Position numbers and translations under genes: made by a program. The notes beneath the pieces were generated by a model that ran no database searches, had not been told where the DNA came from, and saw only the letters and a program-made list of their open reading frames with translations. A stretch of DNA of 64,000 bases from Trypanosoma brucei (Eukaryota). Positions 1 through 64,000 of this stretch are shown here, in pieces (the first letter of the stretch is position 1; every line of letters starts with the position of its first letter). Location of the stretch: NCBI GenBank assembly GCA_000002445.1, contig CH464491.1:1728001-1792000 (forward strand). The letters run 5' to 3'.

Positions 1-805
1 GAACAAAAAAAGAGAGGAAATGAAATGAAATGAAATTATTATGAAACGAAGGGATGCAGTAAAGAAGAAAGAGGTGACACACAGCAACTCAAATAAGCAA
101 CCGAATTGAACTCAGCCGTCACCACCGGTACCGCTTCTGCTAGTCTTAATATATATAACTCCCTCTCTGTTCTTCTCTAACGCTACATTTTACCTTCTCC
201 CTAATAACTAGCGGCCTTTGAACTAAATCCGTGCATCTGCCTTCATTCTCCACTTCACCTGCGGGTCCCATCATTGTTACATATCATAATGGCGCCAAAC
301 CTAAAAACAAAGCGACATTTTATTCTTTTTTTTTTTTAGCCTCTTCTTTTCCCTTTCACCACCATCCTCATCTTCATTTTTCCTTTTTCGTTTCCTGCAA
401 CAGACACATATAAGTGCCAACACAACAACCAGCAGATGAGCGGAAATACAGGGGAAAGATTGGTATGGGTGTGCAAGCACGGTCTTATTGTTATTTAACT
501 TTCACTTATAATATTCTCCAAGGAGTATCGATGCGCAAAGCTCATAGCTCCATTACAACAATATACCGCATGTCCCACTCACTATTTACACCCAAATAAA
601 TAAGTAGCCACACATATTTTGTTTTCTTCATTATCACTCTTTCTTCCGTCACGAAGCCATATCAATCTCTCTTTTCTCTCTTTTCATTTCTGGGACCTTT
701 CATAACACTCAAGGAAGAGATGGTGGAGCCAACGAGAAAAGTATTTAAAAAAAACAAAAAAAAGGATGATCAAAATGCTATGGAAATGTCATGCGGTTCA
801 CAACA

Positions 806-816
806 CCCCCCCCCCC
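806..816. repeat. C11 homopolymer
   Basis: Directly visible as a ccccccccccc run. Similar C11 runs occur at 4137-4147, 26958-26968 and 45299-45309, and a G9 run at 9841-9849. All are intergenic. Confidence 0.9.
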
Positions 817-1309
817 ATCATCCTGCACCAGCGCAAGCACGCGACAAGCGTACAAAACAATTCCTTTTTTAAAAAAAAAAGGAAAGACGGCTGTTTCTAT
901 TAGTATACGCTCAAATATACATATTCCCTGCACCAGCGCTAAATAAATGTCGTCTTAGGGGAAAAGGAAGTGGTTCGAGGGAGAGAAGAGAAAAGCAAAC
1001 GCATCCCTTCCGTTACATGTTCAACTGATGCGAAAGAGAAAAATATCTTCCTCCAGCGCGATGGGCACCTCTTATTTCGTCTATATTTGTTCCTGCTTAC
1101 CCCTCGTTAGCTCCTCCTCCTCCTCCTTACCGCAACTCTCTCACACACACCAAAGGGGGAAAAAACACGAGAAGAAGAAAAAAAAAGAGGTCGGCAGGTC
1201 AACACTCTCCTTTCCTCTCCGCACACACACACACACACGCGCCACTGTTGTGTCACGGGGAAATCGAGAGCGTAAACCAAGTCACTGTAGAGACGTTTAT
1301 TCCAAATAA

Positions 1310-1640
1310 GTCACATTCACCTCCCACTTCTCAGTGCTTCATCCTTTTTTTTGTTTGTTTTAGCCTGTATTACCTTTCCTTCCTCTCCTGGAAACCTCCT
1401 ACCACAAGCACATCCCCCGCCTCCTCTTAACAATCAATGTACTTTCATTTAGCAATCTTTCTTTTTCTCTTGTTCCTTCTTTTCCTCACATTTTTCTTTC
1501 ATATTTCTTACTTTCCCCTCCCTCCATCCCTCTCCTCCCACCTCCGGATTGCTCTCATTCTTCAACCCGATGGCATTGGCAACGCTTCCATTTACCTTCC
1601 ATTTCATCTAAACACTCCTCTCTACCAAACACACAAATAA
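1310..1640. repeat. ~330-nt homopyrimidine (CT-rich, + strand) / homopurine (minus, transcribed strand) tract in the 3' flank of SEC61
   Basis: More than 85% C/T on the + strand by inspection (ttccttcctctcctgg...ttcccctccctccatccctctcctcccacctcc). On the minus strand this reads ...GGAGGTGGGAGGAGAGGGATGGAGGGAGGGG..., which contains four or more G-runs. Confidence 0.85.
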
Positions 1641-1719
1641 TGCGACAGCGTTCACTAGTTTTGACGTTCAAACATCACCTATATTCCGCTTTCTGCCGCT
1701 TCATCTTCCTTACTTCCCC

Positions 1720-3165
1720 TCACGCAACCTTCCGCTTGATAAAGTTGTAGCCCAGATCTTCTCCTTCCTCACGTAAGATATCATAATACTGGTTAATCAT
1801 TGTAACGGAAAGCAAAACACCCGTGCCGCTACCAATAGCACCAAGGAAGTCAGCAAAAAGTGTAAGCGCACCAACACATAGGCCACCAAAGCTAGCGGCA
1901 ACGGGAATGTACTTCTCAAGTAAACGTGCCATATCCTCCTCACTCTCGCGCGCCTGCGCCAGCCACCGTCCCTCTGAAACGAGGCGCTTAGCCACATCAC
2001 GCGGTCCCGTGTGGCTGATGGCCACCCACAGTTTAGAGAAGGTGGCACATGAGAAGAGAATGAAGACAATATACAGCACAGCGTGGACGGGGTCGTTGAT
2101 CATGTCGTAAAAAGTAGAAGGAGCTGTAAGATAGTACGCAAGTCCGCCAACAGGGTACATTTGCCCGCTCTGGCTATAAGCCCGTGACTCCCAACGACCG
2201 AGAAGGTTGATGAGGAAGTTGAACTGACCGAAGCGGCGCGAAAGGATCTGCGAAAAGAAGTTGATGTTGGACACCACACTGGTCTGCAGAATGATGGGCA
2301 TATTACTTGTATAGAAGAGTTTGATGATGTACGGCTGGCGGTCGGCAGCAGCGTTTCGGGACTTCGTCATAAGAGGGACGCGGAAACCTTGGAGGAACAC
2401 CACCACAGCGAAGAGTAAAACAGTCGCAAACACGTTGGTCAGGTTTGGCAACTGAGGGCGGTAAAACGCTTCCTTGAGAGCGCGCACCTTGTCTGTGCGA
2501 GTGACCAATAAGTGAAAGAATGCAATGATAGCACCTTCAAATTCCGAACCGCGACCTGTGTTGATAGTGGAAGGGGAGAAGCACTTCCAAATAATGGTGT
2601 CACAGATGTTGGTAGCAATGAATAAAGACGTCCCTGCGCCAAGTCCCCAGCCATTCTGCAGCAACTCGTCAAGAAGAATGCAAACCATCGTGGCAAATGT
2701 CAGCTGAAGAACAATTAGTCCACACATGAAGACACCAATCTCCCGTACGTCACCGTACATGCCAGACGAAACATATGCAGTGGCCTCCACTATAGTGATG
2801 AAGAGGGCCACAATCTTCTGCACACCCTCATACACTGCACGTTCCCGCTTGTTGTTAATGTCGTAACTTATGATCCTCACGCCAACGAGTAATTCCATGA
2901 CCAATGAGGCGGTAACAATAGGTGAGATACCGAGCTCCATGAGTGTTCCCTTATTACTGGCCAGGACGACACGCATCCAATAAAATGGGTCACTTGCTTG
3001 GCCGGGACGGGCTCCAAACACGGGCACTTGGCAACAAACCAGGAATATGAACAATGCCACAAAAGTCCACATGATGCGCTCCCTAATGGGGACAACACGT
3101 AACGGAGTGGCCACCTCTGGCAGGAAGGCCAATATGGGACTCATCTTCATGAGGATGTCGGTCAT
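1720..3165 (-). CDS. SEC61: Sec61 alpha / SecY-family protein translocation channel subunit (481 aa)
   Basis: Start codon confirmed as ATG (cat at 3163-3165 on the + strand). The translation is multi-pass hydrophobic throughout, and its N-terminus (...[10 protein letters not shown]...[21 protein letters not shown]) aligns by eye with the eukaryotic Sec61alpha N-terminus (...ILPEI...[20 protein letters not shown]). The length is typical for Sec61alpha. Confidence 0.9.
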   Translation of the reverse strand: [481 protein letters not shown]

Positions 3166-3940
3166 CTTCTATGCAATTACCACTGTCAGTTGTTTGCTTG
3201 ATGCTACGCTTTTTAATCTTATTATATATCCCCCTTTTCCAAGGAACAAAAGAAAAAGGATCAACCAAAGCAGTCCGGCTTCCCTTCCTTTTTCGGGGGT
3301 AGACCTTTTTAAAAAAAAAAATTATTTCGGGTTTTATTTCACTTCACAATAGCTTTCTTCCTATTCTGTGTAGGGGGGATTATTATTTATTTATTTTGAA
3401 AAGAAAGAAACAGCAACAAAAAAGGAAAATGCAGGCATTGGGGAAACGGAGTGGTGAGAGACAAACGCGCATGCACGCACAGAAATGCAAAAAAAAAAAA
3501 TGAACGCAGCCCAGTGAGTTAAGGGCCACAAAAAATTTTAAAGGAAACAAAACGACTGTAGTGGGGCATCCACATCCGTGCGGCAAATCATCAGAAAATA
3601 AGAAGATTCACCTTGTTATAGGACGGAGATCATCCGAAGGAAGTTTAAGGAATTGAATAGATAAATAAAAGGTAAGGGTAGAGAGAAAGGAAGTAGAAAA
3701 TGGAGTGAAATCATTGAGGGGGGAGCCGCACACAACATAATAATATGAAGACTTGGTGAGCAATGTAAGTAAGTTCATATTAATTGGGTTGACGCATGCA
3801 TGAAGTAAATAAATGAGATCAAAATATTCCTTTTACAACAACTCAAACTTACGTCACGCACATTACTCGGTACTCAAAACGGTGGGGACCTCTCAAAACC
3901 CGCGCACTGGGTGATTCCTCACTCCTCGAGATCGGTATAT

Positions 3941-3998
3941 ATATATAATTTAAATATATTAAGTGTATTAAGTATATTAAATATATTAAATATATAGG
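3941..3998. repeat. AT-rich low-complexity region with degenerate TATTAA(R)T repeats
   Basis: tatatatatataatttaaatatattaagtgtattaagtatattaaatatattaaatata lies in the 2.3-kb intergenic region between SEC61 and the RRM-protein gene. Confidence 0.8.
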
Positions 3999-5475
3999 CA
4001 GACACGAAAGTCACAAAACGTTTAAAAAAATAAAGATAGAGTTATGGCGTGTATATATGTATAAATGAGTAGATACGGATGGAGAAAGAAGAGGAAAGTA
4101 CCTGTTGGTGTCGAGGGGTTGAAAGCGCGGAAATAACCCCCCCCCCCTCCCGAAAATATTAATTAGGAAGCCAATAAAAATAAATCAAAAAACAATGCGA
4201 AAGAAGCCTGAGAAAAAAAAAAAAGTAAAGGGAGGGGATACCAGCAATACACGAGTCCCTCAATTCTCCTCTTCTCCTCACGATTATTAATCCCGTGTTG
4301 TTGCCATTCCTGTGGCTTTCCCTTCCGGTGAACGCATATAAGTCTTTGTGAGGTTAAGAGCGGTAATTAAAAGGCACCCGACTTCCATAGTGAGTACAGT
4401 AAACAAACCAAAAAAAAGAGAAAGGTACACAAATAAACGAAACAGTTATAAGAAAGAAATTAATGACGGAGCGAAATCGTGGGCCGAGCTTCCGGGAGTC
4501 CACATACGCTAACGTGTGCTACCGCACGGGACACCGGAAGTTAAGTACGTAGTGTGACGAAAAATGCGGTGAAAAGGAATATTAAAACAGCGACCAACAT
4601 AAAAGGTAGATGAGGAAGAAGGAAAACAAAACAACGAATGAAATTTACGCAGATATATGAAACTCGCACCTAACAAATAATAATTAATGCTATGAGGGAG
4701 GGAAATGAATACGTGATGAAAGAGCGAAATATAAAGGAGATGCACGTTACCTTGTGAAGGGCTAACCCAGCGACCAGAGGCAAAAACGTTAACGCTACAA
4801 GTGCTTTAATTTGAAAACGCTTTAAATGTTGCTGATATTGCTTGTCTTCTTTGCTACTCCTTTCCTCTCACCTTTGGTTGCCCCTTCTTTTCCCACTTCC
4901 GTAACCCCTTTCCACATTTCTCTGCCAACCCAAGTTGGCATTCCCATCCCATCATTTGCTACCGCCCCTTAGTCCGTGGTTCAAAAAAGAGGAAAATGAA
5001 ACAGGGCGAAAACACAACATAAGCCAACACCACGAAGAACAAATAAATTAAGCGCATAGCGGTCGTGCATCAGCATTACCAATTAACTGTGGAAAGATAA
5101 GGAAGTGAATTGAAGTTTGTCAAAAGGAATAATTCCTTTTTTAAAAAAAAAGCGGATAGATTTAGAATGACAGTAAAAAAAAGATAGTAGTAACAAAATG
5201 TACGGTGGTAGGTATAAGTCCGTAAAATGGGTCGAAACGCATGAGCGGTAACTCATGCTCATCCCCGACGTGTGGAAACGAAGGAGGAACAATTCCTTTC
5301 ACATTATCCGCAACAATCTACGGTTATATCTGCTGACCAAAAAGCGGCAACAGCAAAGATTGGTTCGCTTTAGTTATTTAAATTTCCGTCGTAACACGTG
5401 CACACAAGCTTCCTCATCTCGCTAATTAAACTCCTTCCCCTCTCCCGCTCCCTCCATGTGTATGCCTGTGGCTGC

Positions 5476-7212
5476 TCAACAGCACCTTACTTCTTTTTTC
5501 CCTTGAGGAGGGCGCGCTTGCCGAGTATCCTCACGGGCAAACTGTACACTGACGAATTTTCGTAGCACCGGTTGCTGGCGCAGCCACCGCAGGCACTGAA
5601 GGGCGTCCACGGGCCGATCGAAGCGTACAAAAGCGCTCCACCGCGAAAATCCCACGTACGAACGGAAGCCGGCGAACCGCTCCGAATAAAAGTCTTGGCT
5701 CAATATCATTGACATCAGAGTTTCGGCGTTGTCACCATCCGGTACACGAGAAGCACTCGTGGAAACAGTGGTCGCAGTCGTTGAGGCCGTTGCGACTTCT
5801 TCATCCGGTGATGTGGCTGTGGAGCCGACTTGGTTGTTTGGTGACTCAGGTGAACTGGGTTCAGGTGGGTACGCCGGTTGAGGTGACGCGCGGTGACGAT
5901 GGTGGAACTGCGACCACCATTCATACAGAAGCTCCAGAGGATGCGGCTCCCTCCTCTCATCACACTGCCGTGCGTATGCAGACAACCTCCCTCCTCTCCC
6001 AGTCAGTGAGGGTGAGGGTGGGCCCAACGAGGTGGTGGGGGACAAACAATGCGGTGGTCCAGAAGATGTGCCACAAGGCTGCGAGTCGTTCCCAGATGAG
6101 GACCCACCCCGGGCACCCGTAACCCTGACGAACAGTGTGCTGCTGGGCAGCAACTCATCTTTAATCAAGGTCGGTGTAGCAACAAGCCCAGAAGAGCTGC
6201 CTGGCATGAGTTTCTCATCCTGAAGAGTCGCGCGGACGTCATATGGTGGGGTGCCCCTCTCCCAGTCACCTCGGCTCGGAAGGGGAACCTCATGCACGCG
6301 ATGTGAAGGAATTTGTGAAACCCCACCTCGTGCAGCTTCCGCGGCACTAAACAAGCACTCGAGGTTTCCACCAGCACCGCCACAATGAGTGCTGGGGACA
6401 CCATAACACTGTGAGAGATGGTGATGCGTGTAAACGGGTGCTCGCGGTACTGTGGAATGGTTCGATTTGCCGGTGGGAGGACCGGCACCACGTGAACCCG
6501 GTGGTGGAGGTCCTAACTGTGGTTGCCACCCTACAGTCCCTGTTGGTACGAGGTGAAGGGCAGCAGCGGGATCAGTGTTGCCGCTCGTGCTGTGGGGCGC
6601 CACCAAATAATTCGGAGGGTGAACTGACGGCGGCGGGGAAAGGTACTTTGGCCGGCACGCGGGGCTGCTCAGGGACCATTCCGCAATAAGAATCACGCTG
6701 TTAAGCAATAACTCAGTGGATCGAACGGGATCGGCCTCACAACAATTATACTCCTCATATGGAACGGGGTAGCGGAATCGAGACTGTGTTGGCGCCCACG
6801 TGGATGAGCTAACCTTTGAGCAGTCATACGCAATTTGGGCTGTTACAGCCACCTTTTGAAACCACCTCAACGCACGCAAAGCAAAGTCACCAGTCTCGTA
6901 TTCAGCGAAACCGACATCCCGACCCCCACTACGTTTCACACGCAGCTCAATAAGCCCCTCCCCCGGTACATATGGCAGTAGACGCAACCCGTTGTCAATA
7001 GTCAGTGGTAAATTTGTGATAAATATTGTACGCCTGAGAGGAGGTCGGTGCTCCCGCGATGGGGTTGGTGGCATGTGTCTTGAATACTCCTGACAGTGGC
7101 CCGGACACGGAGGCCCATGTGGCAACGGAGGCCCCTCGGGTGCTGCCATTCCAACCTGTTGGTGGGAGGGCAACTGGCCAGCCCCATAGTAGTGGTACAA
7201 CCTCGGACGCAT
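5476..7212 (-). CDS. RNA-binding protein with RRM-like domains at both ends, separated by a long Pro/Gly/Ser-rich low-complexity region (578 aa)
   Basis: ATG confirmed at 7210-7212. The N-terminal segment TIFITNLP...VGFAEYET resembles the RNP2/RNP1 motifs of an RRM. The C-terminal segment FAGFRSYVGFSRWSAFVRFD...LRKFVSVQFARED is a second RRM-like region. The middle is Pro-rich and low in complexity. Confidence 0.6.
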   Translation of the reverse strand: MRPRLYHYYGAGQLPSHQQVGMAAPEGPPLPHGPPCPGHCQEYSRHMPPTPSREHRPPLRRTIFITNLPLTIDNGLRLLPYVPGEGLIELRVKRSGGRDVGFAEYETGDFALRALRWFQKVAVTAQIAYDCSKVSSSTWAPTQSRFRYPVPYEEYNCCEADPVRSTELLLNSVILIAEWSLSSPACRPKYLSPPPSVHPPNYLVAPHSTSGNTDPAAALHLVPTGTVGWQPQLGPPPPGSRGAGPPTGKSNHSTVPRAPVYTHHHLSQCYGVPSTHCGGAGGNLECLFSAAEAARGGVSQIPSHRVHEVPLPSRGDWERGTPPYDVRATLQDEKLMPGSSSGLVATPTLIKDELLPSSTLFVRVTGARGGSSSGNDSQPCGTSSGPPHCLSPTTSLGPPSPSLTGRGGRLSAYARQCDERREPHPLELLYEWWSQFHHRHRASPQPAYPPEPSSPESPNNQVGSTATSPDEEVATASTTATTVSTSASRVPDGDNAETLMSMILSQDFYSERFAGFRSYVGFSRWSAFVRFDRPVDALQCLRWLRQQPVLRKFVSVQFAREDTRQARPPQGKKEVRCC

Positions 7213-7474
7213 GACGCTCTTTCCCTACAGCACGGCTATTTAATTTAGCTCAAGTCCTTTGCGAACCGTCTCTCCCCCACCCCCTACTCGCCCTCGCCCT
7301 CCCCGGTGTTCCTCGGCCGGTCGAACAAAAAAAGGTGACCGTTATAAGTTGTGATCCCACGCTTACAAACACGAGCAGCAGCGCCCAAAGCGATGTTGAC
7401 CCGAGGCAATGAACAATAACACCAAGCAACAGACGTGTAAATTAATTAACTGCAGTAATTATCCCTGTTCAACC

Positions 7475-7482
<8 letters not shown>

Positions 7483-7520
<38 letters not shown>
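7483..7520. repeat. (GT)19 dinucleotide microsatellite in an intergenic region
   Basis: Directly visible at 7483-7520 as an uninterrupted gtgt... run. It lies between the RRM-protein gene and the next upstream gene. Confidence 0.95.
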
Positions 7521-7524
<4 letters not shown>

Positions 7525-8293
7525 CGCTGCTATATAGGGAACCAGGAGGAGGAAAGGCAATGGACCTTCGCTATATGCGGTAAACAAACGGTGGCCGGAG
7601 CTTATATGCTTATATATATATTCACAAATGTGTGTGAAATATCTCCTCTGTGCGTACGTGTGCTTGAATAAAAAAACAAGGAATAGTAGGGGTGTTGCAA
7701 ACCAGCTGGAGCGAAGCGTCAGACGACGTAGTTACGGCCGCTCCAGAGTAACTTGAACGGTGCACACCACGCTCACAACAACAACGGTAAAAGAACCAAC
7801 ATCTACCCCTTCTCCTCCCTACGGATAGACACCATAACTAAAGTCACCGCCTCCCAGCATTCCTACAGACAAAAAATAAAATATAATAACATCCCTAAAC
7901 TCAAAACGACGTACGCTGAACCGTCAAATCCACGAGTGCCTGAGTCCGCCATGGTGCACTTCTTACCGAACGACGAACGTTCTCGCCACAATGGCCACGG
8001 TTTCCCTCCTTGTAGAGTCAGCTCCCGACGGCATAACCTCTCCACAAACCGCCACAACTTCCCCCCTTTCTCACAAATGCAACCATGCACTCTCCGGTAC
8101 CTAAGGACAGGAAAACAAGAGGCGGCGGTACCCCACACTCGCACAAACACCAACCTTTGCAGTTCAAAACGGAAGAAATGAGGTGATGCCTAAGGGTACC
8201 ACAAGCACAGAGGCAACGCTCCAAACAGGTTGTACAAATCACTCCACTCTAAATCAGGCACACTACGTCGCGGTACGAAGAATCTTTGGCACG

Positions 8294-9103
8294 CTAAAGT
8301 GCAGAAACCACCGCCCTAGGGTTCTTCGAAGCAGCCGCCTCCACCTTGTCGGCCTCACTCGACAAGCCAAGCTCTCGTAACTCCTGCGCTACAGCTAGCG
8401 CAACTGACTTGAAACTGTGCCCAGCAGATATTTTCCCACCTTCAACTGTATGGTAAACGCGGCTTACACCACCAACGACTCCCGCGAAAGCCAGTTCAAT
8501 TTGTTCTGTTGCTGCCACATCATTCAACAGCACCACTCCGAGTGATTCGGGGTTCACGATCAACTGATTTGCCACGGAGGCCGTTCCAACCACCTCAGTG
8601 GTTAATCCCGCCGACTCGATTGTCTCCGTTGAAATCTTTTTAAATAACTCGTTGATGCAATTGTGCTTACTTGCCTGCTTCACGACCAGCACGATGCGTT
8701 TCACTCCCTTCGCCTTTGCCTTCCCAACAGCAACCTCTGCGCTCTTCTTGAAGGCCTCCGTGGCAGACCTCACCTCCTCTTTGGTGTCAATCCCAGCAGA
8801 AGCGTAAACGTCAAGAGCGTCCCGTAACTGCACGGAGTCGGGTGCAGCACGGGGAAGGACTGCGCGCACAACAACAGTTGACACACCAGAAAAAAGAGGG
8901 TCCTGAGCCGACTTGGGGGCCTCCGTCACGGCAGTGTGCACACCGATTGGAGTTTCTGGCCCAACAACGACGGCATGGCGACCAGCTTCCTTCGCTGTTT
9001 TGGTCTGCACACGACCGCCCGCAACCTTACTGACGATAGCACTGGCTGACTGCAGGACGGCAGCAGTGGCGCCCGCTGATATAAACGTTAGTTGCTTCGA
9101 CAT
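8294..9103 (-). CDS. hypothetical protein (269 aa from the first ATG); C-terminal half weakly resembles the isocitrate/isopropylmalate dehydrogenase-fold signature region
   Basis: The ORF-track start at 9112 is a TTG (caa on +). The first ATG is at 9101-9103, giving MSKQLTF.... The segment LGVVLLNDVAATEQIELAFAGVVGGVSRVYHTVEGGKISAGHS loosely recalls the IDH/IMDH motif N-L-[FY]-G-D-I-L-S-D...G-S-[LA]-G...[YF]-E-P-V-H-G-S-A-P-D-I-A-G. The protein is too short for a full enzyme of that family. Confidence 0.5.
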   Translation of the reverse strand: MSKQLTFISAGATAAVLQSASAIVSKVAGGRVQTKTAKEAGRHAVVVGPETPIGVHTAVTEAPKSAQDPLFSGVSTVVVRAVLPRAAPDSVQLRDALDVYASAGIDTKEEVRSATEAFKKSAEVAVGKAKAKGVKRIVLVVKQASKHNCINELFKKISTETIESAGLTTEVVGTASVANQLIVNPESLGVVLLNDVAATEQIELAFAGVVGGVSRVYHTVEGGKISAGHSFKSVALAVAQELRELGLSSEADKVEAAASKNPRAVVSAL

Positions 9104-10212
9104 TCCGGGCAAAATGAAACTTCCCTCTCTCTTTTGTGCCTCGGTTTGTGAGCGAGCTCGTAAATTACCAACTAAAGAGGGGGGAAATGGAGAAAATTAA
9201 CAGATAAAAGAAAAAAATAGCACGTTCATCTTTCGGATAGTTAGTTCAACACCGGGCAAGCGCGGTGCAAAAGCAGGGAGACAAATACATAGGTGGAGAA
9301 GTCAAGTCAGCACACTGCAACACGGTTTTTTTATTTTTTTTGTTTTGCCACTGGCGAAACGTCACCCTACACTTATCAGGCGATTTACCAACTCCCGCGT
9401 CACACCCCACGCCTCAGTGGTGAAAAGAGTGGAGGGAGTTCTTTGAATCCCACCGCACTCACCCACCGACTGCGCTGCTTTGGCAGCTTAAGAAAAAAGG
9501 AAAAGAAATGCATAGCGGCTGCATCGCGGACCCGCGGGATGCACGCACTGTGGGAATTGGCCTCGAAAGAAGCGAAAAAAAAGTGCAAAAGGGGTCCCTT
9601 GGGCGCGGAACATCTACGACATCAGGACGCACTACAAGGCAATAAGGAGCGACTGTTTATATGCTATGAACTCCTCGTTCCTCCAATGTCCCTTCTCAAG
9701 ACCCCAACTCACCTGCGATAACACGCCCCTACATGTGCAAAATTATTGGTACCCAGCTGGAGTTTACTCCGCTCCCTAGTTAAGCAATCCCGTCACTGTT
9801 CTCCCAAATGTGGTAGACGCAGAGAAAAATCAAGCAATGAGGGGGGGGGATTAGCTGCAATATTTATTGGGAATGTTCCGAGGCGAACCGCCTTTCTTTG
9901 GCATAGAGCGGCCAACTAGGGTCGGTAGACCAAGGCAAACCACTCAATCAACAGATGCATGTAGGGGCACGTGAAGAAAAATTGACTTCGAGCCCCATAA
10001 ACTTTTTCTTAACATAAGCAACTGCAATCGTCGAACTAAATCAGCCCCACGAATGGAAATAAAGTGGATAAGGGTATTCCTCCAATACACGACGCTGTTC
10101 GTGCAAACTTGCTGCGGGGAGGGAAGTTTCTGTTACATATGCTGGGAAACCTCCCAAGCGCTTCGGCAAGAGTTCCAAGGTGGTTCAGCGATACCCCCAC
10201 GACAAATACCTG

Positions 10213-12615
10213 CTATGCGAGGTTAGTTGGAGCGCGTCCCCCCAAAAACTCGTATGTCTCCCAAAGATGAATGAGATCTAATACCGTGGGACACATCAGT
10301 AGTGTGTGTGGCGGAAACGGCAGCCTCGTGTAATGTGATAACCTACGTGTAAACTCCACTCCGGTCTGCAACAGAACACACCCGGAATGCACCTCGTAAT
10401 ACTTCACCGTAGGCGAAACCTGGTGCACACCAACTGCTCCAGGAGGTTGCCCATTCGCAACGACGATATACTCAGGTAAGCCACAAGACTGCTCTTGTGT
10501 TGCCATCACATCCTCCCACAAACAGTTCACGGAGGGAACACCACAACTAGTGCACGTGCCTGTCACAGGATGCGACACCTCGCACAAGCGCTGGTAACAT
10601 TCATTGATTTCCCTTCCAGTTTCTGGCCTTTTCATAACCAGTCCAAAGTCGACAAAGGTGCAGGAAAGGGTTTCCGTATATGCGAGTCGGGGTTCACACT
10701 CCCAGGATATAACTTTCAATATATCGTTGATTACGGCACACTTATTGAGGGTAGACTCCATAACGTGTTTGGCTCTACCCCTGCGAGGCGTCGAAAGGAT
10801 ATTCAGGGCGACAACGTCTGCAGGCTCAGATAGTACTACAACATCCCGTTGCTCCCACTCAACAAGCTTTCCAATACCCGGTTCGGTTGCGGAAAAGTCA
10901 AGTAACACATCGCCGTTTTGTAGCTGCTGGAGAGAATGTGTCAAGTCGTGGGAAGAACAAGTCACTGCCCGAGCAACTTCATCCAAAAGAGAGCCTATAG
11001 ACTCACTACTCCATGGCTTCCCGTCAACGGGAGAGTACACAGTTAAATGCATAGATGATGCATCTAGTTCCACACCGTTGTCACTCCAAAGCTGCAGAAG
11101 TTGGAGATGTTTAGACTGATTGTAGAAAAGGCTGTTCTCGGGAGTAAATATGGGAAGAAACTCCTTGTGCACCTTGATACCAGCGGCGCATGCGTAGCGC
11201 AGCACAAGAATGTCGAGGCGTTCCAGATCTACGGGATTGCCACAAACGATAGCGCAGCGGGTGCTTATAACTCGCGTTATCTCAACCTTGGAGAGGGGAA
11301 TAACACAAGCTGTCGGGCCTTCTGTGCGATCATAACGTGCCCGGGAAAAAATCTGGACTTGGTTTATCCTCTCAACCAAAAGCTGCAGGCATGGTATCGT
11401 TATGTTAACTAGAAGTAGAGCGAAGCTACAATTAGAGCACTTCCGTACATGGGTTTCAAGGCATCTCTCATCGTCAATGTAAACTGAACCGACAAAAAAC
11501 GCCGCATGGTACATGTTTGAGACGTTTCGCAGCAGGTCCTCCTCTGTTGGAGACATGGCAATGGCTAGTGCGGCTAGCACGTCCTTCCCACACGTGAGCA
11601 GCCCACCTCGCAGGCGAAGGATATCGAAGAGATTACGATACCCATGCTGCTTAGCCGTAACGTAGAAACAGGATGCGGCGTACAGCACACTAAACGGCCA
11701 GGCGACCAACGAGTAGTCAAAGAAGTACTCCCCAGGGGCGTCTGAAGGGTTGCGCAGGAACTCCACGATGTTTACAACATCCGGAAAAAGTGGCGGGCAC
11801 TGATCCACTACATGCTCCACAAACGGCTCCAGCAACTGGCGGTGCCGCTTGAAGAGGGCAGCAAAAGATTCGAAGCGGTCACGCTCCATCATGCTAAACA
11901 GACCAAAAACACTACACGCGGGTTGCCGCGGCAGTTTTGGGATATACTTGGATGCCCCACCCCACACTTCTGGCAGGGTCGCGTCACCTGCATCTTTTCC
12001 AACATCAGGAGAGCCGTAGTGCTGCAGCAAGTCACGCAAACTCGATACGCGCACGCGCCCACACCCGCAAGCTGCGTTGCCAACAGGTAAGAGTTCGCTA
12101 TAAGAGCTACTTCGCCCCATTCTCGTACCCCTGTTGCTGCAATGACTCGCAGGCGCGGCCACAGACCATGTTGCCGCAGCGGGGCTTGCACTGATATCAC
12201 TCCCGGGTTTACCGAAATCCTGATCGCCAGCCCGCCTCGGGTTGCGTAACGAGACGGCCCGCTTCCGTACTGGCGGAAGCACATTTTCTACATCAAAGGA
12301 CTCACAAGCATTAAGCGCACAACTCCTCATAGTTGTGGTGCTTCGAGTTGCCTCTGTGCTCGGTTGCGACTTGGGCCCCACCGAGCGAGACTGGGATACA
12401 TCTCGTGAAACAACTTCCCCATGATAAGGAACACCAGCTTCCCAACTTCGCCGCGACAGAAAGGGGGGGATCCCTTCAGTTTGCGCAGGCACAACCTCAT
12501 GCAAATGCGGCGATTGAGAGTCGCCAGGGTACGTTTTGTTGCGATTAACAATGTTTTCACTAGAATCCACAGCGGAATAGCGCCGCAATGGGCATCCTTC
12601 AGCTCCATCCGCCAT
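10213..12615 (-). CDS. hypothetical conserved protein, Cys-rich C-terminal region (800 aa from the first ATG)
   Basis: Long uninterrupted minus-strand ORF. The track start at 12717 is TTG, and the first ATG is at 12613-12615 (MADGAEG...). I recognise no domain. The C-terminal region is cysteine-rich (CTSCGVPSVNCLWEDVMATQEQSCG). Confidence 0.55.
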   Translation of the reverse strand: MADGAEGCPLRRYSAVDSSENIVNRNKTYPGDSQSPHLHEVVPAQTEGIPPFLSRRSWEAGVPYHGEVVSRDVSQSRSVGPKSQPSTEATRSTTTMRSCALNACESFDVENVLPPVRKRAVSLRNPRRAGDQDFGKPGSDISASPAAATWSVAAPASHCSNRGTRMGRSSSYSELLPVGNAACGCGRVRVSSLRDLLQHYGSPDVGKDAGDATLPEVWGGASKYIPKLPRQPACSVFGLFSMMERDRFESFAALFKRHRQLLEPFVEHVVDQCPPLFPDVVNIVEFLRNPSDAPGEYFFDYSLVAWPFSVLYAASCFYVTAKQHGYRNLFDILRLRGGLLTCGKDVLAALAIAMSPTEEDLLRNVSNMYHAAFFVGSVYIDDERCLETHVRKCSNCSFALLLVNITIPCLQLLVERINQVQIFSRARYDRTEGPTACVIPLSKVEITRVISTRCAIVCGNPVDLERLDILVLRYACAAGIKVHKEFLPIFTPENSLFYNQSKHLQLLQLWSDNGVELDASSMHLTVYSPVDGKPWSSESIGSLLDEVARAVTCSSHDLTHSLQQLQNGDVLLDFSATEPGIGKLVEWEQRDVVVLSEPADVVALNILSTPRRGRAKHVMESTLNKCAVINDILKVISWECEPRLAYTETLSCTFVDFGLVMKRPETGREINECYQRLCEVSHPVTGTCTSCGVPSVNCLWEDVMATQEQSCGLPEYIVVANGQPPGAVGVHQVSPTVKYYEVHSGCVLLQTGVEFTRRLSHYTRLPFPPHTLLMCPTVLDLIHLWETYEFLGGRAPTNLA

Positions 12616-13215
12616 AGGAGCTCCTTGCTGTGACCTGCACAGCCCCTGAAAGCAAAAAAAAGAGGGAGAAAAAGAAGAATTTACTAAACCCAGCGATTTC
12701 TCTACACCCCTTACCAATGACTGCTGATTAGTAGTTAAATTTCCTGTGTTAATCTTAATGCAATAAAATGGAACCCCACAACATCTGGCAAACGAATCGT
12801 TTCTTCGAGGCCTTCACCCTAAAAGGGAATTCCTCTGTTATCCGCAGCAGATACACACAAAGAGCTAATGCGACCAAAGCACAACGGTAAAGAAATCATC
12901 AATGGCCGCGTGCCGTTCCACTCCCCTCACCAGCAGCCCAGTCGCCTGTGAGCAGGCACATCGCCAACCAACAATAGTGGATAGGGATTATGAAGCCTCA
13001 AAATACTGGAAAAGTCACCGGTGCAGACGTATACCAAAAGCAACGGGACTCACAGCGGTCCTCATCACCAACCCCGGTCTTTCAGTATTCACGCACCAGC
13101 CGCACTCGCGTACGAACACTGTTCAGGGCAGGAAAAGTTGTCAAGGGCAGCAGACAACAGGAAGACAACTGCAAATAAGTGGCAACCGCGCAGTAGCGGA
13201 TTCGGTCCCACGGTC

Positions 13216-14910
13216 TCAAAAAAACAGTGTCACAGCGGCGTGGTCGGTGTGACGCAAGGCTACAGAACGATACACATACCGGCGCAACGCCCCCACGCCA
13301 GTTCCGCCGTGGGCAGTAGCACTGCTTCCCGCCACCGATTGTGAAGTTCGGCGCCCTGTCATGAGTTCCAACGCGGGAGGGTTCCACAAGACGCGGTCAC
13401 ACCACGCGGGTACACGCCTCCGCCCGTATGGATGGTGTGGTATGGAAGAAAGGCGTTCCAACACGCGAACCACGCTTATCCTGTCACTGGTCCCACTCTC
13501 TCGTTTATCCTCCCCATCATTAACCAAATGGACAGGAGTATCAATCTGGAAAGTCGCTTCCTCCGAATCCCTCGGGGATTGACACAAATATGTTGGGGGA
13601 AACCGAACCGCAAATTCCGCTAGCTCCATGCCACTCTGCTGCGCCACTACGTCCAGCAGGCGCTGCACCTCAACATCGTAAGGTCGGATTACTCCCATAT
13701 GCTGTGGGTTTTCAAAAAGCTCCCAGAAACTGTCCGGCGCCCGCACGTCACCGTCTGAAACTTTAACGTCCAGATTCTCCACTTCTTTTAAATACTGTAG
13801 CATATTATGCACGTCGAGGCGCGTATTAAAGTCGCCAAAAATGAACAGGGGGTCATCGGGGGAGATGAATGCCGCACACTCCGCCAAGGTTTCGAGCAGT
13901 GCCTCCTGACGCTGCAAAGCATAGGGGCTAGGACTCGCTGCCGCTGCCTCCTTGCTTTTCTTGTCGTTGTAGAGGTGCACGTTCAAAAAGTTCACCACAA
14001 CAGTGCCGAGGCGAAGTGATATGAGCAAATATCCTTTCCGAGACTCACCGGCACCAGAAAACTTCCCGCCGTGAAATAGAATAGTAGGCGAACTCCCGTA
14101 TGTCACAGGGTCGTCACCCACACAAACGAAGGTACGGTGGTGAAAGGAAAGAATGCTACTGATAGGGCACATGCGGTGAGACAGGTACACAACGCTTCCC
14201 ACAGCGGTGAATTGGTCCTCATCATCATTCGCCCGCATTAGTAATCCGGAGGTCCATCCAGCCTCCGGCAGTAGCTCCTGCAGGGCGTTAGCGAAGTAGT
14301 TGTTAAATTCTGTATGGAAACTCTTACCCCCGATTTCTTGGAAATGCACTACGATCACATCAATCAGTGGGGGTGGTCCCTGGCCACCAATATCGGCTGC
14401 CGAAGGATGAGAAGGGTCGTCGTCACCTGTGTTGCTCACTCTGATGTGCGCTGTGTACTCGCGGCGGCTGTATTCGAATATCAGCAACCGCAGCTCTGAA
14501 AGAAACTCCCTTACATCCTTCTGAGCATCCGAAGAGAGCTCATCATTACCGGCCTGTTTCTCACATTCCCTTCTGTGCTCTTCACCACCTTCTTTTGCCC
14601 CAGCGGCAGTGTCCCCAATGGCACCAACATTCTGAGTTATCATGAGCATTCTAAAGGGAAAATCGGGAGGCGAATGCGTGGAGAAGCGGGAGTACCCAGT
14701 GATGCAGTCCATCGGGGCGCCTCCCTTTGATGAAACCGGCCCCTCAACATGCGATAAATCACGCTGAGCAACCGCTGGTACGCCGCCGCTAAACGCCTCC
14801 TGCGCAGTGGTAGGCACCCCGGTAGACGTGGCATTACGCGGATCCCAGCCTGTCTGATGCTGTTGCGCGGACCGGAGTGTTGAGGTTATACCTTCCAGTA
14901 GGCTGCGCAT
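13216..14910 (-). CDS. inositol polyphosphate 5-phosphatase-like protein (endonuclease/exonuclease/phosphatase fold)
   Basis: It carries the 5-phosphatase signature motifs FIFGDFNTRLDV (compare GDLNYRL) and PAWCDRVLW (compare P-[AS]-W-[CT]-D-R-[IV]-L). The track start at 14964 is GTG. The first ATG is at 14908-14910, and later in-frame ATGs (MDCITG..., MLMITQNVG) are alternative starts. Confidence 0.65.
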   Translation of the reverse strand: MRSLLEGITSTLRSAQQHQTGWDPRNATSTGVPTTAQEAFSGGVPAVAQRDLSHVEGPVSSKGGAPMDCITGYSRFSTHSPPDFPFRMLMITQNVGAIGDTAAGAKEGGEEHRRECEKQAGNDELSSDAQKDVREFLSELRLLIFEYSRREYTAHIRVSNTGDDDPSHPSAADIGGQGPPPLIDVIVVHFQEIGGKSFHTEFNNYFANALQELLPEAGWTSGLLMRANDDEDQFTAVGSVVYLSHRMCPISSILSFHHRTFVCVGDDPVTYGSSPTILFHGGKFSGAGESRKGYLLISLRLGTVVVNFLNVHLYNDKKSKEAAAASPSPYALQRQEALLETLAECAAFISPDDPLFIFGDFNTRLDVHNMLQYLKEVENLDVKVSDGDVRAPDSFWELFENPQHMGVIRPYDVEVQRLLDVVAQQSGMELAEFAVRFPPTYLCQSPRDSEEATFQIDTPVHLVNDGEDKRESGTSDRISVVRVLERLSSIPHHPYGRRRVPAWCDRVLWNPPALELMTGRRTSQSVAGSSATAHGGTGVGALRRYVYRSVALRHTDHAAVTLFF

Positions 14911-16086
14911 TCGGATCTCGCGTTCCTTTTCGGGAGGACAACACGCGATCTTTTCAAAATACACTTATTGCTACTCCCCTCAAGGACAACTCTACTTCTA
15001 TTGCTCCTAAACCTCTACGAATGCAAGCCGCAGTAAAAAAAAAAAAATGGCCGCCAGGGGCACAACCAGAGTATCGGGCGGAGAACCCTAGTGGGCAACG
15101 AAATGATCTCCACGGCGGTAGCGTAATTCAATTCCCTTGGTTTATTGCCCTTAACCTAACAGTCCCCCCCCAACGTACGATTAACGCAGAAACAAATGTT
15201 TACGTAAAGAAATATAACATGCCCATTAACTTATAACGTTTTACTTTCACACACACACGCACAAACGATACCCCTTCTTCTCCCTCAATCCCTACCTCTT
15301 TATACCAATCTAACTTTGTTTTGGTTTTGCTTCACTTACATCTTTCCTTCCTCCCTCGTCCAAACAAAAAAAAAACGTACGTACTGCACAAATCTCTTCT
15401 CCCCAACACTAAACTTGCACTACCGCGTGATTCTTTCACCCCGAGAACAGAAGCTCTCATATCCCCGCGGCACCCATCACTTTCCATATAGGTTCTCTCG
15501 CCTTTTGAGGGGCTATCAATACCGAAACAAGGAAGGGAAGAAGAGAGCCGCGGCGGAACCCCTCCGGGGAAAAGTTTGCGTCTAGTAGCCTGTATCAGGT
15601 TTAAAAAAAAACGATAAGTTAAAGAGAGAAAAAATAACTATCGGCAGACACTTCCTGTCCGTCAATTTGCCCACCTACACCCCCTTCCCTGCATCCCCAA
15701 GCTTGGGAAACGGTCACGACTATCGCTTAATAGACGCCTCCATGCTATAATTGAGATGACAACCACTGAAAAAAAAAACCTGCAGGGGGTCGATCAGTCG
15801 TAAAATTTAAAAAAAAGGTGATGGGGTGATGAATTTTCCCAATATTCGCTGCTGGCGGGAAAACATTGCTTAAGTGTTGACGCACACTCTGGGTGATGGG
15901 AATACAGGTACTACTCAATTGGCGTCACTGGAACAGGGTGAATCTACCGCGCACACAGTGCCATAACGGACAATGCAGATTGTATTTCATGTTTGTTTGT
16001 TTTTCAATAGGGTTTAATTACATCAACTGCAGTAACATCCCCCACGTTCGAGCTGAGCGAGACACGGGTTCCCTCCCACGTCCTTT

Positions 16087-18828
16087 TTAAAGCTTGGCCG
16101 CGAATCCCTTACGCGCCTTCATCGCAGCCCTCCTATCCTTAATGGAGGCATGAGCAGCGGCAACAATCGCGACAGGCACACGGAATGGTGAGCAGGAGAC
16201 GTAGTCCAACCCCACCTTGTGGCAGAAACCAATGGTCGCAGGGTCGCCACCGTGCTCTCCACATATGCCCATCTTTAGCATTGGTTTCACTCTCCGACCC
16301 TTTGTCACGGCAATGCGCACCAGCTCACCAATGCCTTCTTGATCGATCGACTGGAAGGGATCCTGTGCGTATATCCCAAGGTTACCGTAGTGTCTTAAAA
16401 AGGGGCCGGCATCGTCACGGGAGAAGCCACATCCCATTTGAGTAAGATCGTTGGTGCCAAAGGAGAAGAAGTCCGCCTTTTGCGCGATTGAGTCGGCAGT
16501 TACTGCGGCGCGAGGAACCTCAATCATTGTGCCGACAGTGTAATGAACACGTTTTCCCGATTTTGTGATTACAGCTTCGGCCGTCTTTACCACCTCTTCC
16601 CTTATAAGCGAAAGTTCTTCCTTTTTCCCCACCAACGGAACCATGATTTCTGGGATAACACTGCTTCCTTCCTCACTTACCGCAATAGCCGCCTCGATGA
16701 TGGCCCTTACTTGCATATTGTAGATCTCAGGGTACGTGATACCCAGCCGGCATCCACGGTGGCCAAGCATAGGGTTCAACTCGTGCAACGCATTTACACG
16801 ATTTCGAACCTTCTCTGCAGGCATCCCAAGCTTCTGCGCAAGCTCAAATTGTGCAGCGGCGTCATGTGGCACAAACTCGTGCAGCGGCGGGTCGAGAAGC
16901 CGAATCGTCACGGGAAGTCCCCTCATCGCCCTCAATATGCCAACAAAGTCAGCACGCTGAATAGGTAACAGTTTGTCGAGGGCAGCCTTTCGGCCACTCG
17001 CCGAATCCGCCAGAATCATCTCACGGATGAAATTGATTCGGCTGCCCTCAAAAAACATGTGCTCCGTGCGGCACAACCCAACACCTTCAGCACCAAAACT
17101 GCGAGCCTTTGCAGCATCGGCGGGTGTGTCAGCGTTAGTGCGCACCCCAAGTCGTTTCATCTCCTGGCACCACTGAAGAATGGTCTGGAAGCTTCCCTTC
17201 AGATCTGGTGAACGAAGTTTCAGCTTGCCGGCGTATATCAGTCCTTTGGACCCGTCAATGGTGATGTAGTCGCCCTCCCGGAAGACACTGCCATTCAATT
17301 TAAATGACTTCCCCCTGATTACCATATCACCGCATCCGGAAACACAGCACTTACCCATTCCGCGAGCAACAACGGCTGCATGCGATGTCATCCCGCCACG
17401 TGCTGTAAGAATACCACATGCAGCATCCATGCCAGCAAGATCCTCTGGTGAGGTTTCAAGGCGTACCATGATAACTTTCTTCCCTCTACCACTCCACTCC
17501 TTTGCGGATTCTGCATCAAACACAACCTGGCCGACAGCGGCTCCGGGGCTCGCAGCAAGGCCCCTTCCGATGGGTTTGTTGGCCTTCTCAGCTCCAGGTT
17601 CAAGATTTGGGTGCATCAAATGGTCCACCTGATACGGGTCTATCCGCAAAACAGCTTCCTCCCTAGAGATAAGACCCTCATTGACCATATCGATGGCAAT
17701 ACGAACCGCTGCGTGAATCGTACGCTTGCCATTGCGACACTGAAGCAACCACAGTCGACCGTCCTGGACAGTGAACTCAAGATCTTGCATATCGCGGTAG
17801 TGATTCTCCAGTCTCTTACGAACATCACAGAGGAGTCTGTAGTTTTCGGGCATCGCCTCTTCCATGGATGGATAGCGCTTGCGACGCTCTTCTTCGCCGA
17901 CACCGTGAGCTTTGGCCCAGCGCAGCGAAAGCGAATGATTGATCTGTTGGGGGGTACGGATGCCCGCGACAACGTCTTCACCCTGCGCGTTAACAAGATA
18001 CTCTCCGAAGAAAAAGTTCTCGCCGGTGCTGGGACTGCGTGAGAAGGCAACGCCGGTGGCGGAGCGGTCGTTGATGTTACCAAACACCATTGCCTGGACA
18101 TTCACAGCCGTACCAAGAAGACCTGTGATGTTGTTCATGCGGCGGTAAATTGTGGCGCGGGGGTTACCCCAGCTACGAAACACAGCTTTGATGGCTGCGA
18201 ACAGCTGCATTACTGGGTCCTGGGGAAATGAGCACCCAGTCTTCAGCTCGAACAGCTCCAAGTACCCATCACAAAGCTCCTTTAGGTCCGAAGCGGTCAG
18301 GTCAGTATCAAATTTAGTACCACGTCTCTCCTTCATTCGGCTAAGTGCCTCCTCGAAGTCTTCACGCCCGACTTGCATCACAATGTCGGCGTACATAGTA
18401 ATAAAGCGACGGTATGAGTCATACACGAAGCGTTCGAGGCGAGGTGCGCGACGTACCCACGCGTCAACTGTCACCTTATTCAGACCGAGGTTCAACACAG
18501 TGTCCATCATACCAGGCATCGACGCTGCAGCCCCAGACCGCACTGAGAATAGTAGCGGGTTGGTAGGATCGCCAAACTTTGCCCCCATCTCCTTTTCCAC
18601 GCGGCTCACGTTCTCCCTCACCTGGTCCGCGACCTCTTGAGGAATAGTCTCCGTTTCTTGATACGTCTTGCAGGCTTCTGTGGTGATAGTAAATCCGGGA
18701 GGGACGGGGATGCCAAGGTTCACCATCTCTGCAAGGTTGGCTCCCTTCCCACCGAGGAGCTCCTTCATGTTCTTGTTACCGTCCGCCTTTCCACCACCGA
18801 AGTAGTAAACCCACTTTTTAGCCACCAT
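16087..18828 (-). CDS. PPDK: pyruvate phosphate dikinase (913 aa), glycosomal-type with C-terminal -AKL
   Basis: ATG confirmed. It has the PEP-utilising and PPDK motifs: the N-terminal ATP-grasp region GGKGANLAEM, the phosphohistidine region GGMTSHAAVVARGMGKCCV, and a C-terminal PEP/pyruvate-binding TIM barrel. The length of 913 aa equals that of T. brucei PPDK as I recall it. The protein ends in AKL immediately before a TAA stop. Confidence 0.95.
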   Translation of the reverse strand: MVAKKWVYYFGGGKADGNKNMKELLGGKGANLAEMVNLGIPVPPGFTITTEACKTYQETETIPQEVADQVRENVSRVEKEMGAKFGDPTNPLLFSVRSGAAASMPGMMDTVLNLGLNKVTVDAWVRRAPRLERFVYDSYRRFITMYADIVMQVGREDFEEALSRMKERRGTKFDTDLTASDLKELCDGYLELFELKTGCSFPQDPVMQLFAAIKAVFRSWGNPRATIYRRMNNITGLLGTAVNVQAMVFGNINDRSATGVAFSRSPSTGENFFFGEYLVNAQGEDVVAGIRTPQQINHSLSLRWAKAHGVGEEERRKRYPSMEEAMPENYRLLCDVRKRLENHYRDMQDLEFTVQDGRLWLLQCRNGKRTIHAAVRIAIDMVNEGLISREEAVLRIDPYQVDHLMHPNLEPGAEKANKPIGRGLAASPGAAVGQVVFDAESAKEWSGRGKKVIMVRLETSPEDLAGMDAACGILTARGGMTSHAAVVARGMGKCCVSGCGDMVIRGKSFKLNGSVFREGDYITIDGSKGLIYAGKLKLRSPDLKGSFQTILQWCQEMKRLGVRTNADTPADAAKARSFGAEGVGLCRTEHMFFEGSRINFIREMILADSASGRKAALDKLLPIQRADFVGILRAMRGLPVTIRLLDPPLHEFVPHDAAAQFELAQKLGMPAEKVRNRVNALHELNPMLGHRGCRLGITYPEIYNMQVRAIIEAAIAVSEEGSSVIPEIMVPLVGKKEELSLIREEVVKTAEAVITKSGKRVHYTVGTMIEVPRAAVTADSIAQKADFFSFGTNDLTQMGCGFSRDDAGPFLRHYGNLGIYAQDPFQSIDQEGIGELVRIAVTKGRRVKPMLKMGICGEHGGDPATIGFCHKVGLDYVSCSPFRVPVAIVAAAHASIKDRRAAMKARKGFAAKL
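16090..16098 (-). other. PTS1-type peroxisomal/glycosomal targeting tripeptide -AKL at the PPDK C-terminus
   Basis: Reading the minus strand, the codons gcc-aag-ctt (A-K-L) sit directly 5' of the TAA stop at 16087-16089. PTS1 consensus is [SAC]-[KRH]-[LM], and trypanosomatid PPDK is a known glycosomal enzyme. Confidence 0.8.
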
Positions 18829-19070
18829 TGTGTATAGTGGATGCTGATAGGTTTAGATATTTGGTTATAATGAATTTAAATTCTCTTATAATAGCCTCAA
18901 ACTATGCGACGACGCAGGATTGTTCGCAGAAAATTCAAAGAAGACGGAGGAAAAGATTGACTGCAGTATCATAAATAAGTGAGACACTACATTAATCAAG
19001 TTCAAATGAAGGTAACTGCAGCGAAAAAACACTCAAACGCCAGCAAACACATGCGCTCCTCCATGAGTCG

Positions 19071-19844
19071 TCACACTATGAACTTCATACACCTAGTTGC
19101 CTCATGCACAACATGACATTCGATAGAGCAAAAAAGCGCAGTGCGACAACGTACGCATCTGTAACCCGCGGGAAGCAAACAAACGGAGCACAAGTGATGA
19201 CCACCCGCATGAGCCGGTGGTGGCGCCGTCATTGACGCGTAGCTCACCGGAGGAACCCGAAGCTCGGACGAGTTCAACCCTTGTGCAAGCAACCAGGAAC
19301 GGATGTATTGGCATTCACGGGCCAAGTCGTCAGAGGAAGCCGTCGTAGAATCCTTATCACATTCGATATCGTCGTTATTACCACTTGCTGAACCACATGA
19401 AGTCCTCCGGCCACTCCTCTTATCTTTTTCTGCATGTGGCTTGGCGTCCCGCCGCATACGCTTGCCGCGAACCGGAGGAGCAACTAACTCATCCTTCTCA
19501 GAAGATGCTGCAGACGACCACGTCGACACGGAAGATGAATCTCCCTCCGCCTTGGTCTCTCGATGCTGCTTTTCATCCTCATTCAATCCCATGGCCTTTA
19601 AGTAGGTACGGTGTTGTTCCAGGATGAATCGGCTAAGGTGAATACGCGACGGGGCGGTGGCCGACGCCACACTTTCCTCCAAGAACTCAGTCTCTGAAGC
19701 AACGCCATTCGCTGGAGGTGCATCACGCCGTTGCCTACGAAGTACATCGGTTACATTAACAAAAGCGTTGTCATCACAAAGTTTCTCCAGCCGCTCCTCC
19801 TGGAGCTGCTGCGCGTATGTGTTCCGGATGCGGGGGCCGACCAT
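19071..19844 (-). CDS. zinc-finger protein with C-terminal HIT/MYND-type Cys/His cluster (257 aa)
   Basis: ATG confirmed. The C-terminus reads HLCSVCLLPAGYRCVRCRTALFCSIECHVVHEATRC, which fits C-x2-C-x7-C-x2-C-x5-F-C-S-x2-C-H-x2-H-x4-C. The rest is Ser/Asp/Glu-rich and low in complexity. Confidence 0.55.
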   Translation of the reverse strand: MVGPRIRNTYAQQLQEERLEKLCDDNAFVNVTDVLRRQRRDAPPANGVASETEFLEESVASATAPSRIHLSRFILEQHRTYLKAMGLNEDEKQHRETKAEGDSSSVSTWSSAASSEKDELVAPPVRGKRMRRDAKPHAEKDKRSGRRTSCGSASGNNDDIECDKDSTTASSDDLARECQYIRSWLLAQGLNSSELRVPPVSYASMTAPPPAHAGGHHLCSVCLLPAGYRCVRCRTALFCSIECHVVHEATRCMKFIV

Positions 19845-20080
19845 GACTCTCTTTTAGGAAAGTGCTTTCAATTGCAATCCAATGTGAAAAGAGGACAACA
19901 AGAAGGATTTTAAAAAGCTGAGAATAAAAGTCCCAACAAAGATTCCTTCAAGAGTATATCTCCCACCACCACACAGGTCAAACAGAGGATAAGAACATAA
20001 ACCTAAAAAGATCAAAATCAATAAAACGGGAAATGGGCAAATAGAAACGGTGGTAAGTACACAGCTTACACCACGTCCTC

Positions 20081-20653
20081 TTACCGGTTGGCCTTGGCGA
20101 CGCGCTCCACCTCATCCTTCTTTTTGATGGCATAGGAATTGGAGCTACCCTTCGACGCATTCACGATCTCGTCCGCAAGGCACTCAGGAAGTGTCTTGAG
20201 GTTGCGAAACGCCGCCTCACGCGCCCCCTTGCACATGAGGTAGATTGCCTCATTAACACGGCGCATCGGTGACACATCAACAGCCTGCCGCCGCACAACA
20301 CCACCAGCGCCAACACGTGTGGAGTCCTCACGCGGAGCTCCCTTGGAGACGGCATCAATAACCACCTGAATGGGGTTCTGATCCGTCAACAAGTGAATGA
20401 TCTCCAATGTGTGCCTCACAAGACGCACGGCCTGCAGCTTCTTACCATTGCCACGACCCTTGAACATCAGACCATTCGTGAGGCGCTCCACAATGGGGAT
20501 GCGTGCCTTGCGGAAGCGCTTCTTCTGCCAACGTCCAGCAGAGTGAGGCACATATGTTGGTGTCCGCGTGATGTAGTCGTTAAGAGCTATCTCCGTCGTC
20601 TGGAGATTCTCATATGACCACTTGTTGAAGAGCTTCGGTGCCTTTGCGCTCAT
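20081..20653 (-). CDS. RPS5: 40S ribosomal protein S5 (uS7), 190 aa
   Basis: ATG confirmed. The sequence is uS7 family throughout ([28 protein letters not shown]...[34 protein letters not shown]...). Confidence 0.95.
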
Positions 20654-20891
20654 GATGGTTTTCTAAATTTATCAAACGTGAATTTTGTAGGCAAAGGGGG
20701 AAAGGCCGTAAGTGAAGCTGAATAACAGCAGCGAGAAAAGGTGAGAAAACAGAACGAAACAAAAGGGGGAGCATTTATGTACCACCTTATCGGTTATCTG
20801 CATATAAACGATTTGTACGCAAATGCTTGAGGGTTGTTTGATGGGTAGGGGAGCTGCCTCGTAAAGGTGAGGCCCTTGAACACAAACGCAC

Positions 20892-21746
20892 TCAAAAAAA
20901 GCCATTATCGTCACCGCTGCCCTCTGGCCCATCCAAGTCTCCACCATCGTCGTCGTCATCAATCCTGTAAGAGAGCGATGCCTCGTCATCGTCCTTGTCA
21001 TATCCAGCATCTCCCTCTTCCTCACGAATGTCCCCCTCTGCCCGCTTTGGTTGCACAGGGCCACGAGGTTTCTGCTCATCTTCCTCGGTCAGTTGTTTCT
21101 TGATTTTGCGAGCATCTTGAGGTTCCTCACCTATGTTGTAAACAAATACTTTAGCACCCCGTCGCATCGGTTTCACCAGGCGCTTTCGCTTAACTGGTCG
21201 AATCCTCAGGTGATCCATGGCAGTGCTAGACAACTCACACTTCGGAACACCGTAGCATCGAAGTTCGTTCGGGAGATTCAAGACCTCCTCCCACAATCGC
21301 AACTTTTGAGCAGTGGCCCCGCTCCTAGGTGATGCATCGTTTCCCACATACGTTTCGCTTCTTTCCTCTGTGCCAACACACAACAAAGCGGGGTAATGCA
21401 AAAGATTTAGCATTTCGTTACCGGACGCGATAATATCGAAAGCCCGCGCCTCAGCTGAACACTGATTGACATCAACAAAGCAGCCCACAAAATCACGGAG
21501 TAATGGCGGCGACTTCTTACACATAACGGAAACGCCGGCATCTGAAGTCACATCCCTCCCCCGCAAATCACCGACACCATCATCAATACTGGGTCCAACA
21601 ATAACCGACGTGTTTGCAAGGACACCACTGGAAGGTACAGTGTAGTAGTGGTAAACACGAGGTGGGTAAAGGGCTGTTGTGTAGCTATTAATAGCACCAG
21701 GTTGCTGTACCTTGTCTAGACGTCCCCTACGAAAACCAGTGCGCAT
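20892..21746 (-). CDS. hypothetical protein with strongly acidic C-terminal tail (284 aa)
   Basis: ATG confirmed. I recognise no domain. The C-terminus is Asp/Glu-rich (DKDDDEASLSYRIDDDDDGGDLDGPEGSGDDNGFF). It is in the correct orientation within the gene array and has tight spacing of about 240 nt to its neighbours. Confidence 0.45.
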   Translation of the reverse strand: MRTGFRRGRLDKVQQPGAINSYTTALYPPRVYHYYTVPSSGVLANTSVIVGPSIDDGVGDLRGRDVTSDAGVSVMCKKSPPLLRDFVGCFVDVNQCSAEARAFDIIASGNEMLNLLHYPALLCVGTEERSETYVGNDASPRSGATAQKLRLWEEVLNLPNELRCYGVPKCELSSTAMDHLRIRPVKRKRLVKPMRRGAKVFVYNIGEEPQDARKIKKQLTEEDEQKPRGPVQPKRAEGDIREEEGDAGYDKDDDEASLSYRIDDDDDGGDLDGPEGSGDDNGFF

Positions 21747-24149
21747 TCCTGGTAAAGTCAGCTATTCTAAAACAGTGAAGAAACAAACAGAGACGATGAA
21801 AGCGTTCTTCTTGCTCAGGCATGTGTAAAGAGCCACTCTTGTGGTACGTAACGGTACGTGGCAGGTGCCGGACCCGTACGGTATCAACTTCAGAGGCAGC
21901 ATGTTGTAAGCAACTACCGAATTAAAAAGTCATCGACACAAGCTGGTGATTCGTCCCCCCCCTCCTATTTTAAATTTTCTCGAGCTCCGAATCGTGCGTT
22001 AAGTGTCCCGAAGGTAATAACTAGCGGCGTGGTACCCAAGTGCAAGTTGAGCTCTCAAGTTCCACGCTCATGGAACTGAACTGGGGGCAGCATATGTCCT
22101 CGTACTTCGCTGATAACAACGGCAGTAACAGTTTAAACGTCACACATCGACGTTCTCCCGAGCGGCATTGGACAAAGAACTAAGAACTCGCACGTTCTAG
22201 CACGAGTAAATGGCACGGCTGCTTGCACAACCTTTAAAAAAAACGAAATAAAGTTACCAAAACGACATTAAAGGGGAAATGCAGTAACCCCAATGATATG
22301 ATATAACGGATAGTTTTGCTCCCTTCTCATGCGCGTGCGTAGGTACAGCAACAAAACGTTGTGAGCACCGTTGCGCCCTTTACGACACATCATCAGCATG
22401 TTTCATATAATGTAACAACAGATGAAAGAAACTTCCATCAATCCAGAGAGTCACAGCGATACGTGCAGAAAAGAAATCGAACGATATTTCAATTTGCTTC
22501 CAAACGAAATATGTCTTCATGTTACGCGTGTCTTTGTGTGTGTGTGAAAGCAAATTTGGAATGCAGTCAGTGATCAAAACTATGGATATGACCCCAAACC
22601 TGTCGAGGAGCAAAACTGTAACCCATCTACGGAAACGTGCGTCAACCATAGTGCCGGCATCGAAGATAAAAAGAGGGGTATTGACGCCTCCCTTCAAGTA
22701 GCGTGTTAGTCACAAACCGTAAATACCAACAACGACTATCCATCGGGACCTCCGTTCTTACATTACAGTACATAACTACGCGTGAGCACATCGACGTATT
22801 TGGCGGTTTTCTTGTGAGCAATCAAACACGAGAACTACCGGTGACATTACTGATCAAAAACTCTCGTGACTTCCATAACCAGTCACAATGTTAACCACTG
22901 GTCATTTTTACACAACACCAGCGACCAGTAGGCGTGATAAGATTGTACACGCGAAGGTCGACTGACGGCAGCCACAGTGGCAGTTTAGCAAATTTCAGAA
23001 TTTTTTTTACATTCGAGGTTGTCCTTTGCTTCGGCGAAACTAATCGCTCCAAGACAATATTCCTCACATGACATAATTCAGCACAATAAGCGCGGTACTT
23101 AACCCCAAGAAAAGTCAAACAGGCCATACCGTCATCAGAAACGATATATCGTGGGCGTTCAACTGAAAATAAATAACTTCGACCGCAAATACATGGTTTT
23201 ACCATCAGAACTCTCGAAGAGAAAAAACTTAATGGGGACACGACCCTACAATAAACAAATTACGAAGGATATCGAGGCAAGATCACACTTATCAAACACT
23301 AAAAATACTTCCAGCCTTCCCTTCACTTAAAGACAGTAAATTCTTACATTGCGCTATACAGTCCTAGTTAGTAAGAAATTGCTCCCACAGAATTAATCCA
23401 GAACGCATCGGTCGTTAGCAAATCGTTCCGACGGTAGATAAGGTCAAACGAGTCTTCGTTCCAGTACTTAACAAGGGGAAAACTTTTACTCAAAATGCGC
23501 TTTCTATTCGCCATCATGCGGCTCTGTCATGGCGTCACCGGCCCGACATACTCTCATCAAAAAGTGTAAACGAGAGAAGGGGAAACAGATCAGAGGGGGA
23601 AAAGATAAAAGCAACGACCTACAAGCAACAAAATAATTATTACTCCCTCACCAAGCACTTACCCCTATAAAAATTGAGCAGGGACAAACAATCCCGTGTA
23701 TGTTAGACAGAACCAATAGTTAAGAAACCAAGCACAACAAAAAGAAGAGTAGAACGAACATGCCCCTCGGTACCTCCAGAGCATTCCTCCTCCCCTCAGT
23801 TCCTCGGTAGCGCACCGCTGAATTAGCAAAAATACGTCAGCATGGAAAGAAAATGAGTCCCAGGGATAACTACCCACCACACACCCACTACAATGCCGCA
23901 GACAACAAAATATTTAAGTGGTGAAGCGCCACATGCACCTAGAAAAATGTGCGCGGGATAGTATTAACACTTCCAGTCCCTCCGTTACATGACATTACAT
24001 GCTCACGAGCGCAACAAGCCTTGTAAGCCACAAAGAGTGACGCCGACAGGAATTAATCCTGTGTTGAACCCTCTTATTCAAGAAAAAGAAAAATCGAGCA
24101 GGGCTGTACGACATTAGGAAACAATATTGAAACAAAGACGCCAATGACC

Positions 24150-24150
<1 letters not shown>

Positions 24151-24192
<42 letters not shown>
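24151..24192. repeat. (AC)21 dinucleotide microsatellite
   Basis: Directly visible. An uninterrupted acac... run sits in the intergenic region 3' of the 24543..25961 gene. Confidence 0.95.
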
Positions 24193-24195
<3 letters not shown>

Positions 24196-24542
24196 TCTCA
24201 TCACTCTCTTGGATGGCCCATACGTAGGAAAGTAGCCTCCAGATATCCTTCCCCACAGCAAAGAAAAAGGAATTAGGCAAATTCGGATATGTAGGAGCCT
24301 TCGAGATAATCAGTGGCTAAACAAAAAAAACTAGGACTATCAACGACTAATAGTGCAAAAGAATGCAAAGGACAAGAGAAGGCAACGGCATATATCCACG
24401 AAACCGAGTAAGATGTATACGTATGTGACCATATACATTCTCGTTTTCATCGGAGAGGGTCAACCAAACCGGAGGGAGAAATGTGACAAAAAATATTGAA
24501 GTAAGAACAGAGAAGTGTTGTTGTGATTAGTAGAAAAGTAGA

Positions 24543-25961
24543 TTATTTACGCCGGTGAGAACGAACAGAAGGGTCACGACGGCGACTTCGTCGCCGACTA
24601 CCGCGACGTCGTTCTCTGCTCGTTCTACGGTGCTTTTCCCGACTTCTTCTCCGCACACTTCGCTCTCGGCTCCGCGAGCGAGCCCTCCGCCCACGTGGGG
24701 GTAGTGACACATGTCTCATGACGCATTCGCTCCGTGTGCACCGACCCCTCATAAAATCTCTGCAAATTTGCCGTTCCTTGGGGACAACAGAAAGTTTCCT
24801 CTCTTGCTCTCGTTTCTCGCTACAGTCCTTTTCGGTATGACCGCTCACATAACAGAAGGTGCATGTCGGCTCATGACCTCCATTTCCCGTCGCAGGTATA
24901 GCATCACTGAGCTTGTTTGTCATCAGCTTTTCGATACCTTTTGGAGGTTTCCCCGGCGGTGGTTTGGGAATGGGACCGCTTCTCTTCTTAACGCTGATAG
25001 TTACACGTGTCCCATTTGAAAGGGCGTATTCTTCGGTAGGATTAATAAAGAAGCGGACTTCGGTGGGCTCATCGGCATCAACATGTTGCACCACTTCGGT
25101 TTCGACGGGTTCAGCACCAATAAGCTTCAACAGTTCTTCGGGCGAAGCTTCTTCAGGGGATTCTTCAAAACCCTCGTTGTTTACGTTACTTTCACCAAAG
25201 GTACTTTCGTCTTGCACCTGTTTCAGTAGAACTTCCCCTCCGGGTCTCGCCCCCGCCTCAGGTGCAGATGGATTTACCGTTTCCGGACCCTGACGAAGCA
25301 TCTGCTGGTGCTGTCGTTCTTGCTGCGCTTGCTGCTGCTGAATTTCATCTTCAGCGTCTGCAACACGCCTCAACGCCTCTAGTGCCTCTTTAGCCTGCTG
25401 TTCTTCGGCTTCTCTTGTCGCTTGACGAATTAATTGTCTAGCCTCTCTTTGCGTTTGTAAACGTTGGTTCCACCTTAAGAACATAGGGTGCTCTGCTGAC
25501 AAAAAGCCGTATCTTGGTGTAGTCCGCAGCAGCTCATTGACGTCAATGCAAGAATCGCCGTTCTCGTTAAAATTCTTTTCTTCCTCATTTAATATATTTG
25601 CCAATAATTCGGACATGGCCGCAGTCGATTGGAGTTTAATCACTAACGTCAGAAGCTGGGCCGCGATATCTTCAAAATCTGCGCGACTTCCAACGAACTG
25701 GTTGTTGACGGCAATAATCATATAATGAAGTGGTATGTTAGATTTTGCCGCAGGTGAACCAACCTCAGTTGACAAGACCTCAGCATCTTCCGTTAGTTTC
25801 AGTCCCAGTGCTGACAGAGGTTCACTTGCATATTGCCTCTCAACACGCCTAAGTATTACCCCATCCCCATCAGGGGGTGCGTTATTGTCAATTGCAGCTG
25901 ATGTTGTCCTCCCTGACTTAAGTTTCTCGAGGAACGATTTCGCGGATCCAGTCCCCTGCAT
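24543..25961 (-). CDS. putative RNA-binding protein: PDZ-like N-terminal region, CCHC zinc knuckle, CCCH zinc finger and Arg/Ser-rich (RS) C-terminal tail (472 aa)
   Basis: ATG confirmed. The N-terminal PDZ-like pattern is GDGVILRRV...LGLKL...GSPAA...LHYMIIAVNNQFVGS. There is a CCHC knuckle, CTFCYVSGHTEKDC (C-x2-C-x4-H-x4-C). There is a CCCH finger, CRDFMRGRCTRSECVMRH (C-x7-C-x4-C-x3-H). The tail is SRSRERSVRRRSREKHRRTSRERRRGSRRRSRRRD. Confidence 0.6.
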   Translation of the reverse strand: MQGTGSAKSFLEKLKSGRTTSAAIDNNAPPDGDGVILRRVERQYASEPLSALGLKLTEDAEVLSTEVGSPAAKSNIPLHYMIIAVNNQFVGSRADFEDIAAQLLTLVIKLQSTAAMSELLANILNEEEKNFNENGDSCIDVNELLRTTPRYGFLSAEHPMFLRWNQRLQTQREARQLIRQATREAEEQQAKEALEALRRVADAEDEIQQQQAQQERQHQQMLRQGPETVNPSAPEAGARPGGEVLLKQVQDESTFGESNVNNEGFEESPEEASPEELLKLIGAEPVETEVVQHVDADEPTEVRFFINPTEEYALSNGTRVTISVKKRSGPIPKPPPGKPPKGIEKLMTNKLSDAIPATGNGGHEPTCTFCYVSGHTEKDCSEKREQERKLSVVPKERQICRDFMRGRCTRSECVMRHVSLPPRGRRARSRSRERSVRRRSREKHRRTSRERRRGSRRRSRRRDPSVRSHRRK

Positions 25962-28900
25962 CGCCTATATCAATACAAGAAAAATGAAGGAAAACAATCG
26001 GGACAGACTCAAAAAAAAAAAAACTACAGCTATTGACAAATGGCAACCCCGAACAGCAAGAATAACGGGCCAAATTCAAGCAGATCTGTGAAGGGATTTG
26101 CGAACTAAAGAGACAGCAGCCACAACAAATTAGAGAGGAACGACTGTTCAGGTTCTAGAGGAAACAAATAAAAAATGTGGAAGACACCATAATTTGGTTG
26201 AAAACGCACGTCAAATAGGCATCAAAACGTCTTAACTCTCAGGAAAAAAAAGAGAAAGACGGAAGCAACTTTCACTAACGGATGATTCAACTAGTACGAA
26301 GAAATATGTGCAAAAAAAATCTGCTGAAGGCGCCCCGGTGTTTTCTTTCCACCATCGCACGACACCGAGTCCGGCAGCGTACAACAAAAAAAAAATGGAA
26401 CCACACGGGCGAACCCGCAACGGCTCATTCAGGTAAGCAGTCGCCGTGAACAAGTCGCAAATACCATCACTACCATCAACCCTTTGTCTCAGCCTAACGC
26501 GTCTCCGGGAGGGGTCCGGAGAAATCGAATAGATGAACGAACCGCTGGAACGAACTCGTGCTTTTAATGCGACACATCGCCATGCATGTTTCGCATCCAC
26601 CACGCGTAACATGAGACTTCTACGCGCATACTCCGTAAACACAAAGAACGCTGATAACGGGCCCATTGAACCATCAACCTCTCTTCCCAACCCGAACCGG
26701 CGAGCATCGAGGAAGTATCAACGGCTCCACTGCCGAACGGTAGGGGTCACTCCCTTTGTTTTGTGCCCCCGGACCGATCCATCCGTATCTCAAGCCAAGA
26801 AGAAAAAACACGACAAGGGCTCTGCGTTATACAAAACTGGCATCGGAGAAAAATACATACGGCGCGCCCAAATATGAAAGCGGTCCTTTCCCCCTGACCA
26901 CCGGTCCCGGAGCCGACGCCACCAAGCCACCTGTTAGATGCCAAAGTAGCACATTCACCCCCCCCCCCGGCTTTTTTGATGGATCTTCATTGAGAGCCAC
27001 CAGTGGCAAAATGGGAGGCGCCCGGGGGACCGGCAAGTAAATAACAGCGTTCCGGCAAGACGCGGCTGGCCTCAATGCTGTATCATGCTGCCGCCCAGGC
27101 TCAACGGCGTTCCCTAGGTGAAAAGGGCAGCCAGTCCCCCAACCGCCCCGCAAAAAAACACAGAGCCACATCGAGGGACCCGATATCACGACGCACTTCA
27201 CACGGTAGCCGCATACGATCGGCGAACCACCACGGTTGATCGATTTTATGAGGACGCCGCCAACCCTCATTCCAAAAGCGAAGATGCCATCCGATCTCCC
27301 CTTCAGCAAAAGTATCTGGCGACCCGCTTCCAGCAAGACTATGCAGTTTTATCCGATGTGGGCGCATTACGGAACGGTAACCCGATAAAACATTTGCTCT
27401 TGTGATGAGAACGTCCCGTTCGTAAGAACCGGAACGGGCAACACCAACTGACAATGAAAAAGACATGCAATACGTAAAGCAGTGAGCGAGTTTTTTAAAA
27501 AAAACGGGGGGGTGAAACAGAATAGAATGGCAGTTTGCCCATGTTTCTGTGCTTCCCTCCTTGCGTCCAGTGCTCGAGGTCGGGGACCATTTTGCCCTCA
27601 AGACGCTGCAGCGCATGAAAGTGATAATATTTCCTTAGGGAGTGTGGCGCGTTTCATGACGACATTTTGTGGGACCTGGGGGTTGCAGGAAGGGGAACCA
27701 CTGGAAAACGCGGGCAACAGAATCCCATAAATGGACGACAGGGAAATTAACCGTGGGGCCGGCATCAACTGGTCCCCTGAAGCTCCGGATGTTTACCGGG
27801 ATCCCCCCTAAGGAATGAGCAAGTTGGAGACTTTTTAAGCAAAAGAAGTGGGGCCACCCTCCACGACGGCACCAGCATTCTTCACGAGGTTATACGGAAA
27901 TCGCATGGTGGTGTAAGAGGGGTGTGGGAAAACAATCAAAAATGTGCGACGCACATAAAGCAACGGATTGAAAAGCTGCAGCACATCCTAAAGCATTCGA
28001 CTCGTGAAATCAGATGCGTTCCCCAGAAGCAACGCCTCCGAGAGCGCATAAATCACGAACAAGAAACTCCCCCGGTGAGACAAGACAAAGTACAGGTTAG
28101 GAAAAGAATGGTGAAGAAGCGAGGCTGGACGGCGGTCCTGCTAGGTGGACTATGGCGATTTCCGGCCCATTCGACACCGGGTGGAGTATGCCGACCACCT
28201 TTGAAAAATACGTCGATGGTGTCCACGAATCTTGGAGGGGGAACAATCGGGTGGACCCCGCGAAGGCGCCCTCTTTTTCATTCTTTAGGTGACGGGCCAC
28301 CTCTTGTTGACATTTCCGAAACTATGAGAAGGGCGCCGCCCATGGAACTCCCTTGAGAAACTGCGAGAAGTCTTCTAGGAGGATCGCCGGTACGCCCCAC
28401 CTTTACGATACCGAGAGCGGCGTCGGAGCCAAAGGTGAGCAACTCGAAACCTCGTTGCCGCCTCCGCGATGTCGCCCACCCACCCCCTAACAAAAAAACA
28501 GCGGCGCATATCGCCTCAAGGGTCGACTTAACCGCAGGTCGCCCTCTCGAAGAGGCGATACGCAATCCACGTGCTTACGAACGACACCGGCGGAATTCGC
28601 ATACGGTTCTTGCAGCGATAACGCATCTCTGCCAGCCGATCAAAGCAAAATTGGGAGGGGGAAACATGCACACATTCCCCTGATGCTCGAATTTCTCTCC
28701 TCCCCAGCCAGGGGCGCTACCCGTCTGTTTTCACACGGTGGGAGCAATTTCTACCATAAGATCAAATTATGGCGGCAGGTGGGGGAAGCGTCCCCGTGTG
28801 ATGCAGTGGGCAGGCGTTTGCATCCACACATGGTAGCGTCGTCAAGTTTCAACGGCTCGCCCGTGAAAGGATAGAGGAGTTACTTGAGAGCTGCTTAGGG

Positions 28901-29989
28901 AAAAGGAAACCATGAGAAAGAGGGTACAGAATACGGAAAAGCCAGAGCTGGGCTCCGAAGTGCGACAGAAAGAGGTTTCACACCAACTCCGAAAGGTGAC
29001 GGGTGGGCCTTCATTGGACTAAGAATGCCGCGAGTGCTGACAAAAGTAAGACAGGCCCGAACGAATTGGTAGAAGGTAAAGAAAGCAAACCACCTTACGG
29101 CATTACAAAAGTGTATGCTTGCTCGACTTGCGGGGATGGTGTATTTGTCGCGGTTTTCGCAACGCAGAAGCGGATTGCTTCCGCCGCGCTTTGGGAGTGC
29201 CAAACGCAGCAAAGGCAACATGGAAAAGGAGAGTGGCCGTGGGTTTGGTTTCTGGGAACAGGAGAGGCAAGGGTTTTCCGTGGCGTAGGCGGGGAGAAGG
29301 AGGGGACCGAACCTGGGGGTTTGAGATTTAGTGAGCACTTTGAGGATGAAAAATGTCGTTTTACGTTGGGCTGGGGGTCACCTGACACCTCAACGGGTAG
29401 CGATGACTACACTTCCAGCCAGTGTGCACCGATACGATTTGGCACGGCGCCGTTCAGGAGAGTTACACAAATGCCCTCTTCCTCTGGCGGTGGGAAGAGA
29501 GGCCGATCCTCGGAAGGCCTTCGGGGGCGCATGTAGCGGTTCCTTCATATTTTTCTCTTGTTCCCTCCGCACGAGCTAGCAACCATGTATCTGCGTCGTT
29601 GCATCCCCCACCAACCTACGTTCACCCACCGTGGCCTCAAAGGAACGGACCGTACGGATACCAGTCAGCGGAGATCGCAGCGCTCAGCAAGCCATCAAGT
29701 CTTTAGCACATGCCACCGCGTCGAAGTGGGATAAAGAGAACTCGGTCACAAGTGTTTGCGCCACGCAAAACGCTCCCACATATTTGATCGCCTATCCTAC
29801 CATACACTTCCAGACCGCCCCTTCCGGCTTCAAGAATGCACCGCATGGGGAAAAGGCTGAATAGAGAGACGAAAGCAGTGGAAATTGCCCCTAAAGGACC
29901 GAAAACGCACCAAGCGATGCAGACTGGGCGCATAGATAATTTGAACAACACCGCGACAGAGATCAGTGTGTCACTGCCAAATTGGAAAG

Positions 29990-30790
29990 TCAAAACTTTG
30001 CCAAGTTTTCAGCAATCTCCTTATCTAACAAGAACGAAACGTTCCCCTCACAACCCCGAAGGAAGCGAGCAACGGGAGCTTTATGGGCGGTGTCCGCCAG
30101 TATGCCATCAACAACCCATTTCTTCTCTGCACCCGTCGCAAGTACGATGACATTACGCGCTTGCATAATCGTTGCTGGCGACAGCGTGACACGCCACACC
30201 TTCGGCTTCATGGTTTCGCTGGGGAATCCTACGCTGACAACCACCTTTCCGTCTGTCTCCTTTTCAGCCTGGCTTCCTGGGAAAATGGAGGCCGTGTGGC
30301 CATCAGACCCCAAACCCAAGAGTACGACATCAAAGACGGGAACTTTCGCTCCCGCTTCTCCCACACTCTTCAGGGGAAGAAGCGAGGCAAGTTGCTTTCC
30401 GTACGCCTCAGCCACCCTCATGGCGTCAGCAGATGTCGCCTCTGCCGAAGGCGTGACGGCGCTGGTGTCGAAAGGAAAAACGAGGTCGTCGGGGATGTCG
30501 TGAAGAAGGACTTCCCTCGCCATGTTGTAGTTGGAATCGGTGGAGTCGGCGGGGACCATCCGCTCATCTCCCATAAAAAAACGCAGCGCGCGCTTCTCCC
30601 TAAGCAAATTAAGGTGCTCATCATGCAGCCGCGCGTAGGTCATCTTTGGCGTGGAACCACCCGCAAGGGCGATGGACAAAGGCCATTGTTGGCTCCCTGA
30701 AGTCTCTATGATTTCCACTATCTTTCGACACCCTGCAGCAGAGAGCTCCTGAGGCGTCGCGTGAACGCTGATGGTTGGCTTGAATGACAT
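29990..30790 (-). CDS. 6PGL: 6-phosphogluconolactonase (266 aa), C-terminal -AKF
   Basis: ATG confirmed. It is a NagB/6PGL-fold enzyme with the motifs IALAGGSTP and VVLLGLGSDGHTASIFPGS. Its 266-aa length and AKF C-terminus match what I recall of the structurally characterised T. brucei 6PGL. Confidence 0.9.
   Translation of the reverse strand: MSFKPTISVHATPQELSAAGCRKIVEIIETSGSQQWPLSIALAGGSTPKMTYARLHDEHLNLLREKRALRFFMGDERMVPADSTDSNYNMAREVLLHDIPDDLVFPFDTSAVTPSAEATSADAMRVAEAYGKQLASLLPLKSVGEAGAKVPVFDVVLLGLGSDGHTASIFPGSQAEKETDGKVVVSVGFPSETMKPKVWRVTLSPATIMQARNVIVLATGAEKKWVVDGILADTAHKAPVARFLRGCEGNVSFLLDKEIAENLAKF
29993..30001 (-). other. PTS1-like C-terminal tripeptide -AKF on 6PGL
   Basis: The codons for A-K-F lie immediately 5' of the stop at 29990-29992 on the minus strand. 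This is a non-canonical PTS1-like ending (F instead of L/M). The pentose-phosphate enzymes of trypanosomes are partly glycosomal. Confidence 0.5.
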
Positions 30791-31273
30791 ATTATGATGT
30801 ATGGTTCTGCTTTATCTTCGTGATGGCACAATGCAGGTGCATACAAAAGAGGGAAGGGGAAACATGCTAGTTTTGAAGAAAAGGAAGTTGGGGATCTACA
30901 AACACAAACATTTCTGACTAAGTCTCCTCATGCGTCGAAAAAGCATACTGCACCGCTTTTTTTTTTTTGATTACCACAGACATGCGGCAGATGCCGCGCC
31001 GAAGCGAAGTTTCTGCGGTATGGGGAGCGCACACCGCAAGGCGTATAGCCCAGCCACGTCAACTCTCGCCCCTTTGCGACCCCCAAACGATGCACACAAT
31101 GGAAAGAATTTCACACACATATACGCATGCTTACACAATATTCACGTCCGTAATCCCCCGACCTATTGTCATTTTTTGCGGCTCAATATCCCTCTCCGCC
31201 AACAAAACGTGACCTCAGGGGTTAAGCATACGAAATTTTCAAAAAGCATAGGGCGGCGGAAGTTGCGAGGATT

Positions 31274-32476
31274 TTACTCTTCTCGGTACCCGAACCTCGA
31301 GTCACCTCCCTTTCCCATGAGTATCTTCACTGCTTCCTTCAATGGAACACGATGGCCCTGCAGTTGCGGGGCCCCCTCACCTTCTCTTTTGGTTGCATCT
31401 GACACCTGACGCGCCTCTTCGTTTTCACACTGCCGCTTCTGCTGTTCGCCCATCCTTCTTGCATTAAGCAGTTCTGCGCGCATTGCCCTCCTTGCCTCTT
31501 CATAGTCACGTTGCCTGAGCTCTTCCCGAGCAGCCCGAACAGAGGCCTCCACTTCATCCAACACTCGTAGCGCATACTGCAACTCTCTCTCTGTCGCGCC
31601 GGACTCATCACGAAAGACCAAGGCAGACTCCCCAGACTCCTCCACTAATTTACCCCCCGCATACTCCACAAGCAGCTCCAGCGCCCCTCGCTGCTGCACT
31701 ACACTTTTGTACACCACTCGGTTACGAAGTCGCAACCTACGATATTTCTCCTCCATGGGATGCAAAATCATATTCGTTAACGCGGTGCGGAGAGTTTCAA
31801 TGTTGCTCGCGGAAGTGTAAAGTCCGTCACCCGCGTCGTCTGCAGAAAACTCTTGAGCAATGTAAGAGCGCAGTTCTCCGACAGCCTTTGCCTTCTCACA
31901 CCGCTCGCGTCGCACTTCAAGTCGCAAATTTTGGCGCAACTGCACATAATTTGGCTCGTTGGCTCGTGCATCCTCTTCCCGACGACGTAGGTAACTTATA
32001 GCCTGCAGCGCCTGGTCAAGCAATTGCTGTTGAGGTGCATGTGGAAGCACAAGGCACTCGTCCCCGGGACAGTCAGTTTCATCGTCTGAGGCTACAAAAC
32101 CAAGTGAAGCCAGAAAAGTCGTAGCCCCGGGAACACAAAAGAGCTGAGACTGCAACTTGCTATTGTTGCACCGCAGTCGCCTGTACCTTGCTTCATTGGG
32201 AAACTGCCGGAGGTTCCGAACAACCGTTTCTAGTATATCGTAGGCGCACTGCCGCTGTAATCGCCCGATTACATCTTCACCGAACCCGCTGATGTCTGCC
32301 ACTTGCCTGGGGGGAGCGGTCTGCGGTGGTTGCGGACCCCTGCATTGCTCCGTTTCAATTGGTTGGCCGTGTCGCTTAATGGTGATATCCTTCGCAGCCT
32401 TAAACTCCTCCTCGGTGAGGGCGCCACTCTTGAAGAGGTCTATCAGTTGCAGGAGCTCTCCAGAGAGGGATGACAT
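31274..32476 (-). CDS. PUB (PNGase/UBA- or UBX-containing) domain protein with two PUB-like domains (401 aa from the ATG at 32476)
   Basis: The track ORF starts at 32926 with a TTG and overlaps the stop of the upstream gene. In-frame ATGs are at 32663-32665 (MFSSLHVVRPLFVILFIWASS..., hydrophobic) and 32474-32476 (MSSLSGELLQLIDLF...). The two PUB-like motifs are FPNEARYRRLRCNNSKLQSQLFCVPGATTFLASLGF and MEEKYRRLRLRNRVVYKSVVQQRGALELLVEYAGGKL. Confidence 0.6.
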   Translation of the reverse strand: MSSLSGELLQLIDLFKSGALTEEEFKAAKDITIKRHGQPIETEQCRGPQPPQTAPPRQVADISGFGEDVIGRLQRQCAYDILETVVRNLRQFPNEARYRRLRCNNSKLQSQLFCVPGATTFLASLGFVASDDETDCPGDECLVLPHAPQQQLLDQALQAISYLRRREEDARANEPNYVQLRQNLRLEVRRERCEKAKAVGELRSYIAQEFSADDAGDGLYTSASNIETLRTALTNMILHPMEEKYRRLRLRNRVVYKSVVQQRGALELLVEYAGGKLVEESGESALVFRDESGATERELQYALRVLDEVEASVRAAREELRQRDYEEARRAMRAELLNARRMGEQQKRQCENEEARQVSDATKREGEGAPQLQGHRVPLKEAVKILMGKGGDSRFGYREE

Positions 32477-32865
32477 GATAGGCAGACACACCTTCTTTCT
32501 TTTTTCCTTTTTACTACGTTGAGCTTCTTTTTCCTGACCACACACTCTCTTCACACCTCCTGTTGGGTTGTTCCAGAGCAACGTCGGAAGCCTCAGGAAG
32601 GTGCTGGAAGCCCAAATGAAAAGAATAACAAACAGGGGACGAACAACGTGTAACGAAGAAAACATTAACAGGGACGACAGTCTTGCAAGGCACAACCCTG
32701 TGGCACGGCGGCGTCTAGTGTTCCATCTTTCCCTCTCCCCTCGCTTAAAACCGCTCACGACCTCTTTATCCCCAAGCGCAGACGAAAAAGGGGGGGATCC
32801 TTTCACACGCCTCTTATCAGATTCCAACCCCTTGGCCTCTTCTCGAACCGCTGGCACTTGCCACT

Positions 32866-35800
32866 TCATCCGTTTGAGCTTACCACCTCCACCTCCTGCA
32901 CAGCCTTCAAAAGCATCCAAGAACAAAAGGTCATGGACGACTTGAAGGGAGAAACCTCACGCGAGGACGATGCCGGTTCAAATTCCGTGGTCTGCTGATG
33001 TTCTCCCCGCACACGCCTCATCTGAACCTCACTCTCCAACAGACGCATGGCCGCCTGCATGACAAGGTGTAGCCGCAGGAATGAAAACCCCCTTAACTTT
33101 AGGAGCATGACACCCATCCATTCATCCGCACTGCCGTATGTTCCATCAGGTGAGTGGTGTTCCGCCGCGTGTTCGGTGCCTTCGCCGTCTTCAGGTGCGA
33201 GTCCCGCGATGTCACACTGCTGTGGAAGCTCTACCTCCAGGCGTCTGGGAATACTTTCATCCACAGGTGCCCCGTCTACTTCCACCATTTCCTCTTCGAC
33301 CATTTTTTTGACTTCCACCTCCATGTTCTCCGTCTTCCTTCTAGCTTTCTCCTCTCGGTCATGGTTGTCGTCGCGGCTACCGCTGCTGCCCAGCACGTCT
33401 ATCTCCGCCTCGCGTGGTTGATCACGCTCCACATTTTCAACTGGCGCTTTCTTTTGGCAAGATCGACCACCGCGGTTTGCCGGACGGCGACGTCGTCTCA
33501 TGCCATAATATCTGGGCTTCTTCCTCTGCGTTGGAGTAGCGCCGGTTGTCCCTCTCTGCGGTGTTTTGGGTGGTTCTTGCAGCGCCTTATCAGCGGTAGA
33601 ACATGGCGGCGGGGCACCAGGCATTACAAGGTCCTTGTGTTTCTCGCAGAAAGAGACAACAGCACGATTGATCTTGTAAAGATTGAGCACAGTCAGCTCT
33701 TTAAGCTCGGAAGCGCGTACGCGATACCGTAGATCGAAGGCTGACACTGTGCGGAAAAACGATCTTACATTGTTAACTAACATATCAATGTCATTGTTAT
33801 ATTGCGATAAGCTAGTATACTCCTCGTTTTCAAGTTTCATCATCACATCCGAAAGACTAATCTGTCTTCCATTTGTGTGTTGTTGCCAGTGGTTGTAAAG
33901 GTCATGGGTCGGGGTCAGGTCGAGGTTCCGACTGACGAACACAGAAAACTTTTTGTTGTTTATATACTGTCCCACCCACTTTGTAAGTACGTGACGCAAC
34001 TGGCGCCTGCGAAAATCCACACGACGCCACAAGTCCACTTCATCAAGCCACGCCGCACGCACTTGTTTTGGCGATAGCGGAGGTGGTGGCGACAGATCTT
34101 CGGGAAGCTCTTGTAAATTAATGGGCGCGGATGTTTTTAGCGCAAGGTCCACCACACGGAGAAGATAACTCAAGAAGCGACGTAGGTCATCATCCGACGG
34201 CGTGCACGGCACCTCGCACACAGCCGTACGCAACTGTATACTAAGGCGATTGCCGGCAAAGAAGGTGGAGGACACATCGCGTCGAACAGTGGGTGCAATA
34301 ATGAGTGCATCCGTGTCGCGCAGGCAGTTTAGGTAGTAGCAAAGGTTATCCACATCGTTTGAGCGCCCGATGCCGCATTTGTTCCCACATCCGAAACTTG
34401 CGTCGACCTCGGGGGCGTGATCGGCCAGCCACTCCTCCAAGCCTTTCAGAATCACCAGCGAGGGGCCGCTGCAGCGCCTCACAGCCGCGATGCAACTATA
34501 AATGTGGCCTGTGTCGAAACGATTGCTGTCTCTGAGATCGTCTCCTCCCTCACCGCAGGTGAGGTTACCACTGAGTGGGCCAAGGTCGCCCGTGGTTCGA
34601 ACACCTAACAACCCCGAAGCGTCACGGTCCACCACGAGATGCGGAAGATAAAGCGTGAAAGCTCGAATCGACGGCAGTCCCTTCGTAAGAGCAATAGCTG
34701 CCTTCTGTACGGCAAACTCAGAGTCCTCACGGTCCGTTGCACAACCGACAGCTTCCGTTGTGAGAAAAAGCAGAAAGGGGTGCGCCACGTTACTTATTGG
34801 AAAACTGCTCAGCTCCCGTACTGCATCAGCGGAGTTGCTACAGTCTCTCTTCTCCTTTGCAAGGGCAGTCGAAGCACTCGGCCACCTCGCTGCGACAAAT
34901 GACAATAACTTGCATCGCGTACTGTTGAGCAGATGCTCAAGATGCTCATCAAGACCATCGCCTACAGCAGTCGTCACGCGTCTTGCGGAATTTTTCACCC
35001 GGTGCGCGGCGATAAAAAAATCTTCCCGCTGAACAATCAAAGCACCTTCGGGGATTTGTAACTTCTTGCTGGTGGTGTAGATCTGTGGCAGTGCCGTGCG
35101 CAACCGATTCAGACCTGCCTCCGTACACACCGCCTGTATCTCAGCCCCTGTCCATCCTGCGCACCGGTCGGTGAGCTCCTGCAGAATCTCCTCCCGATCA
35201 AGGCGGTCAGCGGGCAGCATAGGTTTCGTCACAATATCGAGGATATGCCGCCTGGCGGCTCCATCGGGTAGGGGAAAGTACAGTTCACGATCGAAGCGCC
35301 CGGGGCGTCGAAGTGCAGGGTCGATTGTGTCCGGCCGGTTGGTAGCGCCAATCACGACAACTCGGCCACGGTCATCGAGGCCGTCAATGAGCGCCAGCAG
35401 AGTAGCGACAAGGGCAGCTTGCGATTGCTCTGCCTTTGCGTGCCTTACGGGAACGAGGCCGTCCAACTCGTCGAAGAATATTATGCTTGGTTGCTGGCGC
35501 TTGGCCTCCTCAAACAGAAGAATTAGCTGCCGCTCTGCTTCTCCAACCCATTTGGAAAGGATATCAGCTCCCTTACGCATGAAAAATGTTATTTTTTGGT
35601 TGGCATGGAGCATACCCTCATTGGCGAGCGCTCGCGCCATGAGAGTTTTCCCCGTTCCCGGTGGGCCAACAAAGAGCACACCTCGTGGAGGGGAGAGACT
35701 CATCGCCTGCAACATTCCTGGGTACATCAGTGGTAACAGAACCATTTCACGTAACAACACAATGTGTCCAGAAAGACCTCCAACCTTCTCAAAAGTAACA

Positions 35801-36681
35801 GATGTGTCAAGATTCAGTGGTGTGATATCCCCAAGTGCATTGTTATTGCCCTCTTTTGAGAGACCCGGTTCGCGGCGGTGGGCGGCATCGTCAGCCCCAC
35901 TCAATCCCAACAAAACATCTTCTGTACGGCGCTGACGGCTTCCGCGCGATGCCCCGAACAACCCCTTCTTGTCTTCCAGTGAGGTTTCCTTTATTTCGGC
36001 GCTGAGGTAGTGATTGATGGGTTTGTTCTTGCTTACGCACACCTTAGCGTTTTTCTTCGCCCGCTGCACCTCACAGTCGCTCAGTGGTTCTTCCGAGGAT
36101 AGGTCCAAGGACGAGTGCTCGAATAATAAACCTCCAGCCTCCTCTTCGGGTGAGCCCCGACGAAGAGACTCATCTGTGATGGAAGAGTCAACGGACTCGT
36201 CGCGATCCCGTTTGCGTGTCACAACTTTACCCGGAGTACCATTACACCTGAATCTGCCATGCGGCACCTTCCGAGTGGGGGTTCCATCCGTATGCATAGC
36301 ACATCTGTCGTTGCCGTCGCTGTCATCCGATGACTCGGACGGTCCCGCCCCACTCCCATCAAGCAACTCCAGTGTGTCACTCAGTTTGGTCACCGCCCGC
36401 TTGGCCGCATCCCTCTCGGGATAGCGAGTGTTGATTTGGAGTTCCTGTACAGCAGGCTGTTTAGACCGCCGTGTCAGCGCCTCAGAGACATACAGAGAGT
36501 CATATGTTGGGGCCGCCGGTCGCGGAATACGGCAACCGCGCCCAAGAGGTTCTTCCCGTGGCGGGGTTTGGGGTGCATTGGTTATGAAGTTAGAAAATTT
36601 GTTGGCATTAGTAGTGTGTGGGCCGGCGTCACCAGTGTGGAGTTGTGCGCTTAATTTCGTTTGGGAGCGGGTCACAACCAT
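32866..36681 (-). CDS. AAA+ ATPase with C-terminal bromodomain (ATAD2/Yta7-like), 1271 aa
   Basis: ATG confirmed. The AAA features are Walker A GPPGTGKT, Walker B IIFFDELD, and a second region GATNRPDTIDPALRRPGRFDRELYF. The C-terminal bromodomain-like segment is ISLSDVMMKLENEEYTSLSQYNNDIDMLVNNVRSFF. The N-terminus is acidic and Ser-rich. Confidence 0.8.
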   Translation of the reverse strand: MVVTRSQTKLSAQLHTGDAGPHTTNANKFSNFITNAPQTPPREEPLGRGCRIPRPAAPTYDSLYVSEALTRRSKQPAVQELQINTRYPERDAAKRAVTKLSDTLELLDGSGAGPSESSDDSDGNDRCAMHTDGTPTRKVPHGRFRCNGTPGKVVTRKRDRDESVDSSITDESLRRGSPEEEAGGLLFEHSSLDLSSEEPLSDCEVQRAKKNAKVCVSKNKPINHYLSAEIKETSLEDKKGLFGASRGSRQRRTEDVLLGLSGADDAAHRREPGLSKEGNNNALGDITPLNLDTSVTFEKVGGLSGHIVLLREMVLLPLMYPGMLQAMSLSPPRGVLFVGPPGTGKTLMARALANEGMLHANQKITFFMRKGADILSKWVGEAERQLILLFEEAKRQQPSIIFFDELDGLVPVRHAKAEQSQAALVATLLALIDGLDDRGRVVVIGATNRPDTIDPALRRPGRFDRELYFPLPDGAARRHILDIVTKPMLPADRLDREEILQELTDRCAGWTGAEIQAVCTEAGLNRLRTALPQIYTTSKKLQIPEGALIVQREDFFIAAHRVKNSARRVTTAVGDGLDEHLEHLLNSTRCKLLSFVAARWPSASTALAKEKRDCSNSADAVRELSSFPISNVAHPFLLFLTTEAVGCATDREDSEFAVQKAAIALTKGLPSIRAFTLYLPHLVVDRDASGLLGVRTTGDLGPLSGNLTCGEGGDDLRDSNRFDTGHIYSCIAAVRRCSGPSLVILKGLEEWLADHAPEVDASFGCGNKCGIGRSNDVDNLCYYLNCLRDTDALIIAPTVRRDVSSTFFAGNRLSIQLRTAVCEVPCTPSDDDLRRFLSYLLRVVDLALKTSAPINLQELPEDLSPPPPLSPKQVRAAWLDEVDLWRRVDFRRRQLRHVLTKWVGQYINNKKFSVFVSRNLDLTPTHDLYNHWQQHTNGRQISLSDVMMKLENEEYTSLSQYNNDIDMLVNNVRSFFRTVSAFDLRYRVRASELKELTVLNLYKINRAVVSFCEKHKDLVMPGAPPPCSTADKALQEPPKTPQRGTTGATPTQRKKPRYYGMRRRRRPANRGGRSCQKKAPVENVERDQPREAEIDVLGSSGSRDDNHDREEKARRKTENMEVEVKKMVEEEMVEVDGAPVDESIPRRLEVELPQQCDIAGLAPEDGEGTEHAAEHHSPDGTYGSADEWMGVMLLKLRGFSFLRLHLVMQAAMRLLESEVQMRRVRGEHQQTTEFEPASSSREVSPFKSSMTFCSWMLLKAVQEVEVVSSNG

Positions 36682-37327
36682 TCCCCCCCCTCAGGCCCGT
36701 CACGTAGCCCAGAGCAGTCAGAGAAAGTGAAGACTTTGCCTCCCTCTACTACAGTGCTACAAGGAAAGTGCATGATGTACGGAAGAAAACAAACGAATAG
36801 TAAAAGGAGGAAGAAACAAAGTTATAGTGTCAGTACAGGCACCGAAAACGCTGTGAGAATGGGGGAAGTTTTGAGGGTGAAAGCGTGAAGGGAGATACCG
36901 AAAAACTAAGCGAACACTAAGGGAAAAGAGAAGTCAACTTCACCACCACAATAACACTGGTTGAAGCGACTTGCAAGCACCGTGCTTTGCATACCACAAA
37001 CTGAAAGAAAGCACGACTCACTACCACACGAATTAAGTTGTTCAGAAACTAGGGATTTCAGCGGATACACCCTTTTTCCCGATACCACTCAACTACTGTT
37101 GTTGCTGTCTGTCGCTTCGTAGTGTGATGTTATTGCACAGCGGTGCCCCTTTGGAATCGCTTTGACTCCACCGGTGGTTCCTCCCCGTTTGTTTACCTGA
37201 TATTAACACACAATTATGATAATATATAAATGTATTCATACATTTATGCGTACTACAGAAAGGGGAAACGTGCGAAATTAACTAAAGAGGTGATCATTAT
37301 TGGTGGATCCTTAACCACACGCTCCCT

Positions 37328-37903
37328 TCAGTGACGACTCTTCACGGAAGTATTTGTGGGGGCACCGGCGGCCCTCTCCATCTCCCGCCGCTTCTGCGCT
37401 CGCTTACGTGCGGCCTCGCGTCGCTGCTGCTTCTTCACTTCTGCCTCCTGCTGCACCGCCACAAGATCATCACGCGCCTTGTGTTTAACCTCCGTGTCCT
37501 CAATCCAATCAATGTTGTGCTTAAGTGCAGACGCGGCGTCACGGCGCTCTTGCAGGTGTGCCCTCTCCATACGCCGCTCCCAAAGCGCCTCTTGTCGACT
37601 CTGCTTAATGCGCTCCACACGTTTCATAACCTTCAAGGTGTTATGAAGCAGCTCCCGGTTATACTTAACGGGGACGTGGCGACGCTGCTCAAAGTCCATC
37701 GTGCTATCTACGGCAAGTTCCTTGCCATTGGCTTTACGAAACGTCTTGGTCCATTTGAGCTTCATTGGGTTACGCTTCATACCAAAGTTCTTTCGGCACT
37801 TGGAGGCGCAGAAACGAAATATTTTACAATCATTGCGCACAAACATCTGACCATGACCGGGGTATATCGGTGCACCGCAGAATGAACACTGCTCAATCCT
37901 CAT
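37328..37903 (-). CDS. RLP24: ribosome biogenesis protein RLP24 (L24e-like TRASH domain with extended basic C-terminal tail), 191 aa
   Basis: ATG confirmed. [46 protein letters not shown] is near-identical in pattern to eukaryotic RLP24 ([38 protein letters not shown]). The long Lys/Arg/Glu-rich tail distinguishes it from cytosolic eL24. Confidence 0.85.
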
Positions 37904-38707
37904 TGTAAAATCTACTTGCTACCACTAAGACTCCCTCTTTTCCTTTTTCGTTTCTTTTTAGCCTCCTCTCCCTTTCTTTCCAGCTACGCGCTACACGTGG
38001 TAAGGGGATAAAAGTAAAGGAAGAAAAAGACAGAGTTGGGATAAACATGAAAACACGTTCCTCTTAGTTGTGATAAAGGCAGCGGTGACTGAAGATGCAA
38101 AGATTACCCATATATGGATGTGTATTTCGATATACATGCGTACATGAAGTAGCTATTCTTTTTTTTTCAATACAACGGCGACCCAACAACAGTTTGTGCG
38201 TGCACAAAAGGAATGGAAAGCTTCTTTTTTAAAAAAATCTCCCCTGATGTGGAAAGAAAAGGTACCACAACTGAAGCGGAAGCCAGTGAGGAAAAAAAAG
38301 GAAACAGAGTACACGTAACCACGCGTTTTGCCTTCCTCTAGCTTCTAAGTCGGTGTGTAAACCATTAAATAATTCTAATCCAAGAGATGCAACGCCATTT
38401 GCTACACGACAAACTCAAGTAGTTTGGCCTTTCCTGACGATTTAATTTCTATTAAATGGCTCTCGGGAAATGGGAAAAGAAAACAGCTGCTTGAAGACCA
38501 TGTTCTTCTTCATTCTTTCTTTTGTCTTTTTTTTTTACTTTTTCTTCCACATCCGGAAAGTAAAAAAAAAAAGAAAAATACTCACAAATACAAGTACGAA
38601 TACATCCATCATCCCAAACGGTAGCAGCCACCTCTCGTGTACATGTCAAAATTTAAGTAAATGAAAAAGAAAGGAACACGTAGGGCGACCGGAACACGCG
38701 GTTGTTG

Positions 38708-41347
38708 TTAAACCTGAGGAGCCATCAGTGCGTTCAACAGCAGGCACTGCTTTATTTCCTCCACGGTCCTTCCACCCACATCCGCGCCGGCATCCCCATC
38801 AGCACTTTCCTCACTCTTCATGGCTGACCGCTGCAGGTCGCAGTTAATATCAAGCAGTGAAGGACACTGATGTACCGTCTCATGCATTAATTTCAGAAGT
38901 GGAATCTGCTGCTGCTGGCGGTCAGTTGGCGCATCCAGTGCCGCATCACGACCCACAGGAAATATGACGCCACCACTCGTGGTGGTGGCCGGGTATGTAG
39001 AGGATATGTAAAATACCTCAATTCCACTTTTTTGGGGCAGTGCCCGCACCATGTTGTTGATATCACACTGCTTGATCTCGTGATTTCCGCACAAGTTTAT
39101 GCGACGCAATTTCCCCTTGCTTCCGTGGTCCTCGCAGAGCCTTGCGAGAATTGGCCCATGCACATCCTCAAAGTCATTAAAGCTCAGATTGACATCTTCA
39201 AGCGAAGGATGATTGTTGAAGACGTCCACCAGTCTTTCCACATTTTTCATCTGCGCCTGCGGGTCCTCGCAGTACTGAGGTTTGCGCGAACCCAACAAGT
39301 TGTGGGAAAGATCTAACTCCGCCAAATATGTGTTGCTTGAGACACCAGGAACTACCACAGAGGCGTCTGTAATGGCATTGTGCGCCAAAGTAAGCCGCTG
39401 TAATACGGGTGAACTAATCATTAGGTGGGTTAGAGCGTCAACAGCATTATCGATATTGTTGCGTGAGAGATTCACATCAACAAGTGATATTGGCATCGAC
39501 GCAGCGGATGGAAACAAGACATTCAGACCCGATGATCGGATGTTGTTGTTAGCAAGATTCAGAACGCGTAGTGTGGGACGCCTGTTACACATGGCAGTAC
39601 TATAGAGCGCGGCAGCAACAAATCCCAACGCTGTCGTATCATGCGGTGCCGCAACGTCCCCACAAATGTCATTGCTCTCAAGATCTAGTTCCTCCAGCGA
39701 GGATACAGTTGCAATGGTACTCAACAGGGCAGAAGCTAAGGTTGTTCCTAGGTAATTCCCGGCAACTGACAACCGGCGCAGCCTGCCATTTTCCCTCAAC
39801 GCTGCAGCCGTCGCTTGCATAGCCGCTAGAGCCATTTTTTGTTGGGCCTTGCTTGTTTTCTTCCCAGCGAGTTGGTTCCGACGTAATATAAGCGTGTTAA
39901 GGACAGTTTTTTGAGACGACAGCAGCACCTTCGAAATGTAGTGCAGGCCATGAAAGCCTATGCCGTTATCCGTAAGGTCGAGGACCTCAACGGAATGGTT
40001 TTCGGCAAGTGCTGTGGCGACCATATGAGCCCCTACAGGGCCTAACAGGTTACCTGAAAGATCCAACACACGTAACCTGTGGTAATGCCGGAGTGGGCCC
40101 ATAAGGTGCCAAAGCGGCAAGTCTTGCCAGCTCTCAACGTCTACAGTGGTTGCGTCATTTTCAGGGTCTAGCTCATTCACTTCGACAGGTGGCGCTTCCT
40201 CACCTTCCCCACCACTGTGGATATCGTTGTGAGCTAGCCTCAAGCAGCGCAAAAATTTGTTCTTCTTAAGCACCTCACTGATCGCCTCCAAACCGCTGTA
40301 TTCTTCACCAAAGACGGGATCATCAGGCTGATGCTCCGGGTCCTCATCGGTGTCTGGTGAAGGGGTCCCCAACTGATTATCAGAAAGGTCCAGCGCTACG
40401 ATGGAAATGTTTTTCGTGAGAGCTTTGGCGATTACACCAAATCCAAACGGCCCCAACATGTTACTGCTAAGGTCCAGTACTTTAATGGTTTCATTGGCGT
40501 CGATAACCTTCGCCAGCATACGCAACGGAACGAGAGAGACACGTTCGTCCTCGTTGGGTGCGCACAGTTGATTGTGGTCAAGCAGCAGCACCCGAATCTT
40601 TGTGTCATTCATGAGTATTTTACATATGTTGCGAAACGCGTCTAGTTCATACGCGGCCCGCTGGCGGATTGCGTCGTCGTAGGTTGTGTATTGCACCTCC
40701 TGACTTTGGCACCAAGCCATCAGCTCCTCATTGATGGAGTAATCAGTTTCGTCTTCCATTTCTTCTTCCTCTGTATCCTCTGTGCCATCATCACTACCCT
40801 TAGCAGGTTTCGGCGCCGGGAGTGGGAATCGTTGCATTAACTCATTTATCTTCGCCACCACTGTCGATGGTGGAGCCTCGGCATGGTTGTGTGGCATGAC
40901 GGCCCCGTCACCTAGGTTAAGACAAGTAACATTGGAGTTGTAAAGAGTCATGAGTCGCTCAAGTCTTTGTACATCATCAAAGGTCATGACGGGGTGTGGC
41001 TTAAGGTGATGTATATAGGGCAAAACCACCCGCAGCGCCTCCAGCTGACCTTCATCTGGCAAAGCAACCGGCACCTGAAGGCCGTAACCCGCAACGGCAG
41101 CAGCGTCAGCACCGCTGATGGAGGAAAGCACCTCCCGCATTGCGCGCTCAGCAGTGGATGGTATAACCCACTTTGCAGGCGGAAGTGCGAGCGGGATGCT
41201 ATTAGGGTTGATGGGCTGGTTGCTAGAAACATGAGCCCTAATTGTAGCGCCGTGTAGTGCTCGCGCAAGTTGTGCTGCTCTAATCGCAGCGTAGAGGCCT
41301 TCATCGCCGGCGAATCGGGACTCGCCCGTCGGCGTCACAAACAGCAT
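38708..41347 (-). CDS. leucine-rich repeat protein, ribonuclease-inhibitor-type LRRs (879 aa)
   Basis: ATG confirmed. It has multiple RI-type LRR units: LDLSDNQLG, LDLSGNLLGPVGAHMVATALAENHSVEVLDLTDNGIGFHG, LNLANNNIRSSG and LTLAHNAITD. There is a non-LRR N-terminal region of about 250 aa and a central acidic stretch. Confidence 0.75.
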   Translation of the reverse strand: MLFVTPTGESRFAGDEGLYAAIRAAQLARALHGATIRAHVSSNQPINPNSIPLALPPAKWVIPSTAERAMREVLSSISGADAAAVAGYGLQVPVALPDEGQLEALRVVLPYIHHLKPHPVMTFDDVQRLERLMTLYNSNVTCLNLGDGAVMPHNHAEAPPSTVVAKINELMQRFPLPAPKPAKGSDDGTEDTEEEEMEDETDYSINEELMAWCQSQEVQYTTYDDAIRQRAAYELDAFRNICKILMNDTKIRVLLLDHNQLCAPNEDERVSLVPLRMLAKVIDANETIKVLDLSSNMLGPFGFGVIAKALTKNISIVALDLSDNQLGTPSPDTDEDPEHQPDDPVFGEEYSGLEAISEVLKKNKFLRCLRLAHNDIHSGGEGEEAPPVEVNELDPENDATTVDVESWQDLPLWHLMGPLRHYHRLRVLDLSGNLLGPVGAHMVATALAENHSVEVLDLTDNGIGFHGLHYISKVLLSSQKTVLNTLILRRNQLAGKKTSKAQQKMALAAMQATAAALRENGRLRRLSVAGNYLGTTLASALLSTIATVSSLEELDLESNDICGDVAAPHDTTALGFVAAALYSTAMCNRRPTLRVLNLANNNIRSSGLNVLFPSAASMPISLVDVNLSRNNIDNAVDALTHLMISSPVLQRLTLAHNAITDASVVVPGVSSNTYLAELDLSHNLLGSRKPQYCEDPQAQMKNVERLVDVFNNHPSLEDVNLSFNDFEDVHGPILARLCEDHGSKGKLRRINLCGNHEIKQCDINNMVRALPQKSGIEVFYISSTYPATTTSGGVIFPVGRDAALDAPTDRQQQQIPLLKLMHETVHQCPSLLDINCDLQRSAMKSEESADGDAGADVGGRTVEEIKQCLLLNALMAPQV

Positions 41348-41913
41348 TAGGTGCGGATGAGCTGCCTTGCTGTATCTAAAAAGGTTATTTGTCAGTATGT
41401 ATGTTCTTTCCCTCTGCTACTTGAGAGAACAAGGCCACTGTTTTCACTTCCCTATGAAGCGCTTGGTGGCGGGTAAGGAAATGGTGACAAGTACGTAGTT
41501 CACTAACGGGAGATACGAAGGGGAGAAAGAAAAGATATAAGAAACAGGTAAGGCACTGATGGGAAGGAATTTGGCACTCAAATGAGACAGAAAACAAAAG
41601 GATCAAATCGAAGAGGAAAAAAAAAACAGGAACAAAGCCATCGAAACCAACGACACCGGTAAATAGGAGTCGTTTGTTGAGTTGAACGTTTTCCACCACT
41701 GGGGGTAAATATATAACTGTGTTAATTTTTCTAAATGCACAAACTGAACTGGTGCTTAACTCACATAGCGTCACTCGCCTTCAAGCATCCCTACCCGTTC
41801 CCGTTACTCGATAACGAGTGAAAACGCATTTAACAATTAGATGCCCAGTCGCATACTAATTCTCAGCTCCACCAATGAGATGGAAACAAATACACGACGG
41901 AAACAAGCATCCT

Positions 41914-42804
41914 CTACACAGAAAGCCACTGGACTCCATCGTCTCGCACTTCTCCCTTAACACGAGAGAACACGAAATTATCATCGTGGGCGAGTAAATT
42001 TCGCAGATAAACGTCGTGGTGATCTGACGGCCGATGCGGTCGCAAAGGATCTGGTTGGATCTGCTGTAATACATACAACGCCCGACCGCAGCGCCGCCTG
42101 TGCTCCCGTTCAAGCCGCTTCAGCACTTCGGCATGGGAATCTACAGTCTGAGTGAAATCGCTCTTCCGTGACGCCGGGGACGCGAAGCGAAGTGTTACGA
42201 GACCACCCTTCAGTATCGGAGGTGTTACGGGCCAGCTTCCGCCGTTCGCAGTGGCCCTGGAAGCCGTGGGTGCGGAGGGATCCAAAACTTTTGTAGGCGT
42301 CTCAGAGTTATCGCCAAGATTTTCCGCGATCACAGTATTTACCGGATTGCAGAGGGTTGAATACCCCGCGACTGCCTGCGGGGATGGCGCAGTACGACGT
42401 GATGGGCACCCTTTCAGTTTTTTACCCCCATTATGACAATCCCCCGCCATCAACTCTCCTTCTACAGCTGTATGACCGACTTGACAGAAAAAAGGAGGAA
42501 CAGGCAGGTTCACATCTGTTGTTGCCCCGCACTGCGACCCCGCTTCACTGGTGAAAGCAGTACTTCTTCGTACAGTAGCCGCGTATGAGTCCTTATCAAT
42601 ACTTGGAGGAGTATGACTGGACATCTCACGGGACCGCATCCTTCTCTTGTTACCTGACTTCTCAATGCTAGGCCGACTTGAATATCCAGGGCCATGGGGC
42701 CAACAATAGTCTGACCATGATGCGCCGCATCTATCTCTTTGGCATGAATGAGATGAGCAGCTAAAGCGCGTAGAAGTGCCGGCGGAAGTGCCACTCCTAT
42801 GCAT
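41914..42804 (-). CDS. hypothetical low-complexity protein (297 aa from the first ATG)
   Basis: The track start at 42897 is GTG, and the first ATG is at 42802-42804. The sequence is Ser/Pro/Arg-rich with no recognisable domain. The main support is that it sits in the correct orientation within the transcription unit. Confidence 0.35.
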   Translation of the reverse strand: MHRSGTSAGTSTRFSCSSHSCQRDRCGASWSDYCWPHGPGYSSRPSIEKSGNKRRMRSREMSSHTPPSIDKDSYAATVRRSTAFTSEAGSQCGATTDVNLPVPPFFCQVGHTAVEGELMAGDCHNGGKKLKGCPSRRTAPSPQAVAGYSTLCNPVNTVIAENLGDNSETPTKVLDPSAPTASRATANGGSWPVTPPILKGGLVTLRFASPASRKSDFTQTVDSHAEVLKRLEREHRRRCGRALYVLQQIQPDPLRPHRPSDHHDVYLRNLLAHDDNFVFSRVKGEVRDDGVQWLSV

Positions 42805-44249
42805 ATATTCCTTAGAAAAATACTTGTGGGACCGCCTCCCCTTTTTGTGTTGGCTAAGTGGAATAAAACGGAATGGAGGGCAGTGATTGGAAGGCACGAG
42901 TGATAGGGTTTCAGCGGGGGACCATGAAAAAGGAAAGAAAAGAAAGAGAAACCCTCAAGCTGAGCTGCACCACCCCACAAAAATAAAAAAAAGCGGCATA
43001 AGTGAAGGAAGGTGAAGACAGGCAGAGAGTAAAAATAACACAACAAAAACAAAAAATGAAAAATGTTCCCGGCCACTTCACTGTGGAATCACTTAACAGT
43101 ATCTTAAGAACGCGAAAAGCAAATCCCTTGAGTGCATGAGTGCTCAAAAACGGAAAACGGGTCAGTTCTGACTCATAACGTGAGTACCCGCGGGCAAGCG
43201 ATTAAGGTTTCTTTCTTTTGTTTTTAATATTTTTGGTGTTGAAAAAGAATAAAAACAAATTTTATTAAAGAAAAAGAACCAAAAAAACAAAGAAGAGTTT
43301 CTATCACAGGAATGTTATGCCCTTAGGGCCACGTAATTTGCGTAGAAAGAAAAACATTAAATACCAACAAACATAAAAAAGAGAGAGAAAACGTTAGACC
43401 TCCCGAGCCGAAGTTGCGCCGCACCTCTCTTTTCCCCTTCGTCTTCACTCCCCCACCGGAGCCACAAGTTTGCATGACGCCAACTGAAGCAAATAACGCC
43501 TAGAGACGTTTGTTTTACCTCCTTTCACCCAAGGAAGGTGTGTAAAATAACAAAAGAGTAAAAATCACACATAGAAAATTGTCCTCCATCCCCACTGGAG
43601 GAATGACAGCTTCTCAACAACAAAAGTAAGGAGGGGAAAAGCATTTTAGTGTGGAGCCACTTCACCGGCTCTTCTATCTTTCTGGCATTGCGGTAAAGGG
43701 GTAAAATATAGATATTTATACGTTCCACAACACAACCAACAGTTGATCACCTCTCCTTTTCTTGCTACGGTGGGAGGCGAATGTAATTTTCAGAAGTGGG
43801 AGAAAACTCAAAAAAAAAACAATAGCAACTCCACTACAGGATTGTTCAAAAATTACACTGCTTTTACCTTAAGTGGGAGAGAGGCTTACGCTTCTTTCCT
43901 TCCCCTTCTCCACAAATTCGCTCTTCCTTTTTTTCTTCACCTTCTTTTTCTCTGCTGTTATCATTATTTTGTAAACCGTCTTCACACCTCCCCATAGGAA
44001 GTTAACCAAATAACGCTTGGGTGTAAACATACGCGCATAAATGTTTTATGGTTATTTCCATTGGATACACGCATATACACTTGCATTTACGTGTGAAAAT
44101 ATAAGCGTAAGGAGCAGCAAACAACAGTACATCGCTAATATTAACTGGTTTTAACCTTCTACCGAAACTACCGCCCCCCGCGCCTCCCTCCTACCCTTTA
44201 ATAAACTCCCTCTTCACCTCCGTCTCCACCTCAGCTTTTTCAGTGAACC

Positions 44250-45128
44250 TCAACTGCTGCCGCTCTCTCCGGCCCATTTCTCCTTTGCAAACTGAATTGT
44301 TATGTTCTCCAGAGAAGGGACATCAAACGGATCGGGATCAGAGGTCCATGTCCTTTGGTAGTCACTTTGCTTCGGTACCCACTCCGTGAACCCCGCAACG
44401 GCACCGCGCACAGTCTTCACCGTATTGGGAGATGCCTTTGTTGTAACATAGTTCATCACCATGGTGGGGATCCAGCCGCCAACATCGCATTGGGTTACAT
44501 ACGTTAGGCAACATCCCTTCGTTCCCTTGTCTTCCCATGGCCGTATCAAATATCCGGTGATCTTCGAAAACCCGCGGACAACGGAATCACTACTGATTTT
44601 GTTTGCTTTCAAGTAGTTCGTGGGAACGTCACGGTGGGGAACGGACGTGTTGAATATGATGAACTCTCCGTTACCGGCGCTATGCCAGGCGCGTTGATTC
44701 ACAAAGTCGCGGTTGGTGACTCCTGTAGCCGGGCTTTTCGCTGCGTAGTAGCCTATATCGGTATTGGGACTAAGCTGCACAATGCAAAAGGCCTCAATGC
44801 GATACGTATCCCACACAACGCGATATAATCCGTCCTGCAGCATGTCGTACATGGTTTGCGGATCAACACCCGGATACACGCTGAAAACCTTAACGACATT
44901 CAGCGATTCTCCCTTCACCTTTTTACTCCACACAATCGTATCGTTCGGACGATTGCAGCGAAGTGAATACCCTTCGAGTGAGTCGGCATAGTTTCGAAAT
45001 GCAAGAAAGTCGTTCTTCGCTGGCAAGCGGTACCTCCTGCCGGCGTTGCTCACCTCCTCTCCTGTCAGGGGAAACGGGGTTTTATACACCACAGTTTCCT
45101 CCTCCTCTTTGGTGGTATCTGATGGCAT
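44250..45128 (-). CDS. START (StAR-related lipid transfer) domain protein, phosphatidylcholine-transfer-protein-like (292 aa)
   Basis: ATG confirmed. MYDMLQDGLYRVVWDTY...NRDFVNQRAWHSAGNGEFIIFNTSVPHRDVP...GCCLTYVTQCDVGGWIP fits the START/Bet v1 pattern (D.D.R..WD......SNRD.V......G.P.W..N...). Confidence 0.6.
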   Translation of the reverse strand: MPSDTTKEEEETVVYKTPFPLTGEEVSNAGRRYRLPAKNDFLAFRNYADSLEGYSLRCNRPNDTIVWSKKVKGESLNVVKVFSVYPGVDPQTMYDMLQDGLYRVVWDTYRIEAFCIVQLSPNTDIGYYAAKSPATGVTNRDFVNQRAWHSAGNGEFIIFNTSVPHRDVPTNYLKANKISSDSVVRGFSKITGYLIRPWEDKGTKGCCLTYVTQCDVGGWIPTMVMNYVTTKASPNTVKTVRGAVAGFTEWVPKQSDYQRTWTSDPDPFDVPSLENITIQFAKEKWAGESGSS

Positions 45129-45156
45129 GAATAAGAGAAGCTAACGTGTAGCGTAG

Positions 45157-45179
45157 ATATATATATATATATATATATA
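45157..45179. repeat. (AT)11 microsatellite
   Basis: Directly visible in the intergenic region just upstream of the START-domain gene start. Confidence 0.9.
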
Positions 45180-46709
45180 GTTATGTCTGTTGGTATTTAC
45201 AGATATACTTGATAAATGCTGCGTATAAACTATATTGTGATTTTGTCCTTATTTTAATTATTATCGTGGGCCTAAAGAAACAAAATACCGAGGCGCGTCC
45301 CCCCCCCCCTAAAGGTGTGTTTACGTGTGGGTACAAAAATATATGTGCTTGCCGCGCGCTTCCACCTCGCTTGTTTCCAACCGTTTAGGTTCCGTGTTGT
45401 ATGGGCGAGTGCTACAGCTATTGGGCGTTTCCGCAGCAACAATAACAGCACTGAATTTTCACTTGTAAAGCGTAGATGAGTATGCAAATAAAGAAACGCA
45501 TGCACACATAGAAATGTATGTGCGATAATTATAAGCCATGATAAGAAGGGGCGCAGGGAATGGGAAGCGTGCTGAATGATGGTCCGATAATGACCAGAGA
45601 AATGTAAAAAAAAAGGAGAAAAATAGGTAATCCTCTGCAAACTTCACAAGTTTCAAAAAGGCGAAGCAAGCACACCAGTCCCTCATGGAGAAATTCCCTC
45701 TGGAGGCCCCAAAATGTCAAGATGAATCTCCTGCGTTTTCCCCTCTACCAGTTACATACGCACTCACATAAATATATTCATAATAAAAGATATTGCAGCG
45801 TTTTATACGGAGACATGTAATGTTCAGTGCTCCACCCAACGAAAAAGAACAGAAGGCCGGGGCCACAATAAAGTTGGAAGTATCGTCCACATTTCCATCA
45901 ACTGCTTCTTAATCACTCAGTCTAATTTGTCGTTGTCCCAGTTCCAGGAGTAAAAGAAGAATACAAGAAAAAAAGGAAGAAGAGTGGTGCAAATCAAAGG
46001 ATGACAGTTGTTAAGAAAAAAAAAGCAGCAAGAAAGAGCAAACAAACACCCACGTATACGCCGGAACCGGCGTCAACTGAAACATACATAAACAGGCGCG
46101 CCACATAGATTCCGTGAAGAGGAGCCGCGTGAAAAATACATCACGTATAAATTTGTGGGACACTGAAACAGTAGTAAGTGAACTACAGAGCCTGTTACGT
46201 CTTCAACACATATACGTACACGTCTAATACAAGTAACGGTGAATAAAGTGTGAGCAATCTACACCTCTTTTCTTCCACAGAAAAGCGCAAATAACTTTTT
46301 TTTCACATTTTTTTTTACTGACCATTGCTTAACGTAAAGAGGCAGGTGGATCTCCCACGTTATATATATCTGTACGCATGCACTGAGCCAGATTGACGGC
46401 TGCACTGAAAGGTTACTTATGTCGCAAGCGATGAAAACGCTGGGTTAGGTGCCAGAGAGAAAAGGGAGACGCGAAACAGCAACCACGAGCAGGTACGAAG
46501 GAATATATCATCAGTAGATAAAGAACCAAAGAAAGGGGAAAAAACGAAACGAAACGCGGAGATACCTCTTTTGAAACGAATGAGGTGCTTTAAAACTACT
46601 TTGGTGAACGTCCCTCCTTTTTTTTTTCTTCCTCGACGTATTCACCATATCGGTGTTGGTGTTATTATTGTTATCGTGCTCCATAGAGTCCAAGTGGGGT
46701 GGAGTTACT

Positions 46710-49670
46710 TCAGGTGGAGACGTTGAGTCCGGAATCGGTAGATGCCTTATCGCTATGCCACAGTTTTACCTCGTCTAAGAGCTTCTTGAAACGTTCCTCG
46801 AGACCGTCATTTAGCACCCGTCTTGGGTGGATATCCTCCTCGCCGGTCCCATAGTCCTTGTTCGTTCTACGCACACGCCTGGGTGGTGTGAAGTTGTTGT
46901 GCCGCTCACGTAAAGAGGGAGTTCCGTTACTTTGTCTTGCCTTCGTGCGACTGATTCCGTTAAATGTGAGTGAGCGAGTAAATGGAACTACATCCTCTGA
47001 AAACTTTACATGGGTCCTTGTGGCACACCGCGAGAAGGTGGGACTCGCCGCTTTACCCGCGTCTGTCCGTGCAGCATGTGGGCGGGAGGAAGCGAGGGTC
47101 ATTTCTTTACACGGTGAGCCGATGATGGTGTTCTTCTTGCCGTTTACCGTGGAGAGGTTTGCGGGATCCCTATGGCCCACCTTAATTGCACCCTTAGGGC
47201 ACGGTGGTTTCTTGAACGTGGCACCAGCAGGCTGACGAGTGCTGGGTCTCGTCACCGGCCGTGGCGGAACAGTCATTGCCTTCGGCGTCCGCTGACACTT
47301 TGCTGCAGCGATTGTCGAACGGCTATTTCCGGAAAGCGGCGTATTCGTGCCGGCTACACTCCTATTGCTGTACGCCCCCGTGGCTTTCTTGGGCGAGCTA
47401 TGCACCACCAAGCTCCTACTGTCTGGACCATTTGATACCTGGTATTGTAGGCGTGCCTCTATGCCCTGTGTTGACGACCGCCTAAAACGTGATTCAGCGG
47501 ACGCCATGGGAGACGCCCTACCACTTCTCATAGATTTCTGGACTACGTGAATTATGTCTGCGGTCGGGATGGAAGGAAGGTTTGCGTACATGAGTGCAAG
47601 TTGTGCTTCTTCCCATACTGACGAGTTGGGTGTGGTCAACGGCAACATGCTCTTAATTGCCTGCACACACTTGCTTAGCGCCTGCGAAAACTCTTCCTCA
47701 TGACTCATGACAGCACGGTATTCTTGGTGATAATGTGCCGCCAGGCATTCCGCCTCTGTGCAGTTCTGTCTCAGCTTTACATTATCAAGGAGAAGTTCCA
47801 AGAAAGGGTGTTGCTTCTCCCGCAGTAACTCCTGCCGTACCTTGTCAAGCTCCTTATCAGTTGCGTCCATCTTCTCCCGAAGGCGTTTGATTTCCCCTCC
47901 GTGTGCAGTCAATTCCACCTCCATCTCCTTGATTGCGCGCTGCTGCCCAGCGACGCCGACGGAGGTCGACAGTTCCCCATCTACGCCCTTGCCGGAACCC
48001 TTCTGCTTTGCGGACAAAAAGCGAACGAGCTTCCACTTCTGCTGCCGAAGACGCATATTCAACTCACTATGTGCTTCCTCAGCCTCCCGCATTTCACGAT
48101 AGAGTAGCTCTTTTGTCGCTGATAGAGACTTAGTTTTCTTCTGAAGGTCCGCTGACAATTCCATCGCTTCCACTACTTTTGGAGTTCGTGTAGAGGACCG
48201 CATTGATGCCCTACCTGTTGCCTCGAGAGGAAGTTGCATCCAGTCCCGCTCCGTACGTTGCGCTGAGAGGGACAATGTTGGCACTTCCAGGTCTTTCGCC
48301 TGTGGAGGTGAAACGGCCCGTGGGGATGTGCGGGCTGCCCCGTTGGCATTATTCGCGTTGGCACCACGCAACTGTAGGAGCTCATCGCGCGCCAAAGCCA
48401 ACTCAGCACGAAGCTCCTCAATGAGTGCCTCTTGATTTGCTGCCACGACTTTCGAGTCAACCGCAAACTCATGGCGTTTTGCTGTCACGCGTATTTTCTT
48501 TGCTTGCATCGCAAAGAGCATAGTGTTGATGGTCTCTTCGTAGTTCATGCTGCTAGGGCTGATACAGAACAACATCAGCGTCCTACAGTTCCCCCCGATG
48601 CTGTCCTGCAGTAGCCGCGTCAGTTTAGATCCACGGTATGGAATGTAATGCGTCCTCTCGGGGTGCTCTCTCCGCTGCACTAACTCCTGCACAACAGCGC
48701 TAAGTGCAAGAAGGGAGCGGTTGATATTTCCACCCTCACGCAAGCGGTCACCCCTGTTGCTGCTACCTGCTGCTCTTTCAGACCCAGCCAAATCGCAAAA
48801 GCGGATGCGTCCAACGGTCCCAAGCGATGCGTTGACTGTGTCCTTCACTTCTATCTCTACGGTGAAGATCGCGTGAGAGCGGCTCGAGTGTGCATTGGCG
48901 TCCGTGGAAGCCACAAAGCGGTTGATGTGTCCACGCTCCACACACCGAGCGAAGTCATCCGCCGTTTCCGGTGTGCAGTACGTGAGGCCCCGCACCGCAA
49001 GACTTTCGGGGTTAACACCGCAACGTCCGTTGATAAAGCTACCGTAACAACTGGTGTCATTGGAATGAGTGAGCTCCTGCACGTTCAATTCCTTCCGCTT
49101 CCCCTGACCACTTGTCTGCGCCAGAAGGTCGTACACCTTTTCGTTGTATACTTCCATGAAGCTGCAGCGGGTGGTCACTGTCTTTTCATTTTCCTCCAAC
49201 TCACTCTTCGTCTCTAAGATGTCCTGCACAGCCTGGTAAATGACACCAGCAGCACTCATTTGTCCGCCAAACATCGTGTGAGTTTTCCCTGAACCAGTCG
49301 ACCCATAAGCGAGAACAGATCCGTTAACACCTTCAAATGCCCCCGCGATTACATGCCGGCAGGCCTCGTACACTTCAAACTGAGAACTATAATGGTGAAA
49401 CACTTGATCAACATTGAACTGCCTCGGACGCGGCTTGGCGTGAGGCGCACCAAAGTAACGAGATGACATTTTGGACGGCGCCCCATTCACAACTATTCCA
49501 TCCTTCAAGCACTGCACGATATTTCGGACGCTGGGGTTCGCATGCTCAACCGTTGACAGGGGCCGTACGCGCACAACAACCCGGATTGTACCGTCATCGC
49601 TCGGCTGCTTCGCCTCTACGACAGCGCCACTACAACTTCCACGTCTAGCGACGTTATCTTCTCCGCCCAT
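46710..49670 (-). CDS. kinesin-like motor protein, N-terminal motor domain plus coiled-coil and Ser/Pro-rich tail (986 aa)
   Basis: ATG confirmed. The motor features are the P-loop GSTGSGKTHTMFG, switch I SSRSHAIFTV, switch II DLAGSER, and the neck IRVVVRVRPLS. Confidence 0.9.
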   Translation of the reverse strand: MGGEDNVARRGSCSGAVVEAKQPSDDGTIRVVVRVRPLSTVEHANPSVRNIVQCLKDGIVVNGAPSKMSSRYFGAPHAKPRPRQFNVDQVFHHYSSQFEVYEACRHVIAGAFEGVNGSVLAYGSTGSGKTHTMFGGQMSAAGVIYQAVQDILETKSELEENEKTVTTRCSFMEVYNEKVYDLLAQTSGQGKRKELNVQELTHSNDTSCYGSFINGRCGVNPESLAVRGLTYCTPETADDFARCVERGHINRFVASTDANAHSSRSHAIFTVEIEVKDTVNASLGTVGRIRFCDLAGSERAAGSSNRGDRLREGGNINRSLLALSAVVQELVQRREHPERTHYIPYRGSKLTRLLQDSIGGNCRTLMLFCISPSSMNYEETINTMLFAMQAKKIRVTAKRHEFAVDSKVVAANQEALIEELRAELALARDELLQLRGANANNANGAARTSPRAVSPPQAKDLEVPTLSLSAQRTERDWMQLPLEATGRASMRSSTRTPKVVEAMELSADLQKKTKSLSATKELLYREMREAEEAHSELNMRLRQQKWKLVRFLSAKQKGSGKGVDGELSTSVGVAGQQRAIKEMEVELTAHGGEIKRLREKMDATDKELDKVRQELLREKQHPFLELLLDNVKLRQNCTEAECLAAHYHQEYRAVMSHEEEFSQALSKCVQAIKSMLPLTTPNSSVWEEAQLALMYANLPSIPTADIIHVVQKSMRSGRASPMASAESRFRRSSTQGIEARLQYQVSNGPDSRSLVVHSSPKKATGAYSNRSVAGTNTPLSGNSRSTIAAAKCQRTPKAMTVPPRPVTRPSTRQPAGATFKKPPCPKGAIKVGHRDPANLSTVNGKKNTIIGSPCKEMTLASSRPHAARTDAGKAASPTFSRCATRTHVKFSEDVVPFTRSLTFNGISRTKARQSNGTPSLRERHNNFTPPRRVRRTNKDYGTGEEDIHPRRVLNDGLEERFKKLLDEVKLWHSDKASTDSGLNVST

Positions 49671-50439
49671 TGTGCGTTTCCCTTTACCTTCGAGGAAGGA
49701 GGCAGATTCCGTTGTGTAGTTACCCTACCCTTTCTTATAACTGCCGACTCTTTTTTTGCTAATGCCTTCGATACCCCACCCTCCCCACTTTCCCCTCTTT
49801 TCTACTGCACGGGAAGAGACTTTCCCCACTAAAGAAGATAAAGAAAACGCCGGAAAAATTAGAGAGTCTAACACTCGTAATAAATTAAAGTCTTTAAATA
49901 TAAATGTCGATACGCACCCTTACTTGTGAAAGATCATTTCCCGTTCTTCCCATTTTTTTTCTTCCGCGGATGAAGCTGCCCCGGCTCTCACCGCACATTC
50001 CCTCTGCTGCGCTGCATACGTCCCCGCTCTGGTGTAGTGATCTCCAGGTGTAAAACACCTGCAGAAATTACCACAGCCAAAAGATTAGCGCCCACGTGAA
50101 CTGTACGGACACATCAACATCAACACCCACGCATAGACAAAGAGAAGGGGGGAAAGAAAAGAAAGTTAAAGCCTTCTCAACAGTGGCAAACACACCCATG
50201 TGAACATTTCTCCTTACATATTCCCGTCACCATGGCCGAATGCTGCAAAAGGGAGGGGGCACTGACCGCTAAACTACGGCAGGGGGAAACAAAATCGACA
50301 AACACGAGAGAAATGTCTCGGCCGTGCTGCCTTTGGGTGGTTGCTCCCGTACTTCAATATTGCGCGGTGACGACACTTTGTCTAACAGCGCTTTGTTTTT
50401 CGGCACACCCCATTCGAGGGACTGCGAGGTTATAAGTTT

Positions 50440-53400
50440 CTAGCGACGCTCAGATTCCTGCATGCGGTTGATGCGCAGCGTAACCTCTCGCAATTCATCC
50501 CTCTGGCGTCTGTGCTGCTCTTGCAGGTGAAGTGCGCTCCTTGCAAACTCTGTATCTCGCGGTAACGTGAGAGTGTTTCTGTCAACGCCTTCATTGGCCG
50601 AAGCACCGTGAGGGTCCGCACCTGCAGAAGTGCCTCCAGGTTTGGTATTTGTAGAGCCTCCTCCGCGCACTGGTCGACGCAGCACTACAAACTTCATTTC
50701 CTGCCGATTTGCCGACTCTTCATGTGGCTGCTGAGATCGCTGCTGTTGCCGATGTAGACGAATACCGGCAGTAAGTTCCTGCTTTATGAGCCGCTCCGCC
50801 GCAGCTCCCTTTGTGGCTGCAGAAGCCGCACGGAAAATGCCATCACGCTGAGTCTCGGACATCAATGCCCGTAACTTGGCGTCAAGATTGGCTTCCTCTA
50901 TCCTCAGACGGAGAGCCTCGGCGGCGGCTATCTTCTTGTTGTCGTCATCTTCATCTTCATCTTCATCTTCATCTTCATCTTCATCTTCATCTTCCTCCTC
51001 CTCCTCTTCGTCATCTGAGTATTCCTCTTCCTCGTCATCCTCATCATCCATGTCATCATCCTCGTTTTCCTCAGAGATCATGTCCGAATCGCTGCGGCTG
51101 AACCCACTGAGGGTACTGCTATGACTGTAATCGCTGTCGAAATCAGGCGACTCATCACTACTACCGTCACTTTGAGTCGATACGTCATATTCCCCTCTTG
51201 CGTAGCTTTCACCGGCGTCACTCCCATGGCTGCTGACCGCATCGTAGACGTGATCCACATCTTGGGTCGACAATCCCATCAGGTTCTCTTCAACGTTTTC
51301 GGCTACCGTACTCTCAACCTGAGAGCACGATGCCGCACGTACTTGAACAGATGAAATGCGGCAATGGGGAAAGTCTTCACGGCAACTTTTTCTCATTTTC
51401 TCGCACATCCGGTCGTACCATACGTTGGCGGACAGTACATGTTCCTCTTCGACTACCTTTGCATATGCCTCGGCTTCCTGCAGCGACTTTGGCAGTCGCA
51501 TACCGGGAGGCGGAGCGGTAGACTCAGACACAGAATCTTGGGACCTCTCTTTCTCCTCACCACCGCGGTGCTTATCCCGTCCCTTAGGTTGCCCGACCCC
51601 GCTTCCCTGGCGCATACACTCATCCAACTGAGAAACTAATTCGTCAAGGCGTTGAGACAGGTCCAGAGGAAGTGCCCTGATAGTATACCTGTGCACAAAT
51701 AGAAGCGCCATCATTTTACGCATCAACTGGTGGAGGCTCGCAAGGCGCTCTGCTGAGCGTGATCTGCTGTCCCGCTGCTGCCACGGCAAAAAGGTTAGGG
51801 ACCCAGAAAGTAGACTGACACAACACCGTAAGCGGGAACAATCGGGGCTGCATCCATTCGGATGCGGTGTGTAGCAGAGGAGTTGAGCCACAATGTAGCT
51901 CACGAAGCGAAAGGAAAGAACACGAGCACGACAAAGGTGGGTAATAAATACACAATCCAAAAGACGCAAGCTCATCGAACGGTATTCTGCGTGCAATTGA
52001 GACGCCTCTGCATAATAGCGGATTTCTTCGGTCATTTCGACTGCCTCCACCTCTGTATCTCTTGGAACGACCTCCAAGTCACGTCGCAGATCCTCAGCAA
52101 CCGTTTCCACAATGCGCAGAACCAATGAATCATGCCCAGCGCGGCCCAGGTCGGCAAGCAAATCAGCTAGTAGTGGAATATTGTCCCATTTAAGATGCTG
52201 CACATCGCGTAACGTGGCCACAAGCCCGTTTCGTTTGGCAGGGTCTTCCCACGGCACCTTTACTAGCTTCTCACAAACAAACTTGTACTTCTGCCGTGAT
52301 AAGACGTCATTGAGTAGGTGCCGCACGTAAAGCTCAAGTGGAGAACGCTCAACTTGTGCGACGGGGCGCCTCGGGGCGGATGGAACGTGAAGGAAGTCAA
52401 GCGATGCCCTTATTAGGTCTGATCCCTCATCGTATAAAGTCGTCTTCGATAACGCACTCTCGAGCTTACCCAACGCCTTGTTAAAAGGCTGCCGCGTCGT
52501 CTGGTTCCGAGACAGAAAGAATCCACAGTACTTCATGACAGAAGAAATTAAGTAGGGACTGATGCGACCATGTAAATCCTCCATCCCCACACGCAGCACA
52601 CTAAATACAGCCAAATGTGCTATAGCACCGAATTTCGTCAAGTCACATATGTAGCGAACGGTGCCCTCTACCTGATCTCTCAATTTCTCCTCCGATATTC
52701 CACTGTCAGCCTTGCACAAAGATTTCCAATGGGCGTCCAACCTCCCGGCAATAAACTCACTCATGTCCGGAAAGTACTGGCTGAACTCCGCAATGCAACG
52801 TGAGAGGTAGGGCACCATATCAGGCTGCTGAACCCACGGAGAGTACCACGCCTCCATCGCCAACAACATACGGCAATTTGTGAAGAATACACTCCCAAGT
52901 GCAACGCTTCCAGACGAATGCTCTAGTGGGCGTAGTGCCTCCTGCATGTACTGGACACACCACTTGTCAATGGCATCTGCGCTTCTGCACTGTTCAAGTT
53001 CTTCTAGCAACTGCAACACCACCGCATACTCATCGAACAAGGTTGCTGGTACAGCCAACCACGCAAGCCAGAGGCGTCGCTCCACCGTCGTGGACACCTT
53101 CATGTATGAGGGTGACCTGCTTTCGCCCACACACCGTGTGTCAGAGTTGGAGGCCGTATCCTTTCCTTCGCCTTCTTCTTTCCGCTTGTGAGCTTTTTTC
53201 TCCCTTGCGTCAGTAACCCCTGCACAGGGTGACTGGGCAAGAACCCCCTGTCGCCCAAGAGAATCCCAGCTTGGCTTCTCACTTAACAGCGATTTTAAAA
53301 GCTCATCCGATATGGTCAAGAAATCTGGGACATACTCGTAGAAGATGCGCTGCTCATCGCTCTCAAAGCGGTTTAGTGTCTCTGCTGCGGAGACGGCGTA

Positions 53401-54804
53401 GAACTTCTTCGTTGCCGACGTAACAACAATGTCCTTAGCAACCCGGGGCTCCAAAACTGTCAGCTTCACCGGGGGCGGCGTCGCGTATCCTAGCATACCA
53501 AGCAGGTTGTCACACGTCACGTGCAATCTCTCAACCTGTTCCGCTAACGCACGAAACTGCATATCCTCGGTAGAAGTCTTAACCACATTGCCCCGTGTGT
53601 CTCTCTGTTCCCCTAACAGCTGCCACCACTCCTCCAACTTCGTTTTGTGCCATAGGTAGGATTTCAGGGCTACTTTTGAAGTTGCAACTGCTAACGCAAA
53701 AAATTGCTCTTTCTCCGCATCTGTGCTGTCATACATACCCGGCATAATACGAACACACCTCAAGCGGGCCGCACTCAGCTCCACTGCCTGCTGAAGGGAG
53801 GCCTCATCAACAACATCCGATGTCTTTGTTGTAGGATTAAATACCCGACGAACTCCAGCGGATCCCACAAAAAATATATCTTCCCTCTTAGGCTTACTGA
53901 TACCCGTAGTCAGCTCCATGAGCCCATGATAGTTGGCGAGATCGCTCAGTTGGACAGAGGTGTCTTCCACTGTGCCCTCCGCACCAAACAGACGGGAAAC
54001 CACGGCGTTTGTTCCTCCAAGTATTTCTATACCGACCTCACGAATGATAAAAGCCGACAGCGATAGGACAGCTGCGGTAGTAGAAGGGGATAGAGGGGCC
54101 GATAAACGCTTTTCCACGACACCGTGTAGCAACCTGAGAAAAGCCAGAACAGGTTTTGCATCATCCAGCAGACCGGCGAGCCACCACTCGCAGGTCACCT
54201 TGACAACCAGACGCAGGTGGTTGAGCTCTTCCATCGGTGCTTTCATTGTGGACAGCGTGTTATTGCTGCTTCCAGGGGCAGCTGAAGCGACGCCGTTACT
54301 ACTAGCAGTGGAACCTAGTGAACCTGCCCCTGCATTTCCATCGCCTCCACTAGGTCCCACAGGGGCTGCACCGACTTCCATACGCTGTATGGCTGCTTTC
54401 AGCTCCTCCATGCTAACGACCTTTTCAGCATTCTCCTTCACTCCCTTCTGCACCAACGGCCAAAAACTCTCATAACGCTGATGCACCTCGGAGCAGACAA
54501 CGACAAAAGAATGAGCGTCACTGGCTTTCATTTTTGTCCCTTGGCAGAGGGACTGCACAACTCCCTGGGCGGCCTCCGAAGTAAACATGGCAAAACTAAC
54601 AACGTCAAGCTGATCGAGTATTACTTTCTCTGATGCTTCTGCCGAATAGTCTTTAAACCGCTTGGCTAGGGCCGTCGCCTTCTTCAGGTTGGACGTCAAG
54701 GAAGGGGACTTTTCCGCAAATGCCATTCGTCCCGGTTGCGGATTCCTGTTTCGCTCCCGCAGCGTCATTCGTTCCGTAAGGAACTGGAGGACGCTTGAGC
54801 TCAT
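50440..54804 (-). CDS. large MIF4G-like protein with a C-terminal acidic tract; possible UPF2 (nonsense-mediated decay factor) homologue (1454 aa)
   Basis: ATG confirmed. The N-terminal block LKKATALAKRFKDYSAEASEKVILDQLDVVSFAMFTSEAAQGVVQSLCQ...SFVVVCSEVHQRYESFWPLVQKG resembles the first MIF4G domain of UPF2, where I recall an ICSLLHQRYKDF motif. A long Asp/Glu tract (DEDEDEDEDE...) precedes the C-terminal region, as in UPF2. The identification rests on my memory of that motif and is not verified. Confidence 0.5.
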   Translation of the reverse strand: MSSSVLQFLTERMTLRERNRNPQPGRMAFAEKSPSLTSNLKKATALAKRFKDYSAEASEKVILDQLDVVSFAMFTSEAAQGVVQSLCQGTKMKASDAHSFVVVCSEVHQRYESFWPLVQKGVKENAEKVVSMEELKAAIQRMEVGAAPVGPSGGDGNAGAGSLGSTASSNGVASAAPGSSNNTLSTMKAPMEELNHLRLVVKVTCEWWLAGLLDDAKPVLAFLRLLHGVVEKRLSAPLSPSTTAAVLSLSAFIIREVGIEILGGTNAVVSRLFGAEGTVEDTSVQLSDLANYHGLMELTTGISKPKREDIFFVGSAGVRRVFNPTTKTSDVVDEASLQQAVELSAARLRCVRIMPGMYDSTDAEKEQFFALAVATSKVALKSYLWHKTKLEEWWQLLGEQRDTRGNVVKTSTEDMQFRALAEQVERLHVTCDNLLGMLGYATPPPVKLTVLEPRVAKDIVVTSATKKFYAVSAAETLNRFESDEQRIFYEYVPDFLTISDELLKSLLSEKPSWDSLGRQGVLAQSPCAGVTDAREKKAHKRKEEGEGKDTASNSDTRCVGESRSPSYMKVSTTVERRLWLAWLAVPATLFDEYAVVLQLLEELEQCRSADAIDKWCVQYMQEALRPLEHSSGSVALGSVFFTNCRMLLAMEAWYSPWVQQPDMVPYLSRCIAEFSQYFPDMSEFIAGRLDAHWKSLCKADSGISEEKLRDQVEGTVRYICDLTKFGAIAHLAVFSVLRVGMEDLHGRISPYLISSVMKYCGFFLSRNQTTRQPFNKALGKLESALSKTTLYDEGSDLIRASLDFLHVPSAPRRPVAQVERSPLELYVRHLLNDVLSRQKYKFVCEKLVKVPWEDPAKRNGLVATLRDVQHLKWDNIPLLADLLADLGRAGHDSLVLRIVETVAEDLRRDLEVVPRDTEVEAVEMTEEIRYYAEASQLHAEYRSMSLRLLDCVFITHLCRARVLSFRFVSYIVAQLLCYTPHPNGCSPDCSRLRCCVSLLSGSLTFLPWQQRDSRSRSAERLASLHQLMRKMMALLFVHRYTIRALPLDLSQRLDELVSQLDECMRQGSGVGQPKGRDKHRGGEEKERSQDSVSESTAPPPGMRLPKSLQEAEAYAKVVEEEHVLSANVWYDRMCEKMRKSCREDFPHCRISSVQVRAASCSQVESTVAENVEENLMGLSTQDVDHVYDAVSSHGSDAGESYARGEYDVSTQSDGSSDESPDFDSDYSHSSTLSGFSRSDSDMISEENEDDDMDDEDDEEEEYSDDEEEEEEDEDEDEDEDEDEDEDDDNKKIAAAEALRLRIEEANLDAKLRALMSETQRDGIFRAASAATKGAAAERLIKQELTAGIRLHRQQQRSQQPHEESANRQEMKFVVLRRPVRGGGSTNTKPGGTSAGADPHGASANEGVDRNTLTLPRDTEFARSALHLQEQHRRQRDELREVTLRINRMQESERR
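50945..50992 (-). repeat. in-frame hexanucleotide tandem repeat (TCATCT)8 encoding (Asp-Glu)8 within the UPF2-like CDS, flanked by (TCC)n
   Basis: Directly visible as tcatct x8 followed by tcctcctcctcc. Translated on the minus strand it gives DEDEDEDEDEDEDEDE within the acidic tract. Confidence 0.95.
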
Positions 54805-54887
54805 TCGCTCCCACCTGAAATAATTCGTTCAACCTATTCGGTTTCTTGCTTTCCTTCACAACTGAAACGGGCCTTGGCACCGATCAG

Positions 54888-54904
54888 TATATATATATAT
54901 ATAT
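54888..54904. repeat. (TA)8 microsatellite
   Basis: Directly visible in the intergenic region upstream of the 50440..54804 gene start. Confidence 0.85.
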
Positions 54905-55599
54905 GTATTTTGGGAACGAAAACAGATATTTGTGCACTAAACTATGTAAGAAATATGCTTCTGCTCCTGTGAAAGCGCGTGAAAATTAAGAAAATAAGGT
55001 TGGTAAGTGCAGGGCAAGTACAATAGACTGCTACCCGGAAAAGGAACAGGGAAACGCATCCACGTAAGTACGCAGTTTGGAGCGCATCATATAACGCTCG
55101 CTCCTCACGCCCGGTCGTTGACACCACTGGTGGGTCCCAGGCCACCCGAATGAGGCTCACGAGCTCGTTTTTTCACTTGTTTGGTACTAATACGCCTTTG
55201 TACTAGTGTTTAAGGGGAGGGAAAGTGCCTTTTTTTTTTACTCATTGCGGCCCATATCCCGTTCGATCAGGCACGAGCGAAAGGCTGGGCACTTCTGCTC
55301 TCGCAAAGATCCCCCCTCTATGAAGAAATATGAAATTCAACTGAAAAGTTTATGGTGCCTTTTCTTCTCTGTTGTTTTGATCATGTTGCAGACACTTATT
55401 CTATGGATATTTTCTGTAGGTGCTGATGATGACGTCAAGCATTTGGAGGCTAACCCAGGATTTCCCGAACAGCCATTCTCCTGCTACTACTTCGTCCCTC
55501 TTTCACTTCCCCTCACACGCTCTCCCCCTTCTAGTCAACCGCAGAATACCCAGACGTCTGAGAGGCACTGGTCCATCATGTCTTGTGCAAACGGCTCTC

Positions 55600-58500
55600 C
55601 TACTTCTCGTTCGCCTCATTGTCACCCTCACCTACGGTTAATGCCGGCGACACTGTTGCATCGCGATGCTCCTCCGGAGAGGTTGCTGCCGGTGATGCAG
55701 TTGGTACACGAAACGGGACGTGTGAAGGGATCAGGACATGTGAGCCGAGGTAGACAGTGTTCAGCGCCTCCGAGCCGGCCTCAGACTTCACGAAGAAGCC
55801 GGGGAGTTGGATGCTTCCAGGATAACGCCTGAGCGCCTCTACGTTAATTTGCTTTTTCCCCATACATTCTTGCATGACACGGATGCCAAGATCGCATATT
55901 AAACGAGCCTTTTTGCTTCCGTGATTGTCAAGCTTATCATCCGTCTGTTTGATACGACTAAACAGTTCCATTACGAAACTCGCGCACTGGGCGTTCTGAC
56001 GGAAAAGTTCGTCAAACAACAGGTGCCATACCCGCTGATATGCGATGAAATGACTATCACTCTCACTCTCGTAAAAAGTGTGATGCGCCATGAAGAGTAC
56101 CAAAAAGGGTATACTGTACTCAGGAAAGCAACTGAGTGCTTCTCTGCTAGAGAGCGTAGCTCCCGACTGTGTCTGCCTGGAGCGTAGGTGGTTACCAACT
56201 TTGCAAAGGACGTCCCTCAGTTGCTGGTAGTCGCTTTTCGTCTCTTCGGAAATAGCAGTGAGAATGAGGCAGGCCACGTACCGCATGTCACATCGACCGT
56301 TAGTAACATGCCGGAAAACTTTGTGCTGGATGGCGCGTCGTACCGCAGTTTCACTCTCCGCTGAAAGAACCACCGCCACCGCAAGCGCCCTTTCGATGGT
56401 TGACGAGGGATGGACAATGAGTTTCAACAACTGCTGGTTGATAGAGCGGCGCCGAAGGCACGCCCTGATAGACTGCGAATCAAACTCGCCGACTAGTTTG
56501 TAAGCGGACAGTAGAGTGTCGAGTACCTCGTTGGTTGAAATGCTGCCATCGCCTTCCGATGGAACGTACGTTGAAAGGGCTGACAAACATTTCGCGGCCG
56601 CATCAACAACCGCGCTGGCAAGCGACATGGAGGGTAGCTCGAGGCACTTCGCTTTCATGTGTGGGGTTTCACTATCTGAGGATTTGTCGCGCGCAGCGAC
56701 AAGAAGGTAATTAGTGACAGCGGGCACCAGCGACCCACCCTTTACCGATCGCTGCGCACAAGGGTCTTTTATGAATACTGACAGAGCTTTTAGCAAGCAC
56801 ACGGCCCCGTTGTTAATCTCCGCAGCACTGTGACGAATGTGATGAGCCAACGTGTTCGCCAATTCCCCCACTTTGCAAAACTGCTCCAACCCACGGATCC
56901 GCGCGATTGCTATCAGGCAACGCGCCGCTTGCTTGCATACTTTCCCCTGCATTACGGGTGCGACGTCGTTAAGGAGCGGTCCGCCCGGGCGCTCACACAA
57001 TGTACACAGGGTTTTAACAAGTCCACAGTTGCGGACAACGGTAGCGGTATCACCGCCTCCCGGGAAAATGGCCTGTTTTGATTCCTTTTCTCCATATTGG
57101 GACACGTAGCGGGCCCAGTCAGTTATGCAAAACAGCGTAAGTAGCACGTTTGAGGGAGTGGCACAAGCAGTCACACCCGCACACGCTTTTTCCAGAAGCT
57201 CAACAAGCGGCCCAACGCATGCCGGAAGAAATGCTGGTGTGGAACGACAACAAAACAATAGTGCACGTAGGAGGCCATTGACTTTGCCCTGCAGCGTAGC
57301 ACATGGTTTTGGGGGTTTGCTTTCACGGCCAAGTCGGCAAATGTCACCCAACCGCGCAAGCAGCTCTTCTACATCCTCCACTTCAGTGGGGAGCATCATC
57401 TGCTTCGACAAGGAGTCCTGAACGAACTTCAGAACATGTTTGTCGACACGTCCCTCCAGCCCACGTATGAGACGCTCACGTTCCGTCGCGCACCGAGTGA
57501 CACCTTCGGAGCAGCAGTTTATGAAAGCTCTCGAAACCCTGTCGTCCTTGGCGAGGAAAAGAGCGTTCCATTCTCCATGCTGAGAGTGAGATATACCCAC
57601 AAGAAACTTCAGTATTCGATGTGCTTTGTTGGCCACCTCTTGGCCCTCTGCTGATCTGAGGTCAATGTTTCGCCCCTCTTCCCGTAGCTGAAAGAGTCGT
57701 AGAACACTGAGCCGGACCCGCGCCTTTTTACCCGCAAAAACAAGCAACCTGTCGAAACATTCCGGACTCATGTCACCACAAAGTACCGCCAAGCAGTTGG
57801 CGTATGTAGGTTCGTGTGACGTTTCTTTTTCGAAGTCGAATATGGGTATGTTTCGACGCTTCCGCTGCAGACCCTGAAGTTGTGACTGTGCCAACGCGGC
57901 GCCACCCTGAGGAGCTGTCTCTCTGGCAACTTTGGGTGGTGGAAGCATCGTTTCGAAAAGGGTCTCCAGCAGCATCACGCCTCCTTCCCAACTGGGGCAC
58001 TCCAGCACGGCTTCCGGTATCCATGGATATGATTCCCTTCGGTAGATGATGCATAGATGCTCAACCGCCACCTGCCGCACTCTGAAGTTCTTATCCGCAA
58101 TGAGCGGAGCAAGTGTCTCTTGCAGGCGCTCGCCTTTAACAAGTGATGGCGCAGCAGCAACAATTCTACCGTACGCGATGACGGCCGCCCGACGGACCTG
58201 TGCGTTCACATCAACGAGACGCTGCTCGACATGCTGCACGATCTCACCAGAAATGAGTAAATTTTCCGTTGTGCCCAACCTCGCTAGTTCTGAACGGACG
58301 GCTTCAACAGAAAGCTCCAACATCTCGATGCGCAGCGGGTGCGCAGTGTCTTCGAATCGCTCGAGGAGGACATTGAAAGTGCTACGGTACACTCGTATGG
58401 CGGCCTCATGGGCACCTAAAGCGGTAAAAAATCCACGCAGGAGAAACAAGCGTACCTCATCGTGCAGGTGCTGGAGATATGGCTCCAACGACGGCACAAG

Positions 58501-59559
58501 CTGGCAGACAAGATCTACGTGTAGCTCCGTAAGCGCCACCAAAAACTCCATTGCGCGACTAATGTCCCGAAGTCCCTGAGAACTCGCGTCCTTGTCATTG
58601 CCCGTCCCCTTCGCTGAAAGTAGCATGCTGACACCCTCCTTCACCATATCCGTAACAAAATCAGAAATCGCGGGCGGAATGACATCCACTTGCCCCAACA
58701 GCACACGAGCGGCGATGATGGCGCCCAAAGACTGTCGGCTTGAGGGCTCTTTATTTGCACGTGGGCAAATCGTTTCCACACCGCTACCTCCGCGGGCCCT
58801 GTTCGCAGCCGCACACCGCAGCAGCGCAGGCGATGCAGTGACAATCACCTTCAGCAGTGGGGACAGTTGTTCTCGTGTTATAGCTGTTGTGGTAAGCAAA
58901 ACATCATTGAGAATCTTCGCCATTTCTGACGCAGTTGTTGTGGTGATGGCGCTGCTGGTGCTTGAGGTGGAGGCGCCAGGCGCCGGTGTCCCAGACGCGT
59001 GCAAAACACTCGCAAACAAATATGTGAGACGTTCATCCAGAGGAAGTTTGCAGGATGGAATGACATGCACGAAGACACGTGACACACTCGCACGTTCAAT
59101 GATATTTTCGCACGTTTTCAGTGGTTTTCCGTCTCGAACAACCTCCACGAAGGGCGCCACAAGGCAAGTAAGAACGTCATCCGCGCGAGTCCGCCTGAAT
59201 GGAAGTTGAGTTTCTGCCATTTTGTCAGCAGGACTGTTATGCAATCGTACGAGGTCGGAAAGCAAGCACCCAGTAATTTGCTGTACACCGGCTATACTGC
59301 TATTCAGATACCGAGGAGAAAGCAGCTCCTCCAAGAATGTTTTGTCCAGAGAAAACGGTGGCTGAACATTTCGAAGGAAGCGGTGGCATTTGAACAGCCA
59401 CTGAAGCAACTGCGCGTCAGCCTTCTCTTGAAGTAAGCTCCCAGACAAAATGGATGCATCCTCTTCTTCAAGCCGTGGTTTCTTCTCTTTTGCTGCTGCT
59501 AGCTGAGCTGCGGCATGTCCGCTGCTCCTTTTTGAACGCAATACTTTCCCAAGAGACAT
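55600..59559 (-). CDS. HEAT/ARM-repeat protein, PDS5-like (sister-chromatid cohesion associated), 1319 aa
   Basis: ATG confirmed. The sequence is alpha-helical repeat type throughout. The N-terminal GCLLSDLVRLHNSPADKMAETQL resembles the conserved PDS5 N-terminal motif (AC-C-L-[AS]-D-I-L-R-[IL]-[YH]-AP-[DE]-APY). The size is right for PDS5. Confidence 0.5.
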   Translation of the reverse strand: MSLGKVLRSKRSSGHAAAQLAAAKEKKPRLEEEDASILSGSLLQEKADAQLLQWLFKCHRFLRNVQPPFSLDKTFLEELLSPRYLNSSIAGVQQITGCLLSDLVRLHNSPADKMAETQLPFRRTRADDVLTCLVAPFVEVVRDGKPLKTCENIIERASVSRVFVHVIPSCKLPLDERLTYLFASVLHASGTPAPGASTSSTSSAITTTTASEMAKILNDVLLTTTAITREQLSPLLKVIVTASPALLRCAAANRARGGSGVETICPRANKEPSSRQSLGAIIAARVLLGQVDVIPPAISDFVTDMVKEGVSMLLSAKGTGNDKDASSQGLRDISRAMEFLVALTELHVDLVCQLVPSLEPYLQHLHDEVRLFLLRGFFTALGAHEAAIRVYRSTFNVLLERFEDTAHPLRIEMLELSVEAVRSELARLGTTENLLISGEIVQHVEQRLVDVNAQVRRAAVIAYGRIVAAAPSLVKGERLQETLAPLIADKNFRVRQVAVEHLCIIYRRESYPWIPEAVLECPSWEGGVMLLETLFETMLPPPKVARETAPQGGAALAQSQLQGLQRKRRNIPIFDFEKETSHEPTYANCLAVLCGDMSPECFDRLLVFAGKKARVRLSVLRLFQLREEGRNIDLRSAEGQEVANKAHRILKFLVGISHSQHGEWNALFLAKDDRVSRAFINCCSEGVTRCATERERLIRGLEGRVDKHVLKFVQDSLSKQMMLPTEVEDVEELLARLGDICRLGRESKPPKPCATLQGKVNGLLRALLFCCRSTPAFLPACVGPLVELLEKACAGVTACATPSNVLLTLFCITDWARYVSQYGEKESKQAIFPGGGDTATVVRNCGLVKTLCTLCERPGGPLLNDVAPVMQGKVCKQAARCLIAIARIRGLEQFCKVGELANTLAHHIRHSAAEINNGAVCLLKALSVFIKDPCAQRSVKGGSLVPAVTNYLLVAARDKSSDSETPHMKAKCLELPSMSLASAVVDAAAKCLSALSTYVPSEGDGSISTNEVLDTLLSAYKLVGEFDSQSIRACLRRRSINQQLLKLIVHPSSTIERALAVAVVLSAESETAVRRAIQHKVFRHVTNGRCDMRYVACLILTAISEETKSDYQQLRDVLCKVGNHLRSRQTQSGATLSSREALSCFPEYSIPFLVLFMAHHTFYESESDSHFIAYQRVWHLLFDELFRQNAQCASFVMELFSRIKQTDDKLDNHGSKKARLICDLGIRVMQECMGKKQINVEALRRYPGSIQLPGFFVKSEAGSEALNTVYLGSHVLIPSHVPFRVPTASPAATSPEEHRDATVSPALTVGEGDNEANEK

Positions 59560-61105
59560 TCCGCTAAAAAAAAATGTTTACACCTCTTCGGATGCTCCTT
59601 TGTTTGGCTTTCACTACCTCTTCTCCTAAAGCTGTTTCTTTGTGCAGGTGTTTCCGTATCCCTTCTTGTCCCTGTTGCAAGTGTAGAACTGCTGCTGCTT
59701 TGATTTTCTCTCCTCAAAGCGGATTTTCCTTTTGATGGAACGATTTACACAATGCAATGCGCTGTCTGCTGCAAATAGACAGGGAAATCAGGGTTAGTAA
59801 AGGGCATCACAGAAACAAGAAAGAACGTAAGGAGAAATTGGAAAGAGAACACAGGCGAGTCCAGCGGGGCCGTACACGTTAGCCTGAAGTCAGTCATACG
59901 CTACTGCGTAGAACCCGCAGCGAATACATTCACTTTTATTACGAGGCGACCATCCGCCCAACGCGCTGACAGGAAGATCATTAATAATAATATGGTATTG
60001 CACGAAAGACTCGATCTTATCCATTATTCGGGGTGACGGAAGTAAAGGGGCAAATGAATCCCCAGCCCGTAGACCCATGACTGAAACATGTAAAAGTTTT
60101 TTTTTTTTGAAACAAAAAAGACGGGGTAAAAAGGGGTAACAGCAGCAAAAACACTGGACTGAGTGACGTGGCTCATCATAGGGATGGAAACAAAAAACAC
60201 ACGTCCCCCCTCCGCTCCTTGTTTCATCTTCCTCCCCGACATAATTCTTCATCTTTATGCTCTCGTTTGCCTGTTAGCAACCTCCACTGTTCGATTTGCT
60301 TCCTTCACATTTTAATGTTTCATCCCACTAATTCCCACACGAAAGCATTGGTCTCATTGACATACACCAACCCCACACAAATGCTAAACCTCTCTCATTC
60401 CAATACATTTGTATATGTATGCATACGTGTGCGCGCACGCTTTCGTATGATTGTGTGCATACTTGTTGTGGAGCCCCGGAGTAACTCTGTTTTCCTTATG
60501 GGCTGGCGCGGTATCGCTTGCTCCCCGCTCCGAGGCGACACAAAAAAGCACAAAGAAAAATGAGAAAAGGCATGGTGAAAATATACTACAAAACTCCAAA
60601 ACTTATGTTACCTTCCCCACACAAACACACACGCGCACACACACATATATGCCATTCCTTCGCTTTATGTCTTGCGGCATATTCGCTCCTCACCTCGCAA
60701 TATCTTTTGGGGGTTCTTAAAGTCTATGAAACTCACAGCATCGTATCCGCTTCCTTTCTACAGCCTTTCGTCCTCTTCCTTTACCTTCACCCACCTTCAT
60801 GAACTCCTTTGGGTTTCTCTTTTGTCACTTTTCCTGCTGATGAGACCTGAATGGAGGGCAGTCGCGAAATAACAATAATTATAACGGGTGAATACATAAG
60901 TAAGAGCAGACCCCAAGCACACACACACATACACGGAACCTCGCGGCGTCGTTCCTCGATTATTACGTCTTCACTTACCCACCCAGTCATCGATATTTGA
61001 CTAGTACCGTCTTGTGGTTGGAAAGCTTAACGCTCTTTCATCGCATGACTGAACTTGAGGCAACTCGCTTCGCTTCCGGTATTCAGCAGCCCAAATGATG
61101 TGGTG

Positions 61106-64000
61106 TCAAAAAGACCACTGCGCAGTGGGGAATCTCAACCCTTCCTCACTGCGTGACTGAGTTTCAGACGGCTCACCACCAATACTTGAAGGCCCAAATG
61201 ACTTGATGCCAAATAAACCAATACCCGGTGAGGTGCTGAGATTCGCTATGGGTGTTGATACATATGTGTAGCGCGGTTTCTCGGGGAAGGCGCAACCTGC
61301 AGTCATCGAACTGCTCCCAGAATAGGGAACAGAAGGGGAGCTGGTCTGAGGTGACAAACGTAGCAGTGGATCACTCGGTACACCATTAGGTGTGAAACCA
61401 GCGTGTGGCACCGCGCCGCTTGCCGGCTGCGCTGATATTGGGGGTGTTGGGGTATACGGGGCGGCATTGGCGTCAAGCGAAAAACGTGACGTGGAATCGG
61501 GGGCACCAAAAACTGCTGTGACGGTAAATCCACCGTTGCTTGTGGGGCTACTCCTGTCTGTAATGGGTGCATCGTCACTAACCTCGCACGTGAGTTGTGA
61601 AATATCAATCGGGTGTTGGTGCCGCTGTGAAGGCGGAGGTGAGGATGCATCACAAGTGACTGCCAGAGAGCCGAGAGCATTTCCGCCGTTGTTATTTGCC
61701 AGCATCGTAGTAAACGGCGGACGCTTCGAGTATAATTCCCACGATAGATCCATGGCAAGACAACCTGTCGCGGGGGGCGCAAAGCTGCTACCCCCACCCA
61801 CCGTGCCCGCCGATCGCGGCAACGGAACGGACACCCCCGCACCGTTTATGGAACTGCCGGTTACGCCAACTGGGCTAACTGCACGTGTCCCCGTTGTTCC
61901 TTGTTCAGCAGGATGGAGTTGGGGTGTGAGGTTGGTAGAGGGAGGCGTGCCCGCGGATGCGTCCAGAGCCGAATCCTTCGTTGCTGCGAACACAAGAAAG
62001 GACTGGACATCGTCGATAGCCAGCTTGTCGTGGCGCGTTGCCGTCAGCCCCGGTATGTTCAGAGCCACCGGCATGTCTGCACCTCGATGTTGCCCAAACC
62101 CTTCCCACTCCTTTTTGCGTTCCACCAGGGCCTTCTTGTCTTTCTCAATGCGCGACAAAGTTTCACACAAACTTTTGAATTGGCGTCGGAGCTCCTCTAG
62201 CTTGCGGTTGTCCTCCTCAATTTGATTCTGGAGTCTCTGCACATTTTCTTCCTCTTTGGCCTTTTCTTTTGACAGTTTTGCAACTTGGGTGCGATTGGCG
62301 GCAACCGTTTGAGTTAATGAGTTCAACTCGCGCTGCAGTTCCGGGTTGGGTCCAACCTTTGCAAGAAGCGCCTTACGTTCACGTTCTTTCTTCTTCTGTA
62401 CGGCCTTCTGACAACCCCTGTTGTAGTCATCCATCAGCTGGCGGTGAGCGTTGACACACATTTTATTGAGAGCCTCACGTTCCTGAGTTTCGAGTTTTTC
62501 AAGCTTTTGAACGGCCTTCTCTACCTCCTTTCGGCGTTTCCCCTCCGCTGCCGAGGTTCCCGTCAGTTCTGCCGAGTTTACTTGATGTGAACCCGAGACA
62601 CCCTTTCCGCTGTTGGTGTTGCTGGTGGTCTTTTTACTTCCGCTGTCAGCAAAGGGAGTTCCATCGAGGTTAAGCAAGTTAAGGGCAAACTGGAATGTGA
62701 GGCGGTCTTCTGCGGAATTGTAGAGTCTGTAGTCACGCTGTGCATTGGCCTGGCTGCGCAAGGCGACGGTGAGCTGAACAAAGTTGTCGTAACCAACCAG
62801 CTCACCTGGCGCAGCCTCTACTTCCTTTTCCAGGAACAGTACCGGACGTTCCTTGAGGGCATTTTGACTTGATAAATCCTCTCCATTCCCCTCACTGCCG
62901 TTGTTGTTGTTGTTGTTGTTTTTGTTGTTCCTCCGCTTCCTCTTTGGGTCCTGCGACCGAATCACCATACGGGCACGCAGAGGACCACTATGACGATGCC
63001 ACACGTGGAAAGTCAGCTCATTGTCACATAGCATTAATATAGCTTGCCATCTTATTTTTTTGCAGCTGAATTGGTTGCTTATCAGGCGATGTAGCGGTAG
63101 CTCCTCCAGAAGTTCAGCATTGTCAACAGTACAGGTGTAGCGGCCAGGAGCATGTTCGTGAATCTGCATCTGTGGCATCAACGGGCACTTAGTAACGGGA
63201 GGAAAGCCGCGGCACATAGGGTAGAAGTGACTGCTTATTTTTTCCGCAAGGCACTCAGCCCTCACATTGAAGTCAAGGGGTTCCTTCCCTGCACAATCGG
63301 TGGAAATGGAAAGCTCTCGGCAGATATCCTCCAACAGGGGCAAGGGAAGCGGGGAAAAATACATGAAGACGGCGAGGGCGGAAGCCGCCATGCAAACGAC
63401 ATCTTTCTGGCAGTCGCAATCCTTGTAGCCGAAGGCATGTGAGAAATATTCCAACTTCTTGCCTCCCAACGATTTAATTTGCCTCCTCAGATATAATAGC
63501 TTCTCCATCCGCTCCTCTTCACGAATTCCTGAGGACGTGGTTACGCCGTTAGCATTGTTGCCACTCCCACCTGCGATGCTTCCTTCCCTGCCGCTCTCAA
63601 GGGATGCGGTGTTGACACTCACATTACATTTGCCTCGCCGTTGGTTGCTGTTTGGTGGTTCGGACGACGACGATGCGAACCCGCGTTGGTCCATGCGATC
63701 TGATGTGGCTAGGCAAATTGAAACAGTGAGAGAGCAAATCCTGCTCGCAATGCCCACGCGACAGGCATCTTCCCCATATTCTTCCCCTCCAACTCCCCAG
63801 TACTTCGCTGCCGGTCGCAGTGTGCTTGCGCTTAGCGGCGCCAACTTGTTAACAATTGCGCTGTGCTCATCGGTATCGTCGAGATACGAAAGCTGAGAAT
63901 CGCCGCCACTCTCGCTGCTCCCTGCGTAAAGCACGTCCCCATCTTCATCCCCATCGTCGGCAGATTGGTCCCTTGCGGTAAAGGATTGGCAGCACACCTT
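61106..64000 (-). CDS. hypothetical coiled-coil protein with poly-Asn tract, 5'-partial (runs off the window edge)
   Basis: The track 'M' at 63997 is a GTG. The codon 63998-64000 continues the frame (K), so the N-terminus lies outside the window. It contains a long coiled-coil (KRRKEVEKAVQKLEKLETQERE...LQNQIEEDNRKLEELRRQFKSL), a poly-N stretch (NNKNNNNNNN) and a Ser/Pro-rich C-terminus. Confidence 0.6.
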   Translation of the reverse strand, partial: KVCCQSFTARDQSADDGDEDGDVLYAGSSESGGDSQLSYLDDTDEHSAIVNKLAPLSASTLRPAAKYWGVGGEEYGEDACRVGIASRICSLTVSICLATSDRMDQRGFASSSSEPPNSNQRRGKCNVSVNTASLESGREGSIAGGSGNNANGVTTSSGIREEERMEKLLYLRRQIKSLGGKKLEYFSHAFGYKDCDCQKDVVCMAASALAVFMYFSPLPLPLLEDICRELSISTDCAGKEPLDFNVRAECLAEKISSHFYPMCRGFPPVTKCPLMPQMQIHEHAPGRYTCTVDNAELLEELPLHRLISNQFSCKKIRWQAILMLCDNELTFHVWHRHSGPLRARMVIRSQDPKRKRRNNKNNNNNNNGSEGNGEDLSSQNALKERPVLFLEKEVEAAPGELVGYDNFVQLTVALRSQANAQRDYRLYNSAEDRLTFQFALNLLNLDGTPFADSGSKKTTSNTNSGKGVSGSHQVNSAELTGTSAAEGKRRKEVEKAVQKLEKLETQEREALNKMCVNAHRQLMDDYNRGCQKAVQKKKERERKALLAKVGPNPELQRELNSLTQTVAANRTQVAKLSKEKAKEEENVQRLQNQIEEDNRKLEELRRQFKSLCETLSRIEKDKKALVERKKEWEGFGQHRGADMPVALNIPGLTATRHDKLAIDDVQSFLVFAATKDSALDASAGTPPSTNLTPQLHPAEQGTTGTRAVSPVGVTGSSINGAGVSVPLPRSAGTVGGGSSFAPPATGCLAMDLSWELYSKRPPFTTMLANNNGGNALGSLAVTCDASSPPPSQRHQHPIDISQLTCEVSDDAPITDRSSPTSNGGFTVTAVFGAPDSTSRFSLDANAAPYTPTPPISAQPASGAVPHAGFTPNGVPSDPLLRLSPQTSSPSVPYSGSSSMTAGCAFPEKPRYTYVSTPIANLSTSPGIGLFGIKSFGPSSIGGEPSETQSRSEEGLRFPTAQWSF
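62901..62929 (-). repeat. (TTG)n trinucleotide repeat encoding a poly-Asn tract in the partial coiled-coil gene
   Basis: ttgttgttgttgttgttgtttttgttgtt on the + strand is (AAC)n, or NNKNNNNNNN, on the coding strand. Confidence 0.9.

What the first reader, a model, noticed from the sequence alone, without database searches (positions are those of the whole stretch)
25962..29989. 4-kb GC-rich ORF-free gap inside an otherwise gene-dense polycistron
The interval between the stop of 6PGL (29990) and the start of the downstream zinc-finger gene (25961) is about 4.0 kb, whereas most spacers in this window are 0.24-1.5 kb. Unlike the other long spacers (for example 3166-5475), which are AT-rich and low in complexity, this one is GC-rich and looks coding-like. 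It carries many 60-180-codon ORF fragments on both strands in all frames, with none dominant. Possible explanations are a degenerate retroposon or pseudogene (a DIRE, RIME/ingi or SIDER-type remnant, all common in T. brucei), an unusually long regulatory 3' UTR for 6PGL, or a long non-coding RNA or ncRNA cluster.
Basis: partly seen in the sequence, partly recalled or inferred. Interest (0 to 1): 0.55.

Follow-up and report, generated by a model that had tools for sequence, protein, structure and literature searches.

The report
Boundary between two trypanosome transcription units
The 4-kb GC-rich, gene-free stretch downstream of the Trypanosoma brucei 6PGL gene is real, but it is an already catalogued boundary where one polycistronic transcription unit ends and the next begins, and it gives rise to two rare non-coding transcripts rather than holding a dead gene, a retroelement or a long 3' UTR.

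Summary
The window is T. brucei TREU927 chromosome 11, bases 1,728,001-1,792,000. The gap (25962-29989, 4,028 bp, GC 0.523) is the longest and most GC-rich spacer in the window.

Its "coding-like" ORF fragments match chance. It shows no codon bias and no period-3 signal. It has no Pfam, protein, Rfam, tRNA or repeat match. Between T. brucei subspecies it diverges like another non-coding spacer.

Published data explain it (Kolev et al. 2010, PMC2936537):
- **Table S14:** one Pol II unit ends at Tb11.02.4200 (inferred to be 6PGL). The next unit, typed "Internal", starts at Tb11.02.4190, the zinc-finger gene.
- **Table S7:** two low-abundance, trans-spliced, polyadenylated novel transcripts lie inside the gap. 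Tb11.NT.80 maps to window 29856-29021 and Tb11.NT.79 to 27493-26077.
- **3' UTR:** the NT.80 splice acceptor lies 133 nt after the 6PGL stop, so the 6PGL 3' UTR is short.

Synteny shows the site is a lineage-specific breakpoint. T. cruzi has PUB then ZnF about 400 bp apart, with no 6PGL. In T. vivax, T. theileri and T. rangeli, 6PGL lies elsewhere.

Verdict: the feature is real, ordinary and already known. The retroposon, pseudogene and long-UTR readings are not supported. The lncRNA reading is partly right.

The parts
29990..30790 (-). 6-phosphogluconolactonase CDS (Tb927.11.6330). It is the gene immediately upstream of the gap and, by inference, the last annotated ORF (Tb11.02.4200) of the upstream Pol II unit.
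   Evidence: Pfam PF01182 at E=1.7e-57. Exact match to EAN79595/XP_828707. Kolev Table S14 row Tb11.02.4485 -> Tb11.02.4200. The old ID is inferred from gene order.
29857..29989 (-). The 133 nt between the 6PGL stop and the NT.80 splice acceptor. It holds the short 6PGL 3' UTR, a polypyrimidine tract (ctttcgtctctctattc) and the AG at 29858-29857.
   Evidence: Sequence context. The 5' end of Tb11.NT.80 comes from Kolev Table S7. The 6PGL poly(A) site itself is not in the held tables, so the UTR length is inferred.
29021..29856 (-). Tb11.NT.80, a published novel trans-spliced and polyadenylated transcript. It is 835 nt at 0.67 RNA per cell, and its longest ATG ORF is 52 aa.
   Evidence: Kolev Table S7 gives chr11 1757856-1757021, minus an offset of 1,728,000. 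Fold z-score is +1.57.
27494..29020 (.). A 1.5-kb zone (GC 0.536) with no catalogued processed transcript. It is the candidate zone for Pol II termination and re-initiation. It contains a polypyrimidine tract at 28941-28897 followed by AG at 28895.
   Evidence: It is the interval between the two Table S7 transcripts. The functional assignment is inferred from Table S14 and from Kolev's description of SL+/poly(A)- RNAs at unit ends.
26077..27493 (-). Tb11.NT.79, a published novel transcript of 1,416 nt at 0.28 RNA per cell. Its sense strand is G+T-rich (0.58-0.62).
   Evidence: Kolev Table S7 gives 1755493-1754077. Its 147-aa and 144-aa ATG ORFs are frameshifted in T. b. gambiense or T. b. equiperdum. 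Fold z-score is +0.77.
26958..26968 (-). A run of 11 G on the sense strand, the only G run of at least 7 in the gap.
   Evidence: Long G and T homopolymers are a stated feature of the GT-rich promoter elements of Wedel et al. 2017. A single run is not diagnostic.
25962..26076 (-). Splice-acceptor region of the zinc-finger gene. It holds a T13-containing polypyrimidine tract (26023-25977) and the AG at 25966-25965. The NT.79 poly(A) site lies about 55 nt upstream of the tract.
   Evidence: The listed mRNA length of 1482 nt for Tb927.11.6320 equals 3 + 1419 + 60. The choice of acceptor is inferred.
24543..25961 (-). CCCH zinc-finger / MRB1-associated protein CDS (Tb927.11.6320 = Tb11.02.4190). 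It is the first annotated ORF of the downstream Pol II unit.
   Evidence: Kolev Table S14 row Tb11.02.4190 -> Tb11.02.3740, minus strand, Internal. The poly(A) site lies 60 nt after the stop.

Best explanation
The gap is a head-to-tail (non-divergent, "internal") boundary between two RNA polymerase II polycistronic transcription units on T. brucei chromosome 11.

The upstream unit runs ... AAA ATPase -> PUB -> 6PGL. 6PGL mRNA gets a short 3' UTR, because a splice acceptor 133 nt past its stop starts a spacer transcript, Tb11.NT.80. Trans-splicing there directs polyadenylation of 6PGL.

Pol II then runs out in the following ~1.5 kb. A dispersed start region re-initiates on the same strand. Its first processed products are Tb11.NT.79 and then the zinc-finger mRNA.

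The two transcripts are low-abundance, non-conserved and non-coding. They are most likely by-products of the coupled splicing and polyadenylation signals in the boundary.

Shown by published experiment: both transcripts, their ends, and the assignment of the two genes to different units with an "Internal" start. Shown here: the DNA is non-coding, unique in the window, unconstrained and lineage-specific. Inferred: the exact place of termination and initiation, the chromatin marks at this site, and the by-product status of the transcripts.
For: The window offset (chr11 position minus 1,728,000) is fixed by four poly(A) sites in Kolev Table S13. It is confirmed by the 5' ends of NT.80, NT.78 and NT.77, which each fall exactly after an AG that follows a polypyrimidine tract found independently.

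[quoted passage not shown] It lists Tb11.02.4485 -> Tb11.02.4200 and Tb11.02.4190 -> Tb11.02.3740, both on the minus strand and both "Internal". Kolev's text says these starts rest on 5'-triphosphate RNA enrichment at sites marked by variant and modified histones.

Table S7 lists Tb11.NT.79 and Tb11.NT.80 inside the gap.

The DNA is non-coding by every test.

Divergence between subspecies is 8.7-9.6 substitutions per kb, with indels. Another spacer gives 8.6-8.9 per kb and coding sequences give 0-5.8 per kb.

The site is a synteny breakpoint. T. cruzi has PUB -> ZnF about 400 bp apart without 6PGL. 6PGL follows a Sedlin gene elsewhere in T. vivax, T. theileri and T. rangeli. T. congolense shares PUB -> 6PGL followed by a GC-rich tail of at least 2.5 kb without a called gene or Pfam match.
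Against: The sequence does not mark the gap as a start region by itself. Six-mers from the synthetic GT-rich promoter of Wedel et al. cover 0.116 of the sense strand, no more than other spacers in the window (0.073-0.175). There is no canonical G-quadruplex motif.

I found no second, independent data set listing this start region. The histone, base J and nascent-RNA tracks could not be consulted.

The identity Tb11.02.4200 = 6PGL is inferred from gene order. Tb11.02.4210 is the AAA gene, so either PUB or 6PGL carries an intermediate ID.

The 5' end of NT.79 follows a polypyrimidine tract but not an AG.

"Internal" start sites need not involve complete termination of the upstream unit.
Confidence: 0.8

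Rival explanations
1. It is an ordinary long spacer within a single, uninterrupted polycistron. It happens to carry two spacer lncRNAs. The "Internal" start call in the 2010 table would be a false positive, or only a minor boost to read-through transcription.
For: GT-rich k-mer content and G-quadruplex motifs do not distinguish the gap from other spacers. The neighbouring 2.8-kb spacer also carries two novel transcripts, NT.77 and NT.78, without being a boundary. Only one published source was found.
Against: Table S14 explicitly splits the units here. According to the authors, those calls rest on 5'-triphosphate reads that coincide with the histone-marked sites. The gap is the longest and most GC-rich spacer. 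It also coincides with an evolutionary breakpoint.
Confidence: 0.12
2. It is the decayed remnant of a retroposon (ingi/RIME/DIRE/SIDER), or of a gene that moved together with 6PGL or formerly lay between PUB and ZnF.
For: The GC content equals that of coding sequence (0.523 against 0.531). 6PGL was relocated here in the ancestor of T. brucei and T. congolense. Leptomonas has a 670-aa gene between PUB and ZnF. One 900-nt window reaches a period-3 score of 3.5, with the null 99th percentile at 3.37.
Against: There is no Pfam domain at E<=1 in any frame and no protein homologue for any fragment >=50 aa. There is no similarity to the Leptomonas gene or to genes beside the ancestral 6PGL locus. There is no Pr77-like signature, although the probe works in T. 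cruzi. There is no copy elsewhere in the window. The phase-by-base chi-square test gives p=0.23-0.81, against 1e-8 for a real CDS. The single period-3 window does not survive correction for 11 windows.
Confidence: 0.04
3. It is a long, regulatory 3' UTR of 6PGL of about 3.7-3.9 kb, at least for a substantial mRNA isoform.
For: 6PGL has no entry in the held part of Kolev's poly(A)-site table. 6PGL mRNA is modestly regulated during development. 3' UTRs of up to about 6 kb exist in T. brucei.
Against: A mapped splice acceptor lies 133 nt after the stop. Two separately trans-spliced and polyadenylated RNAs occupy 2.25 kb of the gap. The units are split here.
Confidence: 0.03
4. One of the transcripts encodes a small protein or is a structured functional RNA.
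For: NT.79 has ATG ORFs of 147, 144 and 121 aa, and NT.80 has ORFs of 52 and 47 aa. The 52-aa and 47-aa ORFs are identical in the three subspecies.
Against: The 147-aa and 144-aa ORFs are frameshifted in sister subspecies. The 121-aa ORF has 2 non-synonymous and 0 synonymous changes. There is no codon bias and no homologue. The transcripts do not appear in the held text of Kolev's tables of conserved or mass-spectrometry-supported ORFs. There is no Rfam match. Folding is no more stable than shuffles. Nothing aligns with the T. congolense tail.
Confidence: 0.03

Closest known systems
Non-divergent (internal, head-to-tail) Pol II transcription start regions of T. brucei (Siegel et al. 2009; Kolev et al. 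2010; Wedel et al. 2017, 57 ndTSRs)
   Same: Genes lie on the same strand on both sides, with no tRNA or snRNA gene. The site is listed as an "Internal" unit start in Kolev Table S14. It is a broad gene-free region with low-abundance spacer transcripts, and the sense strand is G+T-rich next to the first gene.
   Different: Nothing differs in kind. The GT-rich k-mer content is not above ordinary spacers in this window. The chromatin marks at this particular site were not checked here.
T. brucei intergenic lncRNAs (Kolev "novel transcripts"; Guegan et al. 2022, e.g. grumpy)
   Same: They are trans-spliced, polyadenylated, sense-strand, low-abundance and without conserved ORFs. They lie between protein-coding genes.
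   Different: No function, snoRNA host role or developmental regulation is known for NT.79 or NT.80. Grumpy lies upstream of a regulator it controls, and no such link is shown here.
Trypanosomatid retroposon remnants (ingi/RIME, DIRE, SIDER) in spacers and UTRs
   Same: They also occupy non-coding DNA of kilobase size in spacers, often at synteny breaks.
   Different: No reverse transcriptase or endonuclease remnant, no 5' signature, no repeat copy and no protein similarity were found. A real signature hit was seen only in the T. cruzi AAA-PUB spacer.
Synteny breakpoints at transcription-unit boundaries in trypanosomatid genomes (established comparative genomics of T. brucei, T. cruzi and L. 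major; from my own knowledge)
   Same: The gene content between PUB and ZnF differs among T. brucei/T. congolense, T. cruzi, T. vivax and Leptomonas. The breakpoint coincides with a unit boundary in T. brucei.
   Different: Here the inserted material is a single housekeeping gene plus unique GC-rich DNA. It is not a multigene family, retroelement or structural RNA gene.

Membership tests
T. brucei non-divergent (internal) Pol II transcription start region / unit boundary | Experimentally mapped start of a transcription unit (5'-triphosphate RNA enrichment; listed unit boundaries) | tested here: met
   This was looked up, not recomputed. Kolev 2010 Table S14 lists a unit that starts at Tb11.02.4190 (ZnF), typed "Internal", and a preceding unit that ends at Tb11.02.4200. 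The method is described.
T. brucei non-divergent (internal) Pol II transcription start region / unit boundary | Flanking genes on the same strand, with no tRNA, snRNA or rRNA gene at the site | tested here: met
   All 20 genes in the window that I used as a reference set are on the minus strand. ARAGORN found 0 tRNAs. Rfam gave 0 matches at gathering threshold, and 0 at E<=1 in the gap.
T. brucei non-divergent (internal) Pol II transcription start region / unit boundary | Chromatin signature: H2A.Z/H2B.V, H4K10ac and BDF3 at the start; H3.V/H4.V and base J at the upstream end | not testable with these tools
   No ChIP-seq tracks are available. Two supplements searched for coordinates gave nothing.
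T. brucei non-divergent (internal) Pol II transcription start region / unit boundary | GT-rich elements and G/T homopolymers enriched on the coding strand (Wedel et al. 2017) | tested here: inconclusive
   Sense-strand G+T is 0.58-0.62 over 26000-27500, and there is one G11 run. However, GT_416-derived 6-mers cover 0.116 of the gap against 0.073-0.175 in other spacers.
ingi/RIME/DIRE/SIDER retroposon remnant | Similarity to retroposon proteins (reverse transcriptase, endonuclease, ORF1) in some frame | tested here: not met
   Six-frame Pfam scan found nothing at E<=1. The 54 fragments >=50 aa found nothing at E<=0.001 among 5.8e9 proteins.
ingi/RIME/DIRE/SIDER retroposon remnant | Conserved 5' signature of about 77-79 nt (Pr77-like) | tested here: not met
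   The probe sequence was recalled from memory, so this is only a lead. It had no match beyond 9-14 nt chance hits in the window. It hit T. cruzi L002:7947-7998 at 87% over 53 nt, E=1.8e-6, which serves as a positive control.
ingi/RIME/DIRE/SIDER retroposon remnant | Multiple dispersed copies in the genome | not testable with these tools
   Only the 64-kb window could be searched, and it holds no second copy. A whole-genome BLASTN is not available.
Long 3' UTR of the upstream gene | No trans-splice acceptor or separate processed RNA between the stop codon and the distal poly(A) site | tested here: not met
   The 5' end of Tb11.NT.80 is at window 29856, directly after a polypyrimidine tract and AG, 133 nt past the stop. 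A second transcript, NT.79, follows.
Intergenic lncRNA of T. brucei | Trans-spliced and polyadenylated transcript with no conserved or constrained ORF | tested here: met
   Table S7 lists NT.79 and NT.80, and the text states that the novel transcripts are trans-spliced and polyadenylated. Their ORFs are frameshifted or unconstrained and have no homologues.
snoRNA / structured ncRNA cluster | Match to a known RNA family, tandem repetition, conservation, or unusual fold stability | tested here: not met
   Rfam gave 0 matches. Tandem Repeats Finder gave 0. nhmmer and blastn found no conservation with T. congolense. Fold z-scores are +1.57 and +0.77.
Pseudogene (decayed coding sequence) | Residual codon bias, period-3 signal or protein similarity | tested here: not met
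   The codon log-likelihood is at most 0.07 in all frames, against 0.12-0.34 in flanking genes. The phase-by-base chi-square gives p=0.46 for the whole gap. There is no homologue.

The most novel reading that the evidence does not exclude
The internal start region is a lineage-specific invention tied to a rearrangement. In the common ancestor of T. brucei and T. congolense, 6PGL moved from the end of its ancestral gene cluster (after the Sedlin gene, next to a strand switch in T. vivax) into the PUB-ZnF spacer. It may have moved together with its downstream unit-terminal DNA. This split a polycistron that is continuous and compact in T. cruzi, so that a new dispersed Pol II start region had to arise from unique GC-rich non-genic DNA upstream of the zinc-finger gene. 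If so, the locus would be a datable case of the birth of a trypanosome Pol II promoter region and terminator. NT.79 and NT.80 would be its young transcripts.
Probability: 0.15. Interest if true: 0.5.

Novelty: already known. Interest (0 to 1): 0.2.

Why it matters
It matters little beyond correct annotation. Three points follow.

- The locus should be read as a Pol II unit boundary with two spacer lncRNAs, not as a candidate pseudogene, retroelement or giant UTR.
- Long, unusually GC-rich, ORF-free, single-copy spacers between same-strand genes may be a usable sequence-only hint for internal unit boundaries in T. brucei. The published GT-rich k-mer signature did not pick this one out.
- The boundary coincides with a breakpoint at which 6PGL was relocated in the T. 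brucei/T. congolense lineage. This gives a small, testable example for asking how such start regions arise.

Tried and rejected
- **Coding gene or frameshifted gene:** rejected. Evidence comes from the codon-usage scan, the shuffle test of ORF lengths, period-3 and phase tests, six-frame Pfam, and a search of concatenated fragments against 5.8e9 proteins.
- **Retroposon:** rejected on the same evidence, plus the Pr77 probe and the absence of a repeat in the window.
- **Known RNA families, tRNA and tandem repeats:** none found.
- **Structured RNA:** fold z-scores are positive.
- **Conservation with T. congolense, T. vivax, T. theileri, T. rangeli and T. cruzi:** blastn, nhmmer and tblastn found nothing. 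The PUB-6PGL control spacer also fails to align, so this only excludes strongly conserved elements.
- **Remnant of the Leptomonas 670-aa gene between PUB and ZnF:** no similarity.
- **Sequence signatures of a start region:** GT-rich 6-mers, G-quadruplex motifs and CpG observed/expected ratio do not set the gap apart.
- **Literature look-ups that gave nothing:** supplements of Guegan 2022 are not held. The nanopore lncRNA paper, Staneva 2021 and Wedel 2017 coordinates gave no hit. A text search for the old 6PGL ID also gave nothing.
Full report
**Identity of the window**

The three proteins around the finding match Trypanosoma brucei brucei TREU927 chromosome 11 entries exactly:
- 6-phosphogluconolactonase, EAN79595/XP_828707.
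- A 472-aa C3H1 zinc-finger "MRB1-associated protein", EAN79594.
- A conserved hypothetical protein, EAN79593.

The accession numbers of the zinc-finger gene and 6PGL are consecutive in TREU927, in T. b. gambiense and in T. equiperdum. No protein-coding gene is therefore annotated between them. The literature gives 6PGL = Tb927.11.6330, PPDK = Tb927.11.6280 and the zinc-finger gene = Tb927.11.6320 = Tb11.02.4190.

Window position equals chromosome position minus 1,728,000. This follows from four poly(A) sites in Kolev et al. 2010, Table S13. The sites for PPDK, zf-HIT, S5 and ZnF fit the window stop codons minus 3' UTRs of 958, 37, 90 and 60 nt.

**Check of the observation**

The ORFs are as described: 6PGL at 29990-30790 and the zinc-finger gene at 24543-25961, both on the minus strand. 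The gap is 4,028 bp with GC 0.523. It is the longest and most GC-rich of 16 spacers, whose GC otherwise ranges from 0.38 to 0.51.

The gap carries 38 stop-free stretches of at least 60 codons, the longest being 191. This is exactly what its composition predicts. Dinucleotide shuffles give a longest stretch of 183 +/- 42 codons and 34.4 +/- 3.7 stretches of at least 60 codons. The "coding-like look" is therefore a by-product of 52% GC.

**Is anything encoded?**

- A codon-usage log-likelihood trained on the window's genes stays at or below 0.07 in all six frames across the gap. It is 0.12-0.34 in the flanking genes.
- A phase-by-base chi-square test gives p = 0.46 for the gap, against 1e-8 for the zinc-finger CDS. 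One period-3 spectral window at 3.5 does not survive correction for 11 windows.
- The six-frame translation has no Pfam match at E<=1.
- All 54 stop-free fragments of at least 50 aa, concatenated, found nothing at E<=0.001 among 5.8 billion proteins.
- Rfam gives nothing at gathering threshold in the window, nor at E<=1 in the gap. There are no tRNAs and no tandem repeats.
- Nothing in the gap recurs elsewhere in the window at the DNA or translated level.
It does hit the T. cruzi AAA-PUB spacer (L002:7947-7998, 87% over 53 nt), so the probe works.

**Constraint**

I aligned the locus with T. b. gambiense and T. b. equiperdum, which keep the gap at 4,032 and 4,034 bp. The gap differs by 8.7-9.6 substitutions per kb plus 12-16 indel columns. 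The ZnF-downstream spacer gives 8.6-8.9 per kb, and coding sequences give 0-5.8 per kb with essentially no indels.

blastn and nhmmer find no similarity between the gap and the 2.5 kb that follows 6PGL in T. congolense, or any other fetched locus. The PUB-6PGL control spacer also fails to align, so this excludes only strongly conserved elements.

**What the published transcriptome says**

Kolev et al. 2010 (PMC2936537) mapped spliced-leader sites, poly(A) sites and 5'-triphosphate ends in procyclic cells.

Their Table S14 is titled "Putative Pol II transcription units". [quoted passage not shown] It contains two consecutive rows: "Tb11.02.4190 -> Tb11.02.3740, -, Internal" and "Tb11.02.4485 -> Tb11.02.4200, -, Internal". 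The zinc-finger gene is thus the first ORF of one unit. The gene just upstream of it closes the previous unit.

The text explains how the internal starts were called. They come from enrichment of sense and antisense 5'-triphosphate reads at sites already marked by variant and modified histones.

Their Table S7 lists novel transcripts, stated to be trans-spliced and polyadenylated. Two lie in the gap:
- Tb11.NT.80: 1757856-1757021, window 29856-29021, 835 nt, 0.67 RNA per cell.
- Tb11.NT.79: 1755493-1754077, window 27493-26077, 1,416 nt, 0.28 RNA per cell.

The median for annotated genes is about 3 mRNAs per cell.

**Fit to the sequence**

Before seeing those coordinates I had listed polypyrimidine tracts on the sense strand.
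- The 5' end of NT.80 falls on the base after "...ctttcgtctctctattcAG".
- The 5' ends of NT.78 and NT.77, in the next spacer, fall exactly after the AGs predicted at 24348 and 23554.
- The 3' end of NT.80 lies about 80 nt upstream of the next tract (28941-28897, AG at 28895).
- The 3' end of NT.79 lies about 55 nt upstream of the T13-containing tract that precedes the AG at 25966-25965 and the ZnF start codon.

This is the known coupling of polyadenylation to downstream trans-splicing.

Two things follow. The 6PGL 3' UTR must fit into the 133 nt between its stop and the NT.80 acceptor, which is an inference because its poly(A) site is not in the held tables. The ZnF mRNA is about 3 + 1419 + 60 nt, which agrees with the length of 1482 listed by Antwi et al. 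2016.

The 1.5 kb between the two transcripts (29020-27494) has no catalogued processed RNA. It is the likeliest zone of termination and re-initiation. Kolev et al. describe very rare SL-containing, non-polyadenylated RNAs at unit ends, and the acceptor at 28895 would produce such an RNA. This placement is inferred.

**Are the two transcripts more than by-products?**

- Their longest ATG ORFs are 147, 144 and 121 aa in NT.79, and 52 and 47 aa in NT.80.
- The 147-aa and 144-aa ORFs are frameshifted by 2-nt indels in T. b. equiperdum and/or T. b. gambiense. The 121-aa ORF has two non-synonymous and no synonymous changes.
- Neither transcript appears in the held text of Kolev's tables of conserved or mass-spectrometry-supported ORFs.
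- Both fold less stably than shuffled controls, with z = +1.57 and +0.77.

I therefore regard them as low-level non-coding spacer transcripts.

**Sequence signatures of a start region**

Wedel et al. 2017 report GT-rich elements and G/T homopolymers on the coding strand of start regions, and 57 non-divergent start regions genome-wide.

The promoter-proximal part of the gap (26000-27500) is G+T-rich on the sense strand, at 0.58-0.62 with G up to 0.33, and contains a G11 run. However, 6-mers from their synthetic GT_416 promoter cover 0.116 of the gap's sense strand. That is no more than other spacers in the window, at 0.073-0.175. No canonical G-quadruplex motif is present, and CpG content is unremarkable.

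The boundary assignment therefore rests on the published experiment, not on my sequence analysis. I found no second data set that lists it.

**Evolution of the locus**

| Species | Arrangement |
|---|---|
| T. cruzi | AAA -> PUB -> ZnF, only about 400 bp between PUB and ZnF, no 6PGL |
| T. vivax, T. theileri, T. rangeli | 6PGL lies elsewhere, after L17 - eIF1A - ASF1 - Sedlin (T. theileri held locus shows only Sedlin upstream); in T. vivax it is next to a convergent strand switch |
| T. congolense | PUB -> 6PGL, as in T. brucei, followed by at least 2.5 kb of GC 0.54 DNA without a called gene or Pfam match |
| T. vivax (ZnF locus) | An LRR gene and a 225-aa ORF, then 8 kb of GC-rich DNA upstream of ZnF; AAA and PUB absent |
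| Leptomonas pyrrhocoris | A 670-aa gene between PUB and ZnF, with no similarity to the gap |
| T. theileri | Long spacers at both loci, but they contain runs of N |

The interval upstream of the zinc-finger gene is thus a recurrent breakpoint. 6PGL and the gap are a derived feature of the T. brucei/T. congolense lineage. Synteny breaks at transcription-unit boundaries are a known pattern in trypanosomatids; I state this from my own knowledge. Whether the start region arose with the rearrangement is an open possibility, which I rate at about 15%.

**Caveats**

Tb11.02.4210 is the AAA ATPase (its poly(A) site maps 135 nt after the AAA stop). Two genes, 6PGL and PUB, therefore lie between Tb11.02.4190 and Tb11.02.4210, and one of them has an intermediate ID. 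I infer from gene order that 6PGL = Tb11.02.4200. Either way, the unit that starts at the zinc-finger gene starts downstream of 6PGL.

The 5' end of NT.79 follows a polypyrimidine tract but not an AG. "Internal" starts do not prove complete termination upstream.

**Verdict**

The feature is a catalogued internal Pol II unit boundary with two spacer lncRNAs. The retroposon, pseudogene and long-UTR readings are not supported. Novelty: already known. Interest: low.

Noticed in passing
window 20081-20653 (and 19845-20891): The window has one copy of the ribosomal protein S5 gene (Pfam Ribosomal_S7, 190 aa). T. b. gambiense, T. b. equiperdum, T. vivax, T. cruzi and T. theileri all have two tandem copies. 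The alignment shows a 784-bp indel. This could be a collapsed tandem duplicate in the TREU927 assembly or a real copy-number difference.
   Followed up: partly
window 21747-24542: The 2.8-kb spacer downstream of the zinc-finger gene also carries two published novel transcripts: Tb11.NT.78 (24346-23676) and Tb11.NT.77 (23552-21891). Their 5' ends sit exactly after polypyrimidine tract + AG. T. b. gambiense annotates a 104-aa ORF here (L009:12739-13053), which TREU927 does not.
   Followed up: partly
This suggests a retroposon remnant in that T. cruzi spacer. The T. brucei window has none.
   Followed up: no
L001:1965-10000 (T. vivax, upstream of the ZnF orthologue): This is 8 kb of GC-rich DNA (up to 0.65 in 500-nt windows). 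It has overlapping long stop-free stretches on both strands (338, 269 and 252 aa) that have no Pfam match. The AAA and PUB genes found here in the other species are missing within 10 kb.
   Followed up: partly
L005, L006, L007 versus window 29990-30790: 6PGL sits directly after a Sedlin_N gene in T. vivax, T. theileri and T. rangeli, with L17 - eIF1A - ASF1 further upstream in T. vivax and T. rangeli. In T. brucei and T. congolense it sits after the PUB gene. A housekeeping gene was therefore relocated in the T. brucei/T. congolense ancestor.
   Followed up: partly
window 31274-32926: The mechanical 550-aa (TTG) PUB ORF overlaps the 3' end of the AAA gene. Annotations use 463 aa (TREU927, T. 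b. gambiense) or 400 aa (T. b. equiperdum, T. equiperdum). The AAA poly(A) site (window 32731) lies upstream of the 463-aa start (32665), so the 550-aa reading is not real.
   Followed up: partly
window 36682-38707: This "spacer" shows a CDS-like period-3 signal (about 6) around 36982-38181. Kolev's poly(A) site for Tb11.02.4220 implies a stop at about 37328. A small gene of under 200 aa lies here, probably ribosomal protein L24e as in T. cruzi.
   Followed up: no
L010:5203-7215 (Leptomonas pyrrhocoris): A 670-aa gene with no Pfam domain lies between PUB and the ZnF orthologue. tblastn found no counterpart in any of the trypanosome loci fetched.
   Followed up: partly
window 32866-36681: The AAA ATPase (Tb11.02.4210) also gives a weak bromodomain match (PF00439, E=5.8e-4, below the cut-off). 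This would make it an ATAD2-like chromatin protein encoded two genes upstream of the unit boundary.
   Followed up: no
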